A stretch of 64,000 nt of DNA from Candidatus Nomurabacteria bacterium (GTDB lineage: Bacteria > Patescibacteriota > Minisyncoccia > Phycocordibacterales > UBA9973), in NCBI GenBank assembly GCA_026396065.1, contig JAPLXO010000011.1, positions 10,748 through 74,747 on the forward strand, written 5' to 3'. Under the pieces are notes generated by a model. The model had not been told where the DNA came from and searched no databases. It saw only the letters and a list, made by a program, of their open reading frames with translations. This document shows, one piece after another, positions 1 to 64,000 of the stretch (positions are counted from its first letter, which is position 1; every line of letters starts with the position of its first letter). Made by a program: the position numbers and the translations under genes.

Positions 1-66
1 GAAGAGTTCTTTTCCTGAAAAAATAAAAGATATACATATAAATACTAATTACCCTAAGTAATTTTT

Positions 67-94
67 TGACTTAAAAATTTATATTTGTTAATAT
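67..94 (+). promoter_or_regulatory. Putative sigma70-type promoter (TTGACT -16nt- TGtTAATAT extended -10) upstream of infA
   Basis: Hexamers read directly at 67-72 and 86-94; ~14 nt upstream of infA ATG at 108. Confidence 0.35.
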
Positions 95-107
95 TAGAGT
101 ACATCCA

Positions 108-329
108 ATGAGTGATTCAAAAAATGATAAAATTTTGACAGCAAAAGGTCAGGTGACTGAAGCGTTACCTAGTACTCTTTTTAGAGTAATGATGGATGAT
201 GAAAAAGAAATTCTTGCTTATTTAGGTGGCAAGATGAGAATGAATAGAATTAAAGTTTTGATAGGTGATCATGTTGAAGTCGTCCTCGATCCTTATGGAG
301 GAAAGGGTAGGATAACAAAAAGGTTGTAA
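108..329 (+). CDS. infA: Translation initiation factor IF-1
   Basis: 73 aa; S1-like OB fold; GKMRMNRIKVLIGDHVEVVLDPYGGKGRITKRL typical of IF-1. Confidence 0.9.
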   Translation: MSDSKNDKILTAKGQVTEALPSTLFRVMMDDEKEILAYLGGKMRMNRIKVLIGDHVEVVLDPYGGKGRITKRL

Positions 330-430
330 TTTTTTTTGCAATAGTGTATAATGGATTTATCAAAGTTTAAATAGTAAAAAAGACCATGGAATAAGGGTTA
401 TTTCCCTTATTTTTGTCTTGTATCGAAAAT

Positions 431-541
431 ATGAAATTAAAATCAGCAGTACAAAAAATTTGTGATAATTGTAAAATCGTAAGACGTCAAAGACATCTAC
501 GAGTTATTTGTACAAACCCTAAACATAAACAAAAACAATAA
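431..541 (+). CDS. rpmJ: 50S ribosomal protein L36
   Basis: 36-aa [39 protein letters not shown] read manually (below the ORF-track size cut-off); classic L36 CxxC..C..H zinc ribbon; sits before rpsM. Confidence 0.85.
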
Positions 542-545
542 TTAT

Positions 546-926
546 ATGAGAATATTAGGTATCACAGTTCCAAATGAAAAGAGATTAGAAATTGGTTTAA
601 CATGCCTATTTGGTATTGGTATTCCAATGGCTCGTAGAATTTTAAAACAAGTTAAAATTGATGCAGGAGTTAAAGCAAAAGATCTTACTCCAGAAGAAGA
701 AAATAAAATTCGTGCAGTTATTGAAGCAATGACTATCGAAGGTAATCTAAAAAGAGAGGTTTCATCAAATATAAAAAGATTAAAAGATATAAAAAGCTAT
801 CGAGGAACTCGTCACATGAAACGCCTTCCAGTTCGCGGACAACGAACAAAGACAAATTCTAGAACAGTACGAGGTAATGTCAGAAAGACAATGGCATCAG
901 GAAGAAGAAAGGAAAGTAAGACATAA
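546..926 (+). CDS. rpsM: 30S ribosomal protein S13
   Basis: 126 aa; MRILGI..P..KR.EIGLT.IFGIG...A..IL; basic C-terminus; conserved rpmJ-rpsM-rpsK-rpsD-rpoA-rplQ order. Confidence 0.92.
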   Translation: MRILGITVPNEKRLEIGLTCLFGIGIPMARRILKQVKIDAGVKAKDLTPEEENKIRAVIEAMTIEGNLKREVSSNIKRLKDIKSYRGTRHMKRLPVRGQRTKTNSRTVRGNVRKTMASGRRKESKT

Positions 927-933
927 AATAAAA

Positions 934-1365
934 ATGGCTAAAACAACAAAAACAACAGAAGAAAAAGTAGAGACTCCAGCTGAAGTAAAATCAGCTCCTT
1001 CAAAGATTCCAAAAAAGAAATTAACTTCTGGTATTTTATACATTGATGCAACTTTTAATAACACAAAAGTAATGTTTGCAGATAAATCAGGCAATGCAAT
1101 TTTCTGGTCATCAACTGGGGCTTTAGGTTTTAAGGGTGCAAAGAAAGGTACTCCATTTGCTGCTTCAAAAGCAGGTGATGTTGTTGGAGATAAAGCACAA
1201 ACACTCGGTATAAAAGAAGCAGATGTTGTTGTCCGTGGAGTAGGTAGTGGACGTGAACCAGCAATTCGTGCATTTATGGCTCATAATATAGAAATTACTT
1301 CAATTAAAGATGCCACACCTGTTCCGCATAATGGTCCAAAAGCAAAGAAACCACGAAGAGTTTAG
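934..1365 (+). CDS. rpsK: 30S ribosomal protein S11
   Basis: ORF-track ORF 877 overlaps rpsM; first ATG after the rpsM stop is 934 (MAKTTKTT...). ...TFNNT.V...D..GNA..WSS.GALGFKG.KK.TPFAA... and VPHNG..P.K.RRV are the S11 signature. Confidence 0.9.
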   Translation: MAKTTKTTEEKVETPAEVKSAPSKIPKKKLTSGILYIDATFNNTKVMFADKSGNAIFWSSTGALGFKGAKKGTPFAASKAGDVVGDKAQTLGIKEADVVVRGVGSGREPAIRAFMAHNIEITSIKDATPVPHNGPKAKKPRRV

Positions 1366-1395
1366 AAGATAAAAGTTAGAAAGTTAAAAAATATT

Positions 1396-1992
1396 ATGAT
1401 TTCAAAACCAAAATTTAAGATTTGTAAAAGATTAGGAGCAGGAGTTTATGACAAGTGTCAGACTTCTAAATTTGTTACTGCACCAAAAGGTAAAAAAGGT
1501 GCTCGTCCAAAAGCTCTTTCTGAATTCGGTTCTCAGCTTATTGAAAAACAAAAAATTCGTTTTTCTTATGGTATATCAGAACGTCAACTTTCTAATTATG
1601 TAGAGAATGCAATGAAAACAAAAGGTCAAGGTACTGCCGATAAACTATACGAGAGACTTGAAGCTCGCCTAGATAATGTAGTTTACCGTATGGGTCTTGC
1701 AAATTCTAGAGCATTCGCTCGTCAGATGGTCTCCCACGGACACTTTGTAGTTAATGGACACAAAGTAACTATTCCATCCTATGAAACAAAAATAGGAGAT
1801 GCTATAAGTATCAGAGAGGGTAGTAAGGGAAAAAAATTATTTGAAGGTTTAACTGAAAGACTAAAAGAATATAACGCTCCAAAATGGGTAGCATTCTCTC
1901 CAGAAAAAGCAGAAGGAAAAGTTTTAGACAAGCCAAAAAATACTGAAACATTCCTCGATATAAACGCCGTTTTAGAATTCTACAGTCGTTAA
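1396..1992 (+). CDS. rpsD: 30S ribosomal protein S4
   Basis: 198 aa; S4 N-terminal domain plus S4 RNA-binding domain (LE.RLDNVVYRMGLA.SR..ARQ.VSHGH..VNG..V.IPSY). Confidence 0.9.
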   Translation: MISKPKFKICKRLGAGVYDKCQTSKFVTAPKGKKGARPKALSEFGSQLIEKQKIRFSYGISERQLSNYVENAMKTKGQGTADKLYERLEARLDNVVYRMGLANSRAFARQMVSHGHFVVNGHKVTIPSYETKIGDAISIREGSKGKKLFEGLTERLKEYNAPKWVAFSPEKAEGKVLDKPKNTETFLDINAVLEFYSR

Positions 1993-2064
1993 TTAAATTA
2001 TTTCGTTAGCCGTTTAGTTTTACATTATTAAGTTTTAAATTTAAAAGTAATTTTTATAAAAAAC

Positions 2065-3051
2065 ATGCTTGAATACAATATAATCTTACCTTCTAAGCCA
2101 AGAGTTGTCTCAGAAGAAAATAATAAAGGAGTATATGAAATCGACGGTTTTTATCCAGGATATGGCCATACACTTGGCAATAGTCTTCGCAGGATAATTC
2201 TTTCCTCTCTTCCAGGTGCAGCTATAACATCTATTAAAATAGATGGTGTAAGTCATGAATTTTCCACAATTGATGGTATCAAAGAAGATGTTATTGTAAT
2301 GATTCTAAATTTAAAAAAGACTCGTTTTAAAATATCTTCCGATGAAGCTCAAACTGTAACTCTTTCTGTAAAAGGTCCTAAAATAGTAACAGCAGCAGAT
2401 ATCTCTACTGGTGGACAAGTCGAAATTTTAAATCCAGAACAACAAATTTGTGAAATTACCGGTAAAGTTAATTTAAATATTGAATTACATATTGAGAAAG
2501 GTCTTGGTTTTGTTCCAAAAGAAGTTATTCAAAAAGAAAAAGTAGAGATTGGCACTATAGCTGTAGATGCTATTTTTACACCTATTCGTCGTATTTCTTA
2601 TGAAGTAGAAAATATGCGCGTAGGAGATAAAACAAACCACAACCGTCTACGAATTGCAATTGAAACAAACGGTACACTTACTCCTCGTGAAGCACTTACT
2701 CGTTCTATTGAAATAATGATTGAACAATTAAAAGCAATTGTTGATTTTAAAGATCCAGTAGAAGAAGTAAAGGTTGAAAAGAAATCTGCTAAAGCTGCAG
2801 AAGAAAAGTCTACATCTTCCGAAGAAGAAAAAGGTGGTGAAGATTTTAGTGATGTATTAAAGACTCGTACAGACAACCTTGATCTTTCTACAAGAACTTT
2901 GAATGCTCTTACAAATGCAAATGTTCGCACATTAGGTGGTCTTGCACGTAAGAGAAAAGAAGATTTATTAGAAATAGAAGGTATGGGTGAAAAAGGTATT
3001 ACTGAAATAAAGAAAGTATTAAGTAAATTCGGTTTAAATTTGAAAGACTAA
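2065..3051 (+). CDS. rpoA: DNA-directed RNA polymerase alpha subunit
   Basis: 328 aa; G.TLGN.LRR.LLSS.PG.A.. N-terminal domain; C-terminal HhH domain (LS.R..N.L....I.T...L); position after rpsD. Confidence 0.92.
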   Translation: MLEYNIILPSKPRVVSEENNKGVYEIDGFYPGYGHTLGNSLRRIILSSLPGAAITSIKIDGVSHEFSTIDGIKEDVIVMILNLKKTRFKISSDEAQTVTLSVKGPKIVTAADISTGGQVEILNPEQQICEITGKVNLNIELHIEKGLGFVPKEVIQKEKVEIGTIAVDAIFTPIRRISYEVENMRVGDKTNHNRLRIAIETNGTLTPREALTRSIEIMIEQLKAIVDFKDPVEEVKVEKKSAKAAEEKSTSSEEEKGGEDFSDVLKTRTDNLDLSTRTLNALTNANVRTLGGLARKRKEDLLEIEGMGEKGITEIKKVLSKFGLNLKD

Positions 3052-3070
3052 AATAATATTATAAATTTTT

Positions 3071-3424
3071 ATGAGACACTCTAATAAAACAAAAAAATTC
3101 GGAAGAGAAAAAACACAACGTCATGCATTGATGCATTCTTTGGCATTAAATTTAATTGTTCGTGAAAAAATAAAGACAACAGAACCAAAAGCAAAAGCTC
3201 TTCGCCCATTTATTGAAAAATTAGTTACTCTAGCAAAAAAAGGAGATCTTGCTTCACGCCGTGTTGTTATTTCTCGTCTTACAAACCGAAGCAAAGAAGT
3301 TAAAAAACTTTTTGAAGTTATTGCACCAAAATACACTGATAAAAAAGGTGGATATACAAGAATTATAAAATTAGGAGCACGAAAGAGTGATGCCGCACCA
3401 ATGGCTGTCATTGAATTTGTATAA
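3071..3424 (+). CDS. rplQ: 50S ribosomal protein L17
   Basis: 117 aa; MRH...K.LGR....R.A....L...L.....I.TT..KAK.LR. pattern; follows rpoA. Confidence 0.9.
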   Translation: MRHSNKTKKFGREKTQRHALMHSLALNLIVREKIKTTEPKAKALRPFIEKLVTLAKKGDLASRRVVISRLTNRSKEVKKLFEVIAPKYTDKKGGYTRIIKLGARKSDAAPMAVIEFV

Positions 3425-3430
3425 AAATAT

Positions 3431-3799
3431 ATGGAAACAAAAATTACAAAAACAGAAGAAAAGACAATAGATGCATCAGGTAGAACACTCGGTAGAGTTG
3501 CTAGTGAGGCAGCTATGCATTTGATGGGTAAGACATCAGCTAAATTCCAGAGGCATGTTTTTTCTGGTCTTCCTGTAAAAGTGATAAATGCTTCAAAAAT
3601 AAAAATTACAGCAAAGAAACTTCAGGAAATTCAACATACAAGATATTCTGGATATCCAGGAGGATTAACAATTATAAAAGGTAAAGAAACTCTAGAAAAA
3701 AAAGGAATGAAAGAATTAGTGAAGCTTGCAATATACCAAATGCTTCCAGACAATAAATTACGAAGAAAAATGATGTTAGGTTTAAAGATAATAGATTAA
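3431..3799 (+). CDS. rplM: 50S ribosomal protein L13
   Basis: 122 aa; L13-like (LGR.AS..A..L.GK........VIN..KI..TG.K); rplM-rpsI pair. Confidence 0.85.
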   Translation: METKITKTEEKTIDASGRTLGRVASEAAMHLMGKTSAKFQRHVFSGLPVKVINASKIKITAKKLQEIQHTRYSGYPGGLTIIKGKETLEKKGMKELVKLAIYQMLPDNKLRRKMMLGLKIID

Positions 3800-3818
3800 T
3801 TTTAATAAGAATAAAGAA

Positions 3819-4217
3819 ATGACAAAAGAAAGATACATAGAAGCTATAGGACGAAGAAAAACATCTACTGCTAGAGTACGTATTTTTGAATCTGCAAAAC
3901 CAACTTTCATTATCAATGGTAAAGATGCAAAAGACTATTTTAAGACAGAAGTAGAAAAAGGTATCGTTATGGATGCTATTGTAAAAGGTAAACCAGCAAA
4001 GAAATTTTCTTTTGAAGTAAAAGTTTCAGGTGGAGGTACTCATTCTCAAGCTGAAGCTATCCGTCATGGTCTTACTCGTGCCCTTGTCTCTGATCAGCCA
4101 GATCTTCGTGTTTCTGTAAAGAAGCTCGGTTTCTTAAAACGTGATCCTAGAGCAAAAGAACGCCGTAAATTCGGACTCAAGAAAGCTCGTAAGGCTCCAC
4201 AGTGGAGTAAGCGTTAA
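3819..4217 (+). CDS. rpsI: 30S ribosomal protein S9
   Basis: 132 aa; GRRK...ARV......G...ING; C-terminal RR.FGLKKARKAPQWSKR is the S9 signature. Confidence 0.92.
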   Translation: MTKERYIEAIGRRKTSTARVRIFESAKPTFIINGKDAKDYFKTEVEKGIVMDAIVKGKPAKKFSFEVKVSGGGTHSQAEAIRHGLTRALVSDQPDLRVSVKKLGFLKRDPRAKERRKFGLKKARKAPQWSKR

Positions 4218-4224
4218 TTATTCA

Positions 4225-4255
4225 AAAATCCCCTTATATGGGGATTTTTGTTTGA
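4225..4255 (+). terminator. Rho-independent terminator after rpsI
   Basis: Hairpin aaaatcccc-ttatat-ggggatttt followed by a T-run. Confidence 0.75.
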
Positions 4256-4308
4256 CTTTATTCTTTTAATATGTTAAATTTTCTTTAATTAATTTTGGTT
4301 CTTGGAGA

Positions 4309-4367
4309 GTAGTTTTGTTAGTTTTCACAGGAGATTTATATCTTTTGTGAAAACTAACAAAAACTAC
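4309..4367 (+). promoter_or_regulatory. Perfect 21-bp inverted repeat (16-nt loop) ending 1 nt before the ATG of ORF 4369
   Basis: gtagttttgttagttttcaca ... tgtgaaaactaacaaaaactac read directly; would sequester the translation-initiation region. Confidence 0.5.
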
Positions 4368-4368
4368 G

Positions 4369-4713
4369 ATGAAAAAAAGAAAAAGAAAAACAAAAACAAA
4401 AAAAGAAAAATTTGAATTGTTGGAAAAACAATTTCAAAAAGATTTCAAAGAAAAAGGCAATCCTTTTTCCTGTAAAGTAATTTTTAAAAAACCAGGAGCA
4501 GTGGAATATGTATCCAAGACTTGTCTTGAAGATGCAATTCTATTTACCCAGAGTTCTAATCAACTGAACCTATGGGAAACCCTTTTAAAAAGAAGTGATT
4601 TATCAGGAGAGCAAAGAATCAAAATTTCAAAATCTTTTGAGTCTTTGAAAGAAAACGGCAATCTTTTTAATTTAAAAGCTGTTTTTACAGGTAAGTTACT
4701 TATCTACCAATGA
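4369..4713 (+). CDS. Hypothetical protein, highly basic Lys-rich N-terminus
   Basis: 114-aa ORF, MKKRKRKTKTKKEK...; no recognisable domain; followed by a hairpin terminator. Confidence 0.5.
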   Translation: MKKRKRKTKTKKEKFELLEKQFQKDFKEKGNPFSCKVIFKKPGAVEYVSKTCLEDAILFTQSSNQLNLWETLLKRSDLSGEQRIKISKSFESLKENGNLFNLKAVFTGKLLIYQ

Positions 4714-4745
4714 AAGTCCTTAATAATATAGGACTTTTTTTGTTG
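4713..4745 (+). terminator. Rho-independent terminator
   Basis: aagtcct-taataatat-aggactt plus T8. Confidence 0.7.
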
Positions 4746-4769
4746 CTTTTTTTATGCTAAAATGACTTT

Positions 4770-5378
4770 ATGAGTGAAGAAAATGAAGAGATAGTACAAC
4801 AAAATACTCAAATTCCAGCAAAATTTCCTGATGAAGTTACAGACGATAGTGAAGTCGTCGAATTTGAATTCAATGAAGACGGGGAAGAAGATTTAAAGAA
4901 AACATTAAAGAAACTCCGAGCGGATTTGAAGCAGGCGAAGGCCGAAAAGGAAGAATACCTCACTGGCTGGCAGAAAGAGCGAGCGGGTTTTGTGAATTAT
5001 AGAAAAGAAGAGGAGGATAGAAATACTAATTTTAAAAATATTATTCAAGAAAGAATGATGGATAAGTTTCTCTCTGTAATGGATAGCTTTGATATGGCTT
5101 TTGCAAATAAAACTGCTTGGGAGAAAGTAGATGCGAATTGGCGCACTGGTGTGGAATATATTTATAATCAAATGAACAGTGTGTTCGAAGAGTACGGCGT
5201 ACAAGCCATAGGCAAAGTCGGCGAAAAGTTTAATCCAGAACTTCATCAATCAGTGGAGCATGTAGTTACTGACGATCAATCAAAAGATGACACCATCGCC
5301 ATAGTTCTACAAAAAGGCTACAAATTAAAAGATAAAGTTCTCCGCCCAGCACGAGTGAATGTGTTTGGGTTTAAATAA
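4770..5378 (+). CDS. grpE: Nucleotide exchange factor GrpE
   Basis: 202 aa; acidic N-terminus, coiled coil, ..GFVNYRKEEED.. (cf. FENYRKR) and C-terminal GY.L.DKVLRPARV.VFG beta-domain. Confidence 0.88.
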   Translation: MSEENEEIVQQNTQIPAKFPDEVTDDSEVVEFEFNEDGEEDLKKTLKKLRADLKQAKAEKEEYLTGWQKERAGFVNYRKEEEDRNTNFKNIIQERMMDKFLSVMDSFDMAFANKTAWEKVDANWRTGVEYIYNQMNSVFEEYGVQAIGKVGEKFNPELHQSVEHVVTDDQSKDDTIAIVLQKGYKLKDKVLRPARVNVFGFK

Positions 5379-5439
5379 TTGCTTTTTTATTTAAAAATGT
5401 TATTATCTGTTTTAGATAAAGCAACATCGTGAAGTACGG

Positions 5440-5490
5440 TGCTTGCTGTTGCAAAACAGTGACGGTTCGATTCCGTCTCCTCGGTACATA
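5440..5490 (+). other. tRNA-like 3' fragment (T-arm GACGG-TTCGATT-CCGTC plus 7-nt acceptor-like 3' strand); no complete cloverleaf found
   Basis: GGTTCGATTCC T-loop consensus read directly. The complementary 5' acceptor strand (ccgagga) is absent upstream, so it is not a whole tRNA. Possible att-site remnant. Confidence 0.35.
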
Positions 5491-5665
5491 ATAAAAGTAT
5501 AGTTAATAGTATGGAGTCTAGGTGGGAGATTATGATGTGGCTTTCTGACAATAAGTTTGCTGAATCGTGTTTTGAGAAACCACCCTCTTTCAAGAAATTA
5601 TTGTGTATGCTTTATCGCTTTTCGTCACTGTTTAATTACAGTGACGATTTTTTATTTCTCAAAAC

Positions 5666-5780
5666 CCCCACCCCTGACCCCTCCCCATTTTTTATAAAAA
5701 TAGAGAGGGGAATTTGGATTTCTCCCTTCTCTAAAATCTTCAAATTTTAGAGAAGGGTTGGGGATGAGGATGGGTGAGGT
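5666..5780. repeat. Intergenic repeat element A: C4-5 tract block (G-quadruplex-capable on minus strand), hairpins, and GGGTTGGGGATGAGGATGGGTGAGGT box
   Basis: cccccacccctgacccctcccc at 5666-5687; gggttggggatgaggatgggtgaggt at 5755-5780; related boxes recur at 20326-20425 and 23776-23816. Confidence 0.6.
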
Positions 5781-5786
5781 TATTAA

Positions 5787-5840
5787 AATAAAAATTGTTA
5801 ACAAACTCAGCGATAGCAGAAAATGTTAACAATTTTTATT
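5787..5840. terminator. Perfect 17-bp inverted repeat (aataaaaattgttaaca / tgttaacaatttttatt) overlapping the stop of the minus-strand PaaX-like gene; likely bidirectional terminator
   Basis: Read directly; arms are exact reverse complements with a 20-nt loop. Confidence 0.55.
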
Positions 5841-6342
5841 TTCCGAATGTTTCAAATAAAACTTTTTTAGTTTCGTCATCCACAAATTGTGTGACGATAA
5901 TCATCATCTCTGTCGTGAGGCCGAGGTCTTTTTTAATATTTATAAATAAGTGTTCGAAAGGGTAGGGAGAAATCCATGCAGAATTTTTCAGACAGACGAA
6001 TCCAGCTTTTTTGAGGAGGTATCGCAAACTCTCGCGCTCGCTTTTGCGAGCTTCAGGAAGATCGAGTAAAATAATTCTCCAAAATCCATCCCAAGAAGAT
6101 GATACGAGAGTGGTATCGCTATCGAGCTTCAAACTGTGCATTTTCTTTTTTCCTTCTTTCGTCAGGCGAGCGTAGTCATTCTGCCCACTAGAAATATGCT
6201 CCACCAGCCCTGCTTCACGTAGATTTTTTAGTGAGCGGGTGAGTGCGTATTTTTCATTTATTGGGCCGTCTACGAGGGAATTGACCGCTACAGCGCTCTT
6301 TTCGCCTAGTATTTTAATGATTTTTTTAGTATGGCTTGACAT
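5836..6342 (-). CDS. PaaX-family-like transcriptional regulator (winged helix), short form
   Basis: 168 aa; SWDGFWRIILLDLPE.RK.ERE.LR..L...GF..L..SAWISPYP resembles the PaaX core (WDG.W....YD.PE...R..LR..L...GF..L...VW.SP). Shorter than canonical PaaX. Confidence 0.45.
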   Translation of the reverse strand: MSSHTKKIIKILGEKSAVAVNSLVDGPINEKYALTRSLKNLREAGLVEHISSGQNDYARLTKEGKKKMHSLKLDSDTTLVSSSWDGFWRIILLDLPEARKSERESLRYLLKKAGFVCLKNSAWISPYPFEHLFINIKKDLGLTTEMMIIVTQFVDDETKKVLFETFGK

Positions 6343-6460
6343 GCTTATAGGTTATCATATATACTCTTTTTTGCAACTATTCCGCGACCACGAAATACTT
6401 GCAAAATTATTAAGGCTTGTATATAATAGGTTTATTAGTAGTAAAAATTTTAAAAATTAT

Positions 6461-6703
6461 ATGTCAAAAGAACAAATAAAAACTACTCCTGAAAAAAAGA
6501 TTTCCAATGAAATAAAAGAAATGTTTGAAAATATAAATGAAACTCATTTTAATCAAGTTAAGACTGCATTGAAAGGAAAACCTAAACCAAATTTAGATTA
6601 TTATGATAACAGAAGAGACGAAGACGGTCAGTATGAGGCTAAATATGGAATAGATTACAAAAATGAAGATATAGAAAAAAAAGATGAAGGTTTGCTAAAT
6701 TAA
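6461..6703 (+). CDS. Small hypothetical protein (possible)
   Basis: ORF-track ORF 6239-6703 overlaps the minus-strand regulator. Only the part from the internal Met at 6461 (MSKEQIKTTPEKK...) is non-overlapping. No homology recognised. Confidence 0.25.
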   Translation: MSKEQIKTTPEKKISNEIKEMFENINETHFNQVKTALKGKPKPNLDYYDNRRDEDGQYEAKYGIDYKNEDIEKKDEGLLN

Positions 6704-6741
6704 AATTATTAATCATTAACAATTAATCAAATAAAAAATAT

Positions 6742-8637
6742 ATGTCAAAAATAATAGGAATAGATTTGGGTACTACAAATAGTGCGGTTGCGATTATCGA
6801 AGGAGGACAACCAAAAATAATAGAAAATATCGAAGGAGCGAGAACAACTCCGAGTATTGTTTCTGTTGCAAAAAACGGAGATCGTCTCGTCGGCCTTCTT
6901 GCGAAGCGTCAGGCGGTGACGAATCCAGAAAATACCGTCTACGGTATCAAGCGTTTTATGGGTCACAATTTTGAAGATCCAGAAGTGCAAAAGGACTTGA
7001 AGAATGCTTCATTTAAATTGCAAAAAGGAAAAGACGGCGGAGTAGAAGTAATGATTGGCGACAAATGGATGCGCCCAGAAGAAATCTCTGCGATGATTTT
7101 AACTAAAATAAAAACAGACGTCGAAGCAAAGATCGGAGAAAAAATCACTGAAGCTGTTATTACAGTTCCAGCATATTTCAACGATGCACAAAGAAAAGCT
7201 ACAAAGGATGCAGGTATGATCGCAGGACTCGATGTAAAAAGAATCATCAACGAGCCGACAGCGGCAGCCCTCGCTTATGGTTTCAATAAAAAGAAAAATG
7301 AAAAGATCGTCGTGTATGACTTTGGAGGAGGAACTTTCGATGTATCAGTTCTCGAAATCGGTGACGATGTTATCGAAGTAAAATCAACAGATGGCGACAG
7401 TCACCTCGGAGGTCGTGATATAGATCACAAGATTATTGCTTGGATCGCAGAAGAATATAAAAAGACTTCTGGCGTAGATGTTCGTAACGACAAATTGGCC
7501 TTGCAACGCCTCGATGAAGCTGCTGAAAAGGCTAAAATCGAGCTTTCTACTGCTATTGAAAGTGAAATCAACATTCCTTTCATCACTTCTACTGCAGAAG
7601 GTCCACAGCACTTATTGCTCAAAATGACTCGTGCACAACTCGAATCAATTGCCGATGAATATATCACTCGTTCTATCGAAATCACAAAAAGAGCAATGAC
7701 TGCTTCTGGTTTCAAAATGGAAGACATGAATGAAATCATAATGGTCGGAGGACAAACAAGAATGCCAAAGATTGTCGAAGAAGTGAAAAAAGTTTTTGGA
7801 AAAATGCCAAACCTCTCTATCAATCCAGATGAAGTCGTCGCCCTCGGTGCTGCAGTGCAAGCCGGAGTATTGCAAGGTGATGTGCGTGATGTTTTACTCC
7901 TCGATGTTATTCCACTTTCACTAGGTATCGAGACACTCGGAGGTGTGGCTACAAAATTAGTCGAGAGAAATACTACTATTCCATCTAGTAAATCACAGAC
8001 ATTTTCTACGGCAGCTGACAATCAAACAAGTGTAGAAATTCACATCGTGCAGGGTGAGAGACCAATGGCTTCAGATAATAAAAGTTTAGGACGATTTATT
8101 TTGGACGGAATTCCACCAGCACCGCGTGGTATGCCACAAGTCGAAGTTTCTTTTGATGTTGATGCAAACGGAATTCTAAATGTCACTGCAAAAGATAAAG
8201 CTTCAGGTAAAACTCAAACAATTAAAATCGAAGCAAGTTCAGGATTGAAAGATGAAGACATAAAGAAGATGCAAGCTGATGCAGAAATGCATGCTGAAGA
8301 AGATGCAAAGAAAAAAGAATTGGCAGAAATTAAAAATTCTTGTGAAATGACTATTTACTCTGCAGAAAAAGCTTTGAAGGACAATGAAGCGAAAATTCCT
8401 GCAGATGTAAAAGATGGTGTGAATGCAAAAATTACAGCACTTCGCGGGTTGAAAGACGGTACAGATATGGAAGCTATCAAAAAAGCCCTCGAAGAACTTT
8501 CAGCCGAAATGTCCAAGATCGGTGAAGCTATGAGTAAAGCCGGCGAGCAAGCTCCAGCCGGAGGTGCACCCGAAGAACAAGCTACCGAAGTCAAGGGCGA
8601 AGAAGTAAAGCCAGAAGGTGAAGAGCCTAAAGCATAA
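6742..8637 (+). CDS. dnaK: Molecular chaperone DnaK (Hsp70)
   Basis: 631 aa; [12 protein letters not shown]; DLGGGTFD; substrate-binding domain; acidic C-terminal tail. Confidence 0.97.
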
Positions 8638-8644
8638 AAACTAA

Positions 8645-8676
8645 CAAAAAAAAGCTCAAAAGAGCTTTTTTTTGTT
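8645..8676 (+). terminator. Rho-independent terminator after dnaK
   Basis: aaagctc-aaa-agagcttt plus T8. Confidence 0.7.
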
Positions 8677-8701
8677 TTTAGTAACTGATATAATAAAACC
8701 T

Positions 8702-10978
8702 ATGGAAGATATTGTAATACCTGAAAATAAAGACATGACCTATCTTGGTCAGACTACTTTTCGTAACAAAAATGTTTTATTTGGAATAAAACGCAAAGAT
8801 CGTCGTCAGCACTGTTATTTGCTCGGAAAATCAGGTACTGGTAAATCTGCTCTCATGACAAATATGGTTTTGCAAAACATCATTAATGGTGATGGTGTTT
8901 GTGTTGTCGATCCACACGGAGAACTTGTAGAAAGTATTGTATCAGCTATTCCAGCTCATCGTTTAAAAGATGTTATTTATTTTAATCCTGCTGACACTGA
9001 TTATCATATTGGTTTTAACGTTTTAGAGTTATTAGATCCTCGTTACAAACATCTTGTCGCCTCAGGATTGATGGGAATTTTCACAAAAATTTGGGCGAAT
9101 GCATGGAGTGCTAGAATGGAATACATTTTAAATAATTGTATTTTGGCTTTACTCGATACACCAGGTACTACACTTCTTGGAATTCCTAGAATGCTCGTCG
9201 ACAAAGATTATCGTCAGAAAATAATTACAAATTTGAAAGATCCAGTCATTAAAGCTTTTTGGATTCATGAATATGAAGCTTGGCAAGATAAATTTCGAAA
9301 TGAAGCTATTGCTCCGATTCAAAATAAAGTCGGACAATTTCTTTCTACTTCCATTATTCGTAATGTCGTAGGGCAATCAAAAAGTACAATTGATCTTTTT
9401 CAAGTAATGAATGAAGGAAAGATTTTTTTGGTGAATGTTTCCAAGGGACGTATCGGTGAAGATAACTCTGCACTTCTCGGAGGTATGCTTATTACAAAAA
9501 TTCAGCTCGCTGCAATGGAGCGTGTGCGTATTCCAGAAGAAGAACGTAAAGACTTTTACCTGTATGTCGACGAATTCCAAAATTTCGTAACAGATGCTTT
9601 TGCTAGTATTCTTTCAGAAGCTCGTAAATATCGTTTAAATCTTACTATAGCTCACCAGTACACAGCTCAGCTTGTCACTGCCAATGGTTCCGCTGTGCGT
9701 GATGCTGTATTCGGCAACGTAGGGACTATGATTATTTTCCGTGTAGGTGCTGACGATGCTGAATTCTTAGAAAAAGAATTTGAACCAGAATTCATGGCTA
9801 CAGATATTGTGAACTTGCCAAACTATCGAATTTATTTAAAATTGATGATTGATGGTATTACGAGTAGACCTTTTTCTGCTAAGACACTTGCACCGATGAA
9901 TAAAAACAGTAAGGTAAATACTGAGGAAGAAGTGATAAAGTCTTCAAGAACTCTGTATGGAAGATCGAAAGAAGTCGTTGAATCAGAAATAAATTCTTGG
10001 AGTGGAATGTCTTTGGGAGACATAGTACCTCCAGGTGGCAATGCTGGTGCAGATGTAGAAAAATTCCCTGTAATTTGTTCAAATTGTATGAAAGAAACTA
10101 CCGTGCCATTCAAGCCAGAAGAAGGACGCGCTGTATATTGTAAAGAGTGTATTGCTAAAATGAAGACAGGCGAGTTGAAGCCTACAAAAGGATCAGCACG
10201 TCAAATAAAATACGATGAAGAAACATTTTTCAAACCTCTTGCCGATCTAGGTATTGAATTTACTTCAAAAGAAGCTCCACCAAAAGTAATACCAAAGCCA
10301 TACATGCCACCAGTATCAAAACCAGGAATTTTTGGGACTGTTAAAAAAGTCTTTCAAAATACTGTTGGAGCAAAACCTCCATCTCCAATTTCAAATATAC
10401 CAAAACCAATTTCTCCAATTACTACTACTAATGTTAATGTTCCAGTTCCACCAAAACCTCCTATAAATATTTTTAAACCACCAACTCCTTCTCTTAATAT
10501 TCCAACACCGGTAATACCAACACCTACTCCACCAGTTAAACCTATTATTTCTACTACTCCAATTGAGTCACAAAAACCTCAAACTGTAGTTGAAAAACCA
10601 AAAGAAAATACAGCACTTAAAGATTTGTTAAATAAAGCCTTGGCACCAAAGCCAATTACACCAGTAGTACCACCTATACAGCCAGTTGTTCCAGAAATAA
10701 AAAAAGTTGAACCAGAACCAATTTCTTTAGCTTCTTTAAAAAATCCAACAATTGCAACTCCTATTTCACAAAATAAAGATAGATCTGCGAGTGCTGAAAA
10801 TATGAATAAGTTAAAAGAATTTGTAGCAAAAATTGCAGAACCTCTTAAAGCAGAAGAAATAAAAAAAGAGGAACAAATTCCTACACAACCTCCAGTCACA
10901 CCTGCACCTACTCCGACGATACAAAAAACAACAAAAGAAGTTCCAGAAGATGTATTAAGGAAAATTTTAGAAGAATAA
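8702..10978 (+). CDS. VirD4/TraG/TraD-like (FtsK-HerA superfamily) P-loop ATPase with C-terminal CxxC-CxxC zinc ribbon and ~250-aa Pro/Thr-rich low-complexity tail
   Basis: Walker A LLGKSGTGKS; Walker B FYLYVDEFQNF; EARKYRLNLTIAHQYTAQL resembles the TraG-D_C/VirD4 motif (...RGYGI.L.LI.Q...QL). Zinc ribbon CSNC...x...YCKEC. No N-terminal TM helices. The ORF track starts at a TTG (8672) inside the dnaK terminator, so the first ATG (8702) is preferred. Paralog of 20448-21920. Confidence 0.6.
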   Translation: MEDIVIPENKDMTYLGQTTFRNKNVLFGIKRKDRRQHCYLLGKSGTGKSALMTNMVLQNIINGDGVCVVDPHGELVESIVSAIPAHRLKDVIYFNPADTDYHIGFNVLELLDPRYKHLVASGLMGIFTKIWANAWSARMEYILNNCILALLDTPGTTLLGIPRMLVDKDYRQKIITNLKDPVIKAFWIHEYEAWQDKFRNEAIAPIQNKVGQFLSTSIIRNVVGQSKSTIDLFQVMNEGKIFLVNVSKGRIGEDNSALLGGMLITKIQLAAMERVRIPEEERKDFYLYVDEFQNFVTDAFASILSEARKYRLNLTIAHQYTAQLVTANGSAVRDAVFGNVGTMIIFRVGADDAEFLEKEFEPEFMATDIVNLPNYRIYLKLMIDGITSRPFSAKTLAPMNKNSKVNTEEEVIKSSRTLYGRSKEVVESEINSWSGMSLGDIVPPGGNAGADVEKFPVICSNCMKETTVPFKPEEGRAVYCKECIAKMKTGELKPTKGSARQIKYDEETFFKPLADLGIEFTSKEAPPKVIPKPYMPPVSKPGIFGTVKKVFQNTVGAKPPSPISNIPKPISPITTTNVNVPVPPKPPINIFKPPTPSLNIPTPVIPTPTPPVKPIISTTPIESQKPQTVVEKPKENTALKDLLNKALAPKPITPVVPPIQPVVPEIKKVEPEPISLASLKNPTIATPISQNKDRSASAENMNKLKEFVAKIAEPLKAEEIKKEEQIPTQPPVTPAPTPTIQKTTKEVPEDVLRKILEE

Positions 10979-11021
10979 TAAATTAAAGAATGTCGCGCTA
11001 AAAGGACTTACGCGACCTCAT

Positions 11022-11336
11022 TTGCAAAATCACATGTTTTGGAATAAAAATACAAATATACATACAGAAAGTACAGAAGAATTTTTTGACGACGAAAGTT
11101 TTAAAGAAATAAAGATGACCTTTATTGGTCGCGTGGTTACTATTATTATTGCTTCACTTTCATTGATCGCCGCACTTGCTTGGGAGGAAACACTTCACGA
11201 TTTATTCAGAGAATTTTTCACTAGTAGTGAATCAATACAAGGTAAACTACTTTATGCAATATTGGTGACTCTGCTTACTGTCATTGTTTCTGTTTTCGTC
11301 GGCCGAAGATTCCTTAAAAAAGCACGAAGGAAATAA
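11022..11336 (+). CDS. Small hypothetical membrane protein (two predicted TM helices)
   Basis: 104-aa ORF; hydrophobic stretches IGRVVTIIIASLSLIAALA and LLYAILVTLLTVIVSVFVG; between ATPase and paralog array. Confidence 0.4.
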   Translation: MQNHMFWNKNTNIHTESTEEFFDDESFKEIKMTFIGRVVTIIIASLSLIAALAWEETLHDLFREFFTSSESIQGKLLYAILVTLLTVIVSVFVGRRFLKKARRK

Positions 11337-11380
11337 ATACTTTTGCTGTATCAGTGTACTAGTACGATAGTATAAAAAAT

Positions 11381-13135
11381 ATGAATCCAGAAATTAAAAA
11401 TTGTCAGAACTGTAAAAAAGAATTTACGATAGAAACGGAAGATTTTTCTTTTTATAAAAAAATGAAAGTTCCACCACCGACATTTTGTCCAGAGTGTAGA
11501 ATGCAAAGAAGATTGGCTTGGAGAAATGAGCGTGGACTATATCGTAGAAATAGTGATGTTCCAGGGAAAGAAAACGAACAGATAATTTCTACTTATCCAC
11601 CTACTATAAATGTAAAAGTATACGACAATGATTATTGGTGGAGTGATAATTGGGAACCTACTGATTATGCTATGGAGTATGATTTTTCACGACCTTTTTT
11701 TGAACAATTTCGGGAACTTTTGTCTAAAGTGCCATTAATAAGTTTTGCTGATAGTAAAGGAGTAAATAATCAATATTGTAATTATATTACTGAAGGTAAG
11801 AATTGTTATATGCTTTCTGCTGCATGGAGTTGTGAAGATTGTTTACTTGGAAATAGAAATTCTTTTTGCAAGGAAACTGTTGATTCTTATGTGTGTCATA
11901 AAACGGAATTTTCTTATGGAAATATTTATTGTGGAGAATCATATAAATTATTTTATAGTGAACATTCGTACAATTGTACTGATTCATATTTTCTTTACGA
12001 CTGCCGAAACTGTATTGATTGTTTTATGTGTTATGGTTTGAGAAATAAATCTTACTGTATTGAAAATGTTCAATACACACAAGAAGAATATAGAGAAAAA
12101 ATGAAAGATATAAATTTGGGTAATTATGAAACTGTTGAAAATAATAAAACTTATTTTAATAAATTTAAACAAAATGCAGTTCGTAAGTACGCCAATAATA
12201 CAAAATGTATAAATGTGACGGGAGATAATGTCGAAAATGCAAAAGATGCACAATATTGTTTTGATTTACCAGGAGGAATTGAAAATATTAAATACTGTAA
12301 TTGGGGTACGTATGGATTAAAAGATTCTTATGATACAGGGCCGGGGACAGGTGGTAAATCAGAAATGACCTATGAAGGAGTTAGTATTGGTGTAGCAAAT
12401 GCTAATTGTTCTTTTGGTGCAATTGTTTGGAATTCTAGTAATGTACAATATGCTTTTAATTGTTACTCTACGAATAATTGTTTTGGTGTCGTCAGTTTGA
12501 AAAGTAAATCTTACTGTATTTTAAATAAGCAGTATACCAAAGAAGAATATAATGAATTGCTACCGAAAGTCATTCAACATATGAATGATATGCCTTATGT
12601 AGATAAAAAAGGACGTGTGTATAAATATGGGGAGCTTTTTCCAATAGAACTTTCTCCTTATGCATACAATGGTGCAACGGTACAAGATTTTTTCCCTCTA
12701 GATAAAGCCACTGCAGTAGGAGAGGGTTTTAATTGGCAAGATGAAACGGAGAGGAATTATGAGGTTACTTTACCAGCCTCAAGTATTCCTTTAAATATTG
12801 AAGAAGTTAAAAATGATATACTGTCGCAAACTTTAGGTTGCATAAACGCTTCAGGAGATGTACAGGGTTGCACGAAGGCATTTAGGTTAGTTTCAAAAGA
12901 ATTAGATTTTTATAAAAGATTTAATATTCCTATTCCACATTTTTGTCCAAATTGTAGACACGCGGAGCGTGTCAGTAGACGCAACCCTATGAAACTTTGG
13001 CACAGACAATGCATGTGTGATAAAACAAATCATGGTCATGCAGCTAAGTGTGAAGTTGAATTTGAGACTGCATATGCTCCAGATAGACCAGAGATCGTCT
13101 ATTGTGAAAAGTGTTACCAACAGGAGATTTATTAG
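11381..13135 (+). CDS. Cysteine-rich zinc-ribbon protein, paralog 1 of unrecognised family (584 aa)
   Basis: N-terminal CQNC...FY.K.KVPPPTFCPECR zinc ribbon; two internal copies of C..C.DCF.C..LRN..YCI.N.QY..EEY; C-terminal FY.R.N.P.P.FCP.CRH.ER...NP.KLW.RQC.C...RPEIVYCEKCYQQEIY. Confidence 0.7.
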   Translation: MNPEIKNCQNCKKEFTIETEDFSFYKKMKVPPPTFCPECRMQRRLAWRNERGLYRRNSDVPGKENEQIISTYPPTINVKVYDNDYWWSDNWEPTDYAMEYDFSRPFFEQFRELLSKVPLISFADSKGVNNQYCNYITEGKNCYMLSAAWSCEDCLLGNRNSFCKETVDSYVCHKTEFSYGNIYCGESYKLFYSEHSYNCTDSYFLYDCRNCIDCFMCYGLRNKSYCIENVQYTQEEYREKMKDINLGNYETVENNKTYFNKFKQNAVRKYANNTKCINVTGDNVENAKDAQYCFDLPGGIENIKYCNWGTYGLKDSYDTGPGTGGKSEMTYEGVSIGVANANCSFGAIVWNSSNVQYAFNCYSTNNCFGVVSLKSKSYCILNKQYTKEEYNELLPKVIQHMNDMPYVDKKGRVYKYGELFPIELSPYAYNGATVQDFFPLDKATAVGEGFNWQDETERNYEVTLPASSIPLNIEEVKNDILSQTLGCINASGDVQGCTKAFRLVSKELDFYKRFNIPIPHFCPNCRHAERVSRRNPMKLWHRQCMCDKTNHGHAAKCEVEFETAYAPDRPEIVYCEKCYQQEIY

Positions 13136-13137
13136 TT

Positions 13138-14886
13138 ATGGAATCAAAAACACCAAAATCAGACGTACTTATAGATGAAATCCTTGCAGGGCTTGTTCCA
13201 CATACACGTATATGTAAATGGAAAGGCGAGCATCAGCATTGTGAAGGCAAATTTGAAATTACGAATGAAGATATTTCGTTTCTTAAAATGCTTCGAGTTC
13301 CTGCTCCAAATTTCTGTCCTACTTGTAGAAGAATTAAAAGACAATCTTTTATGGGTTTCGCGCAACTTTTTAAGAGGAAATGTGATGTAGTTGGACACGA
13401 TGAATCTATCATCTCTGTTTTTTCTAAAGAATGCCCTTTCCCAGTTGTTGATTATAAGTATTTTGCTTCTGATGAATTTGATTCTTTTTTATATCGTAAA
13501 AATTATGAAGAGAATACAAGTCCAATGGAACAACTTTTTTCTCTAAGGAAAATTTTTCCAATGCCTTCATTTTTAAATCGTGATTCTTCGAGTATAAATA
13601 GTGATTATTCAAATGGAGGTAGAGATAATAAAAACTGTTATTACACTAGTGGTTGCTATACGGTAGAAAATGCTTGGTATTCAAATATGCTCGTGAAGAG
13701 CAAAGAAATAATGGATTGCCGAACTGTAAAACATTCAGATCATGTATATTCGAGTCTTTATTCAGACCATCTATATAAATCTTATTTTACTTATTTTTCC
13801 AATAGCTGTACAGATAGTATGTTTCTTTTTGATTGTAGAAATTGTATAAACTGTTTTGGTTGTGTAAATTTGCGTAATGCTAAATATTGTATTTGGAATG
13901 AACAATATAGTAAAGAAGATTATGAACAATTTATAAAATCAAATCTACCATTCTCTAGAGATTTTTTAGAAGAAAATAAGCAAAAATTTTGGCAACTTGT
14001 AAAATCACTTCCAATAAATGCTTCTAGAAATATGACTGTAAAAAACAATGTAAATGGTGTGATGAATGTGAATTCGAATAATTTATATGATGTCACAGAA
14101 TCTAGTAAAGCAGAAAATGTACGTCATGCAGATGGCGCTCTTACACATCAAAATTCTATGGATTTACTATACTCGGGCGGATCTAGTTTGCTTTACGGTA
14201 CTATAAATATCGGTTCTCAATCGAGCAACGTTCGATTTTCAGTTTCATGTAAATTTTCTACTAACTCAGAATTTATTTTTAATTCAAATAATCTAGATAA
14301 TTGTTTTATGTGTTTTGGTTTGCAGCATAAATCTTATTGTATTTTAAACAAACAATATAGCCCAGATGAATATTTTAAAATAATAGATGAAATAAAATCT
14401 GACATGATAAAAAGGGGAGAATACGACGACGGACTAAGTTTTGAATTTTCTGCCCAAGCATATAATTTTTCATTAGCCCAGATTTCTTTTCCTCTTACAG
14501 AACAAGAAATAATAAAATTAGGTGGTTATATGGCTGAAGAGCCAGAAAGTAATGCCGGAGATATGAAAATTTTATCAAAAGAAGAAGTGCCACAAACAAT
14601 AGATGAAGTATCAGATGACATTGTAGATTATGCAATTAAATGTGAGGTTACTGCTAGGCCTTTCAGGATTACTCCTTCAGAATTACAATTTTATAGAATA
14701 ATGAAATTACCACTTCCTACTATACATCCGATAGTCAGAATGAGAAAATATTATGAACTGGCACCAATCGGTAAAAGCTACCCTGCTGTTTGTTCTAAAT
14801 GTGGTAAATCATTTCGATCATTATTTGATCCTAAAGACGGTTATAAGCTATACTGTGAAGATTGTTATAAACAAGAAGTATATTAA
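13138..14886 (+). CDS. Cysteine-rich zinc-ribbon protein, paralog 2 (583 aa)
   Basis: Same architecture; starts 2 nt after the paralog 1 stop; ends ...YCEDCYKQEVY. Confidence 0.7.
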   Translation: MESKTPKSDVLIDEILAGLVPHTRICKWKGEHQHCEGKFEITNEDISFLKMLRVPAPNFCPTCRRIKRQSFMGFAQLFKRKCDVVGHDESIISVFSKECPFPVVDYKYFASDEFDSFLYRKNYEENTSPMEQLFSLRKIFPMPSFLNRDSSSINSDYSNGGRDNKNCYYTSGCYTVENAWYSNMLVKSKEIMDCRTVKHSDHVYSSLYSDHLYKSYFTYFSNSCTDSMFLFDCRNCINCFGCVNLRNAKYCIWNEQYSKEDYEQFIKSNLPFSRDFLEENKQKFWQLVKSLPINASRNMTVKNNVNGVMNVNSNNLYDVTESSKAENVRHADGALTHQNSMDLLYSGGSSLLYGTINIGSQSSNVRFSVSCKFSTNSEFIFNSNNLDNCFMCFGLQHKSYCILNKQYSPDEYFKIIDEIKSDMIKRGEYDDGLSFEFSAQAYNFSLAQISFPLTEQEIIKLGGYMAEEPESNAGDMKILSKEEVPQTIDEVSDDIVDYAIKCEVTARPFRITPSELQFYRIMKLPLPTIHPIVRMRKYYELAPIGKSYPAVCSKCGKSFRSLFDPKDGYKLYCEDCYKQEVY

Positions 14887-14888
14887 TT

Positions 14889-14951
14889 ATGGAAACAAAA
14901 AACTGTCAAAATTGTCCCGATTTTTTAAAAATCGAGGATCCACGATTCTAA
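14889..14951 (+). pseudogene. Truncated ancestral N-terminal leader of paralog 3 (METKNCQNCPDFLKIEDPRF*), interrupted by a ~100-nt palindromic insert
   Basis: 20-codon ORF begins like the other paralogs (METKNCQNC). It then runs into the inserted element and a stop. ATGA overlap with the restart codon at 14951. Confidence 0.5.
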
Positions 14952-16684
14952 TGAATTATAATCGGGATAAAAAAGATATGGAACATCAATCAGAAAGTAA
15001 AATATGTCAGAATTGTAAGACTTCGTTTATTATAAAAGAAGAAGATTTTAATTTTTATGAAAAAATCAAAGTTCCTCCACCGACATTTTGCCCGGAGTGT
15101 AGAAACATACAACGTTTTGCTACTAGAAATTCAAAATCTTTATATAAACGTGCTTGTGATGGCTGTAAAAAAGAAGTTATATCACGATTTTCACCGCATA
15201 ATCCAGCAGTTATGTATTGCCGAGATTGTTGGTGGAGTGATAATTGGGACGCACTTTCTTTTGCAAAAGATTACGATTTTTCTAAAACTTTTTTTGAACA
15301 ATTTAAAGAACTTCTTTTCTCTGTACCACATGTATCACTTTTAAATAATAATATGCATGAAAGTGATTACTCAAACATGGAATCAGATGATAAAAGATGC
15401 TATCTAACCTTTGGAGGACATTATAATGAAGATTGTGCTTTTACTGAATATAGTCTTTGGGGACGTGAAGTATATGATTCTTATTGGTCATTAAAATCGG
15501 AACAATGTCATGGATGTTCTCTTGTTGAGCGTTGCTATCGCACTTATGGATCTGAACAATGTTATGACTGTCTCGATACACTTTTTTCTTTTGATTGTAC
15601 AAATTGTTCAAATATTATTGGTTGTATAGGGTTGAGAAATAAATCATATTGTATTTTTAATCAACAGTATTCTAAAGAAGAATTTTTTGAAATTAAAGAA
15701 AATTTAAATATTGGTTCATATAGAGCTCGAAAAGAACTAGAAGAGAAATCAAAAACATTTTGGCTTAGTTTCCCACATAAAGAGAGTTTGATAACTCATT
15801 CAAATGATTGTACTGGAAATAGTATAGTTAATTCAAAAAACTCAAAAAACATTTGGCAGGCAGATAGTGTTGAGGATTCCAAATATAGTTATATCGCAGC
15901 TTGGAATAAAAACTGTTATGACGAAACATCGGCTGGTAATGACGAGCTTTGTTATCTGTGCGCAAATGGTGGTGGTTTATATAATTCTATCGCTATATTA
16001 TATTCTTTTGGTTCAAATGTAGATAAGAAAAAACAAAGTTTTAATTGTGGTTATTCTTATACTGTTCTCAACTGCACTGATTGTTTTGGTTGTGTAGGAA
16101 TTCGTAATAAACAATATTGTATTTTGAACAAACAATATACCAAAGAAGAGTATTTTGAACTTTTAGAAAAAATTAAAAAAAGTATGTTGGAAAATCCTTT
16201 CCAATCACAAAAGACAGGACAAGTATTTAGCTATGGGGATTTCTTTCCATCAGAGCATTCACTTTTTGCTTACAATGAGACAGTAGCACAAGATTTATAT
16301 CCAAAAGATAAAGATTCTGCAGAGGCTCAAGGTTTTGTTTGGCGAGAAGAACCTGAACCACACTACGACTTTAATCATTATCAAATTCCTGATGATATAA
16401 AAGACGTAGATGATTCTATTTTGTCTCAAGTGTTAAAATGTGAAGAAAGTGGTAAGGGTTATAAAATAGCTCGATCTGAGTTAGCATTTTATCAAAAAAT
16501 GCAGATTCCAATACCTCGTATTTCGCCACTTATACGTATTCGAGACCGTGTACGTGCATTGTTACCATTTAAACTTTTTGATAGGCAATGTCAGAAATGT
16601 AATAAGGATATAAAAACTCCTTATTCTCCAGAACGCCCAGAAATTATCTACTGTGAAAAGTGTTACCAGCAGGAAGTATATTAA
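14951..16684 (+). CDS. Cysteine-rich zinc-ribbon protein, paralog 3 (577 aa from restart Met)
   Basis: MNYNRDKKDMEHQSESKICQNCKTSFII...; same family architecture; ends RPEIIYCEKCYQQEVY. Confidence 0.65.
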   Translation: MNYNRDKKDMEHQSESKICQNCKTSFIIKEEDFNFYEKIKVPPPTFCPECRNIQRFATRNSKSLYKRACDGCKKEVISRFSPHNPAVMYCRDCWWSDNWDALSFAKDYDFSKTFFEQFKELLFSVPHVSLLNNNMHESDYSNMESDDKRCYLTFGGHYNEDCAFTEYSLWGREVYDSYWSLKSEQCHGCSLVERCYRTYGSEQCYDCLDTLFSFDCTNCSNIIGCIGLRNKSYCIFNQQYSKEEFFEIKENLNIGSYRARKELEEKSKTFWLSFPHKESLITHSNDCTGNSIVNSKNSKNIWQADSVEDSKYSYIAAWNKNCYDETSAGNDELCYLCANGGGLYNSIAILYSFGSNVDKKKQSFNCGYSYTVLNCTDCFGCVGIRNKQYCILNKQYTKEEYFELLEKIKKSMLENPFQSQKTGQVFSYGDFFPSEHSLFAYNETVAQDLYPKDKDSAEAQGFVWREEPEPHYDFNHYQIPDDIKDVDDSILSQVLKCEESGKGYKIARSELAFYQKMQIPIPRISPLIRIRDRVRALLPFKLFDRQCQKCNKDIKTPYSPERPEIIYCEKCYQQEVY

Positions 16685-16686
16685 TT

Positions 16687-18459
16687 ATGGAAACACGAAA
16701 TTGTCAAAATTGTAAAAAAGATTTCACTATAGAGGTGGAGGATTTTAATTTTTATCAAAAGATAAAAGTTCCACCACCGACGTGGTGCCCAGAGTGTCGA
16801 CTTATTCGTCGTCTTGCTTATCGTGAAGAACGGTCTTTTTATAAAGATGAATGTGATAAATGCGGTCATGAAATAGTAAGTTTATTTGCACCAGAATCTG
16901 ATCTTCCTGTCTTTTGTTCTCCTTGTTGGTGGAGTGATAGTTGGGATGCTACATCTTATGGAAAAGACTACGATTTTTCTCGTCCATTTTTTGAGCAATT
17001 ATATCAATTAATGAAAGTCGTACCAAATCAGGCTACAAATACACGAAATTGTACTGATTGTAAATATTCTCATGGCAATATACGTTGTAAAAATTGTACT
17101 TTTGTTTTTGCTGGTATACAGTCTATTAATTGCTATTATTGTTCAACACCGATTTTCACAAAAGATTCTTTTGATTCAAGCTTTATTATAAATGCTGATC
17201 ATGTATATGAAGGTGTACATATAGGGGGAATATATAATTCAAAATTTATTTATTTTTCTGATGAATGCTTGGACTGTTCTTTTATTTTTAATTGTGTTGG
17301 ATGTTCAGATTGTTTTGGTTGTGTAAATTTAAGAAATCAAAAATATTGTATTTTTAATATTCAATATTCTAAAGAAGAATATAAAAAAGAAATTTTAAAA
17401 TGGGATCTAGGTAGTTATGAAAATTTACAAAAAGCACGAGAACTTTTTATGAAACTTTACCATAAAACACCAAGACGTTTTGCATTAATTTCAAATTCTA
17501 CAAATTGTATTGGTGATGATATTCAAAATACTAAAAATTGTAAAATATGTTTTTCTGCTACTCATGGAGTAGAAAATTCTAAATTTATTTTTCAATGTGG
17601 ATTATTGTTGAAAGATAGTTATGATGTGACACTAGGCGGAGATACTTCTGAGCTTGCATATGAAGTAAATGGTAGCACTCAATCACAAAAAAGTTTTTTT
17701 TGTAGGGGTAGTAATAACTTAAGAGATGTTGAATATTCAGATAATATATACAATGGATCCAATCTTTTTGGTTGCGTAAAATTGAGACATAAAAAATATT
17801 GTATTTTAAATAAACAATATACAAAAGAAGAATATGAAGATTTAATACCAAAAATAAAACAGCATATGATAGATATGCCATATGTTGATAAAAAAGGACG
17901 AGTCTATAAATATGGGGAATTTTTTCCAGTAGAAATAGCTTTATTTGCTTACAATGAAACCTGGGCACATCAATATTTTCCTATTACAAAAGAAAAAGCA
18001 ATAGAACAAGGTTACAATTGGCGTGATCCGATAGAAAGGGATTATAAAATAACTATTAACATTGGGAATTTGCATAATCATATTAAAGATGTGACTGATT
18101 CTATTTTAGATGAAGTGATAGAATGTGAACATAATGGAAAAAACTGTAATCAACAGTGCACTACTGCTTTTAGAATTTTACCAAATGAATTGGGTTTTTA
18201 TAGACAAATGAATTTGGCTTTGCCTAGAATATGCCCAAACTGTCGTCATTATGAAAGATTAAAAAAAACAAATCCACCAAAATTATGGCATGGAAAATGT
18301 ATGTGCGATGGTGTAGAATCAAGTAATAAAGAATATAGAAATACTATTAAGCATTTGCATGGAGAGGAGCCTTGCCAAAATGAATTTGAAACTTCTATAA
18401 GTAGTGAAAGAAAAGAAATAGTTTATTGTGAAAAATGTTATCAGGATGAATTTATATGA
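16687..18459 (+). CDS. Cysteine-rich zinc-ribbon protein, paralog 4 (590 aa)
   Basis: METRNCQNCKKDFTIEVEDFNFYQKIKVPPPTWCPECR...; ends KEIVYCEKCYQDEFI; first ATG is 16687 (the ORF-track start 16660 is an alternative codon). Confidence 0.7.
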   Translation: METRNCQNCKKDFTIEVEDFNFYQKIKVPPPTWCPECRLIRRLAYREERSFYKDECDKCGHEIVSLFAPESDLPVFCSPCWWSDSWDATSYGKDYDFSRPFFEQLYQLMKVVPNQATNTRNCTDCKYSHGNIRCKNCTFVFAGIQSINCYYCSTPIFTKDSFDSSFIINADHVYEGVHIGGIYNSKFIYFSDECLDCSFIFNCVGCSDCFGCVNLRNQKYCIFNIQYSKEEYKKEILKWDLGSYENLQKARELFMKLYHKTPRRFALISNSTNCIGDDIQNTKNCKICFSATHGVENSKFIFQCGLLLKDSYDVTLGGDTSELAYEVNGSTQSQKSFFCRGSNNLRDVEYSDNIYNGSNLFGCVKLRHKKYCILNKQYTKEEYEDLIPKIKQHMIDMPYVDKKGRVYKYGEFFPVEIALFAYNETWAHQYFPITKEKAIEQGYNWRDPIERDYKITINIGNLHNHIKDVTDSILDEVIECEHNGKNCNQQCTTAFRILPNELGFYRQMNLALPRICPNCRHYERLKKTNPPKLWHGKCMCDGVESSNKEYRNTIKHLHGEEPCQNEFETSISSERKEIVYCEKCYQDEFI

Positions 18460-18572
18460 ATAAAAAAACAAAATTAAAAATAGAATCTTTAAAATATTTA
18501 ATTCCAATCTTGTTAAAAACAATTAAATTTCGAATTAAAGTTTGGCGACGTAAAAACTTTTAAATAAGATAT

Positions 18573-20315
18573 ATGGAAACACGAAACTGTCAAAATTGTA
18601 AAAAAGATTTCACTATAGAGGTGGAGGATTTTAATTTTTATCAAAAGATAAAAGTTCCAGCGCCGACTTTTTGCCCAGATTGTAGAACAATACGTAGACT
18701 ATGTTGGAGAAATGAAATGTCTCTTTTTAAGAGAAAATGTGATGCTCCTGGACATGAAGAAATGCTCATTACATGTTTTCCTCCAGAAGAAAAACTCACT
18801 GTATATGATTCTACATCTTGGTGGGGTGATTCTTGGGATGCAATACAATATGGAAAAGAATATGATTTTTCCAAATCATTCTTTGAACAGTGGAGAGATT
18901 TAAGAAATAGTATTCCACTTCAGGCACTTTCAAACATAAAAGCGACTAACAGTGATTATTGTAATGTGGCAGAGGGCAGTAAAGATAGCTATATGTGTTC
19001 GGGTACTTGGAAAATAGAAAGAACTCTTTACTCTAATAGAGTTTCAGAAACAAAAGATTCCTCCGACTTGTATATAGTGTATCGTTCTGAGCTTTGTTAT
19101 GAAGATGTAATATGTTCTGATTGTTACCATTTAATGTACTCTTTAGATTGTAAAAGTTGTGTTGACTCATTTTTTCTCTATGATTGTGTGGGTTGCACAG
19201 ACTGTTTTGGTTGTAGTAATTTACGCAATAAATCATATTGCATGTGGAACGAGCAATTGTCTAGAGAAGAATATTTTCGTCATTTAGCAGAATATAATTT
19301 AAAAAATCATGAGACTATATCGATTTTAAAAAATAAATTTAAAGAAATTTGTTTGCAATCTTTACATCGTTTTTCACTTCAAATAAAATCAGTAAATTCT
19401 ACTGGTGACAATTTAGAAGGTACAAAAAATTGCAAAGTGTGTTTTGATGTTTCTGGAAAAATGGAAGATTTGAAATATGTGCATTGGACAGCTATTAGTG
19501 CAAAAGACGCTTATGATTCTGGCCCTGGTATTGGACAAGTTGAACTTGCATATGAATCCTTTGACACTGGAATAGGTAATTTCCGTAGTCTTTTTACGAG
19601 TGTTGTATATAGTTGTAACGATGTTGAATATTCATTTAATTGTCATGGTTCTTCGAATTTATTTGGTTGTATTGGAATTAGAAATAAAAAATACTGTATT
19701 TTAAATAAAGAATATACAAAAGGGGAATATGAAATATTATTGCCAAAAATTAAAGAGCAAATGATGCAAGTTCCATATATAGATAAAAAAGGAATTAATT
19801 ATAGATACGGTGAATTTTTTCCAGCAGAACTTTCTACTTTTTGTTATAACGAAACACAAGCACAAGATTATTTTCCAATAGATAAGGAATATGCATCTAA
19901 AATGGGATATCGTTGGCGTGATAAAAAGATAAGTGAATATCACATCACTATTGAATCAAAAGATCTTCCAGATTCTCTTGATGACGTTACAGATTCAATC
20001 ACTAATGAAATTATTGGATGTGAAAATAAAGATAAGATGAGTAATTATTGTAGAGGAGCATATAAAATAACTATCGATGAGCTGAATTTATATCGCAAGC
20101 TTGGAGTACCATTACCAAGACTTTGTTTTCTTTGTCGGCATGAAACTAGATTAAAAATGCGTAATCCAATGAAGCTTTGGAATAGACAGTGTATGTGTGA
20201 AAAAGAAAATCATCAACATAGTGGTAAATGTGAAATTACATTTGAAACATCATACGATCCTAATAGACCAGAAATAGTATATTGTGAAAAATGCTATCAA
20301 GCCGAGGTTTATTAG
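18573..20315 (+). CDS. Cysteine-rich zinc-ribbon protein, paralog 5 (580 aa)
   Basis: METRNCQNCKKDFTIEVEDFNFYQKIKVPAPTFCPDCR...; C-terminus NPMKLWNRQCMCEKENHQHSGKCEITFETSYDPNRPEIVYCEKCYQAEVY nearly identical to paralog 1. Confidence 0.7.
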   Translation: METRNCQNCKKDFTIEVEDFNFYQKIKVPAPTFCPDCRTIRRLCWRNEMSLFKRKCDAPGHEEMLITCFPPEEKLTVYDSTSWWGDSWDAIQYGKEYDFSKSFFEQWRDLRNSIPLQALSNIKATNSDYCNVAEGSKDSYMCSGTWKIERTLYSNRVSETKDSSDLYIVYRSELCYEDVICSDCYHLMYSLDCKSCVDSFFLYDCVGCTDCFGCSNLRNKSYCMWNEQLSREEYFRHLAEYNLKNHETISILKNKFKEICLQSLHRFSLQIKSVNSTGDNLEGTKNCKVCFDVSGKMEDLKYVHWTAISAKDAYDSGPGIGQVELAYESFDTGIGNFRSLFTSVVYSCNDVEYSFNCHGSSNLFGCIGIRNKKYCILNKEYTKGEYEILLPKIKEQMMQVPYIDKKGINYRYGEFFPAELSTFCYNETQAQDYFPIDKEYASKMGYRWRDKKISEYHITIESKDLPDSLDDVTDSITNEIIGCENKDKMSNYCRGAYKITIDELNLYRKLGVPLPRLCFLCRHETRLKMRNPMKLWNRQCMCEKENHQHSGKCEITFETSYDPNRPEIVYCEKCYQAEVY

Positions 20316-20325
20316 AATGAAGTCC

Positions 20326-20425
20326 ATGATAAGGGGTTTGGGTTGTATTTCTCCCTCTCCTTGATAAGGAGAGGCCGTCTACAGGTGTCCATCAACTACC
20401 GGTGGACTTTGGGTGAGGTGAATTA
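20326..20425. repeat. Intergenic repeat element B: hairpin ctccctctcctt-gata-aggagagg plus gggtgaggtgaat box
   Basis: Read directly; the same hairpin and box recur at 23776-23816; related G-box at 5755-5780. Confidence 0.65.
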
Positions 20426-20447
20426 TATGCTAAAATAATAATACATT

Positions 20448-21920
20448 ATGGGAAAGCCGAATCGAGTTCAGATAATCAAATATGGTCCACCACCACCAGA
20501 GCTTCCGGTGTTTGGAAAGGTGCCTCCTGAAGAGGTTTCTTTTATTGGACGTACGAATTACGTCGCAGCACTTGAAGAAAAGAAATTTATTTTCGGAATT
20601 AAGCGCGTTGACCGCCGAAGACATTTATATATCATTGGAAAGTCTGGGGTTGGAAAAACAAAGCTTCTAGAATTGATGCTTCGCCAAGATGTGACATATG
20701 GCCACGGTCTTTGTCTTATCGATCCACACGGTGACGTTATCGATGCAATGCTCGATTATATTCCAAAAGAGCGTGTTGAAGACGTTTGTATTATTGACCC
20801 TGCTGATATTGATTTCCCAGCATCTTTCAATCCTTTGGCAAATGTCGACCCAATGTTCAAATTTCAATTGACTCAAGGGTTAATCGAAGTTTTCCAAAAA
20901 CAATTCGGTGCAAACTGGACACCACGTCTCGAGCACGTTTTTCGTTTTACTTGTCTCGCATTACTCGATTATCCGTATGCTACGATGCGCGGAATGATCT
21001 CGATGTTGACAGATAGAAATTATCGTCAGAAAGTCGTGGAATATATTACAGACGACATGGTGAAAAGATTCTTCGCTATCGAATTCGCGGACTGGTCTGA
21101 AAAATTCGATACTGACGCTATTATTCCACTTGTTAATAAACTAGGTCAATTTCTTTCTGATCCCTTGCTTCGTAATATTTTCGGACAGAAGCAAAATAAA
21201 ATAGATATTAGTAAATTGATGAATGAACAAAAAATAATTTTTATTAATTTGTCTAAAGGGCGCCTCGGTGAAGAAAATTCGTCTTTCCTTGGTTCGATGT
21301 TTTTGACTAAAATTAAACAGGCCGGAATGGAGCGCGCTAGTATTGCCGAACGTGACCGTAAAGATTTTTATATTTATGTGGACGAGTTCCAAAACGTAGT
21401 GACACAAACTTTCGAAAACATTTTGTCGGAAGCTCGAAAATACGGTTTGAACCTTACTATGGCTCATCAGTATGTCGGTCAAATTATTCCAAAAGTTCAC
21501 CAAGCTGTACTTGGTAATACAGGTAGTGTCATTTGTTTTCGTGTAGGTGGAGAAGATGCTGTAAAATTGAAACCCGAATTTGAGCCATTATTCGGAGTGA
21601 AAGACATGATCAACCTCGCCGTAGCAGAATTTTATATCAAAATGACGATTGATGGAGAGTCTTACGATCCATTTTCTGCAGAGACACTTCGTGTATTACC
21701 TCCAAATCATCCTTCATATCGACAAGAAATTATAAATGCATCACGTAGAAAATATTCAATTCCAAAAGACGATGCGCAAAAATTGATTCAAGAGGAAGAA
21801 GCTACAATTATTCGAAGTGCAGAAGAAAAAGCTATTATTTCAGGAAAAGGCAAAAATGAAGTTGACGAAAATGAAAAGTCTGCAAAACCAGTCGCTAAAG
21901 AAGCTGAACCTATGATATAA
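20448..21920 (+). CDS. VirD4/TraG/TraD-like (FtsK-HerA superfamily) P-loop ATPase, paralog 2 (490 aa; no zinc ribbon or Pro-rich tail)
   Basis: Walker A IIGKSGVGKT; Walker B FYIYVDEFQNV; EARKYGLNLTMAHQYVGQI; collinear with 8702-10978 over ~450 aa. Confidence 0.6.
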   Translation: MGKPNRVQIIKYGPPPPELPVFGKVPPEEVSFIGRTNYVAALEEKKFIFGIKRVDRRRHLYIIGKSGVGKTKLLELMLRQDVTYGHGLCLIDPHGDVIDAMLDYIPKERVEDVCIIDPADIDFPASFNPLANVDPMFKFQLTQGLIEVFQKQFGANWTPRLEHVFRFTCLALLDYPYATMRGMISMLTDRNYRQKVVEYITDDMVKRFFAIEFADWSEKFDTDAIIPLVNKLGQFLSDPLLRNIFGQKQNKIDISKLMNEQKIIFINLSKGRLGEENSSFLGSMFLTKIKQAGMERASIAERDRKDFYIYVDEFQNVVTQTFENILSEARKYGLNLTMAHQYVGQIIPKVHQAVLGNTGSVICFRVGGEDAVKLKPEFEPLFGVKDMINLAVAEFYIKMTIDGESYDPFSAETLRVLPPNHPSYRQEIINASRRKYSIPKDDAQKLIQEEEATIIRSAEEKAIISGKGKNEVDENEKSAKPVAKEAEPMI

Positions 21921-21967
21921 ATTAAACAACATACTGACAAACTCCAGTATGTAAGGATGTTAAATTT

Positions 21968-22012
21968 ATGAATTCTGAAACAAAAAATTGCCAAAATTGT
22001 CCCGATTTTTAA
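21968..22012 (+). pseudogene. Truncated ancestral N-terminal leader of paralog 6 (MNSETKNCQNCPDF*), interrupted by the same insert as paralog 3
   Basis: Read directly; the same CQNC then cccgattttt... junction as at 14910. Confidence 0.5.
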
Positions 22013-22035
22013 AAAATCGAGGATCCACGATTCTA

Positions 22036-23775
22036 ATGAATTATAATCGGGATAAAAAAGATATGGAACATCAATCAGAAAGTAAAATATGTCAGAATTG
22101 TAAGACTTCGTTTATTATAGAACAAGAAGATTTTAATTTTTATGAAAAGATGAAAGTTCCTGCACCGACATGGTGTCCTGAATGTCGAATGGCACGTAGA
22201 TTCCTATTTATGAATACTTGGAATCTATATAGGCGAAATTGTGAAAAATGTGGGGAAAGTACACTTTCAATGTTTTCAGAAGATAAACCACATAAGGTTT
22301 TTTGTTTACCTTGTTGGTGGTCGGATGATTGGGATGGTACTGAGTATGCTATCAATTACGACCCCTCTCGTTCTTTTTTAGAACAGATGAAAGAGCTGGA
22401 ACTCAGAACACCTTGGATGGCTAATACTATGATGTATACAATGAATGTAAATAGCCCGTATTGTAATGCTACTGGTCCAGTAAAGAATTGCTACATGCTT
22501 TTTTGGGCAGATTATTGTGAAAATTCTTTTTACTCATCTTATTTGAATACTTTAAAAGATTCTATAGATTGTTATCGGGTAGCTCATAGTGAATTGTGCT
22601 ATGAAGGCACTGGTTTGAATAAATGTTACAGAACTTTCTTTTCGGAAGAGTGTGATTCTTGTACCGATACGTGGTTTTCAAGAGCTTGTTCTGGTTTAGT
22701 AAATTGTTTTGGTTGTATAAATTTAAGAAATAAAAATTATTGTATATTCAATGAACAATATTCTCAGGAAGATTATTTTAAAAAAGTAAAAGAATTTGAT
22801 CTAATATCTCATACGTCATTAGAAAAAATAAAAAAAGATGTTTTAGTGTTTTGGAGTAAATATCCAAGGCGATTTTATAACGGTAATGCGTTAAACAAAA
22901 ACGTTAGTGGTGATTATATTTATGAATCTAAAAATGCACAGAATTGTTTTATGGTTTCTGGGGCTGAAGATTGTAAATTTACTCAATTTGTAAGTATTCC
23001 AAAAGCCAAAGATTGTTATGATAATACTGGTTGGGGAGATGGTTCAGAAAGAATTTATGAGTCTACTGTTGTCGGCCTCGGAGCAAGTAATGTAAAATTT
23101 TCTAATGAATGCTGGCCTAATGCAATGAATACAGAATACTCTATCTATGCTATAGGTGGATGTAAGGATATTTTTGGATGTGTCAATTTAAAGAAAAAAC
23201 AATATTGTATTTTAAATAAACAGTATTCAAAGGAAGAATATGAAAAGTTAAAAGAAAAAATTATTAAAGATATGAATATAAATACTTTTATAGACTCAAA
23301 AAATAGAGTTTATAAATATGGTGATTCATTACCTATTGAATTGTCGCCATTTTCTTACAATGAATCAAATGCTGGTAAGTTTTTACCAATTACAAAAGAA
23401 AAAGCTTTAGAGCAAGGTTTCACTTGGTCAGAAGGAAAGGTGAATGAATATAAGATTACAGCCAAGGCGTCTGATTTACCAGATACAATCTCATATACTA
23501 CAGATGAGATACTAAACGACGTGTTTGAATGTGCTTCTTGTCAAAGAGCTTATAAATTTACTCTAGGTGAATTGAATTTAATGAGAAGACTTTCTTTACC
23601 ATTACCACATAAATGTTTTCATTGTCGTCAAGAATTTCGTTTTTCTAGATCTAATCAGGCTAGATTATACGATAGAAATTACATGAAATGCGGAGTAGAT
23701 TTAAAAACTTCTTATAATCCAGATAACACAGAAATAGTTTATTGTGAAAAATGCTATCAGCAGGAAGTATATTAG
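22036..23775 (+). CDS. Cysteine-rich zinc-ribbon protein, paralog 6 (579 aa from restart Met)
   Basis: MNYNRDKKDMEHQSESKICQNCKTSFII...; ends NTEIVYCEKCYQQEVY; the first 28 residues are encoded by nucleotides identical to paralog 3. Confidence 0.65.
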   Translation: MNYNRDKKDMEHQSESKICQNCKTSFIIEQEDFNFYEKMKVPAPTWCPECRMARRFLFMNTWNLYRRNCEKCGESTLSMFSEDKPHKVFCLPCWWSDDWDGTEYAINYDPSRSFLEQMKELELRTPWMANTMMYTMNVNSPYCNATGPVKNCYMLFWADYCENSFYSSYLNTLKDSIDCYRVAHSELCYEGTGLNKCYRTFFSEECDSCTDTWFSRACSGLVNCFGCINLRNKNYCIFNEQYSQEDYFKKVKEFDLISHTSLEKIKKDVLVFWSKYPRRFYNGNALNKNVSGDYIYESKNAQNCFMVSGAEDCKFTQFVSIPKAKDCYDNTGWGDGSERIYESTVVGLGASNVKFSNECWPNAMNTEYSIYAIGGCKDIFGCVNLKKKQYCILNKQYSKEEYEKLKEKIIKDMNINTFIDSKNRVYKYGDSLPIELSPFSYNESNAGKFLPITKEKALEQGFTWSEGKVNEYKITAKASDLPDTISYTTDEILNDVFECASCQRAYKFTLGELNLMRRLSLPLPHKCFHCRQEFRFSRSNQARLYDRNYMKCGVDLKTSYNPDNTEIVYCEKCYQQEVY

Positions 23776-23816
23776 CTCCCTCTCCTTAATAAGGAGAGGG
23801 TTGGGGTGAGGTGAAT
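23776..23816. repeat. Intergenic repeat element C: hairpin ctccctctcctt-aata-aggagagg plus gggttggggtgaggtgaat
   Basis: Immediately follows the paralog 6 stop codon; copy of element B. Confidence 0.65.
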
Positions 23817-23855
23817 TTTTGATTTTTAGATGATTTTTTGCTAATATAACACTCT

Positions 23856-24509
23856 ATGAGTAAAGATTACTATGAAGTTTTGGGAGTTAATAAAAGTGCT
23901 ACAAAAGACGAATTGAAAACGGCTTTTCGTAAGCTTGCGCACAAACATCATCCAGACAAGAATAAAGGGGATGATAAAAAATTTAAAGAAATAAATGAAG
24001 CGTATCAAACACTTTCAGATGACACAAAGCGTGCACAATACGATAGATTTGGTGCAGGTTATCAAAATATGGGTGGCGGACATCAACATGGTGGATTTTC
24101 TGGTGGAGGTTTTGAAGGATTTGACTTTTCTGGTTTTCAGCAAGGTGGACAAGAATTTGATTTTGGAAACTTGAATGATATATTTTCAGATTTTTTTACA
24201 GGAGGCAGAGGTGGTTTTCACACCAGAACTCCTCGTGGCCGAGACATGCAAACAGAAATTGAAATTTCTTTTATAGATGCTATTTTAGGTGTTGAAAAAA
24301 ATATTGTTATTACTGGGCATAAAGAAATAAAAATAAGTATTCCGTCTGGTATACGTGATGGCCAAACTTTAAAAATGACAGGAATGGGTGAAGTTATAAA
24401 AGATGGAAAAGCAGGAGATTTATATATAAATGTTCATGTTAAAGTTCCACACAAGATATCTAAAAAAGCTCGCGAACTTCTTGAAGAATTAAAAAAAGAG
24501 GGAATTTAG
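23856..24509 (+). CDS. dnaJ: DnaJ-like co-chaperone, minimal form (J-domain plus G/F region plus partial C-terminal domain; no CxxCxGxG zinc-finger domain)
   Basis: DYYEVLGV...HPDKN J-domain with HPD; Gly/Phe-rich linker; [13 protein letters not shown]-terminal segment; only 217 aa and no Cys repeats. Confidence 0.8.
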
Positions 24510-24544
24510 TGTATTTCTTTTTAGACTAGTGTTATAATAAAGGT

Positions 24545-25387
24545 ATGAAAAAGAGTAAAATAATTTTTGTATTTTTATTTATAATTTTATCTTTTGGAAT
24601 TAAATTAAATATTATTTATGGTGCTACAAATGCTGGTTTTGTTCAGGCAAATATTTGGTATTCCAAAGATCCATTTGAGGAAGGTGATCAGATAAGAATT
24701 CATACATTTGTTTTCAATCCAGACACAAGAGAACTTTCTGGAGTTATAGAATTTCTAGATAATGAAACTATTTTAGGTAAAAAAAGTTTTAAAGCACCTA
24801 CTAGTGGTATTGCTGAAGTTTCTATTCCTTGGACTGTTACAGCTGGAGATCATTTAATTTATGCAAAAATTGAAAGTGCTAAATTTACAATATCTACAGG
24901 TAAATATCAAGATGTTTTGTTGTCTGAAAATGAAACAGAAAAAAGTAAACGTTTTGTAGCTAAAAAAATTGTATTAAATACAAATATAGATTCTCAAAAT
25001 AACAAAACAGTAGCAACAAATACTGATACTAATATTGCTCTTACATCTAAAATAGATGATATTACAAATTCAATTACAGATAAAACTCCTACATCTATAA
25101 CCAAGCCAATATTATCTGTTACAAATGGGATTGAAGGTGTTCGAATAAAGACAGGAGACAGCTTGTCTAATATAGAAGATTCAGCTAAACAAGAATTACA
25201 AAAAGTGAATAAAGATATAATAAACAAGGGTGCAACGACAGATAAAATAAAAAAACCATTTATTTACGTAAAACTTTTTCTTAGTACCTTATTCTCAGCT
25301 ATTTTTAACAGCATGATACTATTTTATAGTCTTTTGTTTGTTATTATTTTCTTTTTTTCTAGATTTCTTTGGAGAAAATTCTTTTAA
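24545..25387 (+). CDS. Hypothetical exported/membrane-anchored protein
   Basis: 280 aa; N-terminal signal/TM helix and C-terminal TM helix; no recognisable domain. Confidence 0.45.
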   Translation: MKKSKIIFVFLFIILSFGIKLNIIYGATNAGFVQANIWYSKDPFEEGDQIRIHTFVFNPDTRELSGVIEFLDNETILGKKSFKAPTSGIAEVSIPWTVTAGDHLIYAKIESAKFTISTGKYQDVLLSENETEKSKRFVAKKIVLNTNIDSQNNKTVATNTDTNIALTSKIDDITNSITDKTPTSITKPILSVTNGIEGVRIKTGDSLSNIEDSAKQELQKVNKDIINKGATTDKIKKPFIYVKLFLSTLFSAIFNSMILFYSLLFVIIFFFSRFLWRKFF

Positions 25388-25424
25388 AGAAGATTGTTTT
25401 TTTACTGTAAAAGTGTAATATAAG

Positions 25425-25694
25425 ATGATGCAGTTTAGAATTTTAGCTTATTTTATATTGTTATTAGCTCTTCTTTTTACTCCTTTTTGGGTATTTTTGT
25501 TATTGTTAATAATTAGTATGGCAACATTTAATTTATTTTTTGAGGCTATTTTATTCTCGCTTTTATCTGATTTATTTTATAGTGCAAAAGAAATTAGGTT
25601 TTCAGAGCACTTATTTATATTTTTTTGTGCATCAATTATAGCTTTATTACTTATTGAATTTTTAAAAAAGAAGTTAAAGTTTTATCCTAAATAA
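25425..25694 (+). CDS. Small hypothetical membrane protein
   Basis: 89 aa; almost entirely hydrophobic (2-3 TM). Confidence 0.35.
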   Translation: MMQFRILAYFILLLALLFTPFWVFLLLLIISMATFNLFFEAILFSLLSDLFYSAKEIRFSEHLFIFFCASIIALLLIEFLKKKLKFYPK

Positions 25695-27392
25695 ATGATA
25701 AGAAGATTTTTAAATAAAAGAAAAATAAAAAATACTGATTTTTTCACTAGCCCTGATGAAATTTTTCTGGATTCAGAAAATATTGGAAACTTTGATGTCC
25801 AACAGTTTGAAGGAAGAATTGAAAAACCAGTGAGTAAAAAATCTATATATTTTTTAGTAATAGCCTTTTTATTTTGTGCTGTAATATTTTTAGGTAGATT
25901 AAGCTATCTTCAAATTAAAAAAGGCTATATTTATTTAAAAAGAAGTGAGAATAATTCTTTAAATAGAAGTATTCTTTTTGCTGATCGTGGAATTATTTAT
26001 GATCGAAATAAGATTCAATTGGCATGGAATACAAAAAATGGCGATGGAGATTTTGCTACTCGTTCATATTCTCCTGTAGGTTTTTCTCATATTTTAGGAT
26101 ATGTTAGCTATCCTGCGGTAGACAAATCAGGGCATTATTGGCAAGATAAATTTATTGGAAAAGATGGAATTGAAAAAGAATACGATGAAGCCCTTCAGGG
26201 CCAAAATGGTGTTAAAATTACTGAAACTGATGCACAAAAACATATTTATTCAGAAAATGTTGTAAATGCACCACAGAGAGGTTCCGATTTATTTTTAACT
26301 ATTGATTCTCGTATTCAATTAGAACTTTTTAATTTAATTAAAAGTTTGTCAGCTAGTGTGTCGTTCAAAGGTGGAGCAGGAATATTAATGGATGTAACAA
26401 GTGGAGAAATAATCGCAAGTGTTTCATATCCAGAATATAGTTCTGAAATTTTATCACAAGGAAAAGATAGAGAAAGTATAAAAAGTTATTTAACAGATAA
26501 AAGAAATGTTTTTATGGATAGGACACTTTCTGGTCTGTATACACCAGGATCAATTGTAAAACCATTTGTATCAATTGCAGCATTAACTGAACAAGTAATT
26601 GATCCATATAAAAAAATTCTTTCTACTGGTTCTATTTCAATCACGAATCCATATGATAAGACAAAAGAGACAGTGTTTAAAGACTGGAAAGCTCATGGCT
26701 GGGTAGATATGAGGCAAGCTATTGCAGTATCTTCCGACGTTTATTTTTATGAAGTTGGCGGAGGATTTCATGATCAAAAAGGTTTAGGGATAGCTAATAT
26801 CGAAAAATATTCAAAACTTTTTGGTATTGGTGAAAAAACAGGTGTAGACATGCCAGATGAAGTAGCAGGATTAATTCCTAGTCCTGAATGGAAGATAAAA
26901 ACTTTTCCAAAAGACCCAATATGGAGAATTGGAGACACATATCACACAGCTATTGGACAATATGGATATCAAGTTACTCCAATCCAGATGGCTCGAGCAG
27001 ATTCAGCTATTGCAAATAAAGGCACACTTATTACTCCACATTTTATTTTAGGTGATAAAGAAAAAGAATTACAAACATCTCAAATTAATTTAAGTAAAGA
27101 TTATTTTAATACTGTTCATGAAGGAATGCGACAAGGTGTTTTATCTGGAACATCTATATCCTTAAACGTACCTTATGTACAAGTAGCATCTAAGACTGGT
27201 ACTGCTCAGCTTGGTGTAGCTAAAAACAAAGTTAACTCTTGGGTTATGGGATTTTTCCCTTATAAAAATCCAAAATATGCGTTTACTATACTAATGGAAG
27301 CTGGTCCTTCTACAAATGGAGTGGGAGGTGCATTTATCATGCGTGGGCTTTTAGATTGGATGAGCGTGAATACTCCTGAATATTTTAATTAA
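25695..27392 (+). CDS. Penicillin-binding protein 2 / peptidoglycan D,D-transpeptidase
   Basis: 565 aa; N-terminal TM; SxxK (SIVKPF), SxD (SSDVYF), KTG (KTGTA) transpeptidase motifs; PBP dimerisation-like N-terminal domain. Confidence 0.8.
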   Translation: MIRRFLNKRKIKNTDFFTSPDEIFLDSENIGNFDVQQFEGRIEKPVSKKSIYFLVIAFLFCAVIFLGRLSYLQIKKGYIYLKRSENNSLNRSILFADRGIIYDRNKIQLAWNTKNGDGDFATRSYSPVGFSHILGYVSYPAVDKSGHYWQDKFIGKDGIEKEYDEALQGQNGVKITETDAQKHIYSENVVNAPQRGSDLFLTIDSRIQLELFNLIKSLSASVSFKGGAGILMDVTSGEIIASVSYPEYSSEILSQGKDRESIKSYLTDKRNVFMDRTLSGLYTPGSIVKPFVSIAALTEQVIDPYKKILSTGSISITNPYDKTKETVFKDWKAHGWVDMRQAIAVSSDVYFYEVGGGFHDQKGLGIANIEKYSKLFGIGEKTGVDMPDEVAGLIPSPEWKIKTFPKDPIWRIGDTYHTAIGQYGYQVTPIQMARADSAIANKGTLITPHFILGDKEKELQTSQINLSKDYFNTVHEGMRQGVLSGTSISLNVPYVQVASKTGTAQLGVAKNKVNSWVMGFFPYKNPKYAFTILMEAGPSTNGVGGAFIMRGLLDWMSVNTPEYFN

Positions 27393-27393
27393 T

Positions 27394-28266
27394 CTATTTT
27401 ACGAATTTATTTGTGAGCATTGTGTAGCATAGCTGCGCTGCGCCGTATTCTGTGAGGACTGTTTCTTTTTGTGGAGAAACTTCTACTATATCAGCACCGA
27501 CGAGAGTTTTTTTGTTGATTAATTTTTCAATTAAATCTATTCCATACCACCATTCGAGTCCACCTTGGACTGCTGTGCCTGTGCCAGGCATATGCGCGGG
27601 GTCGAAACCGTCGACATCGATAGTGATGTAAACATATTTTGTCTTAAAAGCTTTTAGGATTGTTTCTATTGTTGGAATTTTTCCACGGCCCCATTCAAAA
27701 GTGGTGACATTATTTTTTTTGTTTGAAAAAAATTTATATTCATCTGTAGAATAAGTGCGAATTCCTACTTGAACTAGAGGGAAACCTAGCTCACTAGCAC
27801 GGCGCATGACACAAGAGTGCGCATAATTGGTAGGATCATCACTATAATCACTATCATCATTTCGTAAATCACAATGTGCATCTATTTGTAAAATAGTCAC
27901 ATCTTTTGGATTATATTTTTTTGCTAATGCTTTGAATGCTCCTAGAGATACTGAATGCTCTCCACCTAAAAGAAAAACGAATTTATCTTTCAAAGATTCA
28001 CATTTATCTGAAATTTTTGTTAAAACTTTTTCTGGAGATAGAGCTGCCACATTGCCCAAATCTTGATAAGCGATTTTCATAAAATCAGTCGCTTCTTTCT
28101 TTAATTTACGATCAAAGAATTCTATTTGTTTTGATAATTGACCTACTACAGCTTTTGGCCCAGCTAGGGTGCCTTTGTGTGAAGAAGCTGTCTTTTCATA
28201 ACCTACTGATAAAATCACTGCGTCTGCATTGTTAATATTTTTTTCGTTTATTATTGAATTTGCCAT
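27394..28266 (-). CDS. Arginase/agmatinase/formiminoglutamase-family ureohydrolase
   Basis: 290 aa; GGEHSVSLG, DAHCDLR, ITIDVDGFDP metal-binding motifs of the arginase fold. Confidence 0.75.
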   Translation of the reverse strand: MANSIINEKNINNADAVILSVGYEKTASSHKGTLAGPKAVVGQLSKQIEFFDRKLKKEATDFMKIAYQDLGNVAALSPEKVLTKISDKCESLKDKFVFLLGGEHSVSLGAFKALAKKYNPKDVTILQIDAHCDLRNDDSDYSDDPTNYAHSCVMRRASELGFPLVQVGIRTYSTDEYKFFSNKKNNVTTFEWGRGKIPTIETILKAFKTKYVYITIDVDGFDPAHMPGTGTAVQGGLEWWYGIDLIEKLINKKTLVGADIVEVSPQKETVLTEYGAAQLCYTMLTNKFVK

Positions 28267-28286
28267 AGATACATCTTACAAGAATC

Positions 28287-28315
28287 GCCCCGCTTTTGCA
28301 AAAGCAAAAGCGGGG
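28287..28315. promoter_or_regulatory. Perfect GC-rich 13-bp palindrome (gccccgcttttgc-aaa-gcaaaagcggggc) between divergent genes
   Basis: Read directly; ~20 nt upstream of the minus-strand start at 28266 and just upstream of the TTGACA-N17-TAGACT promoter-like hexamers (28329-28356) of the Rhs gene. Confidence 0.45.
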
Positions 28316-28362
28316 CAGATATAGGTGCTTGACACCTTTTTCCAAAGTGCTAGACTTTTTGT

Positions 28363-31300
28363 ATGCAAACATTAATTAGGCATCTGTCTAGTATTTTGTT
28401 CAAAAAGCCAAATTGGCATTTTTCTTCTAAAAATTTTATATTGAAAATTAAAAAATCACTATGCATCACAGTGATTTTTTCTTTTATATTCACTCCGACT
28501 TTTTCTATTTTTGCACAAGAAATAAAAGAAATTCCAAAAATAGCTGAAGTCGCTGTAAAAGAGACAACAATTTCAAGGGAAGCATCAAGAATTTTTCCAG
28601 ATAAAGAAAACACTGATTTAATAAAACCAATTACAAATACAATTATTTCTGTTGCAGAAGATATAAAAACAGACCCTGCATTAGAAAAGTTACCACCAGA
28701 GCAAACAGCGGTCGATTCAAATTCTGATTCAAATACAGATGAAAATAGTTCACAAAATAAAACACTCGCTCCAATTCTTCCTGGTGCAATTCCAGAAAAA
28801 CCACAAGATCAAAAGAAAGATGCTATTCCACAAATGAATTCTAATACTGGTGCTTTGAGTTATTCTTATTCAATTAATTTACCAAAAGGAACTGGCGGAT
28901 ATACACCAACACTTTCTTTAAATTACAACTCACAGAATGATGATAATTTTGGAAATCTTGGTCATGGTTGGGAATTGTCTATTCCAAATATTTCACGAAA
29001 AAATACACATGGAACCCAAGAACTTTATAATAGGAAAGACTTCAATTCTTCATTGGATGGAAATTTAGTAAAAGTTGATATCCAAGGGAATTTAGAAAAA
29101 TATTTACCTGAATCACTTTCTACTGCTTATAATACTTATATTTTAGATACCTCTACAAACATTTGGACCCTTACAACAAAAGATGGACAAATTTTTATTT
29201 TTGGTGCCAATACCGATAGCCGTCAAGATGATCCAAATAATCTCGCACATATTTATAAATGGATGCTTTCGTCTCAAATGGATAATAATTCAAATACAAT
29301 CACTTATACATACACAAAAAACCAAAATGCTATTTACCCACTAAACATTCATTATGCTATTTTTGACATAAATTTTTTAACAGAATCTCGTAATGATGAT
29401 TTACAACAAAAAACAACTAGCTTTTCAGTAACGAATGCATTTAGAATTAAAAATATTCAAATTTTTGAAAATTCAATTTTGAGAAATGACTATTCCTTAG
29501 AATATATTTATAGTCCTACAAATAATAAATCGCTATTACATGGTATAAAAATAAATAATACCAATGAAACAAGCTTTGATTATCAAAATACAATAACTGG
29601 TTGGACTTACGATACACATTTATCAAATGTTTTTCCTATTCCTTTTTTAAATCCTAATAACTCTCAGCCGTATGGAATGCGAGTAGCTGATATAAATGGC
29701 GATGGACTGCTCGATGTACTTTGTAGTAATTACAATTTACCTTCAAGCGGTTGTTATAACAATACATCAAAAATTTTTTTGAATACTGGAGATGGTTGGC
29801 AAGATGTAAGTAGTACTTGGACTTTTCCAATAAAACATGATTCTGCTATTAATGGCGGTACAGAATTAGAAAGATTTGCAGACAGTTCTTATGGCTCTAA
29901 TTCTAGCTATAGTACAGGGTTACAACTTATGGATATAAATGGAGATGGTTTAAATGATTTAATTCGAGGAAATGGTCAATTAAATTATATTTATTTAAAT
30001 AATGGTTCTGGTTGGGTATACAATACACAACTATCAAATGCTTTTCCGATGAGTTTTTTTAATAATAACAATCAAGATTATGGTATGCGAGTAGCCGATA
30101 TAAATGGTGATGGACTACTCGATGTACTTTGTAGTAATGGTATTAATGGTTATGGTAGTGGTTGCGGACAAACCAATCCTAAAATTTTTTTGAATACTGG
30201 AGATGGTTGGCAAGATGTAAGTAGTACTTGGACTTTTCCATTAAATCAATACAATATTATATATAATAATTTTCCAGTAAATACTGAATCTTTTGTAGAT
30301 TATTATAATAATCCTACAGGTTTACAAATTTTAGATGTAAATGGAGACGGTTTAAATGATTTAATTCGTACTGGTAATCCATATAAATTTATTTATATAA
30401 ATAATGGTCATGGGTGGACATATGATGCTTATATATCAAACGTTTTTCCTTTGACCTTTTTAAGTGTTGCTAATAATCATTTTGATCAAGAATATGGTAT
30501 GCGAGTAGGTGATATAAATGGTGACGGGCTATCTGATATTCTTTGTCATAATACAATGACTTCTGGCGCCTTATGTAATGATACTAATCCAAAAATTTAT
30601 ATAAATAAAATTAGTTGGCAAGACGTAAGTAGTACTTGGACTTTTCCAATAAGTAATTATGATTTGATACATTCCTATGTTAGCGTAAAAGAAGCATTTG
30701 GTAGTAATTATGGAAATATTACAGGGTTACAACTTATGGATATAAATGGAGATGGTTTAAATGATTTAATTCGTAGTCGCTATGCTTTCAATGATGTTTA
30801 TTTAAATAATAATCAAACCAAAGTTAATGTTTTAACTAAAATTACATACCTAACAGGAGGAATTACAGATATTGCTTATAAATCTTCAACAAAATATTTA
30901 GATTCATCTGGTAATCTTTTAAATCCCAACTTACCTTATCCGGTTCAAGTTGTTCAAAATATAAAAAATACAGACCCAGTTCGTAATATTGCAAGTCGAC
31001 ATCAGTATGAATATTCTGGTGGAGATAAAAGATATGATGGAGCATTTGATCATAAATTTTCTGGTTTTGGAAAAGTAATAGATAAAGAAACTAATTTTGA
31101 CGGATCTACAGTATATTCACAAAAAAATATTTATTATCATCAAGGAAATGGCGATGATTTAGCTAGTGGTGAAGCTAGTGATGCTAAAGCAAAAATAGGT
31201 CAAGCATATCGTACTGATATTTTAGATAATTCTGGAAATATTTTAGATAGTTCATACTCTAATACTAGTATAGTGAATATTTATACAGAGACGGGTGCTG

Positions 31301-34300
31301 GGTGTAATTATCCAGAAGTTTGTGATAGCGTCGACATGGTAAAGAGAGACGATAATATCCATGAAGTTTTCAACCATACAACAGGTGAACAAAGTAGCTC
31401 TGCTCAAAGTTTTACTTATGATAGTAATGGAAATATGATTGAACAAATAGAATATGAAAATGTTTCAGTTGATTCTCTTTTCAATTTTACGAATATTGGT
31501 GAAACACGAAAAAATGAAATGACTTATGTGTGTGGCGCGCTGGCATATGCCAGCGCGCCTAGATGTGAAGTATCCTCTGAAACACTCAAAGATAATAATA
31601 ATCTTATAGTAAAAAACGCTCTCCATTACTATGACAATTTACCATTTGGACAAATATCTACTGGTAATGGTACAAAAGATCAAAATTTAAAAATTGGTTA
31701 TACATACTCAGAACACAATTTTACTTTTGATAATTACGGAAATCTTTTGAGTGATACAGACCCACTTGGAAATGTAACAAGTTATATCTATGATGTAAAT
31801 AATATTTTACCTATCACTGTGACAAACGCTCTGGGACAAAGTAAACATTTTAGTTATGATTTTACTTTTGATGTACCACTTACAATTATAGATGAAAATA
31901 ATTTTACTTCAGACTTTACATACGATATTTTTGGTAGAAATTTGACTAAATCAATAAACAGCATTCTTTTAGAATCTAATATTTATAATGATGTGCCAAA
32001 CAATACATCAATTATTAAAACTTTTTATCCCACCTCTAACTCCACAACTATTTCTATTTCGTATTTAGATGGGCTAGGCAGAAAAATTCAAAATAAAACC
32101 TTACGTGAAGATGGTCAGTATGATACGATAGATACGATTTATTCAGATAGGGGACTAACAGATTCAAATTCACTACCTTATATTTCGTTCAATTCTACAT
32201 TATCACCAGCCACGGTGACACAGGCATTACTCACAAATTCAAATTATGATGTCTTGGGACGAGTAATTTCTACTACAAATGCACTAGGAACTTCTACAAT
32301 GTCCTACGATTTAAATGAAATGACTACCACGGATGCAAATGGTAAACAAAAGAAAATTACCACAGATAATTTTGGCCGATTAATATCAGTTACTGAATAT
32401 TTATCTGGCATACCTTACACCACACATTATACTTATCGTGCAGATGATGTATTACTAAATATTACAGATGCACTAGGTAATGTACGTAATTTTATTTATG
32501 ATAATAAAGGCGAAAAAAATTTAGCCGAAGATTTACATAATCCTACAGACACAAACTTTGGTGTTTATAGATATGATTATGATTTAGCTGGAAATATTAC
32601 TAGATATACAAACCCTAGACATCAAATGATATATTATACTTACGACACTTTAAACCGTTTACTTACTGAAGATTCAAATTCTACTGCCACTACAGATATT
32701 TCTTACTATTATGATTCTTGCCAAAATGGAATTACAAAACTTTGTAATGTTATAAAAACAAATACCAATACAAGTTATAAATATGATAACTTTGGAAATA
32801 TTGTTACAGAAAATCAAATGATCAATACTATGGTTTTTGAAACAAACTACGCATATTATGCTTCTGGATTATTAAGAAAGATAACATATCCAGATTCTTC
32901 TATTTCAGAGGCAAATTATACTTCTATGGGACGACCAGACAATATCTTATTTCAAAGTGATATAACATCTACACCAAGTATGATAGCTAGAATTAGTAGC
33001 TATCATACTTCTGGAAAACCAGACTCAATAATTTATGGTAATGGAGTAATTACAGATTTTGTTTATGATTCTACTAAAATGTATTCTTTGCAAAATCAAA
33101 AAAGTACAGATTTAGCAGGAAATATTTTTGAAAATCGCACTTATTCTTATGATGCAGTTTTGAATCCTACAAACATTACTGATATTGGAAATAATATAAA
33201 TGCAGGAAGTTCTGTCTACACTTATGATGATTTATATAGACTAACAACTTCTGTATTTACACCATCTGCGGGTACACCTATTACTAATTCGTGGACTTAT
33301 AATATTCTAGGAAATATTTTAACTCATAATGCCAATGTGTATGCTTATACTGGTAATATTGGAACATTTTACGCAAATCCACATGCGGTGACGAGTATTG
33401 GGCATGATTATTTATCTTATGACAAGTCTGGAAATTTAGTTAATTATTTAAATAAAAATTTTAGTTACAATTATAAAAATGAAATGACAAGTTCAAACAC
33501 AGGCACAATTTCGAATTATCTTTACAACCAATTTGGTTCCAGGGTATTTTATCAAAATGGTACCCATACAATTTACACTCCAAATGATATTTATACCTTA
33601 GAAGGAGCAGATAAGATTAAACAAATTTCTCTTGGTTCATTTCATGTTGCTGATGTTAAAAATTCTCTTGTAAACGGAGGGTTTGGACATCAAGGTGCAA
33701 TTCCACAACATGTTGATACTTTAAATTTCTTCCACACTGATACACTCGGCTCCACTCGCTTCGTGACGGATGAAAATGGTATAATAGAGCAAAGCTTGGA
33801 TTACAATCCATTTGGAGATATTCGAGTAGACAATCATAGTACTTTTAATTCAAAAGAAAAATTTATCGGCGAGAGGTTTGACGATGACACAGGTTTGAAT
33901 TATCTTAATGCGAGATATTACAATTCCGCCAACGGTCAATTCGTCTCCGAAGATCCAATGTTCTGGTCTATGCCAAAAGAATACTTCACTGATCCACAAC
34001 AGTGGAATAGTTACAGCTACGCGAGAAATAATCCGATTTCTCTTAGTGATCCAAGCGGAAAGTTTTCAATTTCTGAATTAGGTAACCAAGCAAAAAGCAT
34101 CGGAAGCAAAATCGCCGATTCAGTAAAAAATTTGTTTGGAGGGAATAAGGCAACTCCTTCTATACCAAAATATCTTGAGGCACCGAAAAATAACCAAAGT
34201 AGTGTTGGACATATTAGAAGTACCTACCTTTCTGTTACGTTTACTAAAGGGGCTGATAACCTTGTAAATCCTAAAACAGTCAATGGCTATGATAAAATCT

Positions 34301-34614
34301 TTAAGGAATCGAGTAAACTTGGTGTAAATTCAGTTAATTTTTATGCAACAACGAATCACGCTTCTGATACTGGTGGTTTCTCTTGGCACGATTCTGGTTT
34401 AGCTGGTGATATTAATATGGTAAATGGAATTCATGTTTCTAAAGATAATTCCTATGCAAAGATTTTACAAGAAGTATCTAGCAATCTTTCTGAAGTTAGA
34501 GAAAACTTTGGACCCTTTATGATTACACATAGCGAAAAGACTTATACACCTGCACAGTATCTAAAATTAAGTGATGGTCACCAAGATCACATACATACTT
34601 CTTTTAATCAATAA
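28363..34614 (+). CDS. Tc-toxin BC-like / Rhs-family polymorphic toxin: signal peptide, SpvB domain, FG-GAP-like repeats, YD repeats, RHS core, unrecognised C-terminal domain
   Basis: SpvB-like (TGALSYSYSINLPKGTGGYTPTLSLNYNS...GHGWELSIPNISRK); five repeats of DINGDGL(L/N)D; many YD repeats (Y.YD..GN); RHS core end (YNPFGDIRV...GLNYLNARYYNSANGQFVSEDP), then a ~220-aa unrecognised tail. An alternative in-frame TTG start at 28441 gives a cleaner signal peptide. Confidence 0.8.
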   Translation: MQTLIRHLSSILFKKPNWHFSSKNFILKIKKSLCITVIFSFIFTPTFSIFAQEIKEIPKIAEVAVKETTISREASRIFPDKENTDLIKPITNTIISVAEDIKTDPALEKLPPEQTAVDSNSDSNTDENSSQNKTLAPILPGAIPEKPQDQKKDAIPQMNSNTGALSYSYSINLPKGTGGYTPTLSLNYNSQNDDNFGNLGHGWELSIPNISRKNTHGTQELYNRKDFNSSLDGNLVKVDIQGNLEKYLPESLSTAYNTYILDTSTNIWTLTTKDGQIFIFGANTDSRQDDPNNLAHIYKWMLSSQMDNNSNTITYTYTKNQNAIYPLNIHYAIFDINFLTESRNDDLQQKTTSFSVTNAFRIKNIQIFENSILRNDYSLEYIYSPTNNKSLLHGIKINNTNETSFDYQNTITGWTYDTHLSNVFPIPFLNPNNSQPYGMRVADINGDGLLDVLCSNYNLPSSGCYNNTSKIFLNTGDGWQDVSSTWTFPIKHDSAINGGTELERFADSSYGSNSSYSTGLQLMDINGDGLNDLIRGNGQLNYIYLNNGSGWVYNTQLSNAFPMSFFNNNNQDYGMRVADINGDGLLDVLCSNGINGYGSGCGQTNPKIFLNTGDGWQDVSSTWTFPLNQYNIIYNNFPVNTESFVDYYNNPTGLQILDVNGDGLNDLIRTGNPYKFIYINNGHGWTYDAYISNVFPLTFLSVANNHFDQEYGMRVGDINGDGLSDILCHNTMTSGALCNDTNPKIYINKISWQDVSSTWTFPISNYDLIHSYVSVKEAFGSNYGNITGLQLMDINGDGLNDLIRSRYAFNDVYLNNNQTKVNVLTKITYLTGGITDIAYKSSTKYLDSSGNLLNPNLPYPVQVVQNIKNTDPVRNIASRHQYEYSGGDKRYDGAFDHKFSGFGKVIDKETNFDGSTVYSQKNIYYHQGNGDDLASGEASDAKAKIGQAYRTDILDNSGNILDSSYSNTSIVNIYTETGAGCNYPEVCDSVDMVKRDDNIHEVFNHTTGEQSSSAQSFTYDSNGNMIEQIEYENVSVDSLFNFTNIGETRKNEMTYVCGALAYASAPRCEVSSETLKDNNNLIVKNALHYYDNLPFGQISTGNGTKDQNLKIGYTYSEHNFTFDNYGNLLSDTDPLGNVTSYIYDVNNILPITVTNALGQSKHFSYDFTFDVPLTIIDENNFTSDFTYDIFGRNLTKSINSILLESNIYNDVPNNTSIIKTFYPTSNSTTISISYLDGLGRKIQNKTLREDGQYDTIDTIYSDRGLTDSNSLPYISFNSTLSPATVTQALLTNSNYDVLGRVISTTNALGTSTMSYDLNEMTTTDANGKQKKITTDNFGRLISVTEYLSGIPYTTHYTYRADDVLLNITDALGNVRNFIYDNKGEKNLAEDLHNPTDTNFGVYRYDYDLAGNITRYTNPRHQMIYYTYDTLNRLLTEDSNSTATTDISYYYDSCQNGITKLCNVIKTNTNTSYKYDNFGNIVTENQMINTMVFETNYAYYASGLLRKITYPDSSISEANYTSMGRPDNILFQSDITSTPSMIARISSYHTSGKPDSIIYGNGVITDFVYDSTKMYSLQNQKSTDLAGNIFENRTYSYDAVLNPTNITDIGNNINAGSSVYTYDDLYRLTTSVFTPSAGTPITNSWTYNILGNILTHNANVYAYTGNIGTFYANPHAVTSIGHDYLSYDKSGNLVNYLNKNFSYNYKNEMTSSNTGTISNYLYNQFGSRVFYQNGTHTIYTPNDIYTLEGADKIKQISLGSFHVADVKNSLVNGGFGHQGAIPQHVDTLNFFHTDTLGSTRFVTDENGIIEQSLDYNPFGDIRVDNHSTFNSKEKFIGERFDDDTGLNYLNARYYNSANGQFVSEDPMFWSMPKEYFTDPQQWNSYSYARNNPISLSDPSGKFSISELGNQAKSIGSKIADSVKNLFGGNKATPSIPKYLEAPKNNQSSVGHIRSTYLSVTFTKGADNLVNPKTVNGYDKIFKESSKLGVNSVNFYATTNHASDTGGFSWHDSGLAGDINMVNGIHVSKDNSYAKILQEVSSNLSEVRENFGPFMITHSEKTYTPAQYLKLSDGHQDHIHTSFNQ

Positions 34615-34616
34615 CA

Positions 34617-35063
34617 ATGAAAGACAATATAAATAAAATAAATATAGTGGAAAAGATTTGTATTTTGGTACTTTTTATTTTAATTTTCTATTTTATAAAT
34701 ATTTATTTTTTTAAAAAACCTAAAATTACCTTGGGAACTTTCACTGAAATCCCCAAAGATTTAATGGACTCAGGATGTACTTTCTACTGGAATCAAAGTG
34801 ACTTGGATAAAAAAGAAATAGCATTAATTGACACGTTCGGTTCTGGTGCTTTAATAGTTATTAACGGTAATTCTGAAAAATTAAAAGAGGTTCGTAATGG
34901 GGATCTTCTAAATTTTTCAAATGATAAATTTGAGGTAAAAATAAATATTATTAAAAGTACCTTAAATAATAACGAAGGTACTTACGAAGAAGGTATTTTA
35001 ACTGTTATTGGCAAAGATGGTGAAAGTACTTCAAAAAATGTTTTGGGTTATTGTGGATCATGA
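34617..35063 (+). CDS. Hypothetical membrane-anchored protein, candidate immunity protein for the Rhs C-terminal toxin
   Basis: 148 aa; N-terminal TM; starts 3 nt after the Rhs stop. Assignment is positional inference only. Confidence 0.4.
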   Translation: MKDNINKINIVEKICILVLFILIFYFINIYFFKKPKITLGTFTEIPKDLMDSGCTFYWNQSDLDKKEIALIDTFGSGALIVINGNSEKLKEVRNGDLLNFSNDKFEVKINIIKSTLNNNEGTYEEGILTVIGKDGESTSKNVLGYCGS

Positions 35064-35131
35064 TAATACATTGCTTTTATTACGAATAGTTGTATCATTA
35101 AAGTATTATTATTATTAAATACACTTTATAT

Positions 35132-35377
35132 ATGAAAAAATTAGTTATCTCGTCTTTTTTAGTTTTATCTTTGTTTGGTTTCATGGCTATTAGCTTAAAT
35201 ACAGCTGACGCTTCTGTCCGTGTACGTGGTTATACTACAAAACGTGGTACATATGTTGCTCCTTCATATCGTTCAAATCCAGATAGTTCTAGATATAATA
35301 ACTATTCAACAAAAGGCAATTACAATCCTTATACTGGTAAAAAAGGTTACACAGACCCTTACAAATATAATTGGTAA
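35132..35377 (+). CDS. Small secreted Tyr-rich hypothetical protein
   Basis: 81 aa; signal peptide ...NTADA/SV; repeated (R/K)GYT..(K/R)G.Y.PY units. Confidence 0.4.
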   Translation: MKKLVISSFLVLSLFGFMAISLNTADASVRVRGYTTKRGTYVAPSYRSNPDSSRYNNYSTKGNYNPYTGKKGYTDPYKYNW

Positions 35378-35382
35378 AAATT

Positions 35383-35757
35383 ATGGACAAAATAAATAAA
35401 TTATCTTTGCCCGCATCGATTTTAATAGCTAGTATTGTATTTGGTGGTTTTTATTACTTTAGCCAACTTAATAAACAAAAATCTATAGAACGAATGCAGG
35501 AAACTGCATTAGCCCAAGAAAAAAAATCAGAAAATAGTAGTGTTGAAAAACAAATTCAAGATGAATATAGAAAAGAATGTGAGGCATCACAAAATAAAAC
35601 AATAGAACAGCTAAATGATTTTTTAGATACTTGTTCAAAGTACAACTCAGAAAGTTATTGTTTAAACTCTGAAGCTGGTAAATTGTATCAAGGGGAACTA
35701 ACTCCAGAATCTATTCAAGCGTGTATTAACAATAAAAAGCTTAAGTATTCTCAATAG
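35383..35757 (+). CDS. Hypothetical membrane-anchored protein
   Basis: 124 aa from MDKINKL; one TM; four Cys in the exported part. Confidence 0.35.
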   Translation: MDKINKLSLPASILIASIVFGGFYYFSQLNKQKSIERMQETALAQEKKSENSSVEKQIQDEYRKECEASQNKTIEQLNDFLDTCSKYNSESYCLNSEAGKLYQGELTPESIQACINNKKLKYSQ

Positions 35758-35796
35758 GTTAAGTTGTGGAAATACTTTTAATAGAATTATATTAAT

Positions 35797-36030
35797 ATGG
35801 ATAATCTCAACTTTGGTAAACCACTACAAGATCATTCTCAAGAAGAATTGTTCTTTTTAATGAATAATAGTAGTTCAGAATTTGGTCTTCAAGCCCAATA
35901 CGAGCTTATGCGTAAATTATCGCTAGAAGATTCAAGGTCATCTAAGAGGTTCGGAAGATGGTCTCTTTTTATAGCCACCATTTCAATTTTTATTTCTATA
36001 ACTCTTAGCATTATTCAAATTTACCACTGA
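35797..36030 (+). CDS. Small hypothetical protein with C-terminal TM helix
   Basis: 77-aa ORF; tail-anchored topology. Confidence 0.3.
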   Translation: MDNLNFGKPLQDHSQEELFFLMNNSSSEFGLQAQYELMRKLSLEDSRSSKRFGRWSLFIATISIFISITLSIIQIYH

Positions 36031-36108
36031 ACTTTTCACTTGAACTCACAAGAGTGGAGTGATTTTAAACTTTACCCAACTAAAGTTTAATTGTTTAAAA
36101 TTCTAAAC

Positions 36109-36585
36109 TTAAAAATTCAAAAATTTAGGGTAGTTTTTGGAGATTGAGAGGAGGGAATTGGACTTGAAGTTGGAGAGGATTTGGGGTGGGAGAAGTTTTA
36201 TGTCATCGTGGAGATTTATCCAGCGGATTTCGGAAAGTTCGTGGCTGTGCGTACCTTTTAATTTTTTAATATCTAGATAATCTCGTGAATTTGTAATTTC
36301 GAAAAAGAATTCGATGGATTGCTTGGTTTCTTTTTCGATAAAATTATGAATATAAAGGAGCCTGCCAATTTGTGGCTCGATGCCAAATTCTTCAAAAATT
36401 TCTCTTTTCATCGCATCTTCGATATTTTCACCCCATTCCATATGCCCACCCGGCAAAGCATAAAAATCTAAACCGTGATTGTGCTTCACCACCAAAAGTT
36501 TACCTTCGTGTACTATCACAGCCCTGCACCGTACCGCAAATTTTTTTTCTTCTGTATTTTTCATATTTAGATTATAGCATTTCAT
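36109..36585 (-). CDS. NUDIX hydrolase
   Basis: NUDIX box GGHMEWGENIEDAMKREIFEEFGI (G.5E.7REUXEEXGU). Confidence 0.8.
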   Translation of the reverse strand: MKCYNLNMKNTEEKKFAVRCRAVIVHEGKLLVVKHNHGLDFYALPGGHMEWGENIEDAMKREIFEEFGIEPQIGRLLYIHNFIEKETKQSIEFFFEITNSRDYLDIKKLKGTHSHELSEIRWINLHDDIKLLPPQILSNFKSNSLLSISKNYPKFLNF

Positions 36586-36602
36586 GTTATAATAAAACCA
36601 TT

Positions 36603-37505
36603 ATGCACTGGCTTTTAATTGCAATATGGGCGCCGTTACTTTGGGCATTATCGAATCATATCGATAAATATTTGATTACGCGTTTTGGAGAAGGCATTGG
36701 CATACGAGGGTTGATTACTTTTTCTGCACTCATGTCTGGGCTTATCATTATTATTTCATATGTTGTCGATCCGAATGTTTTTTCTATTCTTTCAGCTGAT
36801 CGATTTATTTTAATGATTTCGGGAGTTTTATATACACTGGCAATTTTGCTATATCTCTATGCGCTTTCGCATGATGAAGCTTCCGTAGTGACGCCTACAT
36901 TTCAGCTAATTCCTGTATTTGCATTTTTCCTCGGTTTTATTTTCTTAAATGAAATGATGACAGGCAGGCAAATGCTAGGTGGGCTAGTGGTAATCCTGGG
37001 AGCGATAATAATTTCGACAAATTTTACTACTTTCAAATTTCGTAAAAAAGTTTTTTGGTTGATGATTTCTTCATCTCTGGCTTTTGCTATTTATAATATT
37101 TTATTTAAAGTCGGAGCAGGTGAGACTTTTTGGACTGCAATTTTTTGGCAATCAATAGGTACTTTTATTTCAGGAATTTTTATGTTCTGCTTGCCTAGCT
37201 TCCGCAGAGACTTTCTATCAATCTTTAAAAAAGATTCCGTCGCAATCGTAGGCTTCTCGTCACTCGTCGAGATTACCACTGTGGCAGGGAATATGCTCAT
37301 CTCAAAGGCTGTGATATTGGCCCCTGTGGTGGCTATGGTGCTGATGGTGGAGTCTTTTCAACCAATATTCGTATTTGTGTTAGGAATCATAATAACAGTC
37401 TTTATACCAGTATTTGGTAAAGAAGATTTGAGTCGTAAAATGATCATCCAAAAAATCTGCGCTATCGCCATAATCCTCGCCGGTAGCTTTTTGTTATATT
37501 TTTAA
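36603..37505 (+). CDS. EamA/DMT-superfamily transporter
   Basis: 300 aa from MHWLLIAIWAPLLWALSN; ~10 TM helices in two EamA-like halves. The ORF-track 5' extension overlaps the NUDIX gene and is rejected. Confidence 0.65.
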   Translation: MHWLLIAIWAPLLWALSNHIDKYLITRFGEGIGIRGLITFSALMSGLIIIISYVVDPNVFSILSADRFILMISGVLYTLAILLYLYALSHDEASVVTPTFQLIPVFAFFLGFIFLNEMMTGRQMLGGLVVILGAIIISTNFTTFKFRKKVFWLMISSSLAFAIYNILFKVGAGETFWTAIFWQSIGTFISGIFMFCLPSFRRDFLSIFKKDSVAIVGFSSLVEITTVAGNMLISKAVILAPVVAMVLMVESFQPIFVFVLGIIITVFIPVFGKEDLSRKMIIQKICAIAIILAGSFLLYF

Positions 37506-37528
37506 TGTTTTTATGCTAAAATATCCCT

Positions 37529-37918
37529 ATGCCTGAAGATATAAAAAAACCATACAATATATTTTTATACACATTACTCACTAGTTGCGCTGTCGTAATT
37601 ATAATTTCTTTTTACAGCTTTTTCTTTCAAAAAAATTACGATTTTATTGTAGAAACAAAATGTGACAATACTATGGAGACTTGTTTTTATCGTGATTGTT
37701 CTGTGGAAGGCGACTGCCCGCCAAATAATCTTTCTTATTACAAAGTGTACACACTAAAAGCTAGAGATTTTTCAAAATGTACGAATGAAGATTGTACCGA
37801 TTTTTGTAATCAAAATAACGGAATCTGTATACAAACAGAATGCACTGATTCTGATATAACAGATGGCACTTGTGTCGTGTCTACACCTATGAGTGACGTT
37901 CCTAATACTACAAACTAA
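37529..37918 (+). CDS. Small Cys-rich membrane-anchored hypothetical protein
   Basis: 129 aa; N-terminal TM; 12 Cys in the C-terminal 90 aa. Confidence 0.35.
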   Translation: MPEDIKKPYNIFLYTLLTSCAVVIIISFYSFFFQKNYDFIVETKCDNTMETCFYRDCSVEGDCPPNNLSYYKVYTLKARDFSKCTNEDCTDFCNQNNGICIQTECTDSDITDGTCVVSTPMSDVPNTTN

Positions 37919-37919
37919 A

Positions 37920-38732
37920 ATGACAATTTCAATCGGGGATTACAATACAATAATGGATGATAGAAATATTTTTAATCAGATTGTGTATACACCACTTTCC
38001 GAAGCTCTTCGTTTACTCGAAGAACGACAAAAAGATCCCGTTCTTATGGCAAAAGTAAACGAATTATTGAAAGGAGATATTCCAGAGGTTTTGAAAAATA
38101 AAAAATGTGGAGTTTTGTGTAGACAAATTGCAACTCCAAATAATGAAACAAGAATGTTTCTATCTATAGCTAAAGACAATAACTTTTCTCCTGTGTTATT
38201 AGAATTCCAAGATGACAAATTTACTTCTAACAACAAGTATAAACATTCTTTAGGGAAACTTTTTATAAAAAATGACGATAACCTAGGATTAGATTCTTTT
38301 ATAGATGAAATAAATATAATAGATTTTACTAAACATGATGGAAAAAAATTACGTGACATAGTAACATTATGGGAGGAACCTTTAGTTGATTTTCATAGAA
38401 GATTATTTGTTTTGCATGATTATAATACTACTGACTTTGATTTTCACGATGTTTCTTTATGGTTAAAAAATAATGGAGATACTGCTTTAAATTATTACAC
38501 TAATTTACTTACTTTATTCACTTGTTATGGAATTTTGTTTGAAAATTTTTTAATATCTAAAGATTCTGAAGGTGATTTTACAGAAAAAATAGTATTACCA
38601 GCAATTGAAAAAGTAATTAATCTAACAGGAGTAAAACCATTAATAGTTCCAATAGAACCCATGGATTTAGAAACAGAAAATTTTTGGCTACATCATTTAT
38701 CAAAAGTAAAAACCTTAATTCCTAAAAAATAA
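37920..38732 (+). CDS. Hypothetical protein
   Basis: 271 aa from MTISIGDY; no recognisable motif. Confidence 0.4.
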   Translation: MTISIGDYNTIMDDRNIFNQIVYTPLSEALRLLEERQKDPVLMAKVNELLKGDIPEVLKNKKCGVLCRQIATPNNETRMFLSIAKDNNFSPVLLEFQDDKFTSNNKYKHSLGKLFIKNDDNLGLDSFIDEINIIDFTKHDGKKLRDIVTLWEEPLVDFHRRLFVLHDYNTTDFDFHDVSLWLKNNGDTALNYYTNLLTLFTCYGILFENFLISKDSEGDFTEKIVLPAIEKVINLTGVKPLIVPIEPMDLETENFWLHHLSKVKTLIPKK

Positions 38733-38734
38733 CT

Positions 38735-40429
38735 ATGGTTGATATAAATACAATAATAAAAACATGTGACCAGTCAACAAATACAGTGAGAACCATTGTT
38801 TTTTACTCACATTTAATACCTATATTTTTGTCATTGACATTAGGTATTTTTGTATTTATTAAGGCAAAATTTAACCTTTACTCTAAAATATTTTTAGCTT
38901 TTGTTATTTCTTTTTGTATTTGGCTTGTTTGTGATTTGATGGCTTGGAATGCAAATGATTATCGTCTTATATACACAATGTGGGGTTTTCTTGATTTCAT
39001 TGAAATCGTATTTTATATTCTAGGTTTATATTTTATTATAACATTCGTTCAAGAACGAGATACAAAATGGTATACAAAATTATTTTTTACAAGTTTACTG
39101 GTAATTCCTTTTTATATCACTATTACAGGTCAATCTGTGACAGGATTTAATCAATCAGTTTGTGAGGCTAATAATAATGGTTTTATTTCAGATTATAAAC
39201 TTGTCGTAGAATCTTTTATTGGTATCGCTATTATATTCTATATTGTCCGAGCATTTATAGTAGAAAAAAATAAGCAACGCCGAAAAGCTGACATTATAGT
39301 GCTCGGTTCGATTCTTTCCTTTTTGGCAGTTTTTGGGATTACAGAATACTACGCTTCCATAACAGGGATTTATGAATACAATCTTTATAGTTTGTTTATT
39401 TTGCCGATATTTCTAGTAGCGATTATTTACGCAGTTTTTGAGCTCGATATTTTTAATTTTCATATACTCGGAACGCATTATATCGTGGCTGGGCTCGTGA
39501 TATTGATGGGTGGCCAACTTTTCTTCGTAAACGGTGCCGCCGATCAATTGCTTACTGTTATTACAGTTGTTCTTTCTATAGCTTTGAGTATTATTTTGTA
39601 TAGAAACTTGAAACGTGAATCATATCAGCGTATGCGCATTGAGAAGCTTTCTGTAGACTTGAACGAATCAAAGATGCGACTTGAAGATACAAATATGAAG
39701 CTCGAAGGTGCGAATGATAAATTGAAGTCACTCGATAAACTGAAAACAGAGTTCCTTTCACTCGCTTCACATCAACTTCGCAGTCCACTCACTGCTATCA
39801 AGGGATATACTTCGATGTTGCTCGAAGGAGATTATGGAGCATTGAATGCCAAAGCTCGCGAAGCGGTGGATCGTGTATTCCAATCTAGTAATTCACTCGT
39901 GCTCGTGGTGGAAGATTTACTCAACGTGACAAAAATAGAAAGTGGTGGAATGGTTTACACAATGACAAAATTCGACATTGCTGAAACTGCAAAAAGTATG
40001 GAAAAAAATCTTTCGATTGTCGCTGAGAAGAAAGGTTTGAAATTAACTTTTGAGAACGATAAGAAACCACCATATATGGTAAATGGTGATATCGAAAAGA
40101 TAAAACAAGTAATGCTAAACTTTATAGACAACTCTATCAAATATACACCGGACGGGAGCATTAAGGTTATTATTTCTAAAGATGACACTACAAAGAAGAT
40201 CCGTCTTTCAATAAAAGATACAGGAATGGGAATGACACCAGAAATCAAAGCTGGATTATTCAAAAAATTCGCTCGTGGTGAAGGAGCAAAAGTAAATGCT
40301 GGAGGTTCTGGGCTCGGCTTATATCTCGCTAAAAAGATTATTGAAGAAGGGCACCATGGCCTCGTCGGTGTCGATTCTGAAGGTACAGGAAAAGGTTCTA
40401 CATTTTGGATGGAGCTAGACTCTATTTAA
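38735..40429 (+). CDS. Sensor histidine kinase with polytopic N-terminal membrane domain (orphan)
   Basis: ~7 TM; coiled coil; H-box LASHQLRSPLTAIKGY; N/G boxes (IKDTGMGM, GGSGLGL) of HATPase_c; no response regulator adjacent. Confidence 0.8.
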   Translation: MVDINTIIKTCDQSTNTVRTIVFYSHLIPIFLSLTLGIFVFIKAKFNLYSKIFLAFVISFCIWLVCDLMAWNANDYRLIYTMWGFLDFIEIVFYILGLYFIITFVQERDTKWYTKLFFTSLLVIPFYITITGQSVTGFNQSVCEANNNGFISDYKLVVESFIGIAIIFYIVRAFIVEKNKQRRKADIIVLGSILSFLAVFGITEYYASITGIYEYNLYSLFILPIFLVAIIYAVFELDIFNFHILGTHYIVAGLVILMGGQLFFVNGAADQLLTVITVVLSIALSIILYRNLKRESYQRMRIEKLSVDLNESKMRLEDTNMKLEGANDKLKSLDKLKTEFLSLASHQLRSPLTAIKGYTSMLLEGDYGALNAKAREAVDRVFQSSNSLVLVVEDLLNVTKIESGGMVYTMTKFDIAETAKSMEKNLSIVAEKKGLKLTFENDKKPPYMVNGDIEKIKQVMLNFIDNSIKYTPDGSIKVIISKDDTTKKIRLSIKDTGMGMTPEIKAGLFKKFARGEGAKVNAGGSGLGLYLAKKIIEEGHHGLVGVDSEGTGKGSTFWMELDSI

Positions 40430-41812
40430 TTAAAGTTTTGAGATTTTAAAACCATTTGGTAGATCTTTTACTTCATAACCTAATGAGTTTATTTCTGCAC
40501 GCAATTCATCTGATTTTCTGAATTCTTTATTATCACGTGCGAGTTTTCTTTCTTCTGCTATAGCCAAGACTTGCTCTGGGATTATTTCATCAGAAAGTTT
40601 TTTTACTTTATCTAAACCAAAACCAAATACTTTATCAAAATCTAAAAGAGTAGATTTTTTTTCAGAATCAGATACAGAAACATCAGCAATTAACTGCCAA
40701 AGAAGGGCAATAGCTTTTGGAGTATTTAGATCATCATCCATACATTCTATAAATTCCTTTTTATATTCTTGGTTAATGATTCCATTTGTTACATCCATTA
40801 ACGGCATAAATGCTTTTATTAGACGTTCCAAGGCTATTTGAGCACCTTTCACAGACTCGAGAGTAAAATTTACCTTTGTTCTATAATGCCCAGTATAAAG
40901 CCAATAACGGAATGCAATTGGATTTATACCTTTTTCAATAAGATCACGAAGTGTGTAGAAATTACCAGCAGATTTTGACATTTTTTTCCCATTAACCATG
41001 AGATGCTCGTTGTGCAACCAATATTTAACAAATTTTTTACCAGTAGCACATTCGGATTGCGCAATTTCATTTTCATGATGAGGAAAAATAAGATCTACTC
41101 CACCAGTATGAATATCAAATGTTTCCCCGAGATTTTTAATACTCATAGCAGAGCATTCTATATGCCAACCAGGGCGTCCTTTGCCCAAGCTTGTATCCCA
41201 AAATACATCACCATCGTTTGCATCCCAAGCTTTCCATAAAGCAAAATCTTGAGCATTTTCTTTTTCGTATTCATCATTTTTTAGACGACCCTGTGCATTA
41301 TTTTTTAAATCTTCAAGTTTAAAATGTGATAATTTTCCATAATTTGGATCTTTTTTTATATTAAAATAAATAGAGCCATCATCACCTTTATAGGCATAAC
41401 CTTTATCTAAAAGAATTTCTATCATTTGTACCATTTCTTCTATATGATTTGTGGCTTTTGTATAAATATCTGCCTGTTCTATATTTAAGCTCTCTCTATC
41501 TTTAAAAAATTCTAATGTATAAAACTCAGTAAATTCTTTTAAAGATTTTTTTTGTGCAATAGAGTCACGAATCGTTTTATCATCAACATCGGTAATGTTC
41601 ATTACATGCTTCACATTATAATCAGAATATTTTAAATAACGTTTTAGTATATCTGTAAAAATATAAGCTCTATAATTACCGATATGTGGATAATTATAAA
41701 CAGTCGGTCCGCAGGTATACATGCGGACTTCTTCCAAATGCATTGGTAAAAAATCTTCTTTTTCCCTAGATAGAGTGTTATATAACTTTATTTTTTTATC
41801 ATTTAAAGCCAT
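40430..41812 (-). CDS. cysS: Cysteinyl-tRNA synthetase
   Basis: 460 aa; HIGN (class I HIGH variant); KMSKS (KMSKSAGN); CGPTVYNYPHIGN. Confidence 0.9.
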   Translation of the reverse strand: MALNDKKIKLYNTLSREKEDFLPMHLEEVRMYTCGPTVYNYPHIGNYRAYIFTDILKRYLKYSDYNVKHVMNITDVDDKTIRDSIAQKKSLKEFTEFYTLEFFKDRESLNIEQADIYTKATNHIEEMVQMIEILLDKGYAYKGDDGSIYFNIKKDPNYGKLSHFKLEDLKNNAQGRLKNDEYEKENAQDFALWKAWDANDGDVFWDTSLGKGRPGWHIECSAMSIKNLGETFDIHTGGVDLIFPHHENEIAQSECATGKKFVKYWLHNEHLMVNGKKMSKSAGNFYTLRDLIEKGINPIAFRYWLYTGHYRTKVNFTLESVKGAQIALERLIKAFMPLMDVTNGIINQEYKKEFIECMDDDLNTPKAIALLWQLIADVSVSDSEKKSTLLDFDKVFGFGLDKVKKLSDEIIPEQVLAIAEERKLARDNKEFRKSDELRAEINSLGYEVKDLPNGFKISKL

Positions 41813-42714
41813 TTTTTATGTTTAAAGAAAAGGAAAGTAATTAAACCTGTTAAAAACATTGCTACTACTACTAAGTAAAAATCAAATGGGCCATGAAGAA
41901 CTGCAAAATCTGAATTCATCATAAAAATCAAGGGAATAATTGATGCCGGTGAAATCATGAAAGTAAACATGGTTAAAATTTTCATTGTTTCGTTTGTCTT
42001 ACTAGAAAGTAATGAATCATTTGTATCACGTAAGTCCGTCACTGTTTCTTTATGAGCATCGAGAGCATTTTTTATTTTATTATATTCACCAATAATAGCT
42101 TCTAGGAAAAAAGAAAATTCAGGACCAAAAAATTTTTTACCAGCTGATTCAAAAGACTTCAATGCTTCAAAATGAAAACGCATTGCTTGTTTAAAATTAA
42201 GTAATTTTCTATTAACATCTGAAATAATTTTAACAGTTTCTTTTTCTTTTCCTTCAAAGATACCACGATCAATTTTCTTTATCTCTGGATTAATCATCTC
42301 CAAATCAGTCATCACATTTTTATAAAGTTCTTTTATGACATGGTAGAATAAATATCCGGCGTGTTCATTTTTGTCTTTCTTTTCTAGTAGAGCATGTACT
42401 TCAAATTTTTTAAAAAATTCATGTAGTGGATTTACTAATTCATAGTGAATAGTAATAAGAAAATTTTTACCAACAACAAAATCCACTTCTTGTTCGGCTT
42501 TTTTCTCTTTATTTTGATGACTGACAGGGAAGTGCAGAACTAAATAAATTAAATTATCATAAAGATCGACTTTTGAACGCACTGTCTCAGTAATAAATTC
42601 TTCAGCTACTAGTGGTGGTATATTAAACTCTTCAACCAAACTAAAAACTTCTTCAGTGGTCGGAGATTGTAAATCTACCCAAACGACACCATTATATGTA
42701 TATTTTGAAATCAT
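41803..42714 (-). CDS. CorA-like divalent cation transporter (possible)
   Basis: 303 aa; cytoplasmic N-domain then two C-terminal TM helices; degenerate MMNS in place of GMN. Confidence 0.5.
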   Translation of the reverse strand: MISKYTYNGVVWVDLQSPTTEEVFSLVEEFNIPPLVAEEFITETVRSKVDLYDNLIYLVLHFPVSHQNKEKKAEQEVDFVVGKNFLITIHYELVNPLHEFFKKFEVHALLEKKDKNEHAGYLFYHVIKELYKNVMTDLEMINPEIKKIDRGIFEGKEKETVKIISDVNRKLLNFKQAMRFHFEALKSFESAGKKFFGPEFSFFLEAIIGEYNKIKNALDAHKETVTDLRDTNDSLLSSKTNETMKILTMFTFMISPASIIPLIFMMNSDFAVLHGPFDFYLVVVAMFLTGLITFLFFKHKKWL

Positions 42715-42787
42715 GCTTATATTATATCAGAGCATTATTTTATATCCAACTTGCTTTTTTCTTAATATTCATATAATATAGAGCCAT

Positions 42788-43114
42788 ATGAGTAAAGACG
42801 AATTTGCAGTAATATTTACAGGTGGAAAACAATACAAAGTTGCCGTTGGCGAGGTTGTTTCTATTGAGAAAATAAAAGGGGAATACATAAAGGGCGACAA
42901 GCTTTCTTTTGACAAGGTTTTATTGGTTGATAATGGAAAGGATACGACTATCGGAATGCCTTTTATTGAAGGAGCAAAAGTAGATGCTGAAATTGTTGAA
43001 ATAGGCCGTGCACGCAAGGTTATGGTCATAAAATACAAGCAAAAGTCCCGCTATCTTAAGAGAAATGGTCACCGTCAACCATTCTTCAAAGTTAAAATAA
43101 CTTCTATAAAATAG
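42788..43114 (+). CDS. rplU: 50S ribosomal protein L21
   Basis: 108 aa; FAVI.TGGKQYKV..G...V.EK; C-terminal basic KQKSRYLKRNGHRQPF. Confidence 0.85.
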   Translation: MSKDEFAVIFTGGKQYKVAVGEVVSIEKIKGEYIKGDKLSFDKVLLVDNGKDTTIGMPFIEGAKVDAEIVEIGRARKVMVIKYKQKSRYLKRNGHRQPFFKVKITSIK

Positions 43115-43122
43115 TCTTTTGA

Positions 43123-43152
43123 AAAAATCCCTCAATGTGAGGGATTTTTTAT
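43123..43152. terminator. Bidirectional rho-independent terminator between convergent rplU and recR
   Basis: aaaaaatccctca-atgt-gagggatttttt; U-runs on both sides. Confidence 0.75.
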
Positions 43153-43760
43153 TGTCTATTTTTTAATGCGTTTTTGATGGTTTCATTGTCTGAATATTCC
43201 AGCTCTGTACCAGTAGAAAGTCCACGGCCGAGAGATGATACTTTTATTTTTAAAGATTCTGCTAACTCAGTAAGCTGACCTTTTAAATACATATCAGTAT
43301 GATCACCTTGTGGAGAAAGAGAAAAAGCTAAAATAATTTCTTTTAGATTTTTTTTATTTTTTATTTTATCTTTTAGCTCGTTTAGACGAATTCTACTCGG
43401 TGTACTTTTTTCTACTATTGGTACTAGTCCTCCTAGGACAAAATATTTTCCATTATAAAAACGACTTTTCTTTACACTTTCTAAATCAGAATCTTTTTCT
43501 ACAATCATCAACATCGATTCATCAAATCGTGAATCAGAACAAATATCACAAGTATTTTCTTTTCTCATTCCAATATTAAAAAATCTAAAACATTCTTTGC
43601 ACTGCGAAATTTCTTTCTTTAAATCTAAAATTAGCTTTGCAAGATTTTCTGAATAATTTGGATTTTTTGCCATTAAAAAATACACAAATCTTTTTGCTTG
43701 TCTTTCACCAATACCAGGGAATTCTTTAAAATGTTCTGTTAATTTTTCTATGCTATCCAT
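43149..43760 (-). CDS. recR: Recombination protein RecR
   Basis: 203 aa; HhH (FPGIGERQAKRF); C4 zinc finger (CKEC...C.IC); Toprim. Confidence 0.88.
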   Translation of the reverse strand: MDSIEKLTEHFKEFPGIGERQAKRFVYFLMAKNPNYSENLAKLILDLKKEISQCKECFRFFNIGMRKENTCDICSDSRFDESMLMIVEKDSDLESVKKSRFYNGKYFVLGGLVPIVEKSTPSRIRLNELKDKIKNKKNLKEIILAFSLSPQGDHTDMYLKGQLTELAESLKIKVSSLGRGLSTGTELEYSDNETIKNALKNRQ

Positions 43761-43766
43761 ATTATT

Positions 43767-45158
43767 TTAAAATTCATCTAAACCGTCACTAATTTTATTT
43801 GATGAAAATTCACTGAGATTACTCTTTTCAAGATTAAGGAATGAGGTAGTCTTTTCATCAAAATATAAATCAATTTTTCCGACTGGGCCATTTCTATGTT
43901 TTTCAACTAATATTTCAACTATATTTGTCTTTTCTGATTCATCTTTACCTCTATCCTCACGATGAATAAACATTACGACATCGGCATCCTGTTCGATAGA
44001 TCCAGAGTCGCGCAAGTCAGAAAGGCGAGGTCTACCACCACGAGACTCGACTGCACGAGAAAGCTGTGAAAGTGCAAGCACAGGAACATCTAGCTCTTTA
44101 GCCAAGCTTTTTAATGAACGAGAAATTTCTGTTACTTGATTTACCATATTGTCATAATTTTTACTAGTAGACATAAGCTGTAAGTAATCAACAATAATTA
44201 AATCCAAGCCTTTTTCAGCCTTTAACCGGCGAGAAATAGCTTTCATGCGAACAATTGAGTTACCAGCCTGATCATCAATATAGATAGGTGCCTTAGAAAG
44301 CTTATCTAAAGAATCACGAAGTAAAGAAAAATCTCTATCTGTATTGAGTTGACCTGTGCGAAGTTTCCATGCATTCACTTTTGATTCAGCAGAAAGCATT
44401 CTATCTACAAGTTGCTGTGAAGACATTTCCAAAGAAAATATTGCGACAGCTTTATTGTGCATTGTTGCTGTTATGCGAGCTATATCAAGAGCAAATGTTG
44501 TCTTACCCATACTTGGTCGCGCTGCAAGGATTATCAAGTCTGATCTTTGCAATCCTGAAAGTAAATTATCTAAATCTTTAAAACCAGTTGGAAGTCCACG
44601 AAGTGCACCTTTTGTTTCACTTAATTTAGAAAGTCTTTCAAAAGCTTCTGGAAGTGCATCTTTCATGCTCACAATTTTTTGGTTTTTTGGAGAAGAGACT
44701 ACACCAAAAATTCTTTTTTCAGCTAAATCTAAAATATCATCCATACGATCATCACCCTCTTCAAAAGCTAATTCTGAAACGTAATCAGCTGCATCTATCA
44801 AAGATCTTAAAACATATTTTTTCTGTACAATATCTGCATAATGTCTAACATTTGTAGAAGATGGAACAACGTTTACAATTTCTGCAAGATATTGATTTCC
44901 ACCGATTGCTTCTAGTAGCTTTTGTTCTTTTAATTTAGTAGAAAGCGAAAGCATATCGATCGGTTCATTTTTTAAAAACAAATCCATCATTGCTTGAAAA
45001 ATTATTTTATGTTTTTCAACATAAAAAGAATCCGCATTTACAACATCTTCAATTTCATGTAATGCGTCTTTGCGAAGCATTATTGACCCTAGAACAGCTT
45101 TTTCTGAATCAATACTTTGTGGTGGAATTCTAATTTCATTTTTTCTTTTTATTACCAT
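43767..45158 (-). CDS. dnaB: Replicative DNA helicase DnaB
   Basis: 463 aa; N-terminal DnaB domain (PPQSIDSEKAVLGSIM); Walker A ARPSMGKTTFALDIA; RecA-like core. Confidence 0.9.
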   Translation of the reverse strand: MVIKRKNEIRIPPQSIDSEKAVLGSIMLRKDALHEIEDVVNADSFYVEKHKIIFQAMMDLFLKNEPIDMLSLSTKLKEQKLLEAIGGNQYLAEIVNVVPSSTNVRHYADIVQKKYVLRSLIDAADYVSELAFEEGDDRMDDILDLAEKRIFGVVSSPKNQKIVSMKDALPEAFERLSKLSETKGALRGLPTGFKDLDNLLSGLQRSDLIILAARPSMGKTTFALDIARITATMHNKAVAIFSLEMSSQQLVDRMLSAESKVNAWKLRTGQLNTDRDFSLLRDSLDKLSKAPIYIDDQAGNSIVRMKAISRRLKAEKGLDLIIVDYLQLMSTSKNYDNMVNQVTEISRSLKSLAKELDVPVLALSQLSRAVESRGGRPRLSDLRDSGSIEQDADVVMFIHREDRGKDESEKTNIVEILVEKHRNGPVGKIDLYFDEKTTSFLNLEKSNLSEFSSNKISDGLDEF

Positions 45159-45251
45159 GAGTCCATTCTATGAGAGTTCGCGAAAAAAGTACATAGTGCC
45201 AAATGTAGATAACCTGTTATTAAACAGGAAAAAATATGATATTATAAGAAT

Positions 45252-46265
45252 ATGGAAAAAAATAATATAAAAAAGACAGTTTTAACAGGTGATAGACCTA
45301 CTGGCAAGCTCCATCTTGGGCATTTTGTAGGTTCTATACAAAATAGATTAAAACTTCAAAATGAAGCGGAAAAATCATTTTATATGGTTGCAGATATGCA
45401 AGCACTCACTGATAATGCTGAAAATCCAGAAAAAATTCGTATAAACACACTCGAAGTGGCTATCGACAATCTTGCTTGTGGTCTAGACCCACAAAAAACC
45501 ACAATGTTTATCCAATCTCAAATTCCTGAAATTGCTGAACTAGCACTATTGTTTATGAATTTGGTGACACTTGCACGTTTAAAAAGAAATCCCACAGTTA
45601 AATCTGAAATGAAACAAAAAGGTTTTGGTGAAGATGTCCCTGCTGGATTTTTAATATATCCAGTTTCTCAAGCTGCGGATATTTTGTTTGCAAAAGCAAA
45701 TTTGATTCCAGTTGGTGAAGACCAGAAGCCAATGATTGAGCAAACGAATGAAATCGTGGATAGTTTTAATCGTATTTATGGAGAAACTTTTGGACACGTA
45801 TCACACCTAGTCGGTGAAACACCTCGCCTCGTCGGCACAGATGGTAATTCAAAAATGTCTAAATCTTTAAATAATGGTATTTATCTTTCCGACTCTGATG
45901 AGGTTATAGAAAAAAAAGTAATGGAAATGTACACTGATCCAAATCATATACATGTAGAAGATTCAGGAAAAGTAGAAGGTAACGTAGTGTTTATGTATCT
46001 AGATATTTTTGATTCTAATAAAGAAGAAATTATAGAATTAAAAAAGCAATATCAAAAAGGTGGGCTCGGCGATGTCGTTCTTAAAAAACGTTTAGCGAAA
46101 GTTCTTTCTGAATTAATTACCCCAATCCGTGAGAGACGAGAAAAAATTGCCGAAAATCCAAAAGCCGTAATGGATATTTTACAAGAAGGTACAAAAAAGG
46201 CTCGTGAAGAAGCTATTAAAACATTAAATGAGGTTCGCCAAGCAATGAAGATAGATTTCTTTTAA
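45252..46265 (+). CDS. trpS: Tryptophanyl-tRNA synthetase
   Basis: 337 aa; TGDRPTGKLHLGHF (HIGH-type); KMSKS (NSKMSKSLNN). Confidence 0.9.
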   Translation: MEKNNIKKTVLTGDRPTGKLHLGHFVGSIQNRLKLQNEAEKSFYMVADMQALTDNAENPEKIRINTLEVAIDNLACGLDPQKTTMFIQSQIPEIAELALLFMNLVTLARLKRNPTVKSEMKQKGFGEDVPAGFLIYPVSQAADILFAKANLIPVGEDQKPMIEQTNEIVDSFNRIYGETFGHVSHLVGETPRLVGTDGNSKMSKSLNNGIYLSDSDEVIEKKVMEMYTDPNHIHVEDSGKVEGNVVFMYLDIFDSNKEEIIELKKQYQKGGLGDVVLKKRLAKVLSELITPIRERREKIAENPKAVMDILQEGTKKAREEAIKTLNEVRQAMKIDFF

Positions 46266-46282
46266 TAATTAATTATGAATAT

Positions 46283-46573
46283 ATGAAAAATAATTCAGAA
46301 CAATACAAAAAGGAAGTATTAGATATTATTTATAAAATAGCAAAAGATAAAAATTTACTAGAATCTTTTATGCAGGATATTCTCACGCCAAAAGAATATG
46401 ATAATGTAGGTGTCCGCTGGCAAATAGTGAAGAAGCTAGCAAAAGGGGAGAAGCATGAATATATTGCGAGTGATCTCAAGCTGGGTGTAGCTACAGTAAC
46501 CCGCGGATCTCGAGAAATGCGTAATAAAGACGGTGGTTTTCAGAAAGTACTAAAGTTTCTTAAACTCAAATAA
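46283..46573 (+). CDS. TrpR/YerC-family DNA-binding protein
   Basis: 96 aa; LTPKEYDNVGVRWQIVKKLAKGE..YIASDLKLGVATVTRGSREMRN matches the TrpR-like HTH (..GIATITRGS..L); adjacent to trpS. Confidence 0.65.
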   Translation: MKNNSEQYKKEVLDIIYKIAKDKNLLESFMQDILTPKEYDNVGVRWQIVKKLAKGEKHEYIASDLKLGVATVTRGSREMRNKDGGFQKVLKFLKLK

Positions 46574-46749
46574 ATAACTAGTAAAATTTATTTTTTAAAC
46601 CTACATATTAGAAAAGGTTCTTTACTTATATGTTATCCACAGCTCAATTTATTTGAGTGCTTGTTTTTTACATACTAGTATACTAGTATGATAGTATAAA
46701 GAAAAATTAGTTATTTAATAAATTGTAAAAACAATAAAAAAAGATAAGT

Positions 46750-46989
46750 ATGCTATTAGATTCAGAAAAAAACAAAATGGAGGAGCTCCCTTCATTACCA
46801 AAAGAGCCAAAATTTTGTAAGTTAATTAAACAAGACCGTGAGAAAATGGTTATCACTGTACTTTTTTACAAAGAACAGCAACCTATTACATATCACGTAA
46901 AAAAGTTTAATGAAACAGAAAATTACACCGTAGGTAATGAATATTACCTAATGAGCTACGAAAACGATGTGGTGACGTTATCACCATAA
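46750..46989 (+). CDS. Small hypothetical protein
   Basis: 79-aa ORF; preceded by the ACTAGTA(T/C)GATAGTATAAA motif. Confidence 0.3.
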   Translation: MLLDSEKNKMEELPSLPKEPKFCKLIKQDREKMVITVLFYKEQQPITYHVKKFNETENYTVGNEYYLMSYENDVVTLSP

Positions 46990-47064
46990 AAAACCAGTGG
47001 GCAAAGTATTTTTTACTTAGTCCACTGTTTTGTTTTTAATTCTTTTTTATGTTAAATTTATATT

Positions 47065-48480
47065 ATGCAAAATAGAACATATATAAAGGATTTAAATAGT
47101 AAAAAAGGGGAAGAAGCTATCATCGCTGGGTGGGTAGATATTCGTCGCGACCAAGGTAAAATGGTCTTTTTCGATATGCGTGATATGACTGGAAAAATAC
47201 AATGTGTGGTGCTTCCTCAAAAGGCAGAAGTCCCGACTGAAAGTCGTGGATCCTCGGCAATAGAAATTGCCGGGAAAATTCGCCCTGAATGGGTTTTGAA
47301 AATTACTGGAAAAGTAAATGCTCGCCCAGAAAAAAATGTAAATAAAGATCAACAAAATGGTGATGTGGAACTCGAAGTATTAACTATCGAAGTTTTAAAC
47401 GAAGCAAAGACTCCGCCATTTCAAGTAAATGAAAATACAAGTGGGATTAATGAAGATTTAAGAATGAAATACAAATATTTAGATTTGCGTACAGAAAGAA
47501 TGCAAAAAAATATTCGTATGCGTGACAAGATCGTGACTTTCTTCCGCCAATATATGCATGACAATGGTTTTCTAGATGTAGAAACTCCAATAATGACAAA
47601 AGGAACACCAGAGGGAAGTCGTGAATATCTCGTGCCATCTCGATTGGAACCGGGCAATTTTTATGTGCTTCCACAATCACCACAACAATTCAAACAGCTT
47701 TGTATGGTAGGAGGAGTTGAAAAATATTTCCAAATTGCAAAATGTATGCGTGATGAGGACACTCGTGGTGACCGTCAGCCAGAATTTACTCAGCTTGATT
47801 ACGAAATGTCTTTTGTGACACAAGAAGAAATTATTACTTATACAGAAGATATGTTTATTAAAATGGTGCAAACTGTTTACCCTGAGAAAAAAATCCAACA
47901 AATTCCATTTCCAAGACTTACATATGCAGAATCAATGGAAAAATATAGCAATGATAAACCAGACCTTCGTGAAAATAAAGAAGATCCAAACTTGCTCGCA
48001 TTTTGCTGGGTAGTAGATTTTCCAATGTTTGAAAAAGATTCTGAAGGCGGAGTGCAAGCTGTGCACCATCCATTTACTTCACCAAAAACTGAAGACGCAC
48101 ACCTGCTCGACACTGATCCTCTTTCTGCTCGCGCAAATGCATATGATATCGTGCTCAACGGCTATGAACTCGGTGGAGGAAGTATTCGTATTCACAAAAG
48201 AGAATTACAAAATAAAATTTTCGAATTACTTGGCCTTTCAAAAGAACTCATCGAAGCTCGTTTCGGACATATGCTCGAAGCTTTTGAATATGGTGCTCCG
48301 CCACACGGAGGTTGTGCGCAAGGTATCGACCGTATCGTAATGCTAATGCAAAATGAGCCAAACATCCGCGAAGTTATTGCTTTTCCAAAAACTGGTGAAG
48401 GCAAAGATCTGATGATGGGCGCTCCTTCGACAGCTTCTGATAAACAACTAAAAGAACTCGGTATTCAACTGAAAAAATAA
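47065..48480 (+). CDS. aspS: Aspartyl-tRNA synthetase, short form without GAD insertion domain
   Basis: 471 aa; OB anticodon-binding N-domain; class II motifs; [23 protein letters not shown] and HHPFTSPK...[19 protein letters not shown] match the bacterial AspRS signatures. Confidence 0.85.
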
Positions 48481-48837
48481 ATGATTATCTCGGGCAAAGT
48501 GATAAAAGGTGACAAGTATGGTAGGGAACTAGGATTTCCTACGGTTAATTTGGACAGAAAAAACTTTTTAAATTTAGAAAAGAAACCGAAATTTGGAATT
48601 TGGAAGGGAGTTGCTATACTTAATCGCAAGTCTTACAAAGCAGGAATAGTTATCGGTCCACTTGATAAAAAAGGTTTACCAAAAATCGAAGCATACTTAT
48701 TAGATTTTTCTAAAAATATTTATGGCGAGAAATTGATTATAGAATTAGAAAAATTTATCAGACCATTTAAAAAATTTAAAATTGAAGCTGACCTTATCAA
48801 TCAAATTAAAAAAGATATAGAAATATGCAAGAAATAA
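48481..48837 (+). CDS. Riboflavin kinase domain protein (stand-alone RibF C-terminal-like)
   Basis: 118 aa; G.VIKGDKYGRELGFPTVNL is the riboflavin kinase signature. Confidence 0.7.
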   Translation: MIISGKVIKGDKYGRELGFPTVNLDRKNFLNLEKKPKFGIWKGVAILNRKSYKAGIVIGPLDKKGLPKIEAYLLDFSKNIYGEKLIIELEKFIRPFKKFKIEADLINQIKKDIEICKK

Positions 48838-49751
48838 AAGTAGAAGAAAAAAAGTCATATGTTGGGCCAGTGCTGATAATTATTGCAGCATTACTTTGGG
48901 CTGTGGACGGAGTAATTCGTCGCAATCTTTATACCTTGCCACCAATTACAATAATATTTTTTGAACACTTAATCGGTTTTGGAATCTTGCTTCCTTTCGC
49001 TTGGAAATATGTCGTCAAAGCAGAGCTCACAAAAAGAGAATGGATTCTAACTATCGTAGTAGCGACATTGAGTGGACTGCTAGGAACACTTTGGTTCACG
49101 ACTGCGCTCCTGAAAGTGCATTTTATTTCTTTCTCTGTAGTTTTTTTATTACAAAAATTACAACCACTTTTCGCTATTGGAACTGCTTCAATTTTCTTGA
49201 AAGAAAAAATGGATAAAAGATATATTATCTGGGCATTGCTTGCCATTGCTTCTGCATATTTCGTCACATTTCCAAATGGCGTCGTGAATTTTTCGACAGG
49301 TGAGGGTACGATCATCGCCGCAGTTTACGCTCTCGGTGCAGCTATTGCATGGGGAAGCTCTACTACATTTTCTAAAATGCTCCTAGGCAAAGTCCGTGCT
49401 GAAGTCAGCACTTTTTATCGTTTTCTTTTTACAATGTGTTTAGCTTTTCCTATTATTTTAATCACTGGAAATAAAGCCTCGCTAACTGCTATAAATATCA
49501 ATCAATTAGGCTTATTTGCGCTTATAGCGGTGTCTACTGGTATGGTAGCACTCCTCATCTATTACAAAGGCCTCGCGAAAACTCCTGTGCATATTTCTAC
49601 AATCCTTGAACTCACATTTCCATTTATCGCAATTTTCATCGATATGAAGCTCTATCACACAGTCCTCACTCCAATGCAATGGATTATGTCCCTCGTTCTC
49701 GTATTTAGTATCTACAAAATCGCCCGGTTGAGAGAAAGTATTGTAGCCTAA
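48825..49751 (+). CDS. EamA/DMT-superfamily transporter
   Basis: 308 aa; 10 TM in two EamA repeats. Confidence 0.65.
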   Translation: MQEIKVEEKKSYVGPVLIIIAALLWAVDGVIRRNLYTLPPITIIFFEHLIGFGILLPFAWKYVVKAELTKREWILTIVVATLSGLLGTLWFTTALLKVHFISFSVVFLLQKLQPLFAIGTASIFLKEKMDKRYIIWALLAIASAYFVTFPNGVVNFSTGEGTIIAAVYALGAAIAWGSSTTFSKMLLGKVRAEVSTFYRFLFTMCLAFPIILITGNKASLTAININQLGLFALIAVSTGMVALLIYYKGLAKTPVHISTILELTFPFIAIFIDMKLYHTVLTPMQWIMSLVLVFSIYKIARLRESIVA

Positions 49752-49909
49752 TAGCTGTTGACTTCTTCTAATTAAATATGGTAATGTAAAACTAATTTCG
49801 TACTTTGAAAATAGGTTTTTTGTTATAGATTTTTGTGTTCTCCCTGTTTCTTTATGGAGATGGAGAGAACATTAAAATAATAATAATCTATCTTAAATAA
49901 AAATTCAAA

Positions 49910-50167
49910 ATGAAAAAATTAAAACAAAACAAAAAAGAAACCACGGACGTTGTTTCTTTAAAAAACCAAATTACAGCTACTGCTTCTTTTGGACCAACTG
50001 AAGGTGGGAAAGGTACCACAATAAGTTTAGAATTTACTTTCCCCGAAAAGTGGTCTAATAAAAAAATAGAGAAAGAGACTAAAAAAATAAATTCTAGACT
50101 TCGGAGTTTAATAGGAGAAACTATTAATGGAAGTAAGATTTTAGACGTAATAACACCTTTAAACTAA
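49910..50167 (+). CDS. Small hypothetical protein
   Basis: 85-aa ORF with an upstream TTGACT-containing promoter-like region; no homology recognised. Confidence 0.3.
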   Translation: MKKLKQNKKETTDVVSLKNQITATASFGPTEGGKGTTISLEFTFPEKWSNKKIEKETKKINSRLRSLIGETINGSKILDVITPLN

Positions 50168-50250
50168 TTTTTTTATTTTATAATTCTTCTTAAAACCCGG
50201 TATTCAATTACAGGGTTTTAAATTTACCATTTTTCTGTTAAAATGCACTA

Positions 50251-52827
50251 ATGCAAAAGAAAACAACTAAGAAAATAAATGTTCGATTGGCGACACATAT
50301 AATGCCTATTCATTATGAAATAACCTTGAGGCCAGATCTCGAAGCGCATGTTTTCAGTGGTGAAGAAATAATTACGATAAGTACAGACAAGGCTGTGAGT
50401 GAAATAACTCTACACTCAAAAGAATTACATATAGAAAGTGCAGAAGTGGTACTCGGTAAAGAAAAAATTCAAACTAAAAAAATTACTTATAATGAAAAAT
50501 TAGAAACTGCGACTTTTATTTTTCCAAAACAAATTAAAAAAGGGAAACTGAAACTCCATATTATTTTCCGTGGAATTTTGGCCGATAATATGCGAGGATT
50601 TTACAAGAGTAAATATGTCGTTGATGGAAAAGAGAGATTTATGGCGACAACGCAATTTGAAGCCACAGATGCCCGCCGATGTATTCCATGTTTTGATGAG
50701 CCGACACATAAAGCGGTTTTCCTAGTGCACTTGATAATACCAAGTGACAAGACTGCAATTTCAAATACTTTGCCAGCAATAGTAAAAGAGCATAGCGCTG
50801 GTTTCAAAATTGTTTCTTTTGATGAAACTCCAAAAATGTCTACATACCTCCTCGCTTTTATCGTCGGAGATTTCGAATGGTTAGAAAAGAAAACAAGGAC
50901 AGGAGTAAAAGTTCGAGTAATGACTGTCCCTGGTAAAAAAGAACAAGGGACTTTTGCATTAGATGTGACAGTGAAATGTCTCGAATTTTATGAAAAATAT
51001 TTTGATATAAAATATCCACTCGATACTTTGGACATGCTCGCAATTCCAGACTTTGCTTCCGGTGCGATGGAAAACTGGGGCGCAGTGACTTTCCGAGAAA
51101 CTTGCCTACTCGTAGATGAGAAAAATACTTCAACAGCTACAAAAGAATATGTGGCTATCGTCGTGGCGCACGAGCTCGCACACCAATGGTTCGGCAACCT
51201 CGTCACGATGGAATGGTGGACACATTTATGGCTCAACGAAGGCTTTGCTTCTTATATTCCATATCTTGCTATCGATGAATTTTTCCCTAGCTGGAAAATA
51301 TGGGATAAATTTGCGACAGACGACCTAGCAATAGCACTGAAGCTCGACGCACTCAGCAATACACATCCGATAGAAGTAGATGTTCACAATCCAAATCAAA
51401 TCGGAGAAATTTTTGATGCAGTGTCATATAGTAAAGGTGCGACAGTCATCCGCATGCTCGCAGAATATATCGGCGAGAAAAATTTCCGTGACGGACTAAG
51501 ATATTATTTAAAGAAACATAGCTATAAAAATGCTTCGACGATACACCTCTGGGATGCATTTGAAAAAGTCTCAAAAAAACCTATTAAAAAAATGATGGCT
51601 ATTTGGACAGGGAAGTCTGGCTACCCAGTAATTTCAATAAAAGAAAAAGGTAACAAATTGGAAATTTCTCAACAGAGACATTATTCTAGTGAGACGAGTA
51701 GGAAAGAAAATAAAGATAAAACCGTGTGGCCAATACCACTTTCTTTTATTACAAAAAGAGATACAAATAAGTTTCCATTAATGACTTCAAAGAAAATCTC
51801 TATTATGAAGCCAGCCGATACATGGTTTAAAGCTAATTCAAATGAGACAGGATTATATAGAACAAATTACGATAAAAAATTCTTGATAGATTTGATCACA
51901 CCCATAGAAAATAAAGCTCTATCATCAGTAGATCGTTTAGGAATAATCCGTGATCAATTCTCTCTTTCTGAATCAGGAATAATTTCTACGACAGATGCAC
52001 TGGAAACTTGTTTACTGTATAAAAAAGAAGATACTTTGATCGTTTGGACTGAAGTAATCTCTGGACTTCGTTATATTGCAAATATTTTAGCCGGCACAAA
52101 AGCTGAAGAAAATTTTAGAGTGTATGCCAGAGAAATTTTAAAAGAAATTGTTTTAGAAGTTGGCTTTGAAAGTATTGAAAGTGAAGGGCACAATGAGTCA
52201 TTGCTTCGTCCGCTCGTACTAGGCGCATCATCATATTTTGGTGATACTGACACTATTTCAAAAATGAAAATAATTTTTGAAAATAGAAAAAATAAAATTA
52301 TCAATCCAGATATTCGTAGTATTATTTATGGCACAATAGTGCGTGAAGGTGGCGAAAAAGAATACAACGAAATTCTAGAAATGTTTAATACTGAAACAAT
52401 GCACGAGGAGAAGAATCGTTTGCTCGGTGCACTGGGAGCAACACGTAATAAAAAATTGTTACAAAAAACATTAGACTTCATAATGACAGACAAAGTGCGC
52501 TTGCAAGACAGAAATAGTGCTTTTGCTAGTGTCCTAGTAAATACTCATGGACGAGAAATCGGCTGGGAATTCTTGAAAAGGAATTGGGATAAAATAGGAA
52601 AAGCATATGGTGATGGAAATCATTTACTGGCTAGACTCGTATCAGTCTTAAATCGTAATACCACAAAAGAGGCTTTGAATGATATCAAAAAATTCTTTAA
52701 AACCCACAGTGCACCTTCTGCAGAAAGAACAATACTCCAAACCCTTGAACATATCGATTCAAATATAAAATGGCTAAAAAGAGATGAAAAAAATATTGAA
52801 AACTGGTTAATGAATATTAAATATTAA
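50251..52827 (+). CDS. pepN: Aminopeptidase N (M1 family zinc metallopeptidase)
   Basis: 858 aa; GAMENWG exopeptidase motif; HELAHQWFGNLVT...WLNEGFASY (HExxH-x18-E). Confidence 0.92.
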   Translation: MQKKTTKKINVRLATHIMPIHYEITLRPDLEAHVFSGEEIITISTDKAVSEITLHSKELHIESAEVVLGKEKIQTKKITYNEKLETATFIFPKQIKKGKLKLHIIFRGILADNMRGFYKSKYVVDGKERFMATTQFEATDARRCIPCFDEPTHKAVFLVHLIIPSDKTAISNTLPAIVKEHSAGFKIVSFDETPKMSTYLLAFIVGDFEWLEKKTRTGVKVRVMTVPGKKEQGTFALDVTVKCLEFYEKYFDIKYPLDTLDMLAIPDFASGAMENWGAVTFRETCLLVDEKNTSTATKEYVAIVVAHELAHQWFGNLVTMEWWTHLWLNEGFASYIPYLAIDEFFPSWKIWDKFATDDLAIALKLDALSNTHPIEVDVHNPNQIGEIFDAVSYSKGATVIRMLAEYIGEKNFRDGLRYYLKKHSYKNASTIHLWDAFEKVSKKPIKKMMAIWTGKSGYPVISIKEKGNKLEISQQRHYSSETSRKENKDKTVWPIPLSFITKRDTNKFPLMTSKKISIMKPADTWFKANSNETGLYRTNYDKKFLIDLITPIENKALSSVDRLGIIRDQFSLSESGIISTTDALETCLLYKKEDTLIVWTEVISGLRYIANILAGTKAEENFRVYAREILKEIVLEVGFESIESEGHNESLLRPLVLGASSYFGDTDTISKMKIIFENRKNKIINPDIRSIIYGTIVREGGEKEYNEILEMFNTETMHEEKNRLLGALGATRNKKLLQKTLDFIMTDKVRLQDRNSAFASVLVNTHGREIGWEFLKRNWDKIGKAYGDGNHLLARLVSVLNRNTTKEALNDIKKFFKTHSAPSAERTILQTLEHIDSNIKWLKRDEKNIENWLMNIKY

Positions 52828-52831
52828 TTTT

Positions 52832-53686
52832 ATGTGGCTACCTTTTGCAATTCTTGCAGCAATTATTTCAGGATCAAGAAGAGTTTACGATAAGCATTTA
52901 ACAAAAAGCTTTGGTAATTTTTCTGTTGGTTTTATTGTTCAAGCTTTTTCACTTTTACCAACACTAATATTATTTTTATTTTTTCCAATTCCAAAAGATA
53001 TCTTACATTTACCTTGGCAATTTTGGTGGCCACTTTTAATTATCTGGTTGATTCTTTATCCTGTTCAGACATATTTTATGTATCGTTCAATGAGAGAAGG
53101 GGAGCTTTCTTCTGTAACACCTATCCTGGCTTTAATTCCAGCATTTAATATAATTTCTTCATTCTTTTTAATTCATGAAATACCTTCAATTTTAGGTATT
53201 TTAGGTATTATTCTTATAATAGCTGGTGTCTATCTTTTACTAAAAAAGAGGGGTGAACATATGAAAAGCAAACCAGAATTATGGATGATAATCACGACTA
53301 TTGGTATTGCGATTGGATCTACTTTAGATAAAATTTCTGTCTCGGCTTCCACACCAGTTTTTTATAGTTTTATGAATACCTTAGGTGCAAGTATCGTATT
53401 TATAATACTAATGAGAATATACAAACAACACGGTGAACTAAAAAAAATGAAAGGGAACTTATTTTGGCAATTTATGCTTGTCGGAATCTTCCAAGCTATT
53501 TCTTATACAGCCAGCATGTTCGCTTTTGCTAAAGGCCCGACTTCTTATGTCTTAGCAATTAGAGGTGGAGGATATATAATAGCTGCTTTATGGGGTCTGA
53601 TTGTTTTAAGAGAGAATTTTTCTAATCGTAAACGTTTTGCCTTTTTATTTTTTTTATTAGGTGTAATTTTATTAGCATTCTCATAA
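52832..53686 (+). CDS. EamA-like/DMT membrane transporter
   Basis: 284 aa; ~9-10 TM. Confidence 0.55.
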   Translation: MWLPFAILAAIISGSRRVYDKHLTKSFGNFSVGFIVQAFSLLPTLILFLFFPIPKDILHLPWQFWWPLLIIWLILYPVQTYFMYRSMREGELSSVTPILALIPAFNIISSFFLIHEIPSILGILGIILIIAGVYLLLKKRGEHMKSKPELWMIITTIGIAIGSTLDKISVSASTPVFYSFMNTLGASIVFIILMRIYKQHGELKKMKGNLFWQFMLVGIFQAISYTASMFAFAKGPTSYVLAIRGGGYIIAALWGLIVLRENFSNRKRFAFLFFLLGVILLAFS

Positions 53687-53718
53687 CGTTTTAATTAAGT
53701 TTTAAAAATGTTAAACTA

Positions 53719-54489
53719 TTGAATAATATGGAAAATGACACTTTAGAAAATTCATATAAGGTCAAAACCGTCAATTTTGAAGGACCTTTTGGTTTGCTTT
53801 TAAATTTAATAGAAGCTAGAAAACTTTTCATAAATGAAATCTCTTTGGCACAAGTGACAGAGGATTATATAAATTATGTAAATAATTTAGGAGGGTTGAG
53901 CTCGGCGGAAATTTCTAGTTTTATTGTCGTCGCAGCGACGCTGATTTTAATTAAATCAAAATCTTTACTTCCAAATTTAAATCTGACAAATGAAGAAGAA
54001 GGGGAGATTGTAAATCTTGAAGAACGCTTAAAACTTTTTGAATTATATTCAAAACTTGGATTAAACATAAAAAGAGATTTTGGTAAGAAAATAATTTTTG
54101 CACCACTAGAACGAAAAAATGATACTTTGATTTTCTTGCCTGATGATCAAATAACTCGAGAGAGTATGATGACTTTTGCAAATGATGTTATAAATAAAAT
54201 TCCTAAAAAAATAATATTACCGGAAGTAGAAGTGAGAAAAGTGATCAGTATCGAAGAAATGATAGATAAACTCGCAGAGAGAATGCAAACAGCTATAAAA
54301 ATGAATTTTAAAGAATTTACAGGTAAAGGTGTGACGAAAGAAGAGCGTGTAGTTGTAATTGTTGGATTTCTTGCTATGCTAGAGTTAGTCCGCCAAGGTA
54401 TAGTGAACGTTGTTCAAGAAAACAATTTTCAAGATATAATTATAGAACAACATTCTTCAGATGAAGTAGTGTCATTAGCCATAGAATAA
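53719..54489 (+). CDS. scpA: Segregation and condensation protein A
   Basis: 256 aa; FEGPFGLLLNLIEARKL kleisin N-terminal motif; followed by scpB. Confidence 0.8.
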   Translation: MNNMENDTLENSYKVKTVNFEGPFGLLLNLIEARKLFINEISLAQVTEDYINYVNNLGGLSSAEISSFIVVAATLILIKSKSLLPNLNLTNEEEGEIVNLEERLKLFELYSKLGLNIKRDFGKKIIFAPLERKNDTLIFLPDDQITRESMMTFANDVINKIPKKIILPEVEVRKVISIEEMIDKLAERMQTAIKMNFKEFTGKGVTKEERVVVIVGFLAMLELVRQGIVNVVQENNFQDIIIEQHSSDEVVSLAIE

Positions 54490-54490
54490 T

Positions 54491-55051
54491 ATGAATTTAG
54501 AACAAAAAATAGAATCAGTCTTATTTTGGAAAGGGGAACCAGTCTCGATGAGAAAATTGCGAGATATTTTAAAAGTGGAAGAAAATGAAATTACTGAAGG
54601 TGTAATTCGACTTAAGGAAAATTTGGCTAATAGAGGGATAGTTTTAGTTGAAAAGAATGATGAGATAATGCTCGGCACTGCACCAGAACTTTCAAAACTT
54701 TTTGAAGACTTACAAAAAGAAGAATTAAATAAAGAGCTTTCAAAATCAAGCCTCGAAACACTTTCTATTGTACTTTACAAAAATGGCGTTGCCCGTTCTG
54801 AAATTGATTATATTCGTGGAGTAAATTCTAGTTTTATTCTTCGTGCACTATCTATACGTGGACTAGTAGAAAAAATCACTGACCCAGAAGATTCACGTAG
54901 ATATATCTACAAACCAACTTTTGAATTACTTTCATTTATGGGAATAAAAAATGTAGAAGAATTACCTGATTATGCTGAAGTAAATAATTCTATTAAAACA
55001 GAAATTGTAAGACTAAATGAAGAAATAAAGAAAGAAAATGAAGGCAACTAA
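54491..55051 (+). CDS. scpB: Segregation and condensation protein B
   Basis: 186 aa; tandem winged-helix ScpB pattern (IESVLFWKGEPVSMRKLRDIL). Confidence 0.78.
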   Translation: MNLEQKIESVLFWKGEPVSMRKLRDILKVEENEITEGVIRLKENLANRGIVLVEKNDEIMLGTAPELSKLFEDLQKEELNKELSKSSLETLSIVLYKNGVARSEIDYIRGVNSSFILRALSIRGLVEKITDPEDSRRYIYKPTFELLSFMGIKNVEELPDYAEVNNSIKTEIVRLNEEIKKENEGN

Positions 55052-55925
55052 AGAACAAAAATTATTACTTTTTGTTCTTATTCTCCTTCTTTTGGAAGGA
55101 GTTTTCTTTAGTTTAAGTAAATATCAAATAAATAAAAAAGAAGAAATTGAAAATGAAATTATTCTGAATGAAAAAAAACTAATAAATCAAAAATTATCAA
55201 ATTTACAAATGGAAGCAAAAGCTGTATCTATTTACGACTTAGATAAAAATGAATTTATTTACGGGAAAAATGATACTATTCCAATGCCTCTGGCTTCATT
55301 GGTAAAAACAATGACAGTATTGATCGCCACACAAAACAACTTTGATAAAATCATAATTTCAAAAGAATCAATAAATCAAGCAGAGGATAATGGTCTTTAT
55401 GCAGGTGAAATATGGAATATTAATGATTTGGCAAAGTTTAGTTTAATTGCTTCTTCAAATGATGGAGCTTATGCTTTGAGTGAAGGAATAGATAATTTTA
55501 TTTTTAAAATGAATGAGGAAGCAAAAAAAATTGGTATGGAACACACAATTTTTTATAACCAAACAGGATTAGATATTGACGACAAAAATGCTGGAGCCTA
55601 TGGAAATGCAAACGACATGAACACTCTAGCTGTATTTGCATATCGTTTTAATAAAAGTTTATTTGAAGCCACACAAAATAAAGAATTAAATTTTAACATA
55701 ACTAGTGGCAACAAAATTTTCTCACATACAGCACAAAATACTAACAATTTAATAGGAAAAATACCAAATATTCTTTTTTCAAAAACTGGTCATACAGAAC
55801 TCGCAGGAGGAAATTTGACTATAATTTGGGAAAACAACAAAGGTAAACAGTATGCTATCACAGTACTAGGTTCGTCTGTAGATGGACGTTTTTCTGATAT
55901 GGAAAAGATTATAAGTGTATTATAA
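55038..55925 (+). CDS. D-alanyl-D-alanine carboxypeptidase (S11 family, PBP5/6-like)
   Basis: 295 aa; N-terminal TM; SxxK (ASLVK), SxN (SSNDG), KTG (KTGHT). Confidence 0.7.
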   Translation: MKATKEQKLLLFVLILLLLEGVFFSLSKYQINKKEEIENEIILNEKKLINQKLSNLQMEAKAVSIYDLDKNEFIYGKNDTIPMPLASLVKTMTVLIATQNNFDKIIISKESINQAEDNGLYAGEIWNINDLAKFSLIASSNDGAYALSEGIDNFIFKMNEEAKKIGMEHTIFYNQTGLDIDDKNAGAYGNANDMNTLAVFAYRFNKSLFEATQNKELNFNITSGNKIFSHTAQNTNNLIGKIPNILFSKTGHTELAGGNLTIIWENNKGKQYAITVLGSSVDGRFSDMEKIISVL

Positions 55926-55933
55926 TTAAGCTT

Positions 55934-57691
55934 ATGGAAGCTGAGACAAGAAATTGCCAAAATTGTAAAAAAAACTTCTTAATAGAAGCAGAAGATTTTG
56001 ACTTCTACCAAAAAATGAAAGTTCCTCCTCCGACTTTTTGTCCAGATTGTAGATATAAACGTAGAGCTATATGGCGCAACGCCCGCCATTTATTTCGAGG
56101 TAAAGATTATATTACGGGCAAAGAATTATTTACCGGAATCCCTCCACAATCTGGATTATCTATATATGAACAAGAATACTGGAACAGTGATAAATGGGAT
56201 TCTTTAGAATATGGTATAGAGTATGATTTTTCTACTGCATTCTTTAAGCAGTTTAATCAACTTTTCCGTTCAGTCCCATATCCTGCAAAATCAATGCAGC
56301 GTTGTATAAATTGTGATTATTCAAACATGTGTGATGATATGAAAAATTGCTATTTGTGTTTCAACGCAACTTTTATGGAAGATTCTGCTTATTGTTGTAA
56401 TGGAAGTGTTTTAAAAAATTGTTTTGATTTAACTAGTTGCTATAATAGTGAATTTTGTTACGACAATGTTCGTGTAGATAAAAGCTATCACACTATTGGC
56501 TCAGTAAATTCAGAAAGTTGTGTTGACGTGTGGTTTTCAAAAAATTGTGTTGGTTGCACCGATTGTTTTGGTTGTGTAAATTTACGCAATGCTAAGTATT
56601 TCATTTTTAACAAACAATTTTCAAAAGAAGAATATTTTAATGCACTCAAATTAATGAATCTTGGTACATGGGATGGTTTTTATAAAGCTAAAATAGAGTC
56701 ACAAAATTTTTGGGAAAAATTCCCTATCAAATATATGCTAGGGTTTAGAAATCATGATGTACTAGGTGAAGATATAAAAGATAGTAAAAATGTAAAATAT
56801 AGTTATATCGTTCAACAAGGAGAAAATTTAAAGTATGTGCAAGATGTTCCGTTTGGCGGTGCTAGTAACTCATACGATTACACCTGTTGGGGAGTTAGTG
56901 CTTCACAAATATATGAATGTATGATTGTTGGAGAACAAGTGGACAATATGAAATTTTGTTTTGAATGCTGGCCGGTGTGTCAGGAATTAGAATATTGTAT
57001 AAATATGAGACGTTCAAAAAACTGCTTTGGATGTGTCGGCATGAAGGACGCTCAATATTGCATTTTAAATAAAAAATACTCAAAAGAAGATTATTTTGAA
57101 CTTGTAGAAAAAATCAAAAAGCATATGGATGAAATGCCTTATATAGATAAAAGAGGAAATTTATATAAATATGGTGAATTTTTTCCTGTGGAATTATCCC
57201 ATTTAGCATATAACGAAACATTACTTAATGATCAGTTTCCTTTAGATAAGGAAACTGTCGAAAAGTTAGGTTTTATTTGGCATGATATAAATAGAAAAGA
57301 ATACGAGGTCACTATACTTACGAAGGATTTACCTCAAATCATTTCAGAAACTCACGAAGCTGTAACTAAAGAAATAATCGAATGTATTGATTGTAAAAAA
57401 GCTTATAGAATTATTTTAAATGAATTTAATTTTTTAAAGAATTTTAACTTACCACTACCTAGAAATTGTGTTGATTGTAGATTCTCTCAAAGACAAAGGT
57501 TTATGGTACCGCCAGTTTTAAAATTTATTGAGTGTATGTGTTCTGGTTATAAATCTTCAAATTCAATTTATAAGAATAATCAAAAACACACTTCACACGA
57601 AGGTAAATGCCAAAATACTTTTCAAACTGCATACAATATAGAAAAAGAAATTATCTATTGTGAGAAGTGCTATCAATCAGAAGTTTATTAA
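55934..57691 (+). CDS. Cysteine-rich zinc-ribbon protein, paralog 7 (585 aa), isolated copy inside the cell-wall gene cluster
   Basis: MEAETRNCQNCKKNFLIEAEDFDFYQKMKVPPPTFCPDCR...; internal C.DCFGCVNLRN..Y.I.N.Q.SKEEYF twice; ends KEIIYCEKCYQSEVY. Confidence 0.7.
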   Translation: MEAETRNCQNCKKNFLIEAEDFDFYQKMKVPPPTFCPDCRYKRRAIWRNARHLFRGKDYITGKELFTGIPPQSGLSIYEQEYWNSDKWDSLEYGIEYDFSTAFFKQFNQLFRSVPYPAKSMQRCINCDYSNMCDDMKNCYLCFNATFMEDSAYCCNGSVLKNCFDLTSCYNSEFCYDNVRVDKSYHTIGSVNSESCVDVWFSKNCVGCTDCFGCVNLRNAKYFIFNKQFSKEEYFNALKLMNLGTWDGFYKAKIESQNFWEKFPIKYMLGFRNHDVLGEDIKDSKNVKYSYIVQQGENLKYVQDVPFGGASNSYDYTCWGVSASQIYECMIVGEQVDNMKFCFECWPVCQELEYCINMRRSKNCFGCVGMKDAQYCILNKKYSKEDYFELVEKIKKHMDEMPYIDKRGNLYKYGEFFPVELSHLAYNETLLNDQFPLDKETVEKLGFIWHDINRKEYEVTILTKDLPQIISETHEAVTKEIIECIDCKKAYRIILNEFNFLKNFNLPLPRNCVDCRFSQRQRFMVPPVLKFIECMCSGYKSSNSIYKNNQKHTSHEGKCQNTFQTAYNIEKEIIYCEKCYQSEVY

Positions 57692-57736
57692 TCTAAAACC
57701 GAGACATACTAACAAAAAACTGATATAATATCGTCT

Positions 57737-58786
57737 ATGCTTATAAATTTGATTAAAATATTCTTACCAGCCACAGTTGCTTTCTTTTTAGGTATTTTAA
57801 TAACCCCTATTGCTACACATTTTTTTTATAAACATAAAATGTGGAAGAAATATGTACGAACTGAGGATTCTAAAAATGAAGACTTCAAAAAAATACACAA
57901 CACGACCGGGGAATTGGGGACACCTAGAGTAGGAGGAATAATTGTTTGGGTTTCTGTCTTAGGAACAACACTTATTTTTTATTTACTATCTATTTTATTT
58001 CCTTCTGATACTACTACAAAAATGAATTTTTTAAGTAGAAATCAAACTATTATCCCTTTTTTTACTTTATTATTTGGGTCATTACTTGGACTTATTGATG
58101 ATCTTATTCAAATATATGGTAAAGGAAAGATAGCTCACGACGATAAATCTTGGGGTAAAATAAAAGTATTTCTTATTGGGGGAATTTCTCTTTTAGTTGG
58201 AATTTGGTTTTTTTATAAACTTGGTATGCACTCTATTCACATCCCATTTGATGGTTCATGGGAACTGGGTCTTTTATTTATACCATTTTTTGTAATAATT
58301 TCTTTAGCTACATTTTCTGGTGGGGTTATAGATGGTATTGATGGTCTTTCTGGTGGGGTACTCACAGCTATTTTCGCATCTTACTCAATAATAGCGTTTA
58401 CACAAAACAAAATAGATATTTCAGCATTTTGTGCTGTTTTGACTGGAGGAACATTGGCCTTCCTTTGGTTTAATATACCTCCAGCAAGATTTTACATGGG
58501 GGAGACAGGTATGATGGGTTTAACAATAACTCTCGCCACAATAGCATTTATTACAGATACTGTTTTAATTTTACCAATAATTGCTTTTATATTAGTTATT
58601 TCTTCTTTATCAAGTATTATACAAATGTCATCAAAAAGATTTTTTAATAAGAAGATTTTTTTAGTTGCTCCATTACACCACCATTTACAAGCTCTTGGTT
58701 GGCCGAGCTATAAAATTACAATGCGTTTTTGGATTTTATCTGTAATCTTTGCAATTATTGGAGCAATCTTAGCTATAGTAAGTTAA
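57737..58786 (+). CDS. mraY: Phospho-N-acetylmuramoyl-pentapeptide transferase
   Basis: 349 aa; 10 TM; ELGTPRVGG (cf. KxGTPTMGG); GLIDDL; MGETG (MGDTG variant); followed by ftsW-murG. Confidence 0.8.
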   Translation: MLINLIKIFLPATVAFFLGILITPIATHFFYKHKMWKKYVRTEDSKNEDFKKIHNTTGELGTPRVGGIIVWVSVLGTTLIFYLLSILFPSDTTTKMNFLSRNQTIIPFFTLLFGSLLGLIDDLIQIYGKGKIAHDDKSWGKIKVFLIGGISLLVGIWFFYKLGMHSIHIPFDGSWELGLLFIPFFVIISLATFSGGVIDGIDGLSGGVLTAIFASYSIIAFTQNKIDISAFCAVLTGGTLAFLWFNIPPARFYMGETGMMGLTITLATIAFITDTVLILPIIAFILVISSLSSIIQMSSKRFFNKKIFLVAPLHHHLQALGWPSYKITMRFWILSVIFAIIGAILAIVS

Positions 58787-58801
58787 TAAATTTCTAATTT
58801 A

Positions 58802-59914
58802 ATGAAAGAAAAAAAAATAGATAAATTTTTTTTAGGTATAATTATTTTCCTCTTAGGAATAGGTGTAGCTATGTTTGTTTCAGCATCTTTGGGTATTTTA
58901 GTAAGAAGCGAGAAAACTTTTTATTCTGTATTGATAAGTCAATTAATTTTAGGTCTTGGTTTTGGTATTTTAGGTATGATTTTTTGCTTAAAAGTTAATT
59001 ATAAATTTTGGCGTAAACATGCATTTTTTATTTTTATTGGTTCAATCCTTTTAACTGCTGCAGTATTTATTCCTCACTTGGGTTTTACTCATGGTGGAGC
59101 AAGAAGATGGATAACACTTGGCTTTGTTTCTTTTCAACCTAGTGAAATTTTAAAATTTGGTTTTGTTATTTATTTTGCAGCATGGCTTTCTTGGGCAAAA
59201 AATAAAGTACGTAACTTTAAATTTGGAATATTACCGCTAGCTGTTATGTTAGCAATAATTGCTGGAATTCTTTTTAAACAACCAGATACAAAAAGTTTTA
59301 TTTTAATAACATTAACAGGTATTGCAATGCTTTTTATTTCTGGTGTACCTATCAAATATATTATAGGAATAGGACTATCTTTAGTTTTAGTTTTAGGAAT
59401 ATTGGTAACTTTCACCCCCTATTTAAAAGCTAGGGTAAATACTTTTATACATCCAGCAGAAGATTCTCAAGGTTCCTCTTATCAACTTCAACAATCATTG
59501 ATAGCCATGGGTTCAGGTGGAATTTTTGGAAGAGGATATGGGCAAAGTATACAAAAATTTAGCTATTTGCCAGAACCACAAGGAGATTCAATTTTTGCTG
59601 TTATAGGGGAAGAATTAGGATTTATTGGTTGTATATCAATAATATTTTTATATGTATTATTTGCTTTAAGAGGTCTAAGAATAGCAAACCGTTCCCCAGA
59701 TTTATTTAGTAGACTTCTTGTTTCCGGAATTGTTATACTAGTTACAGCACAATCATTTATGAATATTGCATCAATTACTGGGGTTTTTCCTTTAACCGGT
59801 GTACCACTTGTTTTTATGAGTCAGGGAGGCACATCGTTTATGATAGACTTAATGGTAATAGGTATTGTGCTTCAAATATCAAAATTCCAAAGGGAGAATT
59901 CGCAATTAACATAA
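58802..59914 (+). CDS. ftsW: SEDS-family peptidoglycan glycosyltransferase FtsW/RodA
   Basis: 370 aa; 10 TM; PSEILKFGFVIYFA and GDSIFAVIGEELGF SEDS motifs; between mraY and murG. Confidence 0.8.
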   Translation: MKEKKIDKFFLGIIIFLLGIGVAMFVSASLGILVRSEKTFYSVLISQLILGLGFGILGMIFCLKVNYKFWRKHAFFIFIGSILLTAAVFIPHLGFTHGGARRWITLGFVSFQPSEILKFGFVIYFAAWLSWAKNKVRNFKFGILPLAVMLAIIAGILFKQPDTKSFILITLTGIAMLFISGVPIKYIIGIGLSLVLVLGILVTFTPYLKARVNTFIHPAEDSQGSSYQLQQSLIAMGSGGIFGRGYGQSIQKFSYLPEPQGDSIFAVIGEELGFIGCISIIFLYVLFALRGLRIANRSPDLFSRLLVSGIVILVTAQSFMNIASITGVFPLTGVPLVFMSQGGTSFMIDLMVIGIVLQISKFQRENSQLT

Positions 59915-59932
59915 TTAAAATAAAAAAATAAA

Positions 59933-61063
59933 ATGAAAATTGTTTTTACTGGTGGTGGTACAGGTGGACACTTTTATCCAATCATCGCAATAGCACAAAG
60001 AGTCAACCAAATAGTAAGTAAAGAAAAAATACTACAAGTAAAATTGTATTATATTTCAGATAGCCCTTATGATAAGGCTGCACTTTTTGAAAATTCTTTA
60101 ATATATGAAGAAGTAAATGCTGGAAAATTAAGAACTTATTTTTCAATAAAAAATTTTTTTGATGTTTTTAAAACAATACTAGGAATATTGAAGGCGATTA
60201 TCAAACTTTATTTAATTTATCCAGATGTAGTTTTTGGTAAAGGTGGTTATGCATCTTTTCCTACACTTTTTGCAGCAAGACTTTTAAGAATACCTGTAAT
60301 TATTCATGATTCTGATTCTGCTCCAGGAAGAGTAAATCAATGGGCTGGAAAATTTGCAAAAAAAATAGCAATTTCTTTTCCTGAAGCAGGAAGTTATTTT
60401 CCAAAAGAAAAAACAGCATGGACTGGCCAACCAATTCGTTTAGAAATAGAAAAACCAGCACCTAAAGATGAATCATTGCGATATTGGAAATTAGAATCAA
60501 GCCTTCCTGTTATTTTTATAATTGGTGGATCTCAAGGAGCAGAGTTAATAAACAGTGTTATTCTAGATGCATTGCCAAGATTATTAGAAAACTTTCAAAT
60601 AATTCACCAAACTGGTGTATTAAATTTTAAAATGGTTTCAGAAAGAGCTAGTATTGTTTTAGCTAATAATCCAAATAAATCTAGATACCAAACAATAGAT
60701 TTTCTTAATCCTCTGCAATTAAAAACAGCTGCTGGTGCTGCTAGTATTATTATCTCTAGGGCTGGGTCTGGATTATTTGAAATTGCTGGATGGGGAGTAC
60801 CATCAATCTTAATTCCTTTTACAAATTCAAACGAAGATCACGCAAAGAAAAATGCATTTAATTATGCTCGAGCAGGGGCTTGCAGTGTAATAGAAGAAAT
60901 GAACATGACTGCAAATATTATGATTGCTGAAATAGATAGAATAATGGAAGACAAAATGACTTATGCTAGAATGTCTCAAAGTGCTAAAAATTTTAATAAA
61001 ATAGGTGCAGCTGAAAAAATAGCTCAAGCTTTAATTGATATTGCCCTTGGGCATGAAGAATAA
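59933..61063 (+). CDS. murG: UDP-N-acetylglucosamine--N-acetylmuramyl-(pentapeptide) pyrophosphoryl-undecaprenol N-acetylglucosamine transferase
   Basis: 376 aa; FTGGGTGGHFYPIIA N-terminal motif; GT-B fold. Confidence 0.88.
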   Translation: MKIVFTGGGTGGHFYPIIAIAQRVNQIVSKEKILQVKLYYISDSPYDKAALFENSLIYEEVNAGKLRTYFSIKNFFDVFKTILGILKAIIKLYLIYPDVVFGKGGYASFPTLFAARLLRIPVIIHDSDSAPGRVNQWAGKFAKKIAISFPEAGSYFPKEKTAWTGQPIRLEIEKPAPKDESLRYWKLESSLPVIFIIGGSQGAELINSVILDALPRLLENFQIIHQTGVLNFKMVSERASIVLANNPNKSRYQTIDFLNPLQLKTAAGAASIIISRAGSGLFEIAGWGVPSILIPFTNSNEDHAKKNAFNYARAGACSVIEEMNMTANIMIAEIDRIMEDKMTYARMSQSAKNFNKIGAAEKIAQALIDIALGHEE

Positions 61064-61129
61064 AGGTATTTTCAACTGATATTGACTTTTTATCAAAAAG
61101 GGTATATAATATAATACGGATTAGCTCAT

Positions 61130-61426
61130 ATGCGTCCGATATGTATTTTGATAACAGAAGAAGATTATATTGAAAGCATACTTTCAATAATTAAACCTGA
61201 AGAAAATCTTTTACAAGCAGTGTTTGAATCTGCTAAGAAGAAAAAAGTTGTTTTTTTATTTGATGAAAGAGTATCAACTACTCCTAGTAAAATAAAAAAA
61301 GGTGTTACAAAAGTTTCTAAAGATATCAATTTATCAGAGGAAACAATTTATGACTTAATTACAGACATGGTATTGAGAGTAAAAAATTACACTCAATCCA
61401 CCATAGTACCTGGTAATTTTGATTAA
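61130..61426 (+). CDS. Small hypothetical protein
   Basis: 98-aa ORF; followed by a strong terminator. Confidence 0.3.
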   Translation: MRPICILITEEDYIESILSIIKPEENLLQAVFESAKKKKVVFLFDERVSTTPSKIKKGVTKVSKDINLSEETIYDLITDMVLRVKNYTQSTIVPGNFD

Positions 61427-61473
61427 AAAATCCATGGCGGATTGAATCATCTAGATTCACAAAAGATTAACAC

Positions 61474-61515
61474 AAGCCCCATCAGAAATACTGAAGGGGC
61501 TTTGTTTATTTTTAT
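61474..61515 (+). terminator. Rho-independent terminator
   Basis: agcccc-atcagaaatactga-aggggct plus T-rich run. Confidence 0.7.
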
Positions 61516-61552
61516 GCCTTTTAAAAAATTAGAAAAATGATATAATAGAAAA

Positions 61553-62971
61553 ATGTCTGATAAAAAAGTAATTACAAGATTTGCGCCAAGTCCTACAGGT
61601 TTTATGCATGTTGGTGGTGTTCGCACTGCACTCTATGCGTGGCTTTGGGCAAAAAAAAATAATGGGGCTTTTATTTTAAGAATTGAAGACACAGATAAAG
61701 AACGAGAGGTTGAAGGTTCAATTGCACACATTATGGAGTCATTAAAATGGCTCGGTATACAATGGGATCAGGGACCTGATATAGGTGGCCCATATGGATC
61801 ATATATTCAATCAGAAAGATTAGAACTTTATAAAAAATATGCATTAAAACTTATTGAAAAAGGAGATGCTTACCCTGATCCATATACAAAAGAACAGCTT
61901 GATGAATTTAGGAAAAAAGCTGACGATGAAAAAAGACCATTCTTATATAGAGAACATAGGCCAGAGAATTTTGGTATATGGGATGGTACACAAGCTCTTC
62001 GTTTTAAAACTCCAGAAATAAAAAGTTATAAATGGCATGATGCTGTACGCGGAGATTTGAGTGCAGGAGAAGAAGCACTAGATGATTTTATTTTAATAAA
62101 AACTGATGGTTACCCTACATATAATTTTGCACACATTATTGATGACTTACAAATGGAAGTGACACATATAATGAGAGCTGATGAATTTATTTCGTCTACT
62201 CCGAAGTTTCTATCATTATATGATGCACTTGGAATAACACCACCAATTTTTGCAACGTTACCTCCGATTCTAGTAGAAGGAGGACATAAAAAACTGGGCA
62301 AACGTGATGGAGCAAAAGATATTTTAGAATACAAAAAAGAAGGGTACCTAAAAGAAACTATGATAAATTTCTTAGCACTTTTGGGCTGGAATCCAGGAGG
62401 AGAAAAAGAAATATATACAGTAGATGAATTAATAGAAGCTTTTACTCTAGAGAGAATTCAAATTTCTGGTGCACAAATGAACCTAGAGAAGCTTGATTGG
62501 ATGAATAAAGAACATATAAAAAAAATGAATCTGGAAGATTTAAAAAATAAAATTTTTGGATTTTTACCCAAAGAATATCAAAACGAAAAAATTATTCCTG
62601 TGATAGCTGAAAGAATTGCAAAATTTTCTGACATAACAGAAATGCTAGAGAAGGCTGAATTAAATTTCTTTTTTAAAGAACCAATTTATGATAAAACCAA
62701 ACTTATTTATAAAACTTCTACAAAAGAACAAACCGATATAAATATAAATAATGCCATAAAATCTTTGGAAGATTTAAACGAAAGTCAGTTTACAAAAGAA
62801 AATGTAAAAGAAGCTTTAATGCAACTTGCAAATGCTCTACCTAGCCGTGGAGAAATTTTGCATCCAATTCGTTTTGCTCTATCTGGACTAGACAAATCAC
62901 CAGATCCTTTTATTATTGCTGAAATTTTAGGAAAAAATGAAACTATTTCAAGATTACAAAAAGCGCTTTAA
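61553..62971 (+). CDS. gltX: Glutamyl-tRNA synthetase
   Basis: 472 aa; RFAPSPTGFMHVGGVRTAL (HIGH region); KLGKRDG (KMSKS-like). Confidence 0.9.
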   Translation: MSDKKVITRFAPSPTGFMHVGGVRTALYAWLWAKKNNGAFILRIEDTDKEREVEGSIAHIMESLKWLGIQWDQGPDIGGPYGSYIQSERLELYKKYALKLIEKGDAYPDPYTKEQLDEFRKKADDEKRPFLYREHRPENFGIWDGTQALRFKTPEIKSYKWHDAVRGDLSAGEEALDDFILIKTDGYPTYNFAHIIDDLQMEVTHIMRADEFISSTPKFLSLYDALGITPPIFATLPPILVEGGHKKLGKRDGAKDILEYKKEGYLKETMINFLALLGWNPGGEKEIYTVDELIEAFTLERIQISGAQMNLEKLDWMNKEHIKKMNLEDLKNKIFGFLPKEYQNEKIIPVIAERIAKFSDITEMLEKAELNFFFKEPIYDKTKLIYKTSTKEQTDININNAIKSLEDLNESQFTKENVKEALMQLANALPSRGEILHPIRFALSGLDKSPDPFIIAEILGKNETISRLQKAL

Positions 62972-64000
62972 TTTAATAACTTTTATAGTTTTAGGATTTG
63001 TAATAATAACTCCTATATATTTTTTACATGCACAAAGTGCAGAAGAAATTAACCAAAAGATATCACAGAGAAATTTAGATATAGATTATTTAGAAAAAGA
63101 AATTGCTCAATATCAAAACCAGCTAGACGATATTGGAAAACAAAAAAATTCTTTAAATAGTTCACTAAAGGAATTGGATATAAATAGTAAAAAATTAAAT
63201 GCAAACATAAAAGTAACTGAGCGTAAAATTGAAAACAAAAATTCTGAAATAAAAGATCTTGGTTTACAAATAAATGAAAAAGTTAATACAATAGACAACA
63301 ATAAGAATGCTATAGCTTTGGAAATAAAACAAACCAATGAATTTGAAAATAATACGATTTTAGAAAGTATTTTAAGTAAAAATAAAATTTCAAATATTTG
63401 GAAAGATATAGACACAATGTCTACCGTGCAAAATCAGATTAGGGAAAAAATTATTGAAATAAAAAATATCAAAACTAAATTAGAAAATACAAAAAATATC
63501 ACAGAGAAAGCAAGAAGTGAATTGATTTCTTTAAAATCAGATTTAGCAGATCAAAAAAAAATAGTTGACCAGAATACAAAAGATAAAAAAAAGTTATTGG
63601 CTCAAACAAAAAACAACGAAGCCTCTTATCAAAAACTTCTAAAAGATAAATTAGCAAAAAAAGAAGCATTTGAAAATGAGTTGCGAAATTATGAGTCACA
63701 ATTAAAATTTATTCTTGATCCTTCAAAACTACCAAATGGTGGAGTTCTTTCTTGGCCACTTGATAAAATTTATATGACTCAACTTTTTGGTAAAACAGAA
63801 GCAGGGAAGCGTTTATATGCAAATGGTACACATAATGGGGTAGACTTTCGTGCATCAGTCGGTACACCAGTAAAAGCTATGGCAAATGGAACAGTGATGG
63901 GTACAGGTGATACAGATCTTACTTGTTCTAGTGCTTCTTTTGGACGTTTTGTGTTTATTAAATATGATAATGGACTTTCTAGTACTTATGGTCATCTTTC
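62937..64000 (+). CDS. M23-family peptidoglycan metalloendopeptidase with N-terminal signal anchor and coiled coil (EnvC-like); 3' end beyond window
   Basis: Frame traced manually from ATG 62937 (MKLFQDYKKRFNLITFIVLGFVIITPIYFLHAQSAEE...). Long coiled coil, then HNGVDF...GTGDTD...STYGHLS (M23 LytM motifs). No stop within the window. Overlaps the gltX 3' end by ~35 nt. Confidence 0.7.
   Translation, partial: MKLFQDYKKRFNLITFIVLGFVIITPIYFLHAQSAEEINQKISQRNLDIDYLEKEIAQYQNQLDDIGKQKNSLNSSLKELDINSKKLNANIKVTERKIENKNSEIKDLGLQINEKVNTIDNNKNAIALEIKQTNEFENNTILESILSKNKISNIWKDIDTMSTVQNQIREKIIEIKNIKTKLENTKNITEKARSELISLKSDLADQKKIVDQNTKDKKKLLAQTKNNEASYQKLLKDKLAKKEAFENELRNYESQLKFILDPSKLPNGGVLSWPLDKIYMTQLFGKTEAGKRLYANGTHNGVDFRASVGTPVKAMANGTVMGTGDTDLTCSSASFGRFVFIKYDNGLSSTYGHL

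Follow-up and report, generated by a model that had tools for sequence, protein, structure and literature searches.

The locus and its genes

The window, that is, the whole 64-kb stretch of DNA that was analysed, encodes seven related cysteine-rich proteins of 577-590 aa (Cys-ladder proteins), all on the + strand. The genome is AT-rich (32% GC). The genes and tracts referred to below are the following.

4770..5378, +, grpE, marking the 5' limit of the conserved chaperone neighbourhood
5836..6342, -, PaaX_M/wHTH regulator-like gene, transcribed away from dnaK; same position in seven related loci
6742..8637, +, dnaK (Hsp70), directly 5' of ATPase1
8672..10978, +, ATPase1, soluble T4CP-like (TrwB/TraD/HerA-clade) P-loop ATPase
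11022..11336, +, small DUF5654 protein with two TM segments; gene lies between ATPase1 and paralog 1
11381..13135, +, paralog 1, 584 aa, 33 Cys; C-terminal fingers intact, second N-terminal finger lost, CxxCxxCxxC coil present
13138..14886, +, paralog 2, 582 aa, 24 Cys, most divergent copy; C-terminal treble-clef Cys set lost, canonical CxxC-x17-CxxC tail kept
14892..15104, +, 213-nt tract, 93% identical to 21977-22189
14951..16684, +, paralog 3, 577 aa, 33 Cys; C-terminal treble-clef Cys set lost, two N-terminal fingers kept
16687..18459, +, paralog 4, 590 aa, 38 Cys; four terminal fingers all present
18573..20315, +, paralog 5, 580 aa, 36 Cys
20448..21920, +, ATPase2, second soluble T4CP-like ATPase
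22036..23775, +, paralog 6, 579 aa, 34 Cys; between ATPase2 and dnaJ
23856..24509, +, dnaJ, 217 aa, no zinc-finger domain; directly 3' of paralog 6
55934..57691, +, paralog 7, 585 aa, 37 Cys; dispersed copy

Both ATPases lack TM segments. ATPase1 (Walker A GKSGTGKS, Walker B LYVDEF) carries a Pro/Lys/Thr-rich tail of 270 aa and an internal CxxC-x17-CxxC finger (PF23477, E 5e-13) of the same type as those of the Cys-ladder proteins, and its true start may be the ATG near 8702. ATPase2 (Walker A GKSGVGKT, Walker B IYVDEF) has no zinc finger. The best promoter-like site lies 5' of dnaK and no strong + strand terminator was found within the array. Paralog 7 is flanked by a D-Ala-D-Ala carboxypeptidase gene and mraY/ftsW/murG. 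The 213-nt tract and its 93%-identical counterpart cover the 5' ends of paralogs 3 and 6 together with the sequence upstream of each, which indicates recent gene conversion.

Architecture of the Cys-ladder proteins

An earlier sequence-only reading had assigned the seven ORFs to one shared architecture, and this was confirmed at the positions listed above: they align end to end with 31-46% identity and 69 invariant columns. Their Cys content (24-38, or 4.1-6.4% of residues) is lower than the roughly 40 per protein formerly counted, and the composition is aromatic-rich. With high confidence, which applies jointly to the family and its architecture, each protein comprises a treble clef plus a CxxC-x17-CxxC finger, two consecutive modules (probably beta-solenoids), an acidic alpha/beta domain and a treble-clef-like plus a CxxC-x17-CxxC finger. 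Paralog 5, the reference for residue numbering and for both AlphaFold2 (AF2) models, is divided as follows.

18573..18857, +, N-terminal unit, residues 1-95: treble-clef finger C6/C9/C34/C37, degenerate second finger, WWxDxWD segment
18858..19307, +, module 1, residues 96-245: helix, about nine predicted 12-residue beta-solenoid coils with Cys/Ser ladder, LRNKxYCIxNxQYSKEEY hairpin/helix
19185..19214, +, all-Cys coil C205-x2-C208-x2-C211-x2-C214 in module 1, candidate lumenal metal site
19308..19757, +, module 2, residues 246-395: homologous predicted beta-solenoid, Cys ladder more degenerate
19758..20012, +, conserved acidic mid domain, residues 396-480
20013..20312, +, C-terminal unit, residues 481-580: treble-clef-like finger C483/C493/C518/C521 plus CxxC-x17-CxxC-type finger ending PEIVYCEKCYQAEVY

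The internal homologies were examined with hhalign on a 59-sequence alignment. Module 1 (~105-241) matched module 2 (254-393) with 99.9% probability (E 2.8e-31) and the N-terminal unit (7-83) matched the C-terminal unit (491-575) with 99.2% (E 3.5e-19), in agreement with the duplication and the related ends proposed earlier, although the module spans ~140-150 aa instead of ~200. Base composition (32% GC) and the repeat-like modules might raise alignment scores; however, control comparisons of module with terminus reached only 1-2%, which excludes a low-complexity artefact, the outcome that the first reading had named as fatal to it. Considering also the thousands of full-length homologues of constant length, the invariant columns and the gene order kept across genomes, there is practically no chance that fortuitous alignments of Cys/Asn-rich sequence, or ORFs that are not genes, account for the family.

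Neither signal peptides nor TM segments were detected in the seven paralogs (maximum Kyte-Doolittle 19-mer ≤1.3), as had been noted before, and the proteins are probably cytoplasmic and rod-like; the notion of intracellular proteins with a duplicated module flanked by homologous zinc-finger ends is thus supported. The core has no match in Pfam, NCBIfam, PADLOC or PDB sequences, in keeping with an unrecognised family, and Pfam and NCBIfam recognise the terminal zinc fingers only. The mid domain of paralog 5 (PYVDKKG..YKYGEFFP.ELS.F.YNET.AQDYFP) did not match any known fold or family.

The termini match the treble-clef families PF13451 (zf_Tbcl) and PF23477/TIGR04272 (zf_Tbcl_2), with most finger matches under the Pfam gathering scores; the paralog 2 tail exceeds that of PF23477 (28.1 bits vs 27). 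The canonical CxxC-x17-CxxC spacing is kept in several copies, and AF2 predicts a knuckle hairpin and a helix, consistent with a treble clef. Among 429 homologues the finger Cys co-occur all-or-none (C59/C79/C82, r 0.96-1.0; C493/C518/C521, r 0.89-0.95), being gained or lost as complete sets, the behaviour expected of metal ligands. For this domain type, zinc binding was shown by ICP-MS in small proteins of M. mazei (PMC12704099). The terminal Cys of the Cys-ladder proteins very probably form structural Zn(Cys)4 sites. In the zf_Tbcl and zf_Tbcl_2 proteins described so far, the finger forms a small protein by itself or is appended to a C-terminus, whereas the Cys-ladder proteins carry a pair of fingers at either end of a 400-residue core to which those families do not extend. 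The second N-terminal finger (C..C...C..CWWSD) does occur, but "often" overstated its presence in three of the seven copies (paralogs 3, 4, and 6). The tail is not invariant, since paralogs 2 and 4 end in GYKLYCEDCYKQEVY and EIVYCEKCYQDEFI, respectively, and the C-termini of paralogs 1 and 5, described as near-identical, share 73% of the last 30 residues and 53% of the whole C-terminal unit; still, the trend was right, as their modules share 39-44%.

Module 1 displays a period-3 signal across 34 triplets, with the in-phase position occupied by C/S/T/A/G/V in 76%, charged residues in 7% and aromatics in 1% of cases. Fourier power at period 3 was 22.8 for Cys and 16.1 for hydropathy, and hydropathy peaked at period 12 too. 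Each module is likely to fold as a right-handed beta-solenoid, narrow as in the Tenebrio antifreeze protein and made of about nine coils of 12 residues. Cys, Ser or another small residue at each third position would line its lumen, and Asn, Asp, and Tyr abound at the exposed positions. AF2 is reported to over-predict beta-solenoids for repeat sequences (PMC11795689); the reported cases were perfect repeats whose charged cores were implausible, unlike the modules here. The module Cys interchange freely with Ser and do not co-occur (r<0.4), meaning that they are not obligate ligands; most of them are core-packing residues and do not behave as the metal ligands formerly proposed. The sole candidate for an internal metal site is the CxxCxxCxxC coil (complete in 71% of homologues, with three or more Cys in 93%), whose conserved Cys are predicted to point into the lumen and may bind metal; in module 2 all four Cys persist in only 9% of homologues.

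The Tenebrio molitor antifreeze protein (TmAFP, PDB 1EZG) and other narrow beta-solenoids likewise have 12-residue coils with each third residue (Cys/Ser/Ala-type) facing a very narrow lumen, and TmAFP shares the period-3/period-12 signature, although sequence identity is 9% and nothing points to a shared origin. TmAFP is a secreted protein with disulfide-bonded lumenal Cys and a TxT ice-binding face; in contrast, the Cys-ladder proteins have no signal peptide, are probably cytoplasmic, lack TCT/TxT ladders, expose Asn/Asp/Tyr-rich positions and combine a duplicated solenoid with zinc-finger caps. Cytoplasmic beta-helix interaction domains are found in the CAP/RP2/TBCC "CARP" domains, the MinC C-terminal domain, bactofilin and pentapeptide-repeat DNA mimics, but these differ in coil length, have no sequence relationship to the family and lack both Cys ladder and zinc caps.

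Distribution and genomic association

At least 7,908 database proteins are homologous, all named "hypothetical" and without Pfam domains; 2,226 clusters (50% identity) match at E≤1e-30, nearly all of 550-600 aa. Every interpretable name among them is a Paceibacteria lineage, and the family is apparently restricted to these tiny-genome bacteria; viral contigs essentially lack it. Of 199 domain-level matches in 1.3 Mb of related DNA, 151 showed the full seven-segment architecture, the remainder being truncated or split with no alternative architecture. Paralogs 1-5 share 62-79% identity with proteins from other genomes but at most 46% with one another, evidencing an ancient origin of the paralogs.

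Of the neighbouring genes, only those of the ATPase family recur strongly, with 53 copies spread over 31 of 79 loci; this conserved synteny strongly upholds the link to a VirD4-like ATPase drawn in the sequence-only reading. Twenty-seven of the 53 adjoin a Cys-ladder gene, all co-oriented with it and with a median gap of 43 nt. The arrangement that recurs is dnaK-ATPase1-[family]n-ATPase2-(family)-dnaJ; the mapping of subfamily to position is not sharp, and the DUF5654 gene was seen in this window only. Such synteny indicates co-inheritance and likely co-expression, not contact. Conversely, 48 of the 79 loci have no ATPase within ~10 kb, which together with paralog 7 in its cell-wall cluster indicates that the family can be encoded independently.

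The ATPases match TrwB_AAD_bind, T4SS-DNA_transf, and TraG-D_C and their genetic coupling to the family resembles that of relaxases or effectors to T4CPs (VirD4/TrwB/TraD); however, scores lie far under every curated cut-off, likeness to TrwB is confined to the P-loop surroundings, and TM domains and nearby T4SS channel genes are lacking. A Patescibacteria genome encodes ~2 VirD4-like genes, which hardly ever lie close to virB4, and exaptation has been proposed (PMC12102498). PADLOC returned weak matches of the ATPase to mad8 (E 4e-15) and HerA. HerA/FtsK-clade systems (HerA-NurA, HerA-Sir2, HerA-DUF4297, MADS mad8) likewise pair a soluble hexamer-type P-loop ATPase with non-enzymatic or effector partners; unlike these defence systems, the Cys-ladder locus is a conserved housekeeping chaperone operon and not a defence island.

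Possible roles

The chaperone setting raises the possibility that these proteins are stress-regulated zinc/redox-sensitive holdases, co-chaperones (Hsp33/DnaJ-finger-like) or dedicated DnaK clients, the ATPase linkage then being secondary. In many genomes the cassette is found between dnaK and dnaJ or beside grpE, promoter and terminator positions fit, Cys and Zn sites are numerous and the DnaJ of the window has no zinc finger of its own. This is nevertheless unlikely, as DnaK or DnaJ is present in just 11-12 of the 79 loci vs 31 for the ATPase, CxxCxGxG and any similarity to Hsp33 or DnaJ are absent, DnaJ of related genomes retains its zinc-finger domain despite the presence of the family, and a rigid solenoid rod is no obvious holdase. 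Treble-clef and ribbon fingers frequently bind nucleic acids. Basic finger caps could bind DNA or RNA, as partners of DNA-translocating FtsK/TrwB-like ATPases in imported-DNA processing or nucleoid organisation, or acidic solenoids could be DNA mimics regulating the motors. ATPases of the T4CP/FtsK/HerA clade are typically DNA pumps, those of the locus match TrwB_AAD_bind, T4SS-DNA_transf and, weakly, CedD, and C-terminal units are mostly basic (pI 7.8-8.7 in six of seven paralogs) vs an acidic module 1 (pI 4.5-5.9); yet N-terminal units are not uniformly basic (pI 4.95-8.95), no recognised DNA- or RNA-binding family was matched and no nuclease, recombinase or competence gene recurs nearby, and a nucleic-acid role seems similarly improbable.

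Slightly less probable still is that the family comprises substrates or effectors kept unfolded and metal-free by DnaK/DnaJ, recognised by the VirD4-like ATPases through the conserved C-terminal tail and exported into a host cell by way of the Patescibacteria T4SS. Tight same-strand linkage, the highly conserved C-terminus, an operon suited to unfolding-dependent export and the widespread, supposedly repurposed T4SS of Patescibacteria (PMC12102498) would fit. However, the tail, for which the sequence-only reading had suggested VirD4 recognition, is the second knuckle of a predicted folded CxxC-x17-CxxC finger that also occurs in ATPase1 and not an unstructured signal, so that suggestion gains little here; canonical coupling proteins have an N-terminal TM domain, which neither ATPase has; T4SS channel genes (virB4/virB6-type) are absent from the window and not recurrent in the 79 loci; and only 148 of 5,713 Patescibacteria T4CP homologues lie near virB4 (PMC12102498). 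Moreover, features of relaxases or effectors are missing from the family, whose fixed architecture and 60-80% orthologue identity across genera are unlike fast-evolving effectors. Storage of bulk metal or electron transfer through iron-sulfur clusters, to which the abundant Cys and the conserved all-Cys coil might point, is very unlikely: ferredoxin-type (CxxCxxCxxxCP), radical-SAM, and DnaJ-type motifs are absent from the paralogs, the Ser exchange and lack of co-occurrence argue against obligate ligands, module 2 mostly lacks the full quartet, a 4-6% Cys, aromatic-rich composition is unlike metallothionein and no redox-partner genes lie near.

The explanation preferred, tentatively and at somewhat under even chances as a whole, is that the Cys-ladder proteins are multi-zinc scaffold or adaptor partners of exapted ATPases. 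Functional coupling to the ATPases is probable, and the adaptor or scaffold role itself is possible but doubtful. The cytoplasmic rods would serve as alternative scaffold/adaptor subunits for two soluble exapted T4CP-like (FtsK/HerA/TraD-clade) ATPases, and their cassette (ATPase1-[family]n-ATPase2, between dnaK and dnaJ) is probably expressed together with the Hsp70 system. Docking on the ATPase or a shared ligand would take place through the conserved zinc-finger caps, and the variable solenoid faces of the ancient paralogs may choose different clients (protein or nucleic acid). The family is ancient and cellular, class-wide and under purifying selection, and is previously undescribed yet very widespread.

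Architecture, extent and age of the family

The seven open reading frames that a sequence-only reading had grouped into one cysteine-rich family were all found, all of them on the + strand of the window:

11381-13135 (+), paralog 1
13138-14886 (+), paralog 2
14951-16684 (+), paralog 3
16687-18459 (+), paralog 4
18573-20315 (+), paralog 5
22036-23775 (+), paralog 6
55934-57691 (+), paralog 7

They encode proteins of 577-590 aa that align end to end with 31-46% identity and 69 invariant columns across the seven copies; at this level of protein identity, synonymous sites are saturated between paralogs. Each consists of an N-terminal unit, two modules, an acidic mid domain and a C-terminal unit (residue numbers are those of paralog 5). 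Comparison of profiles with hhalign, based on an alignment of 59 sequences comprising the paralogs and database homologues, upheld both the proposed internal duplication of the module and the homology of the two ends.

Profile-profile comparisons within the family (hhalign)
Module 1 (~105-241) vs module 2 (254-393): probability 99.9%, E 2.8e-31
N-terminal unit (7-83) vs C-terminal unit (491-575): probability 99.2%, E 3.5e-19
Controls, module vs terminus: probability 1-2%

Since both homologies were confirmed while the controls stayed at 1-2%, the architecture is real and an artefact of low-complexity sequence is excluded. The existence of the family, with a fixed architecture and homologies inside the protein, is established computationally. 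Some details required correction, as the module spans ~140-150 aa rather than ~200 aa and each protein contains 24-38 Cys rather than ~40, while the expected absence of signal peptides and TM segments was borne out (maximum Kyte-Doolittle 19-mer ≤1.3 in all paralogs). The second N-terminal finger (CxxC...CxxCWW) exists, confined to three copies. The C-terminal tail is not strictly invariant, and the C-termini of paralogs 1 and 5, described as near-identical, are conserved to a lesser degree (73% identity over 30 residues). With domain-level HMMs run on 1.3 Mb of related DNA, 151 of 199 hits contained the seven segments in full order; the remaining hits were contig-end truncations or splits, and no other architecture was seen. 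Among the genome regions elsewhere that carry family genes, some (L066:498-2336, L032:5786-7533) have genes split into two adjacent ORFs, one with the N-terminal unit and module 1 and the other from module 2 to the C-terminal unit. Pseudogenisation, a sequencing error or a naturally split variant could each account for them.

The view that the family was unrecognised held, in that a core of ~400 residues had no match in Pfam, NCBIfam, PADLOC or PHROGs, and the Pfam and NCBIfam matches were confined to the protein ends in all paralogs scanned. PADLOC returned no defence-protein match for the Cys-rich proteins, and a weak match to phrog_15341 (E 8e-5) was set aside as uninformative. Searching PDB sequences with the family profile retrieved no solved structure, only a marginal LIM-domain similarity of the C-terminal finger (E 0.04), and no description of the family was found in the literature. 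The building blocks, treble-clef fingers and a narrow beta-solenoid, are already known. As no curated family or paper found covers the family, its core domain, its architecture or the cassette embedded among ATPase and Hsp70 genes, these are rated new at the family and system level, the fold of the core being a predicted one.

A profile search of 5.8 billion proteins yielded at least 7,908 significant matches; among the matches listed, all are named "hypothetical protein" and none has a Pfam domain. An exhaustive search of 1.84 billion cluster representatives gave 5,174 matches at E≤1e-3, of which 2,226 also pass E≤1e-30, almost all being full-length matches of 550-600 aa, and more than 590 loci were matched in contigs from one genome per species. 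The interpretable organism names all belong to Paceibacteria/Parcubacteria (Nomura-, Kaiser-, Staskawicz-, Giovannoni-, Jorgensen-, Sungi-, Lipton- and Niyogibacteria, or "Minisyncoccia"). Two family-bearing contigs carry other labels, "Burkholderiales" (L079, JAMPXW010000002.1, 30% GC, with a Paceibacteria gene order) and "Gammaproteobacteria" (L021, 34.5% GC). Both are probably mis-binned CPR contigs in public MAGs, a judgement based on GC content and, for L079, also on gene order. A phage origin was rejected, since a single partial match among 2.9 million viral contigs indicates that the family is cellular.

The best relatives of paralogs 1-5 in another genome share 62-79% identity with them and paralogs of their own genome at most 46%; being closer to proteins of other genomes than to one another, they must derive from old duplications. 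Every copy is under purifying selection, which together with the age of the duplications argues for sub-functionalised, non-redundant copies and disfavours an arms-race family. A direct repeat of 213 nt (14892-15104 and 21977-22189, 93% identity) spans the upstream region and some 50 codons at the 5' end of paralogs 3 and 6, whose proteins alike begin MNYNRDKKDMEHQSESKICQNCKTSFII; this indicates recent, occasional gene conversion in a paralog set that is otherwise ancient.

Predicted terminal zinc fingers and beta-solenoid core

The cysteines fall into two classes, those of the terminal fingers and those of the modules. PF23477 and TIGR04272 (CxxC-x17-CxxC) are matched by the C-terminal tail and by the second N-terminal finger. 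The expression C..C.{15,19}C..C is found in ATPase1, one of the two soluble ATPases encoded beside the family, in the C-terminal finger of paralogs 2 and 3 and in the N-terminal unit of three paralogs (3, 4 and 6); in copies that do not fit it, an insertion separates the first two ligands. Against PF23477 (gathering threshold 27 bits) paralog 2 scores 28.1 bits, the sole paralog over the threshold, with paralogs 3, 4 and 6 at 17.9-24.3 bits, and every paralog is under the 36-bit cut-off of TIGR04272. The ATPase1 finger is above both, at 48.9 and 52.6 bits, respectively. Against PF13451 (zf_Tbcl) the N-terminal units stay below the curated threshold of 24 bits, at 15.2-20.0 bits (E 7e-4 to 0.02), and a relationship to this family is plausible. 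In the AlphaFold2 (AF2) model of paralog 5 strands 2-5 and 12-15 flank C6/C9 and C34/C37 start helix 35-43, so that the predicted finger displays the zf_Tbcl arrangement of a zinc knuckle on a hairpin plus two ligands at a helix start.

Over 429 homologues, the semi-conserved finger Cys come and go as full sets: C59/C79/C82 of the second N-terminal finger (r 0.96-1.0) are present in 36% and C493/C518/C521 of the C-terminal treble clef (r 0.89-0.95) in 85%. The window follows the same all-or-none pattern, paralogs 2 and 3 lacking the treble-clef set and paralogs 1, 2, 5 and 7 the second N-terminal finger. Gain and loss as full sets is the behaviour of metal-ligand sets. CxxC-x17-CxxC domains of small proteins from Methanosarcina mazei bind zinc as determined by ICP-MS (PMC12704099), and each terminal finger of the family is predicted to hold one Zn via four Cys.

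The module Cys show near-zero co-occurrence (r<0.4), are swapped mainly with Ser in the same 429 homologues and lie in a single phase modulo 3. Throughout 34 consecutive triplets of module 1 the in-phase site is C/S/T/A/G/V in 76% of cases (Cys 34%, Ser 23%), charged in 7% and aromatic in 1%, with polar or aromatic residues at the two off-phase positions. At period 3 the Fourier power of Cys is 22.8 and that of hydropathy 16.1, where ~1 is expected, and hydropathy has a secondary peak at period 12. Arranged in rows of 12, the module gives nine coils in which positions 1, 4, 7 and 10 are occupied by small residues. The Tenebrio antifreeze protein (TmAFP, PDB 1EZG) is distinguished by a 12-residue coil in which every third residue points inward, with the repeat TCTxSxxCxxAx. 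The family shares the 12-residue coils and the small inward residue at every third position, and the predicted structure superposes on 1EZG, so sequence-based prediction and fold search agree on a solenoid; periodicity and fold match were obtained computationally, the fold itself resting on prediction. AF2 is known to over-predict solenoids for perfect repeats with implausible charged cores (PMC11795689), whereas the repeats of this family are degenerate and their core phase is small or Cys-rich. Insect antifreeze proteins possess a flat TxT (TCT) ice-binding ladder, a secretion signal and disulfides within the coils; in the seven paralogs the TCT motif is absent, with at most one T.T per protein, and there is no secretion signal. 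The resemblance is thus an analogy of fold, and the family does not consist of antifreeze proteins.

In one coil, C205-x2-C208-x2-C211-x2-C214, Cys occupies each of the four inward positions. In module 1, 71% of homologues retain four Cys and 93% at least three, compared with 9% and 44% at the equivalent coil of module 2. Inside the modules, the C205-C214 coil alone is a strong candidate metal site.

A cassette with two ATPases in the Hsp70 operon

The genes accompanying the family in the window include the following:

5836-6342 (-), PaaX_M (Cas2-like)/winged-helix regulator-like gene, divergent from dnaK
8672-10978 (+), ATPase1
11022-11336 (+), DUF5654, a small two-TM protein between ATPase1 and paralog 1
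20448-21920 (+), ATPase2
23856-24509 (+), DnaJ, 217 aa

The gene order is grpE, the PaaX-like regulator, dnaK, ATPase1, DUF5654, paralogs 1-5, ATPase2, paralog 6 and dnaJ, with short gaps and all on the + strand except the regulator; paralog 7 lies inside a cell-wall gene cluster. Both ATPases match TrwB_AAD_bind, T4SS-DNA_transf, TraG-D_C and DUF87 in Pfam, are far under every NCBIfam cut-off, including those of TraD/VirD4, and give only weak mad8 and HerA matches in PADLOC. Their Walker A and B motifs are intact and they have no TM segment (maximum KD19 ≤1.13). The likeness of ATPase1 to TrwB is limited to the surroundings of the P-loop, and its C-terminal 270 aa (10166-10978), after the zinc finger, form a Pro/Lys/Thr/Ile-rich low-complexity tail with 52 Pro. 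On sequence grounds both are assigned to the TrwB/TraD/VirD4-HerA-FtsK clade as distant members. Over the whole ATPase region they match phrog_5156 (E 4e-65 and 2e-53), a phage family of unknown function with an 824-position profile; phages thus have related motors, and the Cys-rich family is not found in them.

In a set of 79 related loci, tandem runs of 1-7 copies account for 183 family genes. Among the neighbours, only the ATPase family recurs strongly, with 53 genes in 31 of the 79 loci, and 27 of these genes are immediate neighbours of a family gene, in every case in the same orientation and with a median gap of 43 nt; the other neighbours are housekeeping genes. Many genomes repeat the order dnaK-ATPase1-[family]n-ATPase2-(family)-dnaJ, to which grpE-[family]n is sometimes added upstream. 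When paralog types were clustered into subfamilies and compared with operon position, one large cluster dominated. Linkage of the family to a pair of soluble T4CP-like ATPases inside the Hsp70 operon is conserved, and the suspected association with VirD4-like ATPases was correct. A survey from 2025 counted 5,713 VirD4-like genes in 2,918 Patescibacteria genomes, ~2 per genome, and left open the role of these orphan ATPases (PMC12102498). At that background 2-4 genes are expected in 1.24 Mb, so that the 53 observed correspond to an estimated enrichment of more than ten-fold, and the cassette plausibly accounts for the orphan VirD4-like genes of Paceibacteria.

The DnaJ of the window consists of a J domain, a G/F region and a portion of the C-terminal domain, the CxxCxGxG zinc-finger domain being absent; its counterparts at this position in related loci have ~362 aa and four CxxCxGxG repeats. 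The position of the regulator-like gene is kept in seven related loci and, as no CIRCE/HrcA operator was detected in the window, it may replace HrcA as regulator of the chaperone operon. A promoter scan of the window performed no better than shuffles. Between dnaK and ATPase1, a perfect palindromic hairpin flanked by A8/T8 runs (8643-8676, AACAAAAAAAAGCTC-loop-GAGCTTTTTTTTGTT) could be a bidirectional terminator or an intra-operon attenuator. DUF5654 was discarded as a conserved membrane anchor of the cassette: jackhmmer finds the window copy only, and it is absent at the equivalent position in all 79 loci. Between grpE and the regulator gene there is an isolated hairpin resembling a tRNA/tmRNA T-arm (5461-5477, GACGGTTCGATTCCGTC), rejected as a tRNA because neither ARAGORN nor Rfam detects one; inverted repeats of unusually high G/C content come after it in this AT-rich spacer (5660-5775), and the feature may be the remnant of an integration site. 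Elsewhere in the window, a 2083-aa Rhs/Tc-toxin-like protein (28363-34614, +; SpvB, TcdB_toxin_midN, FG-GAP and RHS repeats) precedes a small ORF (34617-35063) that is a candidate immunity gene, and the two would make up a polymorphic-toxin locus in a Paceibacteria genome.

Possible function and implications

The family members probably work with the ATPases, and the likeliest role, proposed tentatively, is that of alternative scaffold or adaptor subunits. They would be cytoplasmic rods with structural zinc caps, the conserved caps docking on the motor itself or a shared ligand, and clients being picked by the more variable faces of the solenoid. The consensus-residue frequency is ~0.3-0.5 at residues 141-200, 241-310 and 331-360, and it is 0.6-0.8 in the fingers, at the ends of the solenoid and over most of the mid domain (residues 401-440).

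A role as cargo exported via the ATPases appears improbable despite the linkage. The ATPases contain no TM segment, unlike a membrane-anchored T4CP serving a T4SS channel; genes for such a channel or for mobile elements are not recurrent in the 79 loci, and VirB-type genes are absent from the window. Instead of an unstructured C-terminal signal, the last 35 residues form a zinc-finger domain, as indicated by the PF23477 matches, with a pLDDT of 81-89 in the AF2 model. The suggestion that the C-terminal tail is a recognition signal is thus disfavoured by its being a folded finger also present in ATPase1, by the lack of membrane anchors and by the absence of neighbouring T4SS genes. Participation as a component of a chaperone system, with grpE, dnaK and dnaJ as neighbours, is only slightly more credible; the DnaJ-type motif C..C.G.G has no match in any paralog. 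Nucleic-acid handling, a function to which zinc fingers and TrwB-like motors might lend themselves, is given the same low weight. A metal or Fe-S protein as such is very unlikely, even considering the C205-C214 coil, as ferredoxin (CxxCxxCxxxCP) and radical-SAM (CxxxCxxC) motifs occur in none of the paralogs and there is no Pfam Fe-S match.

In addition to the scaffold/adaptor proposal, a wider reading can be advanced with similar reserve, namely that Paceibacteria possess a hitherto unrecognised class-wide cytoplasmic machine composed of two exapted soluble T4CP-like ATPases and a set of ancient paralogous multi-zinc beta-solenoid rods, co-regulated with Hsp70, in which the four Cys of a single 12-residue coil would provide the rods with a new lumenal metal site. 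Such a machine, if true, would explain the ~2 orphan VirD4 genes per Patescibacteria genome. The family would represent the first cytoplasmic cysteine-ladder beta-solenoid of the insect-antifreeze type with zinc-finger caps, possibly holding an intralumenal metal site, and it merits its own Pfam/InterPro entry, as thousands of members are now just "hypothetical". Through it, the orphan VirD4-like ATPases gain a concrete partner, a context open to testing and a link to the Hsp70 operon. The Paceibacteria (Parcubacteria), whose genomes are smaller than 1 Mb, rank among the most abundant of uncultured bacteria, and in the genome studied here seven genes, ~12 kb, are devoted to this one uncharacterised, class-conserved family.

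Follow-up and report, generated by a model that had tools for sequence, protein, structure and literature searches.

A fixed-length Patescibacterial protein family with predicted zinc-finger ends, paired beta-solenoids and a companion clade of VirD4-like ATPases

The gene array and the family behind it

The window analysed here, a stretch of 64,000 nt from a Candidatus Nomurabacteria bacterium, holds a chaperone operon that is interrupted by two ATPase genes and an array of long, cysteine-rich reading frames, which raises the question of what these proteins are and what ties them to the ATPases. A sequence-only reading had described seven such frames as intracellular multi-metal proteins with a duplicated central module and zinc-ribbon caps. 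The relevant genes are as follows.

4770-8637, + strand: grpE (4770-5378) and dnaK (6742-8637), the upstream genes of the chaperone operon in which the ATPases and the family array lie
8672-10978, + strand: ATPase1 (768 aa), VirD4/TraG-like, of a general Patescibacterial clade; zf_Tbcl_2 finger at aa 464-498; Pro-rich tail
11381-13135, + strand: family copy 1 (P0001, 584 aa); Zn1, Zn3 and Zn4 intact, Zn2 degenerate
13138-14886, + strand: family copy 2 (P0002, 582 aa), the most divergent of the window copies; Zn2 and Zn3 degenerate, Zn1 with 3/4 Cys, Zn4 intact
14951-16684, + strand: family copy 3 (P0003, 577 aa); Zn1, Zn2 and Zn4 intact
16687-18459, + strand: family copy 4 (P0004, 590 aa); Zn1-Zn4 all intact
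18573-20315, + strand: family copy 5 (P0005, 580 aa)
20448-21920, + strand: ATPase2 (490 aa), a soluble VirD4/TraG-like P-loop ATPase of the family-associated clade; Walker A GKSGVGKT and Walker B VDEF intact
22036-23775, + strand: family copy 6 (P0006, 579 aa)
23856-24509, + strand: dnaJ (217 aa), closing the interrupted operon downstream; no CxxCxGxG zinc-finger domain
55934-57691, + strand: family copy 7 (P0007, 585 aa), in a cell-wall cluster with a D-Ala-D-Ala carboxypeptidase gene on one side and mraY-ftsW-murG on the other

All seven reading frames are open and intact and share a common architecture of ~580 aa, and with the start codons first assigned to them they fit the family alignment more closely than with those of the longest ORFs. 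The copies align end to end with copy 1 at 31-46% identity. A low-complexity artefact is excluded by full-length profile matches and by hhalign duplications with negative controls. The count of seven holds for the window, whereas the genome total is 16. The proteins are mildly acidic (pI 5.6-6.4) and contain 24-38 Cys each rather than the ~40 first claimed. They have neither a signal peptide nor transmembrane segments (highest 19-residue Kyte-Doolittle mean 1.3), and are thus apparently produced in the cytoplasm. The C-termini of copies 1 and 5, described earlier as near-identical, share 73% over the last 49 aa vs. 45% overall, and are therefore more conserved only. The intergenic gaps in the array measure 2-133 bp.

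A profile of the seven copies, searched against 1.84 billion representatives, matched 5,174 proteins at E<=1e-3 (2,226 of them at E<=1e-30), nearly all of them 550-610 aa long and covered from residue 1 to the end. At a 50% identity threshold the family falls into at least 5,000 clusters. The named members are all Patescibacteria. The ORFs thus represent a Patescibacteria-restricted family of fixed length (~550-610 aa) without export signal, which has no characterised member. Only two longer forms were found (1,727 and 1,114 aa), the lengths of which suggest tandem family copies.

The distribution is patchy: the family was detected in 16/301 sampled genomes, with 2-27 copies each. The present genome (97% complete) carries 16 intact copies, amounting to ~28 kb of 800,373 bp (3.5%), and four others carry 15-27, one of which, G244, has a ~27-kb tandem array (G244:C8, 4.7-32 kb). 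Within one genus the copy number is 16, 1 and 0, and some copies are pseudogenised. Divergence is fast, with 49% identity where DnaK holds 80%. Many family genes lie far from any ATPase, in housekeeping operons, e.g., after fusA, in the dcw cluster or between adk and map. In another genome a homolog sits between murG and gltX, genes for mreB, PBP2 and RseP occur near further copies, TrmB-type HTH regulators are interspersed in the arrays of four genomes, and in one related locus a family pair is followed by a thioredoxin-like gene and dsbB.

Zinc-finger ends and beta-solenoids

From N- to C-terminus, each protein consists of a double zinc-finger unit, a helix, the beta-solenoid M1, a helical hairpin, the beta-solenoid M2, a conserved linker and a second double zinc-finger unit homologous to the first. 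In copy 1 the parts are located as follows.

11402-11497, + strand: Zn1 (C8, C11, C36, C39), CQNC...CPxCR of the zf_Tbcl type, with PF13451 hits
11741-12076, + strand: solenoid M1 (aa 121-232), 8-9 coils, capped by CxxCxxCFGC..LRN..YCI.N.QY
12167-12532, + strand: solenoid M2 (aa 263-384), an M1 homolog, less regular
12590-12820, + strand: linker (aa 404-480), conserved YGEFFP..SPFAYNET.AQ.YFP
12839-13114, + strand: C-terminal double zinc-finger unit, Zn3 = C487, C497, C522, C525 and Zn4 = C544, C557, C575, C578; end ...PEIVYCEKCYQ.E.Y

The duplications were assessed with hhalign on slices of a 148-sequence family alignment. M1 and M2 matched at 99.95% probability (E 3e-38) and the two end units at 99.7% (E 9e-26), in line with the internal duplication and the echoing ends noted before, whereas the control pairs stayed low (N unit vs. 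M1 <1%, C unit vs. M2 <1%, linker vs. M1 2%). The module size of ~200 aa given before is too large, the repeat period being ~150 aa and the solenoid itself ~100-110 aa. A confident AlphaFold2 model (pLDDT 94.1, pTM 0.93) has a treble-clef double zinc-finger unit at either end, but its central module is a beta-solenoid with a lining ladder of Cys and Ser and not the ferredoxin-like fold that had been considered. The copy 1 linker has no known fold match.

The end units match zf_Tbcl (PF13451), mostly below its cut-off, and zf_Tbcl_2 (PF23477; TIGR04272, "CxxC-x17-CxxC domain"), i.e., CxxC...CPxCR followed by CxxC-x17-CxxC, and some copies score over the curated cut-off. For PF23477 (cut-off 27 bits), the C-terminus of copy 2 reached 28.1 bits, and a six-frame scan of the genome placed four family fingers at or above the cut-off and 11 more below it, together with the ATPase1 finger at 54.1 bits; a finger of this type is thus shared by the family ends and ATPase1. 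For PF13451 (cut-off 24 bits), hmmscan gave 15-20 bits for the seven window proteins, and the six-frame scan gave 25.3 and 24.6 bits in two copies and 16-22 bits in nine others. Both Pfam families are themselves uncharacterised and cover ~40 aa each. The present proteins differ from them in that the fingers come in pairs, with one pair at each end, and have often degenerated, and in that ~450 aa (solenoids and linker) lie outside any model. The last 45 aa also superpose weakly (Z ~2) on PHD, ZZ and E7-CR3 fingers. One source names a member "Zn ribbon nucleic-acid-binding protein".

Among 327 homologs, Zn1 is CCCC in 297, Zn3 is intact in 75% and Zn4 in ~95%, while Zn2 (58, 61, 82, 85) is all-or-none (phi 0.98-1.00) and intact in 29%. 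This second N-terminal finger, CxxC...CxxC(WWSD), had been noted as frequent; it does recur, but is intact in only 3/7 window copies. Each protein retains 2-4 intact Cys4 sites. The end-unit tetrads are kept or lost whole (phi 0.8-1.0), the four Cys of the two zf_Tbcl_2 CxxC knuckles included, which fits metal sites. The C-terminal tail, for which a role as recognition signal had been suggested, turned out to be the second CxxC knuckle and helix of the last zinc finger (pLDDT >90), so that its conservation is accounted for by structure alone.

The central cysteines behave differently. The coil of copy 1 M1 has 12 residues with the consensus C-Y-x-C/S-x-x-C/V-x-x-S/C-K/E-D/N, and the solenoids are narrow. 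Cys, Ser or small residues fill most of the inward positions, the Cys following a 3-residue lattice of period 12 and lying on four inward ladders. The CxxCxxCxxC motif, for which a metal site had been considered, forms the final coil of this solenoid and is neither ferredoxin-like nor a discrete metal site. All four of its Cys are present in 216/327 sequences (66%), replacements by Ser and Leu being common, and the solenoid Cys in general are singly replaceable by Ser, Val, Leu or Asn. No covariation of solenoid Cys pairs or tetrads was found (phi <=0.5; i/i+6 pairs -0.45 to +0.24), whereas true zinc tetrads in the same alignment reach 0.8-1.0. Being unpaired and replaceable, these Cys are best described as packing residues rather than Fe-S, zinc or disulfide sites. 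A 4Fe-4S ferredoxin assignment was rejected: the motif lacks the distal CP of the invariant CxxCxxCxxxCP, its Cys are not invariant and it lies in a solenoid coil. Of the earlier description, the missing export signal, the duplicated module and the homologous ends, which match treble-clef zinc-finger models, have therefore held, but the central module is not a metal site.

The closest folds to the modelled solenoid are phi29 gp12 (top match, Z 8.6, rmsd 2.5 Å over 98 aa), the ryegrass ice-binding protein LpIBP (Z 7.3, 2.8 Å over 97 of 114 aa) and CfAFP (Z 6.2), with YadA heads and curli CsgA as further generic beta-solenoid matches. These resemblances are of shape only and no membership is claimed, Z values below ~8 being typical of unrelated repeat folds. 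The 12-residue coils with inward Cys are those of the TmAFP type. However, identity to antifreeze and other short-coil solenoids is only 2-8%, a secretory signal is absent, and the Cys are not strictly paired (i, i+6); as the i/i+6 pairs show no co-conservation, nothing points to a disulfide ladder of the TmAFP type. Hexapeptide-repeat left-handed beta-helix acyltransferases (GlmU, LpxD, gamma-carbonic anhydrase) were listed first by Foldseek (E 2e-5 to 1e-2) and rejected, as the superpositions gave TM 0.05-0.10 and rmsd 13-24 Å, no Pfam hexapeptide match was obtained at E<=1, and the coil has 12 vs. 18 residues.

The accompanying ATPases

The three ATPase paralogs of this genome each lie within ~1.4 kb of a family gene, and an ATPase gene adjoins or lies near family genes in at least ten other genomes. 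The ATPase superfamily is found in 299/301 sampled genomes vs. 16/301 for the family. A tree was built from 54 sequences, including 14 from family-positive genomes and the 27 best-scoring from family-negative genomes. All 14 of the former (14/14) and the ATPase2 of this genus formed one clade with 100% SH-aLRT, while none of the 27 best-scoring ATPases of family-negative genomes fell inside it (0/27). Every family-positive genome has this specific clade, usually beside an array. The link to a VirD4-type ATPase that had been suspected is thus much stronger than the sequence reading could reveal, being supported by gene neighbourhoods in many genomes and by an ATPase clade specific to family-positive genomes. 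ATPase2 nests in the family-associated clade whereas ATPase1 groups with the organism's own class, consistent with the ATPase having been transferred or retained together with the family. Against tight coupling, one genome of the same genus (G284) keeps ATPase2 at 90% identity, the family being undetected there.

Both ATPase1 and ATPase2 begin directly with the P-loop domain and have no N-terminal membrane anchor, in contrast to canonical coupling proteins; clade members elsewhere have a soluble N-domain of ~280 aa, an N-terminal hydrophobic helix being found only in a different paralog (G027a). A type IV secretion system (T4SS) is indicated in this genome by a VirB4-like match (NF045971, 367 bits, above cut-off, G000:C4:81641-83266), although virB4 occurs in 287/301 genomes and its presence therefore does not discriminate. 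No ATPase gene lies near virB4 in this genome. A published survey of 2,918 Patescibacteria genomes counted 5,713 VirD4 homologs, of which just 148 lay close to virB4, and left their role open (PMC12102498). ATPase1, ATPase2 and the third paralog are T4CP homologs of that kind, near-universal and far from virB4. That survey gives no partner family, whereas here one T4CP-homolog clade is tied to a zinc-finger/solenoid family.

Cargo, partner or scaffold

As the family is invariably accompanied by a VirD4-like motor ATPase of its own, it is a candidate cargo or partner of that motor. A working model is tentatively preferred in which family and ATPase form a two-component module. The zinc-finger ends and linker would serve as a common handle by which a hexameric ATPase engages every member, and the solenoid surfaces would be paralog-specific binding surfaces. 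Copy 1 shares 89/81/72% (M1), 84/75/74% (M2) and 77/67/62% (whole protein) identity with its orthologs, but only 42/36% (M1) and 36/26% (M2) with paralogs, the zinc ends being highest (62-74%). Surfaces conserved among orthologs and differing among paralogs would bind different targets, although the contrast is clear in the copy 1 group and weak in three other ortholog pairs. The ATPase may then act as a dedicated coupling protein that passes the family proteins to the Patescibacterial T4SS, for delivery into the reducing host-cell cytoplasm, where zinc fingers and free thiols would be stable.

Export by this route is thought most likely, with a purely intracellular partnership (remodelling or DNA action) nearly as likely. 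For a T4SS substrate, genetic linkage to a VirD4-type ATPase and a T4SS channel in the genome were found, but a membrane-anchored coupling protein was not. Also against export, the compact zinc-stabilised proteins would need unfolding for passage, the AlphaFold model contains no disordered or free C-terminal signal, and no conserved immunity-like small ORFs were found between the family genes of the window array. The X-Tfe of Xanthomonas are VirD4-recognised effectors with a conserved XVIPCD domain, in a bacterium that attacks other bacteria. By analogy, the present family resembles them in its many paralogs, conserved folded terminal domain, variable parts and genetic tie to a VirD4-type ATPase. 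However, the two are unrelated in sequence and fold, the present ATPase lacks a membrane anchor, adjacent immunity genes are missing, and the variable part holds no enzymatic domain. The further-reaching claim that the Patescibacterial T4SS has here its first cargo or effector family, with an exapted VirD4-like clade recognising the zinc ends and delivering up to ~27 paralogs, with differing solenoid surfaces, to the host cytoplasm, is unlikely; if true, it would account for the orphan T4CP homologs and for host manipulation by some epibionts.

A doubtful but substantial alternative dispenses with export: the zinc ends would bind DNA or RNA, with the solenoids as rigid spacers or DNA mimics, and the proteins would work with an FtsK/HerA-type translocase in processing incoming DNA (uptake for nucleotides) or in anti-phage/anti-plasmid defence. 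The ATPase is a member of the DNA-pumping FtsK-HerA/TraD superfamily and weakly matches HerA, the DndH and mad8 defence models and the DNA-translocating CedD. The patchy spread, dynamic copy number, pseudogenised copies and fast divergence would suit this alternative, and the mild acidity, the TrmB-type regulators within arrays and the nucleic-acid label on one member point the same way. However, PADLOC gave no match for the family itself, neither a nuclease or other effector domain nor any informative domain fusion was found, 15-27 paralogs per tiny genome are unlike known defence systems, and DNA binding by zf_Tbcl-type fingers is unproven.

The core idea of the sequence-only reading, that multi-metal (Zn or Fe-S) binding or thiol buffering, with the central-module Cys included, is the primary function, now appears improbable. 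The high Cys content, the well-supported Cys4 sites of the ends (two to four per protein), the CxxCxxCxxC coil complete in 66% of members and the one locus with a thioredoxin-like gene and dsbB are consistent with it, but the solenoid Cys are replaceable, do not covary and lie on inward ladders, and both the dedicated ATPase and the paralog-specific solenoid surfaces would be left unexplained. Least probable of all are bactofilin-like structural or cytoskeletal proteins that would assemble into polymers and determine where the cell-wall or division machinery is placed, since a beta-solenoid core and copies near mraY-ftsW-murG, murG-gltX, mreB, PBP2 and RseP are outweighed by a fast divergence, a presence in ~5% of sampled genomes and 0-16 copies within a genus that are hard to reconcile with a structural role, by neighbours that are mostly the ordinary housekeeping genes expected in a compact genome, and by natural family-less congeners, which suggest normal cell shape without the family.

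In the nucleotide sequence, the two cap motifs of each gene give 12 copies with a spacing of ~455 nt inside a gene, and one tract occurs twice, indicating recent gene conversion between copies 3 and 6.

14892-15104, + strand: repeated tract of 213 nt, 93% identical to 21977-22189, spanning 59 nt upstream of copies 3 and 6 and the first 154 nt of each

The seven proteins and their family

The cysteine-rich proteins of the window belong to a protein family that is categorically new, as is the module that it would form with an ATPase, the function of which we infer; the parts, i.e., zinc fingers, a solenoid and a VirD4-like motor, are each of a known kind. The sequence-only reading had listed seven such genes and had predicted neither signal peptides nor transmembrane segments. 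All seven reading frames are open, with products of 577–590 aa, 24–38 Cys per protein and pI values of 5.6–6.4, and their hydrophobic stretches are all too short for a membrane helix or a signal peptide. The start codons chosen in that reading place the conserved CQNC a few residues past the Met and fit the family better than the starts of the longest ORFs. Aligned at full length to copy 1, the window copies are 31–46% identical.

Of 1.84 billion representatives, a profile built from the seven copies matched 5,174 at E ≤ 1e-3, with 2,226 still matched at E ≤ 1e-30; nearly all are 550–610 aa long and covered end to end. A word-indexed search gave at least 7,908 family clusters at 90% identity. 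Only two longer forms were found (1,727 and 1,114 aa), the lengths of which suggest tandem fusions. The proposed internal duplication and the echo between the two ends were both borne out by hhalign using slices of a 148-sequence alignment: the central modules M1 and M2 matched each other with a probability of 99.95% (E 3e-38) and the N unit matched the C unit with 99.7% (E 9e-26), versus <1% for the controls N unit–M1 and C unit–M2 and 2% for linker–M1. The cap motifs, two per gene, are also detectable in the DNA, as 12 copies with a spacing of ~455 nt inside a gene. Profile, hhalign and DNA-level repeats thus show that the shared architecture is not driven by composition, so the low-complexity artefact feared earlier does not explain it.

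About 450 of the 580 residues of a family protein are free of any Pfam model, and the only supportable memberships are two Pfam treble-clef fingers (zf_Tbcl_2 and, less firmly, zf_Tbcl), both uncharacterised themselves. A PDB sequence search with the family profile returned just LIM-like matches to the last finger (E 0.2–0.4), the sole NCBIfam match was the CxxC-x17-CxxC domain, and the ESM Atlas returned solely the family's own clusters, labelled 'hypothetical' or 'putative zinc-binding' and assigned to Minisyncoccota. Neither the family nor its Pfam finger models are described in the papers searched.

Zinc-finger ends, solenoids and linker

Copy 1 was modelled by AlphaFold2 with the 148-sequence alignment (pLDDT 94.1, pTM 0.93). 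Its end units are double zinc fingers, as predicted by Pfam, NCBIfam and hhalign, with the following Cys4 sites:

Zn1 (N unit): C8, C11, C36 and C39 of copy 1; zf_Tbcl type
Zn2 (N unit): positions 58, 61, 82 and 85; zf_Tbcl_2 / CxxC-x17-CxxC type
Zn3 (C unit): C487, C497, C522 and C525; an echo of Zn1
Zn4 (C unit): C544, C557, C575 and C578; zf_Tbcl_2 / CxxC-x17-CxxC type

Among 327 homologs, Zn1 is intact in 297, Zn4 in ~95%, Zn3 in 244 and Zn2 in 93. The Cys of Zn3 are kept or lost all-or-none (phi 0.8–0.97), and those of Zn2 perfectly so (phi 0.98–1.0), which, judged from covariation, is the behaviour of putative metal-ligand sets; these tetrads double as a positive control for the Cys covariation method. 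The "invariant tail" ...PEIVYCEKCYQ.E.Y, which had been put forward as a possible recognition signal, is modelled at high confidence as the second knuckle and helix of Zn4, and this folded structure suffices to explain its conservation. In this genome, the zf_Tbcl finger is confined to family members, and the zf_Tbcl_2 finger to family members and ATPase1 (8672–10978), one of the two VirD4/TraG-like ATPases of the window.

The central modules are two narrow beta-solenoids in the AlphaFold2 model, with a sequence repeat of 12 residues (consensus C-Y-x-C/S-x-x-C/V-x-x-S/C-K/E-D/N) whose frequent Cys columns all lie on a single 3-residue lattice. The motif CxxCxxC(F/I)(G/M)C..LRN..YCI.N.QY, previously taken as the centre of a zinc or Fe–S module, closes each solenoid as its final coil and cap, and all four of the motif's Cys are kept in just 216 of 327 sequences. 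Throughout the solenoids Cys is freely swapped for Ser, Val, Leu or Asn, and Cys pairs at i/i+6, the positions of TmAFP-type disulfides, gave phi values from −0.45 to +0.24. Because the solenoid Cys are replaceable and do not covary, they behave neither as metal ligands nor as disulfides, and the earlier assignment is not supported; we read them as small residues that pack the interior of a protein folding in reducing conditions. Two solenoids of 12-residue coils with an unpaired Cys ladder, clamped by degenerate zinc fingers, represent an unusual fold to find in a protein that lacks an export signal.

A wide structure search (VIA-align, 41 rows) returned generic solenoids only (Z ≤ 8.6), including phi29 gp12 (Z 8.6, rmsd 2.5 Å, 98 aa), a ryegrass ice-binding protein (Z 7.3), YadA heads, CsgA and a budworm antifreeze protein. 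Left-handed beta-helix enzymes, found by Foldseek with the whole model, had TM < 0.1 and were dismissed as a resemblance of shape alone, and membership among ferredoxin-like proteins, hexapeptide acyltransferases and disulfide-ladder antifreeze proteins was rejected since a tested defining feature of each is lacking. The linker (aa 404–480) is the site of many nearly invariant family residues. A separate model of aa 385–584 reached pLDDT 95.3; Foldseek found nothing for it, leaving the linker with no fold match, and VIA-align matched only the last 45 residues of the modelled segment, to PHD, ZZ and E7 fingers (Z ≤ 2.2).

In one relative, a gene for a thioredoxin-like protein of 133 aa and dsbB directly follow a family gene pair (locus L033, 7802–8747; also L034), and in another, DsbB and VKOR lie within 10 kb of the family (locus L002, 20703–21248). 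These neighbours could be coincidental, or could hint that thiols are oxidised, contrary to our reading of the ladder as reduced.

Part by part, copy 1 was compared with the three relatives closest to it, which we take to be orthologs. Identity to these orthologs is highest in the solenoids (M1 89/81/72% and M2 84/75/74%, versus 77/67/62% overall), whereas against paralogs the solenoids are the least conserved parts (M1 42/36%, M2 36/26%) and Zn1 and Zn4 the most conserved (62–74%). However, the contrast is weak in three other ortholog pairs, so that paralog-specific conservation of the solenoids is suggestive in these alignments and not established as general.

Distribution, copy number and divergence

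This genome (800,373 bp in 11 contigs, 97% complete) carries 16 intact family copies at six loci, a genomic investment of ~28 kb or 3.5% of its DNA; the same arithmetic gives about 5% in one related genome. Named relatives are all Patescibacteria (Paceibacterota, Staskawiczbacteria, Liptonbacteria, Minisyncoccia), and zero are characterised. The neighbours of the ATPases indicate an organism resembling Nomurabacteria. The distribution is patchy and dynamic: in an even sample of 301 genomes of the phylum, 16 are carriers, which belong to at least 11 GTDB families. Carriers are usually multi-copy: four genomes gave 20, 16, 15 and 27 matches, which include a tandem array of ~27 kb at 4.7–32 kb of contig 8 of genome G244. 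Counts from draft genomes are minimum values, because the assemblies of family-rich genomes (G119, many contigs; G048; G020, contig 17) are often interrupted at family genes; in-frame stops in some of the copies outside this genome mark these as pseudogenes.

Within the window's genus, one genome has a single family copy and none was detected in another, where the gene order is grpE-dnaK-ATPase1-ATPase2-dnaJ and the six family genes are missing. The sole same-genus ortholog pair is 49% identical, versus 80% for DnaK, 82–85% for the ATPases and 65% for GrpE. In a tree of 56 members, at least seven clades mix copies of this genome with copies from distant ones, which argues for old paralogy followed by local duplications. 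A 213-nt tract shared at 93% identity between window positions 14892–15104 and 21977–22189 takes in 59 nt ahead of copies 3 and 6 plus their first 154 nt, whereas the remainder of these genes are ~60–65% alike, and indicates that gene conversion at the promoter-proximal ends is recent and ongoing; a weaker tract (79% over 187 nt) is common to copies 4 and 5. Two sequencing runs, both of DNA and from a single freshwater metagenome study, contain the stretch, and no RNA run is listed.

Linked ATPases, possible function and neighbouring genes

Two soluble P-loop ATPases of the VirD4/TraG-like type, ATPase1 and ATPase2 (20448–21920), flank the array, and both have intact Walker motifs. A third paralog is encoded elsewhere in this genome, and all three lie within ~1.4 kb of a family gene. 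An ATPase adjoins or is near a family array in fetched loci of G244, G031, G165, G199, G027 and G073 and, from coordinates, in G142, G287 and G082, and locus L032 has the same family-map-ATPase order as contig 6 of this genome. The ATPase superfamily occurs in 299 of 301 sampled genomes, in agreement with a 2025 survey that counted 5,713 VirD4 homologs in 2,918 Patescibacteria genomes, just 148 of them near virB4, and whose authors left the role of these homologs open, not excluding exaptation for other functions (PMC12102498). In a tree of 54 ATPases, all 14 from family-positive genomes and ATPase2 of this genus form one clade (100% SH-aLRT), which contains none of the 27 best-scoring ATPases of family-negative genomes; ATPase1 is placed with the organism's own class. 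The suggested profiling of family against ATPase therefore yields one clade dedicated to the family, showing that the two are inherited together, and probably transferred together. The link offers a first candidate client for near-universal VirD4-like motors that are mostly away from T4SS genes. A complex prediction for ATPase2 (aa 32–445) with copy 1 gave no answer (score 0.00) and is evidence neither way.

Most family-associated ATPases carry a soluble, conserved N-terminal domain of ~280 aa that had no match in a local Pfam scan and has been lost from ATPase1 and ATPase2:

L004: 2385–4631
L009, L011, L017 and L021
G000 (this genome), contig 6: 40747–43521 (= L029, 10748–13522)

One such protein, the 917-aa ATPase of L032, is labelled PF26449 (DUF8128) in precomputed annotation, and the ATPase paralog G027a has an extra N-terminal hydrophobic helix.

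Much of bacterial diversity is accounted for by Patescibacteria (CPR), which have genomes of ~1 Mb, live on other cells and encode lineage-specific proteins that are for the most part unexplained. We tentatively propose a two-component module, which may well be wrong, in which the end units and linker would be a common handle for the ATPase and the solenoids paralog-specific binding surfaces. The favoured route is cargo or effector delivery via the Patescibacterial T4SS, because VirD4-type proteins act as substrate receptors and this genome encodes a VirB4-like ATPase, because injected proteins of reduced symbionts typically belong to expanded, fast-evolving, signal-less families, and because a fold needing zinc and free thiols would suit a host cytoplasm. 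However, export of the family proteins specifically is rather unlikely. The genetic features fit a T4SS effector, but the ATPases have no membrane anchor; the family proteins are compact, with no disordered signal; immunity genes are absent; and one congener retains ATPase2 without the family, all of which count against export. The VirB4 profile is positive in 287 of 301 phylum genomes and, being near-universal, is uninformative here (this tally and that of the ATPase superfamily include one unpublished genome, G154, on which no specific claim depends).

An intracellular nucleic-acid or defence role with an FtsK/HerA-type motor has a modest chance; PADLOC gave no match to the family. Metal or thiol buffering by these Cys-rich, zinc-type proteins is improbable, given how freely the solenoid Cys are replaced. 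A bactofilin-like structural role, which a beta-solenoid might recall, is the least probable; bactofilin is absent from the 41 VIA-align rows. Under the proposed module, family and ATPase constitute a concrete, testable protein pair with which to ask what is transported by the Patescibacterial T4SS or by a part of it that has been exapted.

Two neighbours were set aside. The family lies within ~7 kb of dnaK in three lineages, judged near chance for multi-copy genes in 1-Mb genomes, and methionine aminopeptidase is explained by insertion into a secY-adk-map operon. TrmB-type HTH proteins of ~255 aa, which could be regulators of the family, occur beside or inside family arrays in four genomes, and in this genome on either side of the contig-4 copy:

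L030 (G000, contig 4): 4779–5567 and 8160–8942
L004: 15634–16398
L005 and L006

The 403-bp non-coding gap between ATPase1 and copy 1 (10979–11380), the longest of the array, has zero Rfam matches and zero notable ORFs; an Rfam scan of the window likewise gave zero matches, and a promoter scan found no more sites than in shuffles. The chaperone operon grpE-dnaK-ATPase1-ATPase2-dnaJ is a genus trait even where the family is absent (window 4770–24509; L024/L025, L026), and G284 has an additional Pfam-negative 328-aa ORF between dnaK and ATPase1. The window dnaJ (23856–24509) encodes only 217 aa, with neither the zinc-finger repeats (four CxxCxGxG) nor a complete C-terminal domain; the same-genus G256 (360 aa) keeps both, and G284 (289 aa) the repeats, these two genomes having few or zero family copies. 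A perfect 15-bp-stem hairpin with A/T flanks at 8643–8676, between dnaK and ATPase1, resembles an intrinsic terminator or attenuator acting in both directions. At 28363–34614, this 800-kb genome also encodes a polymorphic-toxin-like shell protein of the Tc/Rhs type, 2,083 aa long, in which SpvB, TcdB-middle, FG-GAP and RHS-repeat domains are present.

Follow-up and report, generated by a model that had tools for sequence, protein, structure and literature searches.

A multi-copy family of predicted zinc-finger-capped double beta-solenoid proteins encoded near soluble VirD4/TraD-like ATPases in Patescibacteria

In the Bep family of Bartonella, an array of VirD4-dependent effectors is encoded beside its coupling protein, and the conserved C-end consists of a BID domain plus a charged tail. 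Patescibacteria, Bdellovibrionota_C and Micrarchaeota are episymbiotic or predatory lineages. Soluble VirD4/TraD-like ATPases are abundant in Patescibacteria, rarely adjoin virB4 and are possibly 'exapted' (PMC12102498), and the substrates of the essential T4SS of these bacteria are not known (PMC12857230). A CxxC-x17-CxxC domain binds Zn in small proteins of Methanosarcina mazei, as determined by ICP-MS (PMC12704099). Here, we describe a locus in which ATPases of this kind stand beside an array of paralogous Cys-rich proteins ending in a predicted, related zinc ribbon. The analysed stretch of DNA (hereafter the window) comprises 64,000 nucleotides of contig JAPLXO010000011.1 from a Candidatus Nomurabacteria genome of 800 kb (97% complete), and its relevant features are as follows.

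8672..10978, + strand: ATPase 1 (P0127), 768 aa, soluble VirD4/TraD/TrwB-like P-loop ATPase
11022..11336, + strand: DUF5654 small membrane protein (P0280), one strong hydrophobic segment
11381..13135, + strand: paralog 1 (P0001), 584 aa, 33 Cys, predicted zinc-finger-capped double beta-solenoid protein
13138..14886, + strand: paralog 2 (P0002), 582 aa, 24 Cys, most divergent window copy
14892..15104, + strand: 213-nt tract, 93% identical to 21977-22189
14951..16684, + strand: paralog 3 (P0003), 577 aa, exact CxxC-x17-CxxC at the C-end
16687..18459, + strand: paralog 4 (P0004), 590 aa, 38 Cys, copy used for the structure model
18573..20315, + strand: paralog 5 (P0005), 580 aa
20448..21920, + strand: ATPase 2 (P0128), 490 aa, soluble VirD4/TraD-like
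22036..23775, + strand: paralog 6 (P0006), 579 aa, between ATPase 2 and dnaJ
55934..57691, + strand: paralog 7 (P0007), 585 aa

All seven family ORFs are open at these coordinates and align end to end (31-46% identity, 69 invariant columns, n=7), in agreement with the single full-length architecture proposed in a preliminary description made from the sequence. Searching the contigs of the genome with a seven-copy profile recovered the window copies at E values of 1e-229 to 6e-279, which establishes their homology and excludes an artefact of Cys/Asn low complexity, the case that had been named as refuting. The genome as a whole holds not seven but 16 full-length copies, distributed over seven loci (five clusters), which together occupy ~28 kb (3.5%) of it, and the 16 paralogs diverged anciently. 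The window copies carry 33, 24, 33, 38, 36, 34 and 37 Cys (paralogs 1-7), and thus 24-38 instead of the ~40 first estimated, with only ~20 positions conserved; likewise, paralogs 1 and 5, whose C-termini had been regarded as near-identical, share only 51% identity over the last 105 residues. The family was rightly called unrecognised, since no full-length match was obtained in Pfam, NCBIfam, PADLOC or the PDB, P0001 and P0004 matching no PADLOC model, and it exceeds 5,000 clusters at 50% identity. As also noted earlier, no copy contains a TM or signal-like segment (maximum 19-residue Kyte-Doolittle mean <=1.36), and the proteins are, judging from sequence, probably made in the cytoplasm.

Within the window, paralog 2 starts 2 nt past the stop of paralog 1. 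Paralogs 3 and 6 are 41% identical apart from the 213-nt tract, which spans 59 nt upstream and ~50 codons of each and is the footprint of a gene conversion. Orthologues of paralog 4, 53-78% identical to it, occur in numerous metagenome genomes of the Paceibacteria type. On one side of paralog 7 lies a D-Ala-D-Ala carboxypeptidase gene; on the other, a GT4-family (MraY-like) gene precedes ftsW and murG.

In each protein, one module occurs twice and is enclosed by predicted zinc-finger ends, as had been suggested. The duplication is evident within P0004 (residues 95-245 versus 246-400, BLASTP E 4e-14) and at the DNA level, where a 102-nt unit occurs twice in each gene, 450-468 nt apart; the module is, however, about 150 aa long and not ~200 aa. 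The C-terminal unit indeed echoes the N-terminal one (E 3e-7). Pfam and NCBIfam matches assign a treble-clef zf_Tbcl to the N-end and zf_Tbcl_2/CxxC-x17-CxxC to the C-end. The four Cys of zf_Tbcl (C6, C9, C34 and C37; PF13451, in which two CxxC pairs are expected) are invariant in 16/16 paralogs, and in a genome scan two copies scored above the gathering cut-off of 24 bits (25.3 and 24.6 bits), the others reaching 15-22 bits. A second N-terminal CxxC...CxxC site, said to follow often, does exist, albeit in only 56-75% of paralogs.

For zf_Tbcl_2 (PF23477, cut-off 27 bits; TIGR04272, cut-off 36; spacing CxxC-x17-CxxC), the genome scan found four family sites in four copies that reach 27 bits, two of them only when in-frame neighbouring matches are counted, and one of the four being the optional ribbon at the N-end of paralog 4; the C-terminal site of paralog 2 scores 28.1 bits. 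Most family copies fall below the PF23477 cut-off and none reaches that of TIGR04272. The spacing is exact in paralog 3, with an insertion after the first knuckle in the other copies, and C581 and C584 are invariant among the paralogs. In this genome, zf_Tbcl_2 is confined to ATPase 1 and the family. Further conserved Cys are C203, C206, C209 and C212, arranged as CxxCxxCxxC in the solenoid 1 cap, and with them C194, C363 and C372. The zinc-finger matches suggest that the proteins are occupied by zinc.

The AlphaFold2 model of full-length P0004 (mean pLDDT 81, pTM 0.85) consists of two beta-solenoids flanked by zinc-finger pairs. Residues 265-395 resemble left-handed beta-helix (LbH) and antifreeze solenoids over 86-110 residues (rmsd 2.3-2.8 A), with Z of 6-7.1, values below 8 being in the range that the search tool itself rates common and below the level arguing for homology; the C-terminal half of the model matched no solved structure. 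The modelled modules show a solenoid-like fold. Conservation among the 16 paralogs is lowest in the solenoids (majority-residue fraction 0.38-0.47); within orthologues of one paralog they are conserved (0.60-0.76). The last ~30 residues are modelled as a zinc-ribbon strand and a helix (582-589, pLDDT 80-85). In this model, the invariant C-terminal 'tail', which had been raised as a possible recognition signal, is not free but forms the second CxxC knuckle and terminal helix of the folded CxxC-x17-CxxC ribbon.

ATPases 1-3 of the genome match the TrwB_AAD_bind, T4SS-DNA_transf and TraG-D_C models at the Pfam domain level, with cut-offs passed, and score at best 53-54 bits in NCBIfam, against TraD/VirD4 cut-offs of 250-647. 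None has a TM-like segment (maximum hydropathy 1.0-1.5), so that all are without the membrane anchor of coupling proteins; the DUF5654 protein P0280 is a possible membrane partner. ATPase 1 carries its own zf_Tbcl_2 ribbon, clearly above cut-off (48.9-54 bits), and a long Pro-rich tail. ATPase 2 is 90% identical to its counterpart in a same-genus genome that is devoid of the Cys-rich family, and is the nearest relative (49-51% identity) of the array-abutting ATPases in other families of the phylum. Where a genome of the same genus has 0 or 1 family copy, all three ATPases are retained, with dnaK, ATPase 1, ATPase 2 and dnaJ contiguous, and in this lineage the ATPases belong to the conserved core of the dnaK operon.

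The suspected link to a VirD4-type ATPase proved real at the level of gene neighbourhood. In 126 of the 300 carrier genera, a VirD4/TraD-like ATPase is encoded no more than 10 kb from a family gene, versus 12 at random places, about tenfold over random, and the signal recurs across likeness bands (42/75, 51/150 and 30/75). HSP70 is a neighbour in 3/300 carrier genera versus 9 at random, so DnaK is no general neighbour and the ATPase link is no side effect of the dnaK operon. Of six loci sampled in other families of the phylum, four have the ATPase gene directly next to an array of 2-7 copies, the remaining two being singletons with no ATPase near. In the genome studied here, 9/16 copies lie more than 10 kb from any ATPase, in housekeeping operons: between rplB and rpsS, near map, bipA and rseP, near ruvX, or in the cell-wall cluster. 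The family has its centre in Patescibacteria, with a patchy distribution and usually several copies in a carrier, with some carriers in Bdellovibrionota_C and weak matches in Micrarchaeota; it is missing from ~85-90% of the genomes of the class and phylum, and congeners hold 16, 1 and 0 copies.

Modelling of the ATPase 2 core with full-length P0004 gave a complex score of 0.38 versus 0.00 for the best of three controls, a value within the weak range, in which passes obtained without a good prior are wrong more often than right. The pass mark was reached by 58/80 solved complexes and 2/110 mismatched pairs, and passes at scores of <=0.60 comprised only 7 of those 80 complexes plus both mismatches that passed. 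The runs agreed in >=91% of contacts, with a partner pLDDT of >=88. Complex prediction provides weak support for binding of P0004 to ATPase 2.

Taken together, the joint occurrence of the family and soluble coupling-type ATPases in arrays across the phylum points to an undescribed ATPase-plus-client system. Tentatively, and with somewhat less than even confidence, we favour a model in which the family members are zinc-stapled solenoid clients of a repurposed coupling-type ATPase, either as its cargo or as its adaptors. They would be multi-zinc structural proteins, made in the cytoplasm with one fixed architecture: a treble-clef zinc finger at the N-end (with an optional zinc ribbon), a first beta-solenoid closing in a Cys-rich cap (C-x8-CxxCxxCxxC...LRN..YC), a second beta-solenoid with a simpler cap, a linker domain without assigned fold, and at the C-end a second treble-clef finger followed by the CxxC-x17-CxxC ribbon. 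A soluble, hexameric ATPase of the VirD4/TraD type would act on them by remodelling, loading or moving them, with the conserved zinc-finger ends serving as a common docking handle, the same ribbon type being present on ATPase 1. The solenoids, variable across paralogs and kept within orthologue groups, may give paralog-specific binding faces and hence a repertoire of 5-24 versions per system-bearing genome. We count against the client reading the retention of the ATPases in congeners with 0 or 1 family copy, the copies and distant loci away from any ATPase (9/16 and 2/6), and the weak range of the complex score.

It is conceivable, although we consider it improbable, that the proteins are instead an exported effector repertoire, passed by the VirD4-like ATPases to the Patescibacteria T4SS and thence to the host, with the conserved C-terminal region as signal. 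As T4SS cargo, they would be recruited through their shared zinc-finger ends by soluble coupling ATPases and delivered into host cells, and a repertoire that varies among close symbionts would add to host range; we regard this version as similarly unlikely. The genome does encode a monoderm-type T4SS locus (G000:C4, ~79-88 kb) with a PrgI/VirB3-like protein, a T4SS_pilin-like protein and a VirB4-like ORF (108 bits to TIGR00929, with additional P-loop_TraG and AAA_10 matches; a PF03135 scan of the genome did not pick it up), and VirB4 occurs in 146/151 genomes of the class. ATPase gene linkage and weakly predicted binding, the missing Sec signal, large divergent arrays with copy numbers of 16, 1 and 0 among congeners, carriers that are mostly Patescibacteria, with some Bdellovibrionota_C and weak Micrarchaeota matches, a basic C-terminus (net charge +1 to +7 over the last 73-110 residues) and a T4SS still lacking known substrates (PMC12857230) would all fit. 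However, none of the three ATPases is a membrane-anchored coupling protein, and all lie far from virB4, on other contigs or regions, and persist in genomes without the family. In place of a disordered, usually positively charged C-terminal signal, the model shows a folded zinc ribbon with invariant C581/C584, and a compact protein with >=4 zinc sites would need unfolding for passage. Moreover, orthologue identities of 53-78% do not look like an arms race, and several copies sit within ribosomal-protein and chaperone operons.

These operons raise a second, comparably unlikely reading, in which the zinc fingers would contact RNA or DNA, the proteins would act by themselves as nucleic-acid-binding housekeeping factors (RNA, ribosome or nascent-chain functions) and the ATPase adjacency would be incidental. 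Copies are found in the S10 ribosomal operon, between the genes for L2 and S19, and beside two genes for methionine aminopeptidase, those for BipA, RuvX/YqgF and a tRNA-binding protein, and grpE-dnaK-dnaJ. Fingers of the treble-clef and zinc-ribbon kinds are characteristic of proteins of the ribosome and of transcription, and the C-terminal domain is basic. Nevertheless, absence from ~85-90% of class and phylum genomes and 0 to 16 copies within one genus fit a core translation role poorly, an 800-kb genome offers mostly housekeeping neighbours by default, and the ATPase, unlike HSP70, is enriched about tenfold over random.

Less probable still is a conflict or defence system in which a HerA/mad8-like NTPase is joined by an array of diversified solenoid proteins that serve as sensors or decoys, for instance against phage or host toxins. 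The ATPases match the PADLOC mad8 model (E 1e-14 to 4e-15) and, weakly, the HerA and DndH models; patchy many-copy arrays, present or absent among congeners, and conserved ends around a variable middle would suit sensor-family logic. Yet the Cys-rich proteins match no PADLOC model, Pfam and NCBIfam searches found no nuclease or other effector domain, and viral collections contain essentially none of the family (one partial edge match and one zinc-finger-only match). The ATPases are core dnaK-operon genes in the lineage, and the paralogs are ancient and conserved.

We give little credence to metal storage or buffering, or to an Fe-S or redox function, the alternative raised in the preliminary description. 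Although 24-40 Cys per protein, the conserved CxxCxxCxxC of the solenoid 1 cap with C194, C363 and C372, and a CutA1 gene directly upstream of one array may be cited for it, only ~20 Cys are conserved, at discrete finger-like sites, and 16 old paralogs with conserved non-Cys surfaces would be unneeded for a buffer. No ferredoxin, radical-SAM or metallothionein match was found up to E 1, and neither a Fer4 match nor the ferredoxin motif CxxCxxCxxxC(P) was present, the family motif being CxxCxxCxxC. A self-assembling beta-solenoid scaffold or cytoskeleton, bactofilin-like or trimeric like LbH proteins, is very improbable: although structural neighbours oligomerise (LbH acyltransferases, dynactin p25/p27, bactofilin at Z 4.8), all Z are in the tool's 'common' range below 8, the bactofilin rmsd is 10.3 A, and neither the Hexapep model (no Pfam match up to E 1) nor the Bactofilin models were matched.

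A tiny candidate-phyla-radiation genome that devotes 3.5% of its length to one uncharacterised protein type now offers a concrete candidate partner for it, a soluble VirD4/TraD-like ATPase. If the coupling is true, it would provide a function for orphan coupling-type ATPases and may reveal clients, or even cargo, of a secretion apparatus essential for epibiotic growth. Whatever the function, structural biology has good targets in the zinc-finger, solenoid, solenoid, zinc-finger architecture and in the C-terminal half, which lacks a structural match.

Compared with known systems, the family resembles the Bep arrays in that multiple paralogs adjoin a VirD4-type ATPase, the C-terminal region is conserved and the remainder variable, and a Sec signal is lacking. 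In contrast to Bep, its ATPase is soluble, distant from virB4 and kept without the family; the predicted C-end is a folded zinc ribbon rather than a BID domain with charged tail, and both ends are conserved. The ATPases share the above Pfam domains with TrwB, TraD and VirD4 (PDB 1E9R/1GL6), with a Walker A region aligning to TrwB at E 1.4e-5, but differ in scoring far under the NCBIfam cut-offs (53 versus 366 bits for SXT_TraD) and in lacking the N-terminal TM domain. Their additional parts are either a zf_Tbcl_2 ribbon plus Pro-rich tail or a soluble N-domain of 300-500 aa, and their genes stand, in this lineage, in the dnaK operon. The C-terminal 35 residues share the ribbon motif of the M. 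mazei proteins (TIGR04272/PF23477), which are stand-alone and ~40-60 residues long, whereas the predicted family ribbon is one of >=4 sites in a 580-aa protein. Finally, the modelled solenoid 2 superposes on LbH enzymes and antifreeze solenoids (3ULT, 2QKX, 1M8N, 1EZG), and the family repeats are, as in beta-solenoids, short (~11-13 residues), some coils carrying Cys as in the Tenebrio antifreeze protein; unlike these, the family has no hexapeptide signature and no identified active-site residues, and it combines a probably cytoplasmic location with zinc fingers.

Seven genes of the window, all on the forward strand, open exactly at the coordinates claimed for them in the preliminary description and encode products of 577–590 aa, which align over their whole length (31–46% identity, 69 invariant columns in the multiple alignment) and share the common architecture proposed there. 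Since a seven-copy profile recovers each of them at E values of 1e-229 to 6e-279, the similarity reflects homology, and an artefact of Cys/Asn-rich low complexity is ruled out. The gene order is grpE, dnaK, ATPase 1, a small membrane protein gene (DUF5654), five family copies, ATPase 2, one family copy and dnaJ; the features concerned, and those further along, are:

8643-8676, perfect 34-nt hairpin between dnaK and the ATPase 1 gene
8672-10978, ATPase 1, whose zinc ribbon is followed by about 270 aa of Pro-rich, low-complexity sequence forming the tail
11381-13135, forward strand, paralog 1
13138-14886, forward strand, paralog 2
14951-16684, forward strand, paralog 3
16687-18459, forward strand, paralog 4 (P0004, 590 aa)
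18573-20315, forward strand, paralog 5
20448-21920, ATPase 2
22036-23775, forward strand, paralog 6
23856-24509, dnaJ, 217-aa product comprising a J domain and a partial DnaJ_C
28363-34614, forward strand, 2,083-aa protein with SpvB, TcdB_toxin_midN, FG-GAP and RHS-repeat domains
34617-35063, 148-aa ORF without family, directly after the preceding gene
55934-57691, forward strand, paralog 7

The DnaJ of the window lacks the CXXCXGXG zinc-finger domain, whereas a related Nomurabacteria contig encodes a 368-aa DnaJ (L024:20260-21366) that has it. Judged by its domains, the 2,083-aa protein is a Tc-BC/Rhs-type toxin shell, an unusual cargo in an 800-kb genome, and the 148-aa ORF could be its cognate immunity or partner gene.

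Only the ends of the family proteins are recognised by Pfam/NCBIfam, namely a zf_Tbcl treble-clef finger at the N-end (residues about 3–45), a zf_Tbcl_2/CxxC-x17-CxxC ribbon at the C-end (last ~35 residues) and, in some copies, a second ribbon (residues 49–81). The two terminal units resemble each other (E 3e-7) and no copy contains a TM-like or signal-like stretch, both as previously described. The proposed internal duplication was also recovered (P0004 95–245 versus 246–400, BLASTP E 4e-14); this self-match, together with a 102-nt unit found twice per gene at a spacing of 450–468 nt at the DNA level, sets the module at ~150 aa instead of ~200 aa. Other details required correction: the window copies contain 24–38 Cys, not roughly 40 each, and the C-termini of paralogs 1 and 5, thought near-identical, share 51% identity over the last 105 residues. 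Conservation over the 16 copies of the source genome defines the following Cys sites.

Conserved Cys sites of the family (P0004 numbering)
Site 1: C6/C9/C34/C37, 100% conserved
Site 2, optional: C56/C59/C77/C80, conserved in 56–75%
Solenoid 1 cap cluster: C194, C203, C206, C209, C212, 81–94%
Solenoid 2 cap: C363, C372
Site 3: C480/C491/C516/C519
Site 4: C538/C563/C581/C584

As site 4 includes C581 and C584, the "invariant tail" (...EIVYCEKCYQQEVY) contains its final CxxC knuckle; a reading of this tail as a free recognition signal is therefore not upheld, the conserved C-end being moreover predicted as folded, not disordered. A CxxC-x17-CxxC domain of Methanosarcina mazei small proteins binds zinc (PMC12704099), and we infer that the family proteins bind zinc.

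For P0004, AlphaFold2 gave a compact model from 42 sequences (mean pLDDT 81, pTM 0.85). In this predicted model the central modules match beta-solenoids (Z 6–7.1, rmsd 2.3–2.8 Å over 86–110 residues), their neighbours being enzymes with a left-handed beta-helix and the antifreeze proteins of ryegrass and budworm; the matches are consistent with a beta-solenoid fold class, Z values of this size being too weak to argue homology. Foldseek searches of the full model against PDB and BFVD gave zinc-finger-sized matches only, none at E <= 0.001. When the C-terminal half was modelled by itself (pLDDT 88, pTM 0.53), a wide VIA-align comparison with solved structures gave no Z >= 2 and Foldseek nothing, which is no proof of a new fold. 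The family profile met PDB sequences of LIM and zinc-finger proteins only at chance level (E >= 0.3). The full-length proteins thus match neither a curated family nor a solved structure, and the family is indeed an unrecognised one. Strongly acidic "DNA-mimic" solenoids were rejected, the solenoid segments having net charges of just -9 to 0.

At 50% identity the family falls into more than 5,000 clusters, every named one "hypothetical", and the sole ESM Atlas matches are unnamed "hypothetical" clusters of Minisyncoccota and Peregrinibacteria. In a census with each genus represented by a single genome, about 510 of 36,145 genera were carriers, with about 462 of 4,172 in Patescibacteriota, including about 204 of 385 in Gracilibacteria and about 150 of 1,387 in Minisyncoccia; Bdellovibrionota_C contributed 18 of 62, and Micrarchaeota gave weak matches only. 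Among sampled genomes, 23 of 151 in the class and 14 of 251 in the phylum are carriers, usually multi-copy (maximum 24 first-look candidates); two other genomes of the source genus have 1 copy and 0 copies. Fused or longer forms numbered two (1,727 and 1,114 aa), without an informative domain. A phage-borne family was rejected, as viral collections gave just two matches, one of them partial and at the edge of a contig, the other confined to the zinc finger. The literature searched contains no description of the family or of its coupling to the ATPase. Zinc fingers, beta-solenoid and P-loop ATPase are familiar components, but the zinc-finger/double-solenoid arrangement, its organisation in arrays and its linkage to the ATPase are not.

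For the source genome (Patescibacteria, Minisyncoccia/Paceibacteria-type; 800 kb, 97% complete), a single freshwater metagenome study with two DNA runs is on record, and no RNA run is listed. The genome contains 16 full-length copies according to the seven-copy profile search: six in the grpE-dnaK...dnaJ region, one in a cell-wall cluster, three in the S10 ribosomal operon between rplB and rpsS, one between kinase genes and map with the third ATPase a few kb downstream, three beside map, bipA and rseP, and two singletons. The S10 break (L019, G000:C6:12000-31999, 5467-12229) also holds a 101-aa ORF, a NUDIX gene and a CutA1 gene. The gene of a large serine recombinase (L023, G000:C7, 4166-5725; Resolvase, Recombinase, Zn_ribbon_recom) precedes the most divergent paralog (6468-8126) by 0.7 kb, and ruvX lies between them. 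The paralogs are old, because the 16 copies share <= 49% pairwise identity throughout, 14 of 16 have their nearest relative in another genome, and P0004 orthologues reach 53–78%. Between paralogs the solenoids are the most variable part, yet they are conserved inside an orthologue group, a pattern that fits paralog-specific surfaces. Paralogs 3 and 6, whose proteins are 41% identical overall, share a 213-nt tract (14892-15104 and 21977-22189) at 93% identity; it takes in about 50 codons plus 59 nt of upstream sequence and indicates that leader and 5' end recently underwent gene conversion.

ATPases 1 and 2 and the third one are soluble and distantly related to TrwB, TraD and VirD4, and a genome scan found the zf_Tbcl_2 ribbon in ATPase 1 and the family, nowhere else. 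The ATPases are independent of the family, since two congeners keep dnaK, ATPase 1, ATPase 2 and dnaJ contiguous while the 9-kb array is absent. In 126 of 300 carrier genera the best family match has an ATPase within 10 kb, versus 12 at random places (by likeness band 42/75, 51/150 and 30/75). DnaK as the true anchor was rejected, HSP70 being that close in 3 of 300 carriers versus 9 at random; it is thus the ATPase, and not the chaperone operon, to which the family is linked. In other families of the phylum, arrays of 2–7 copies directly adjoin an ATPase gene in four of six sampled loci; these ATPases are 49–51% identical to ATPase 2, and two (about 730–750 aa) are VirD4/TraD-like by Pfam. Complex prediction with the ATPase 2 core and full-length P0004 gave weak support (0.38 versus 0.00 for the best of three controls; contact agreement between runs >= 91%, partner pLDDT >= 88). 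Of 80 solved complexes 58 reached the mark, as did 2 of 110 mismatches; at scores <= 0.60 only 7 of the 80 did so, together with both passing mismatches. A PaaX_M-domain protein (160–173 aa) and an ABC exporter (ABC_membrane, ABC_tran) adjoin family members on two unrelated metagenome contigs (L024, L025) and could be further recurrent neighbours. Promoter-like sites stood at shuffle level (83 versus 84.4), and terminator-like sites (16 versus 7.8, sd 2.9) fell mostly inside genes or on the minus strand, both scans being uninformative; the gaps between the Cys-rich genes hold no terminator-like site on the forward strand.

Taken together, these results best support a zinc-stapled double-solenoid client family, cargo or adaptor, of a repurposed coupling-type ATPase, in which the conserved finger ends would provide the handle for the ATPase and the variable solenoids the specificity element. 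Patescibacteria possess 5,713 VirD4-like genes, only 148 of them near virB4, and possible exaptation has been suggested (PMC12102498). Alternatively, the proteins may be effectors exported via a T4SS. A PF03135 scan that found no VirB4, and so suggested the absence of a T4SS, gave a false negative: the TIGR00929 and Pfam models reveal a monoderm-type locus on another contig (L043, G000:C4, about 74–88 kb), which encodes a VirB4-like ATPase of 614 aa, a PrgI/VirB3-like protein, a protein of 690 aa containing a T4SS_pilin-like segment, and a He_PIG surface protein. VirB4 is present in 146 of the 151 class genomes, so that export is still conceivable. Other rivals that, like export, have less support than the client reading are a role as independent nucleic-acid-binding housekeeping factors, as part of a defence system (the family has no PADLOC match), in the storage of metal or Fe-S, or as a polymeric scaffold.

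Three defining features of a VirD4 substrate system are missing here, which counts against export: the ATPases carry no membrane anchor, they are not encoded together with the channel, and the place of a disordered C-terminal signal is taken by what is predicted to be a folded zinc ribbon.
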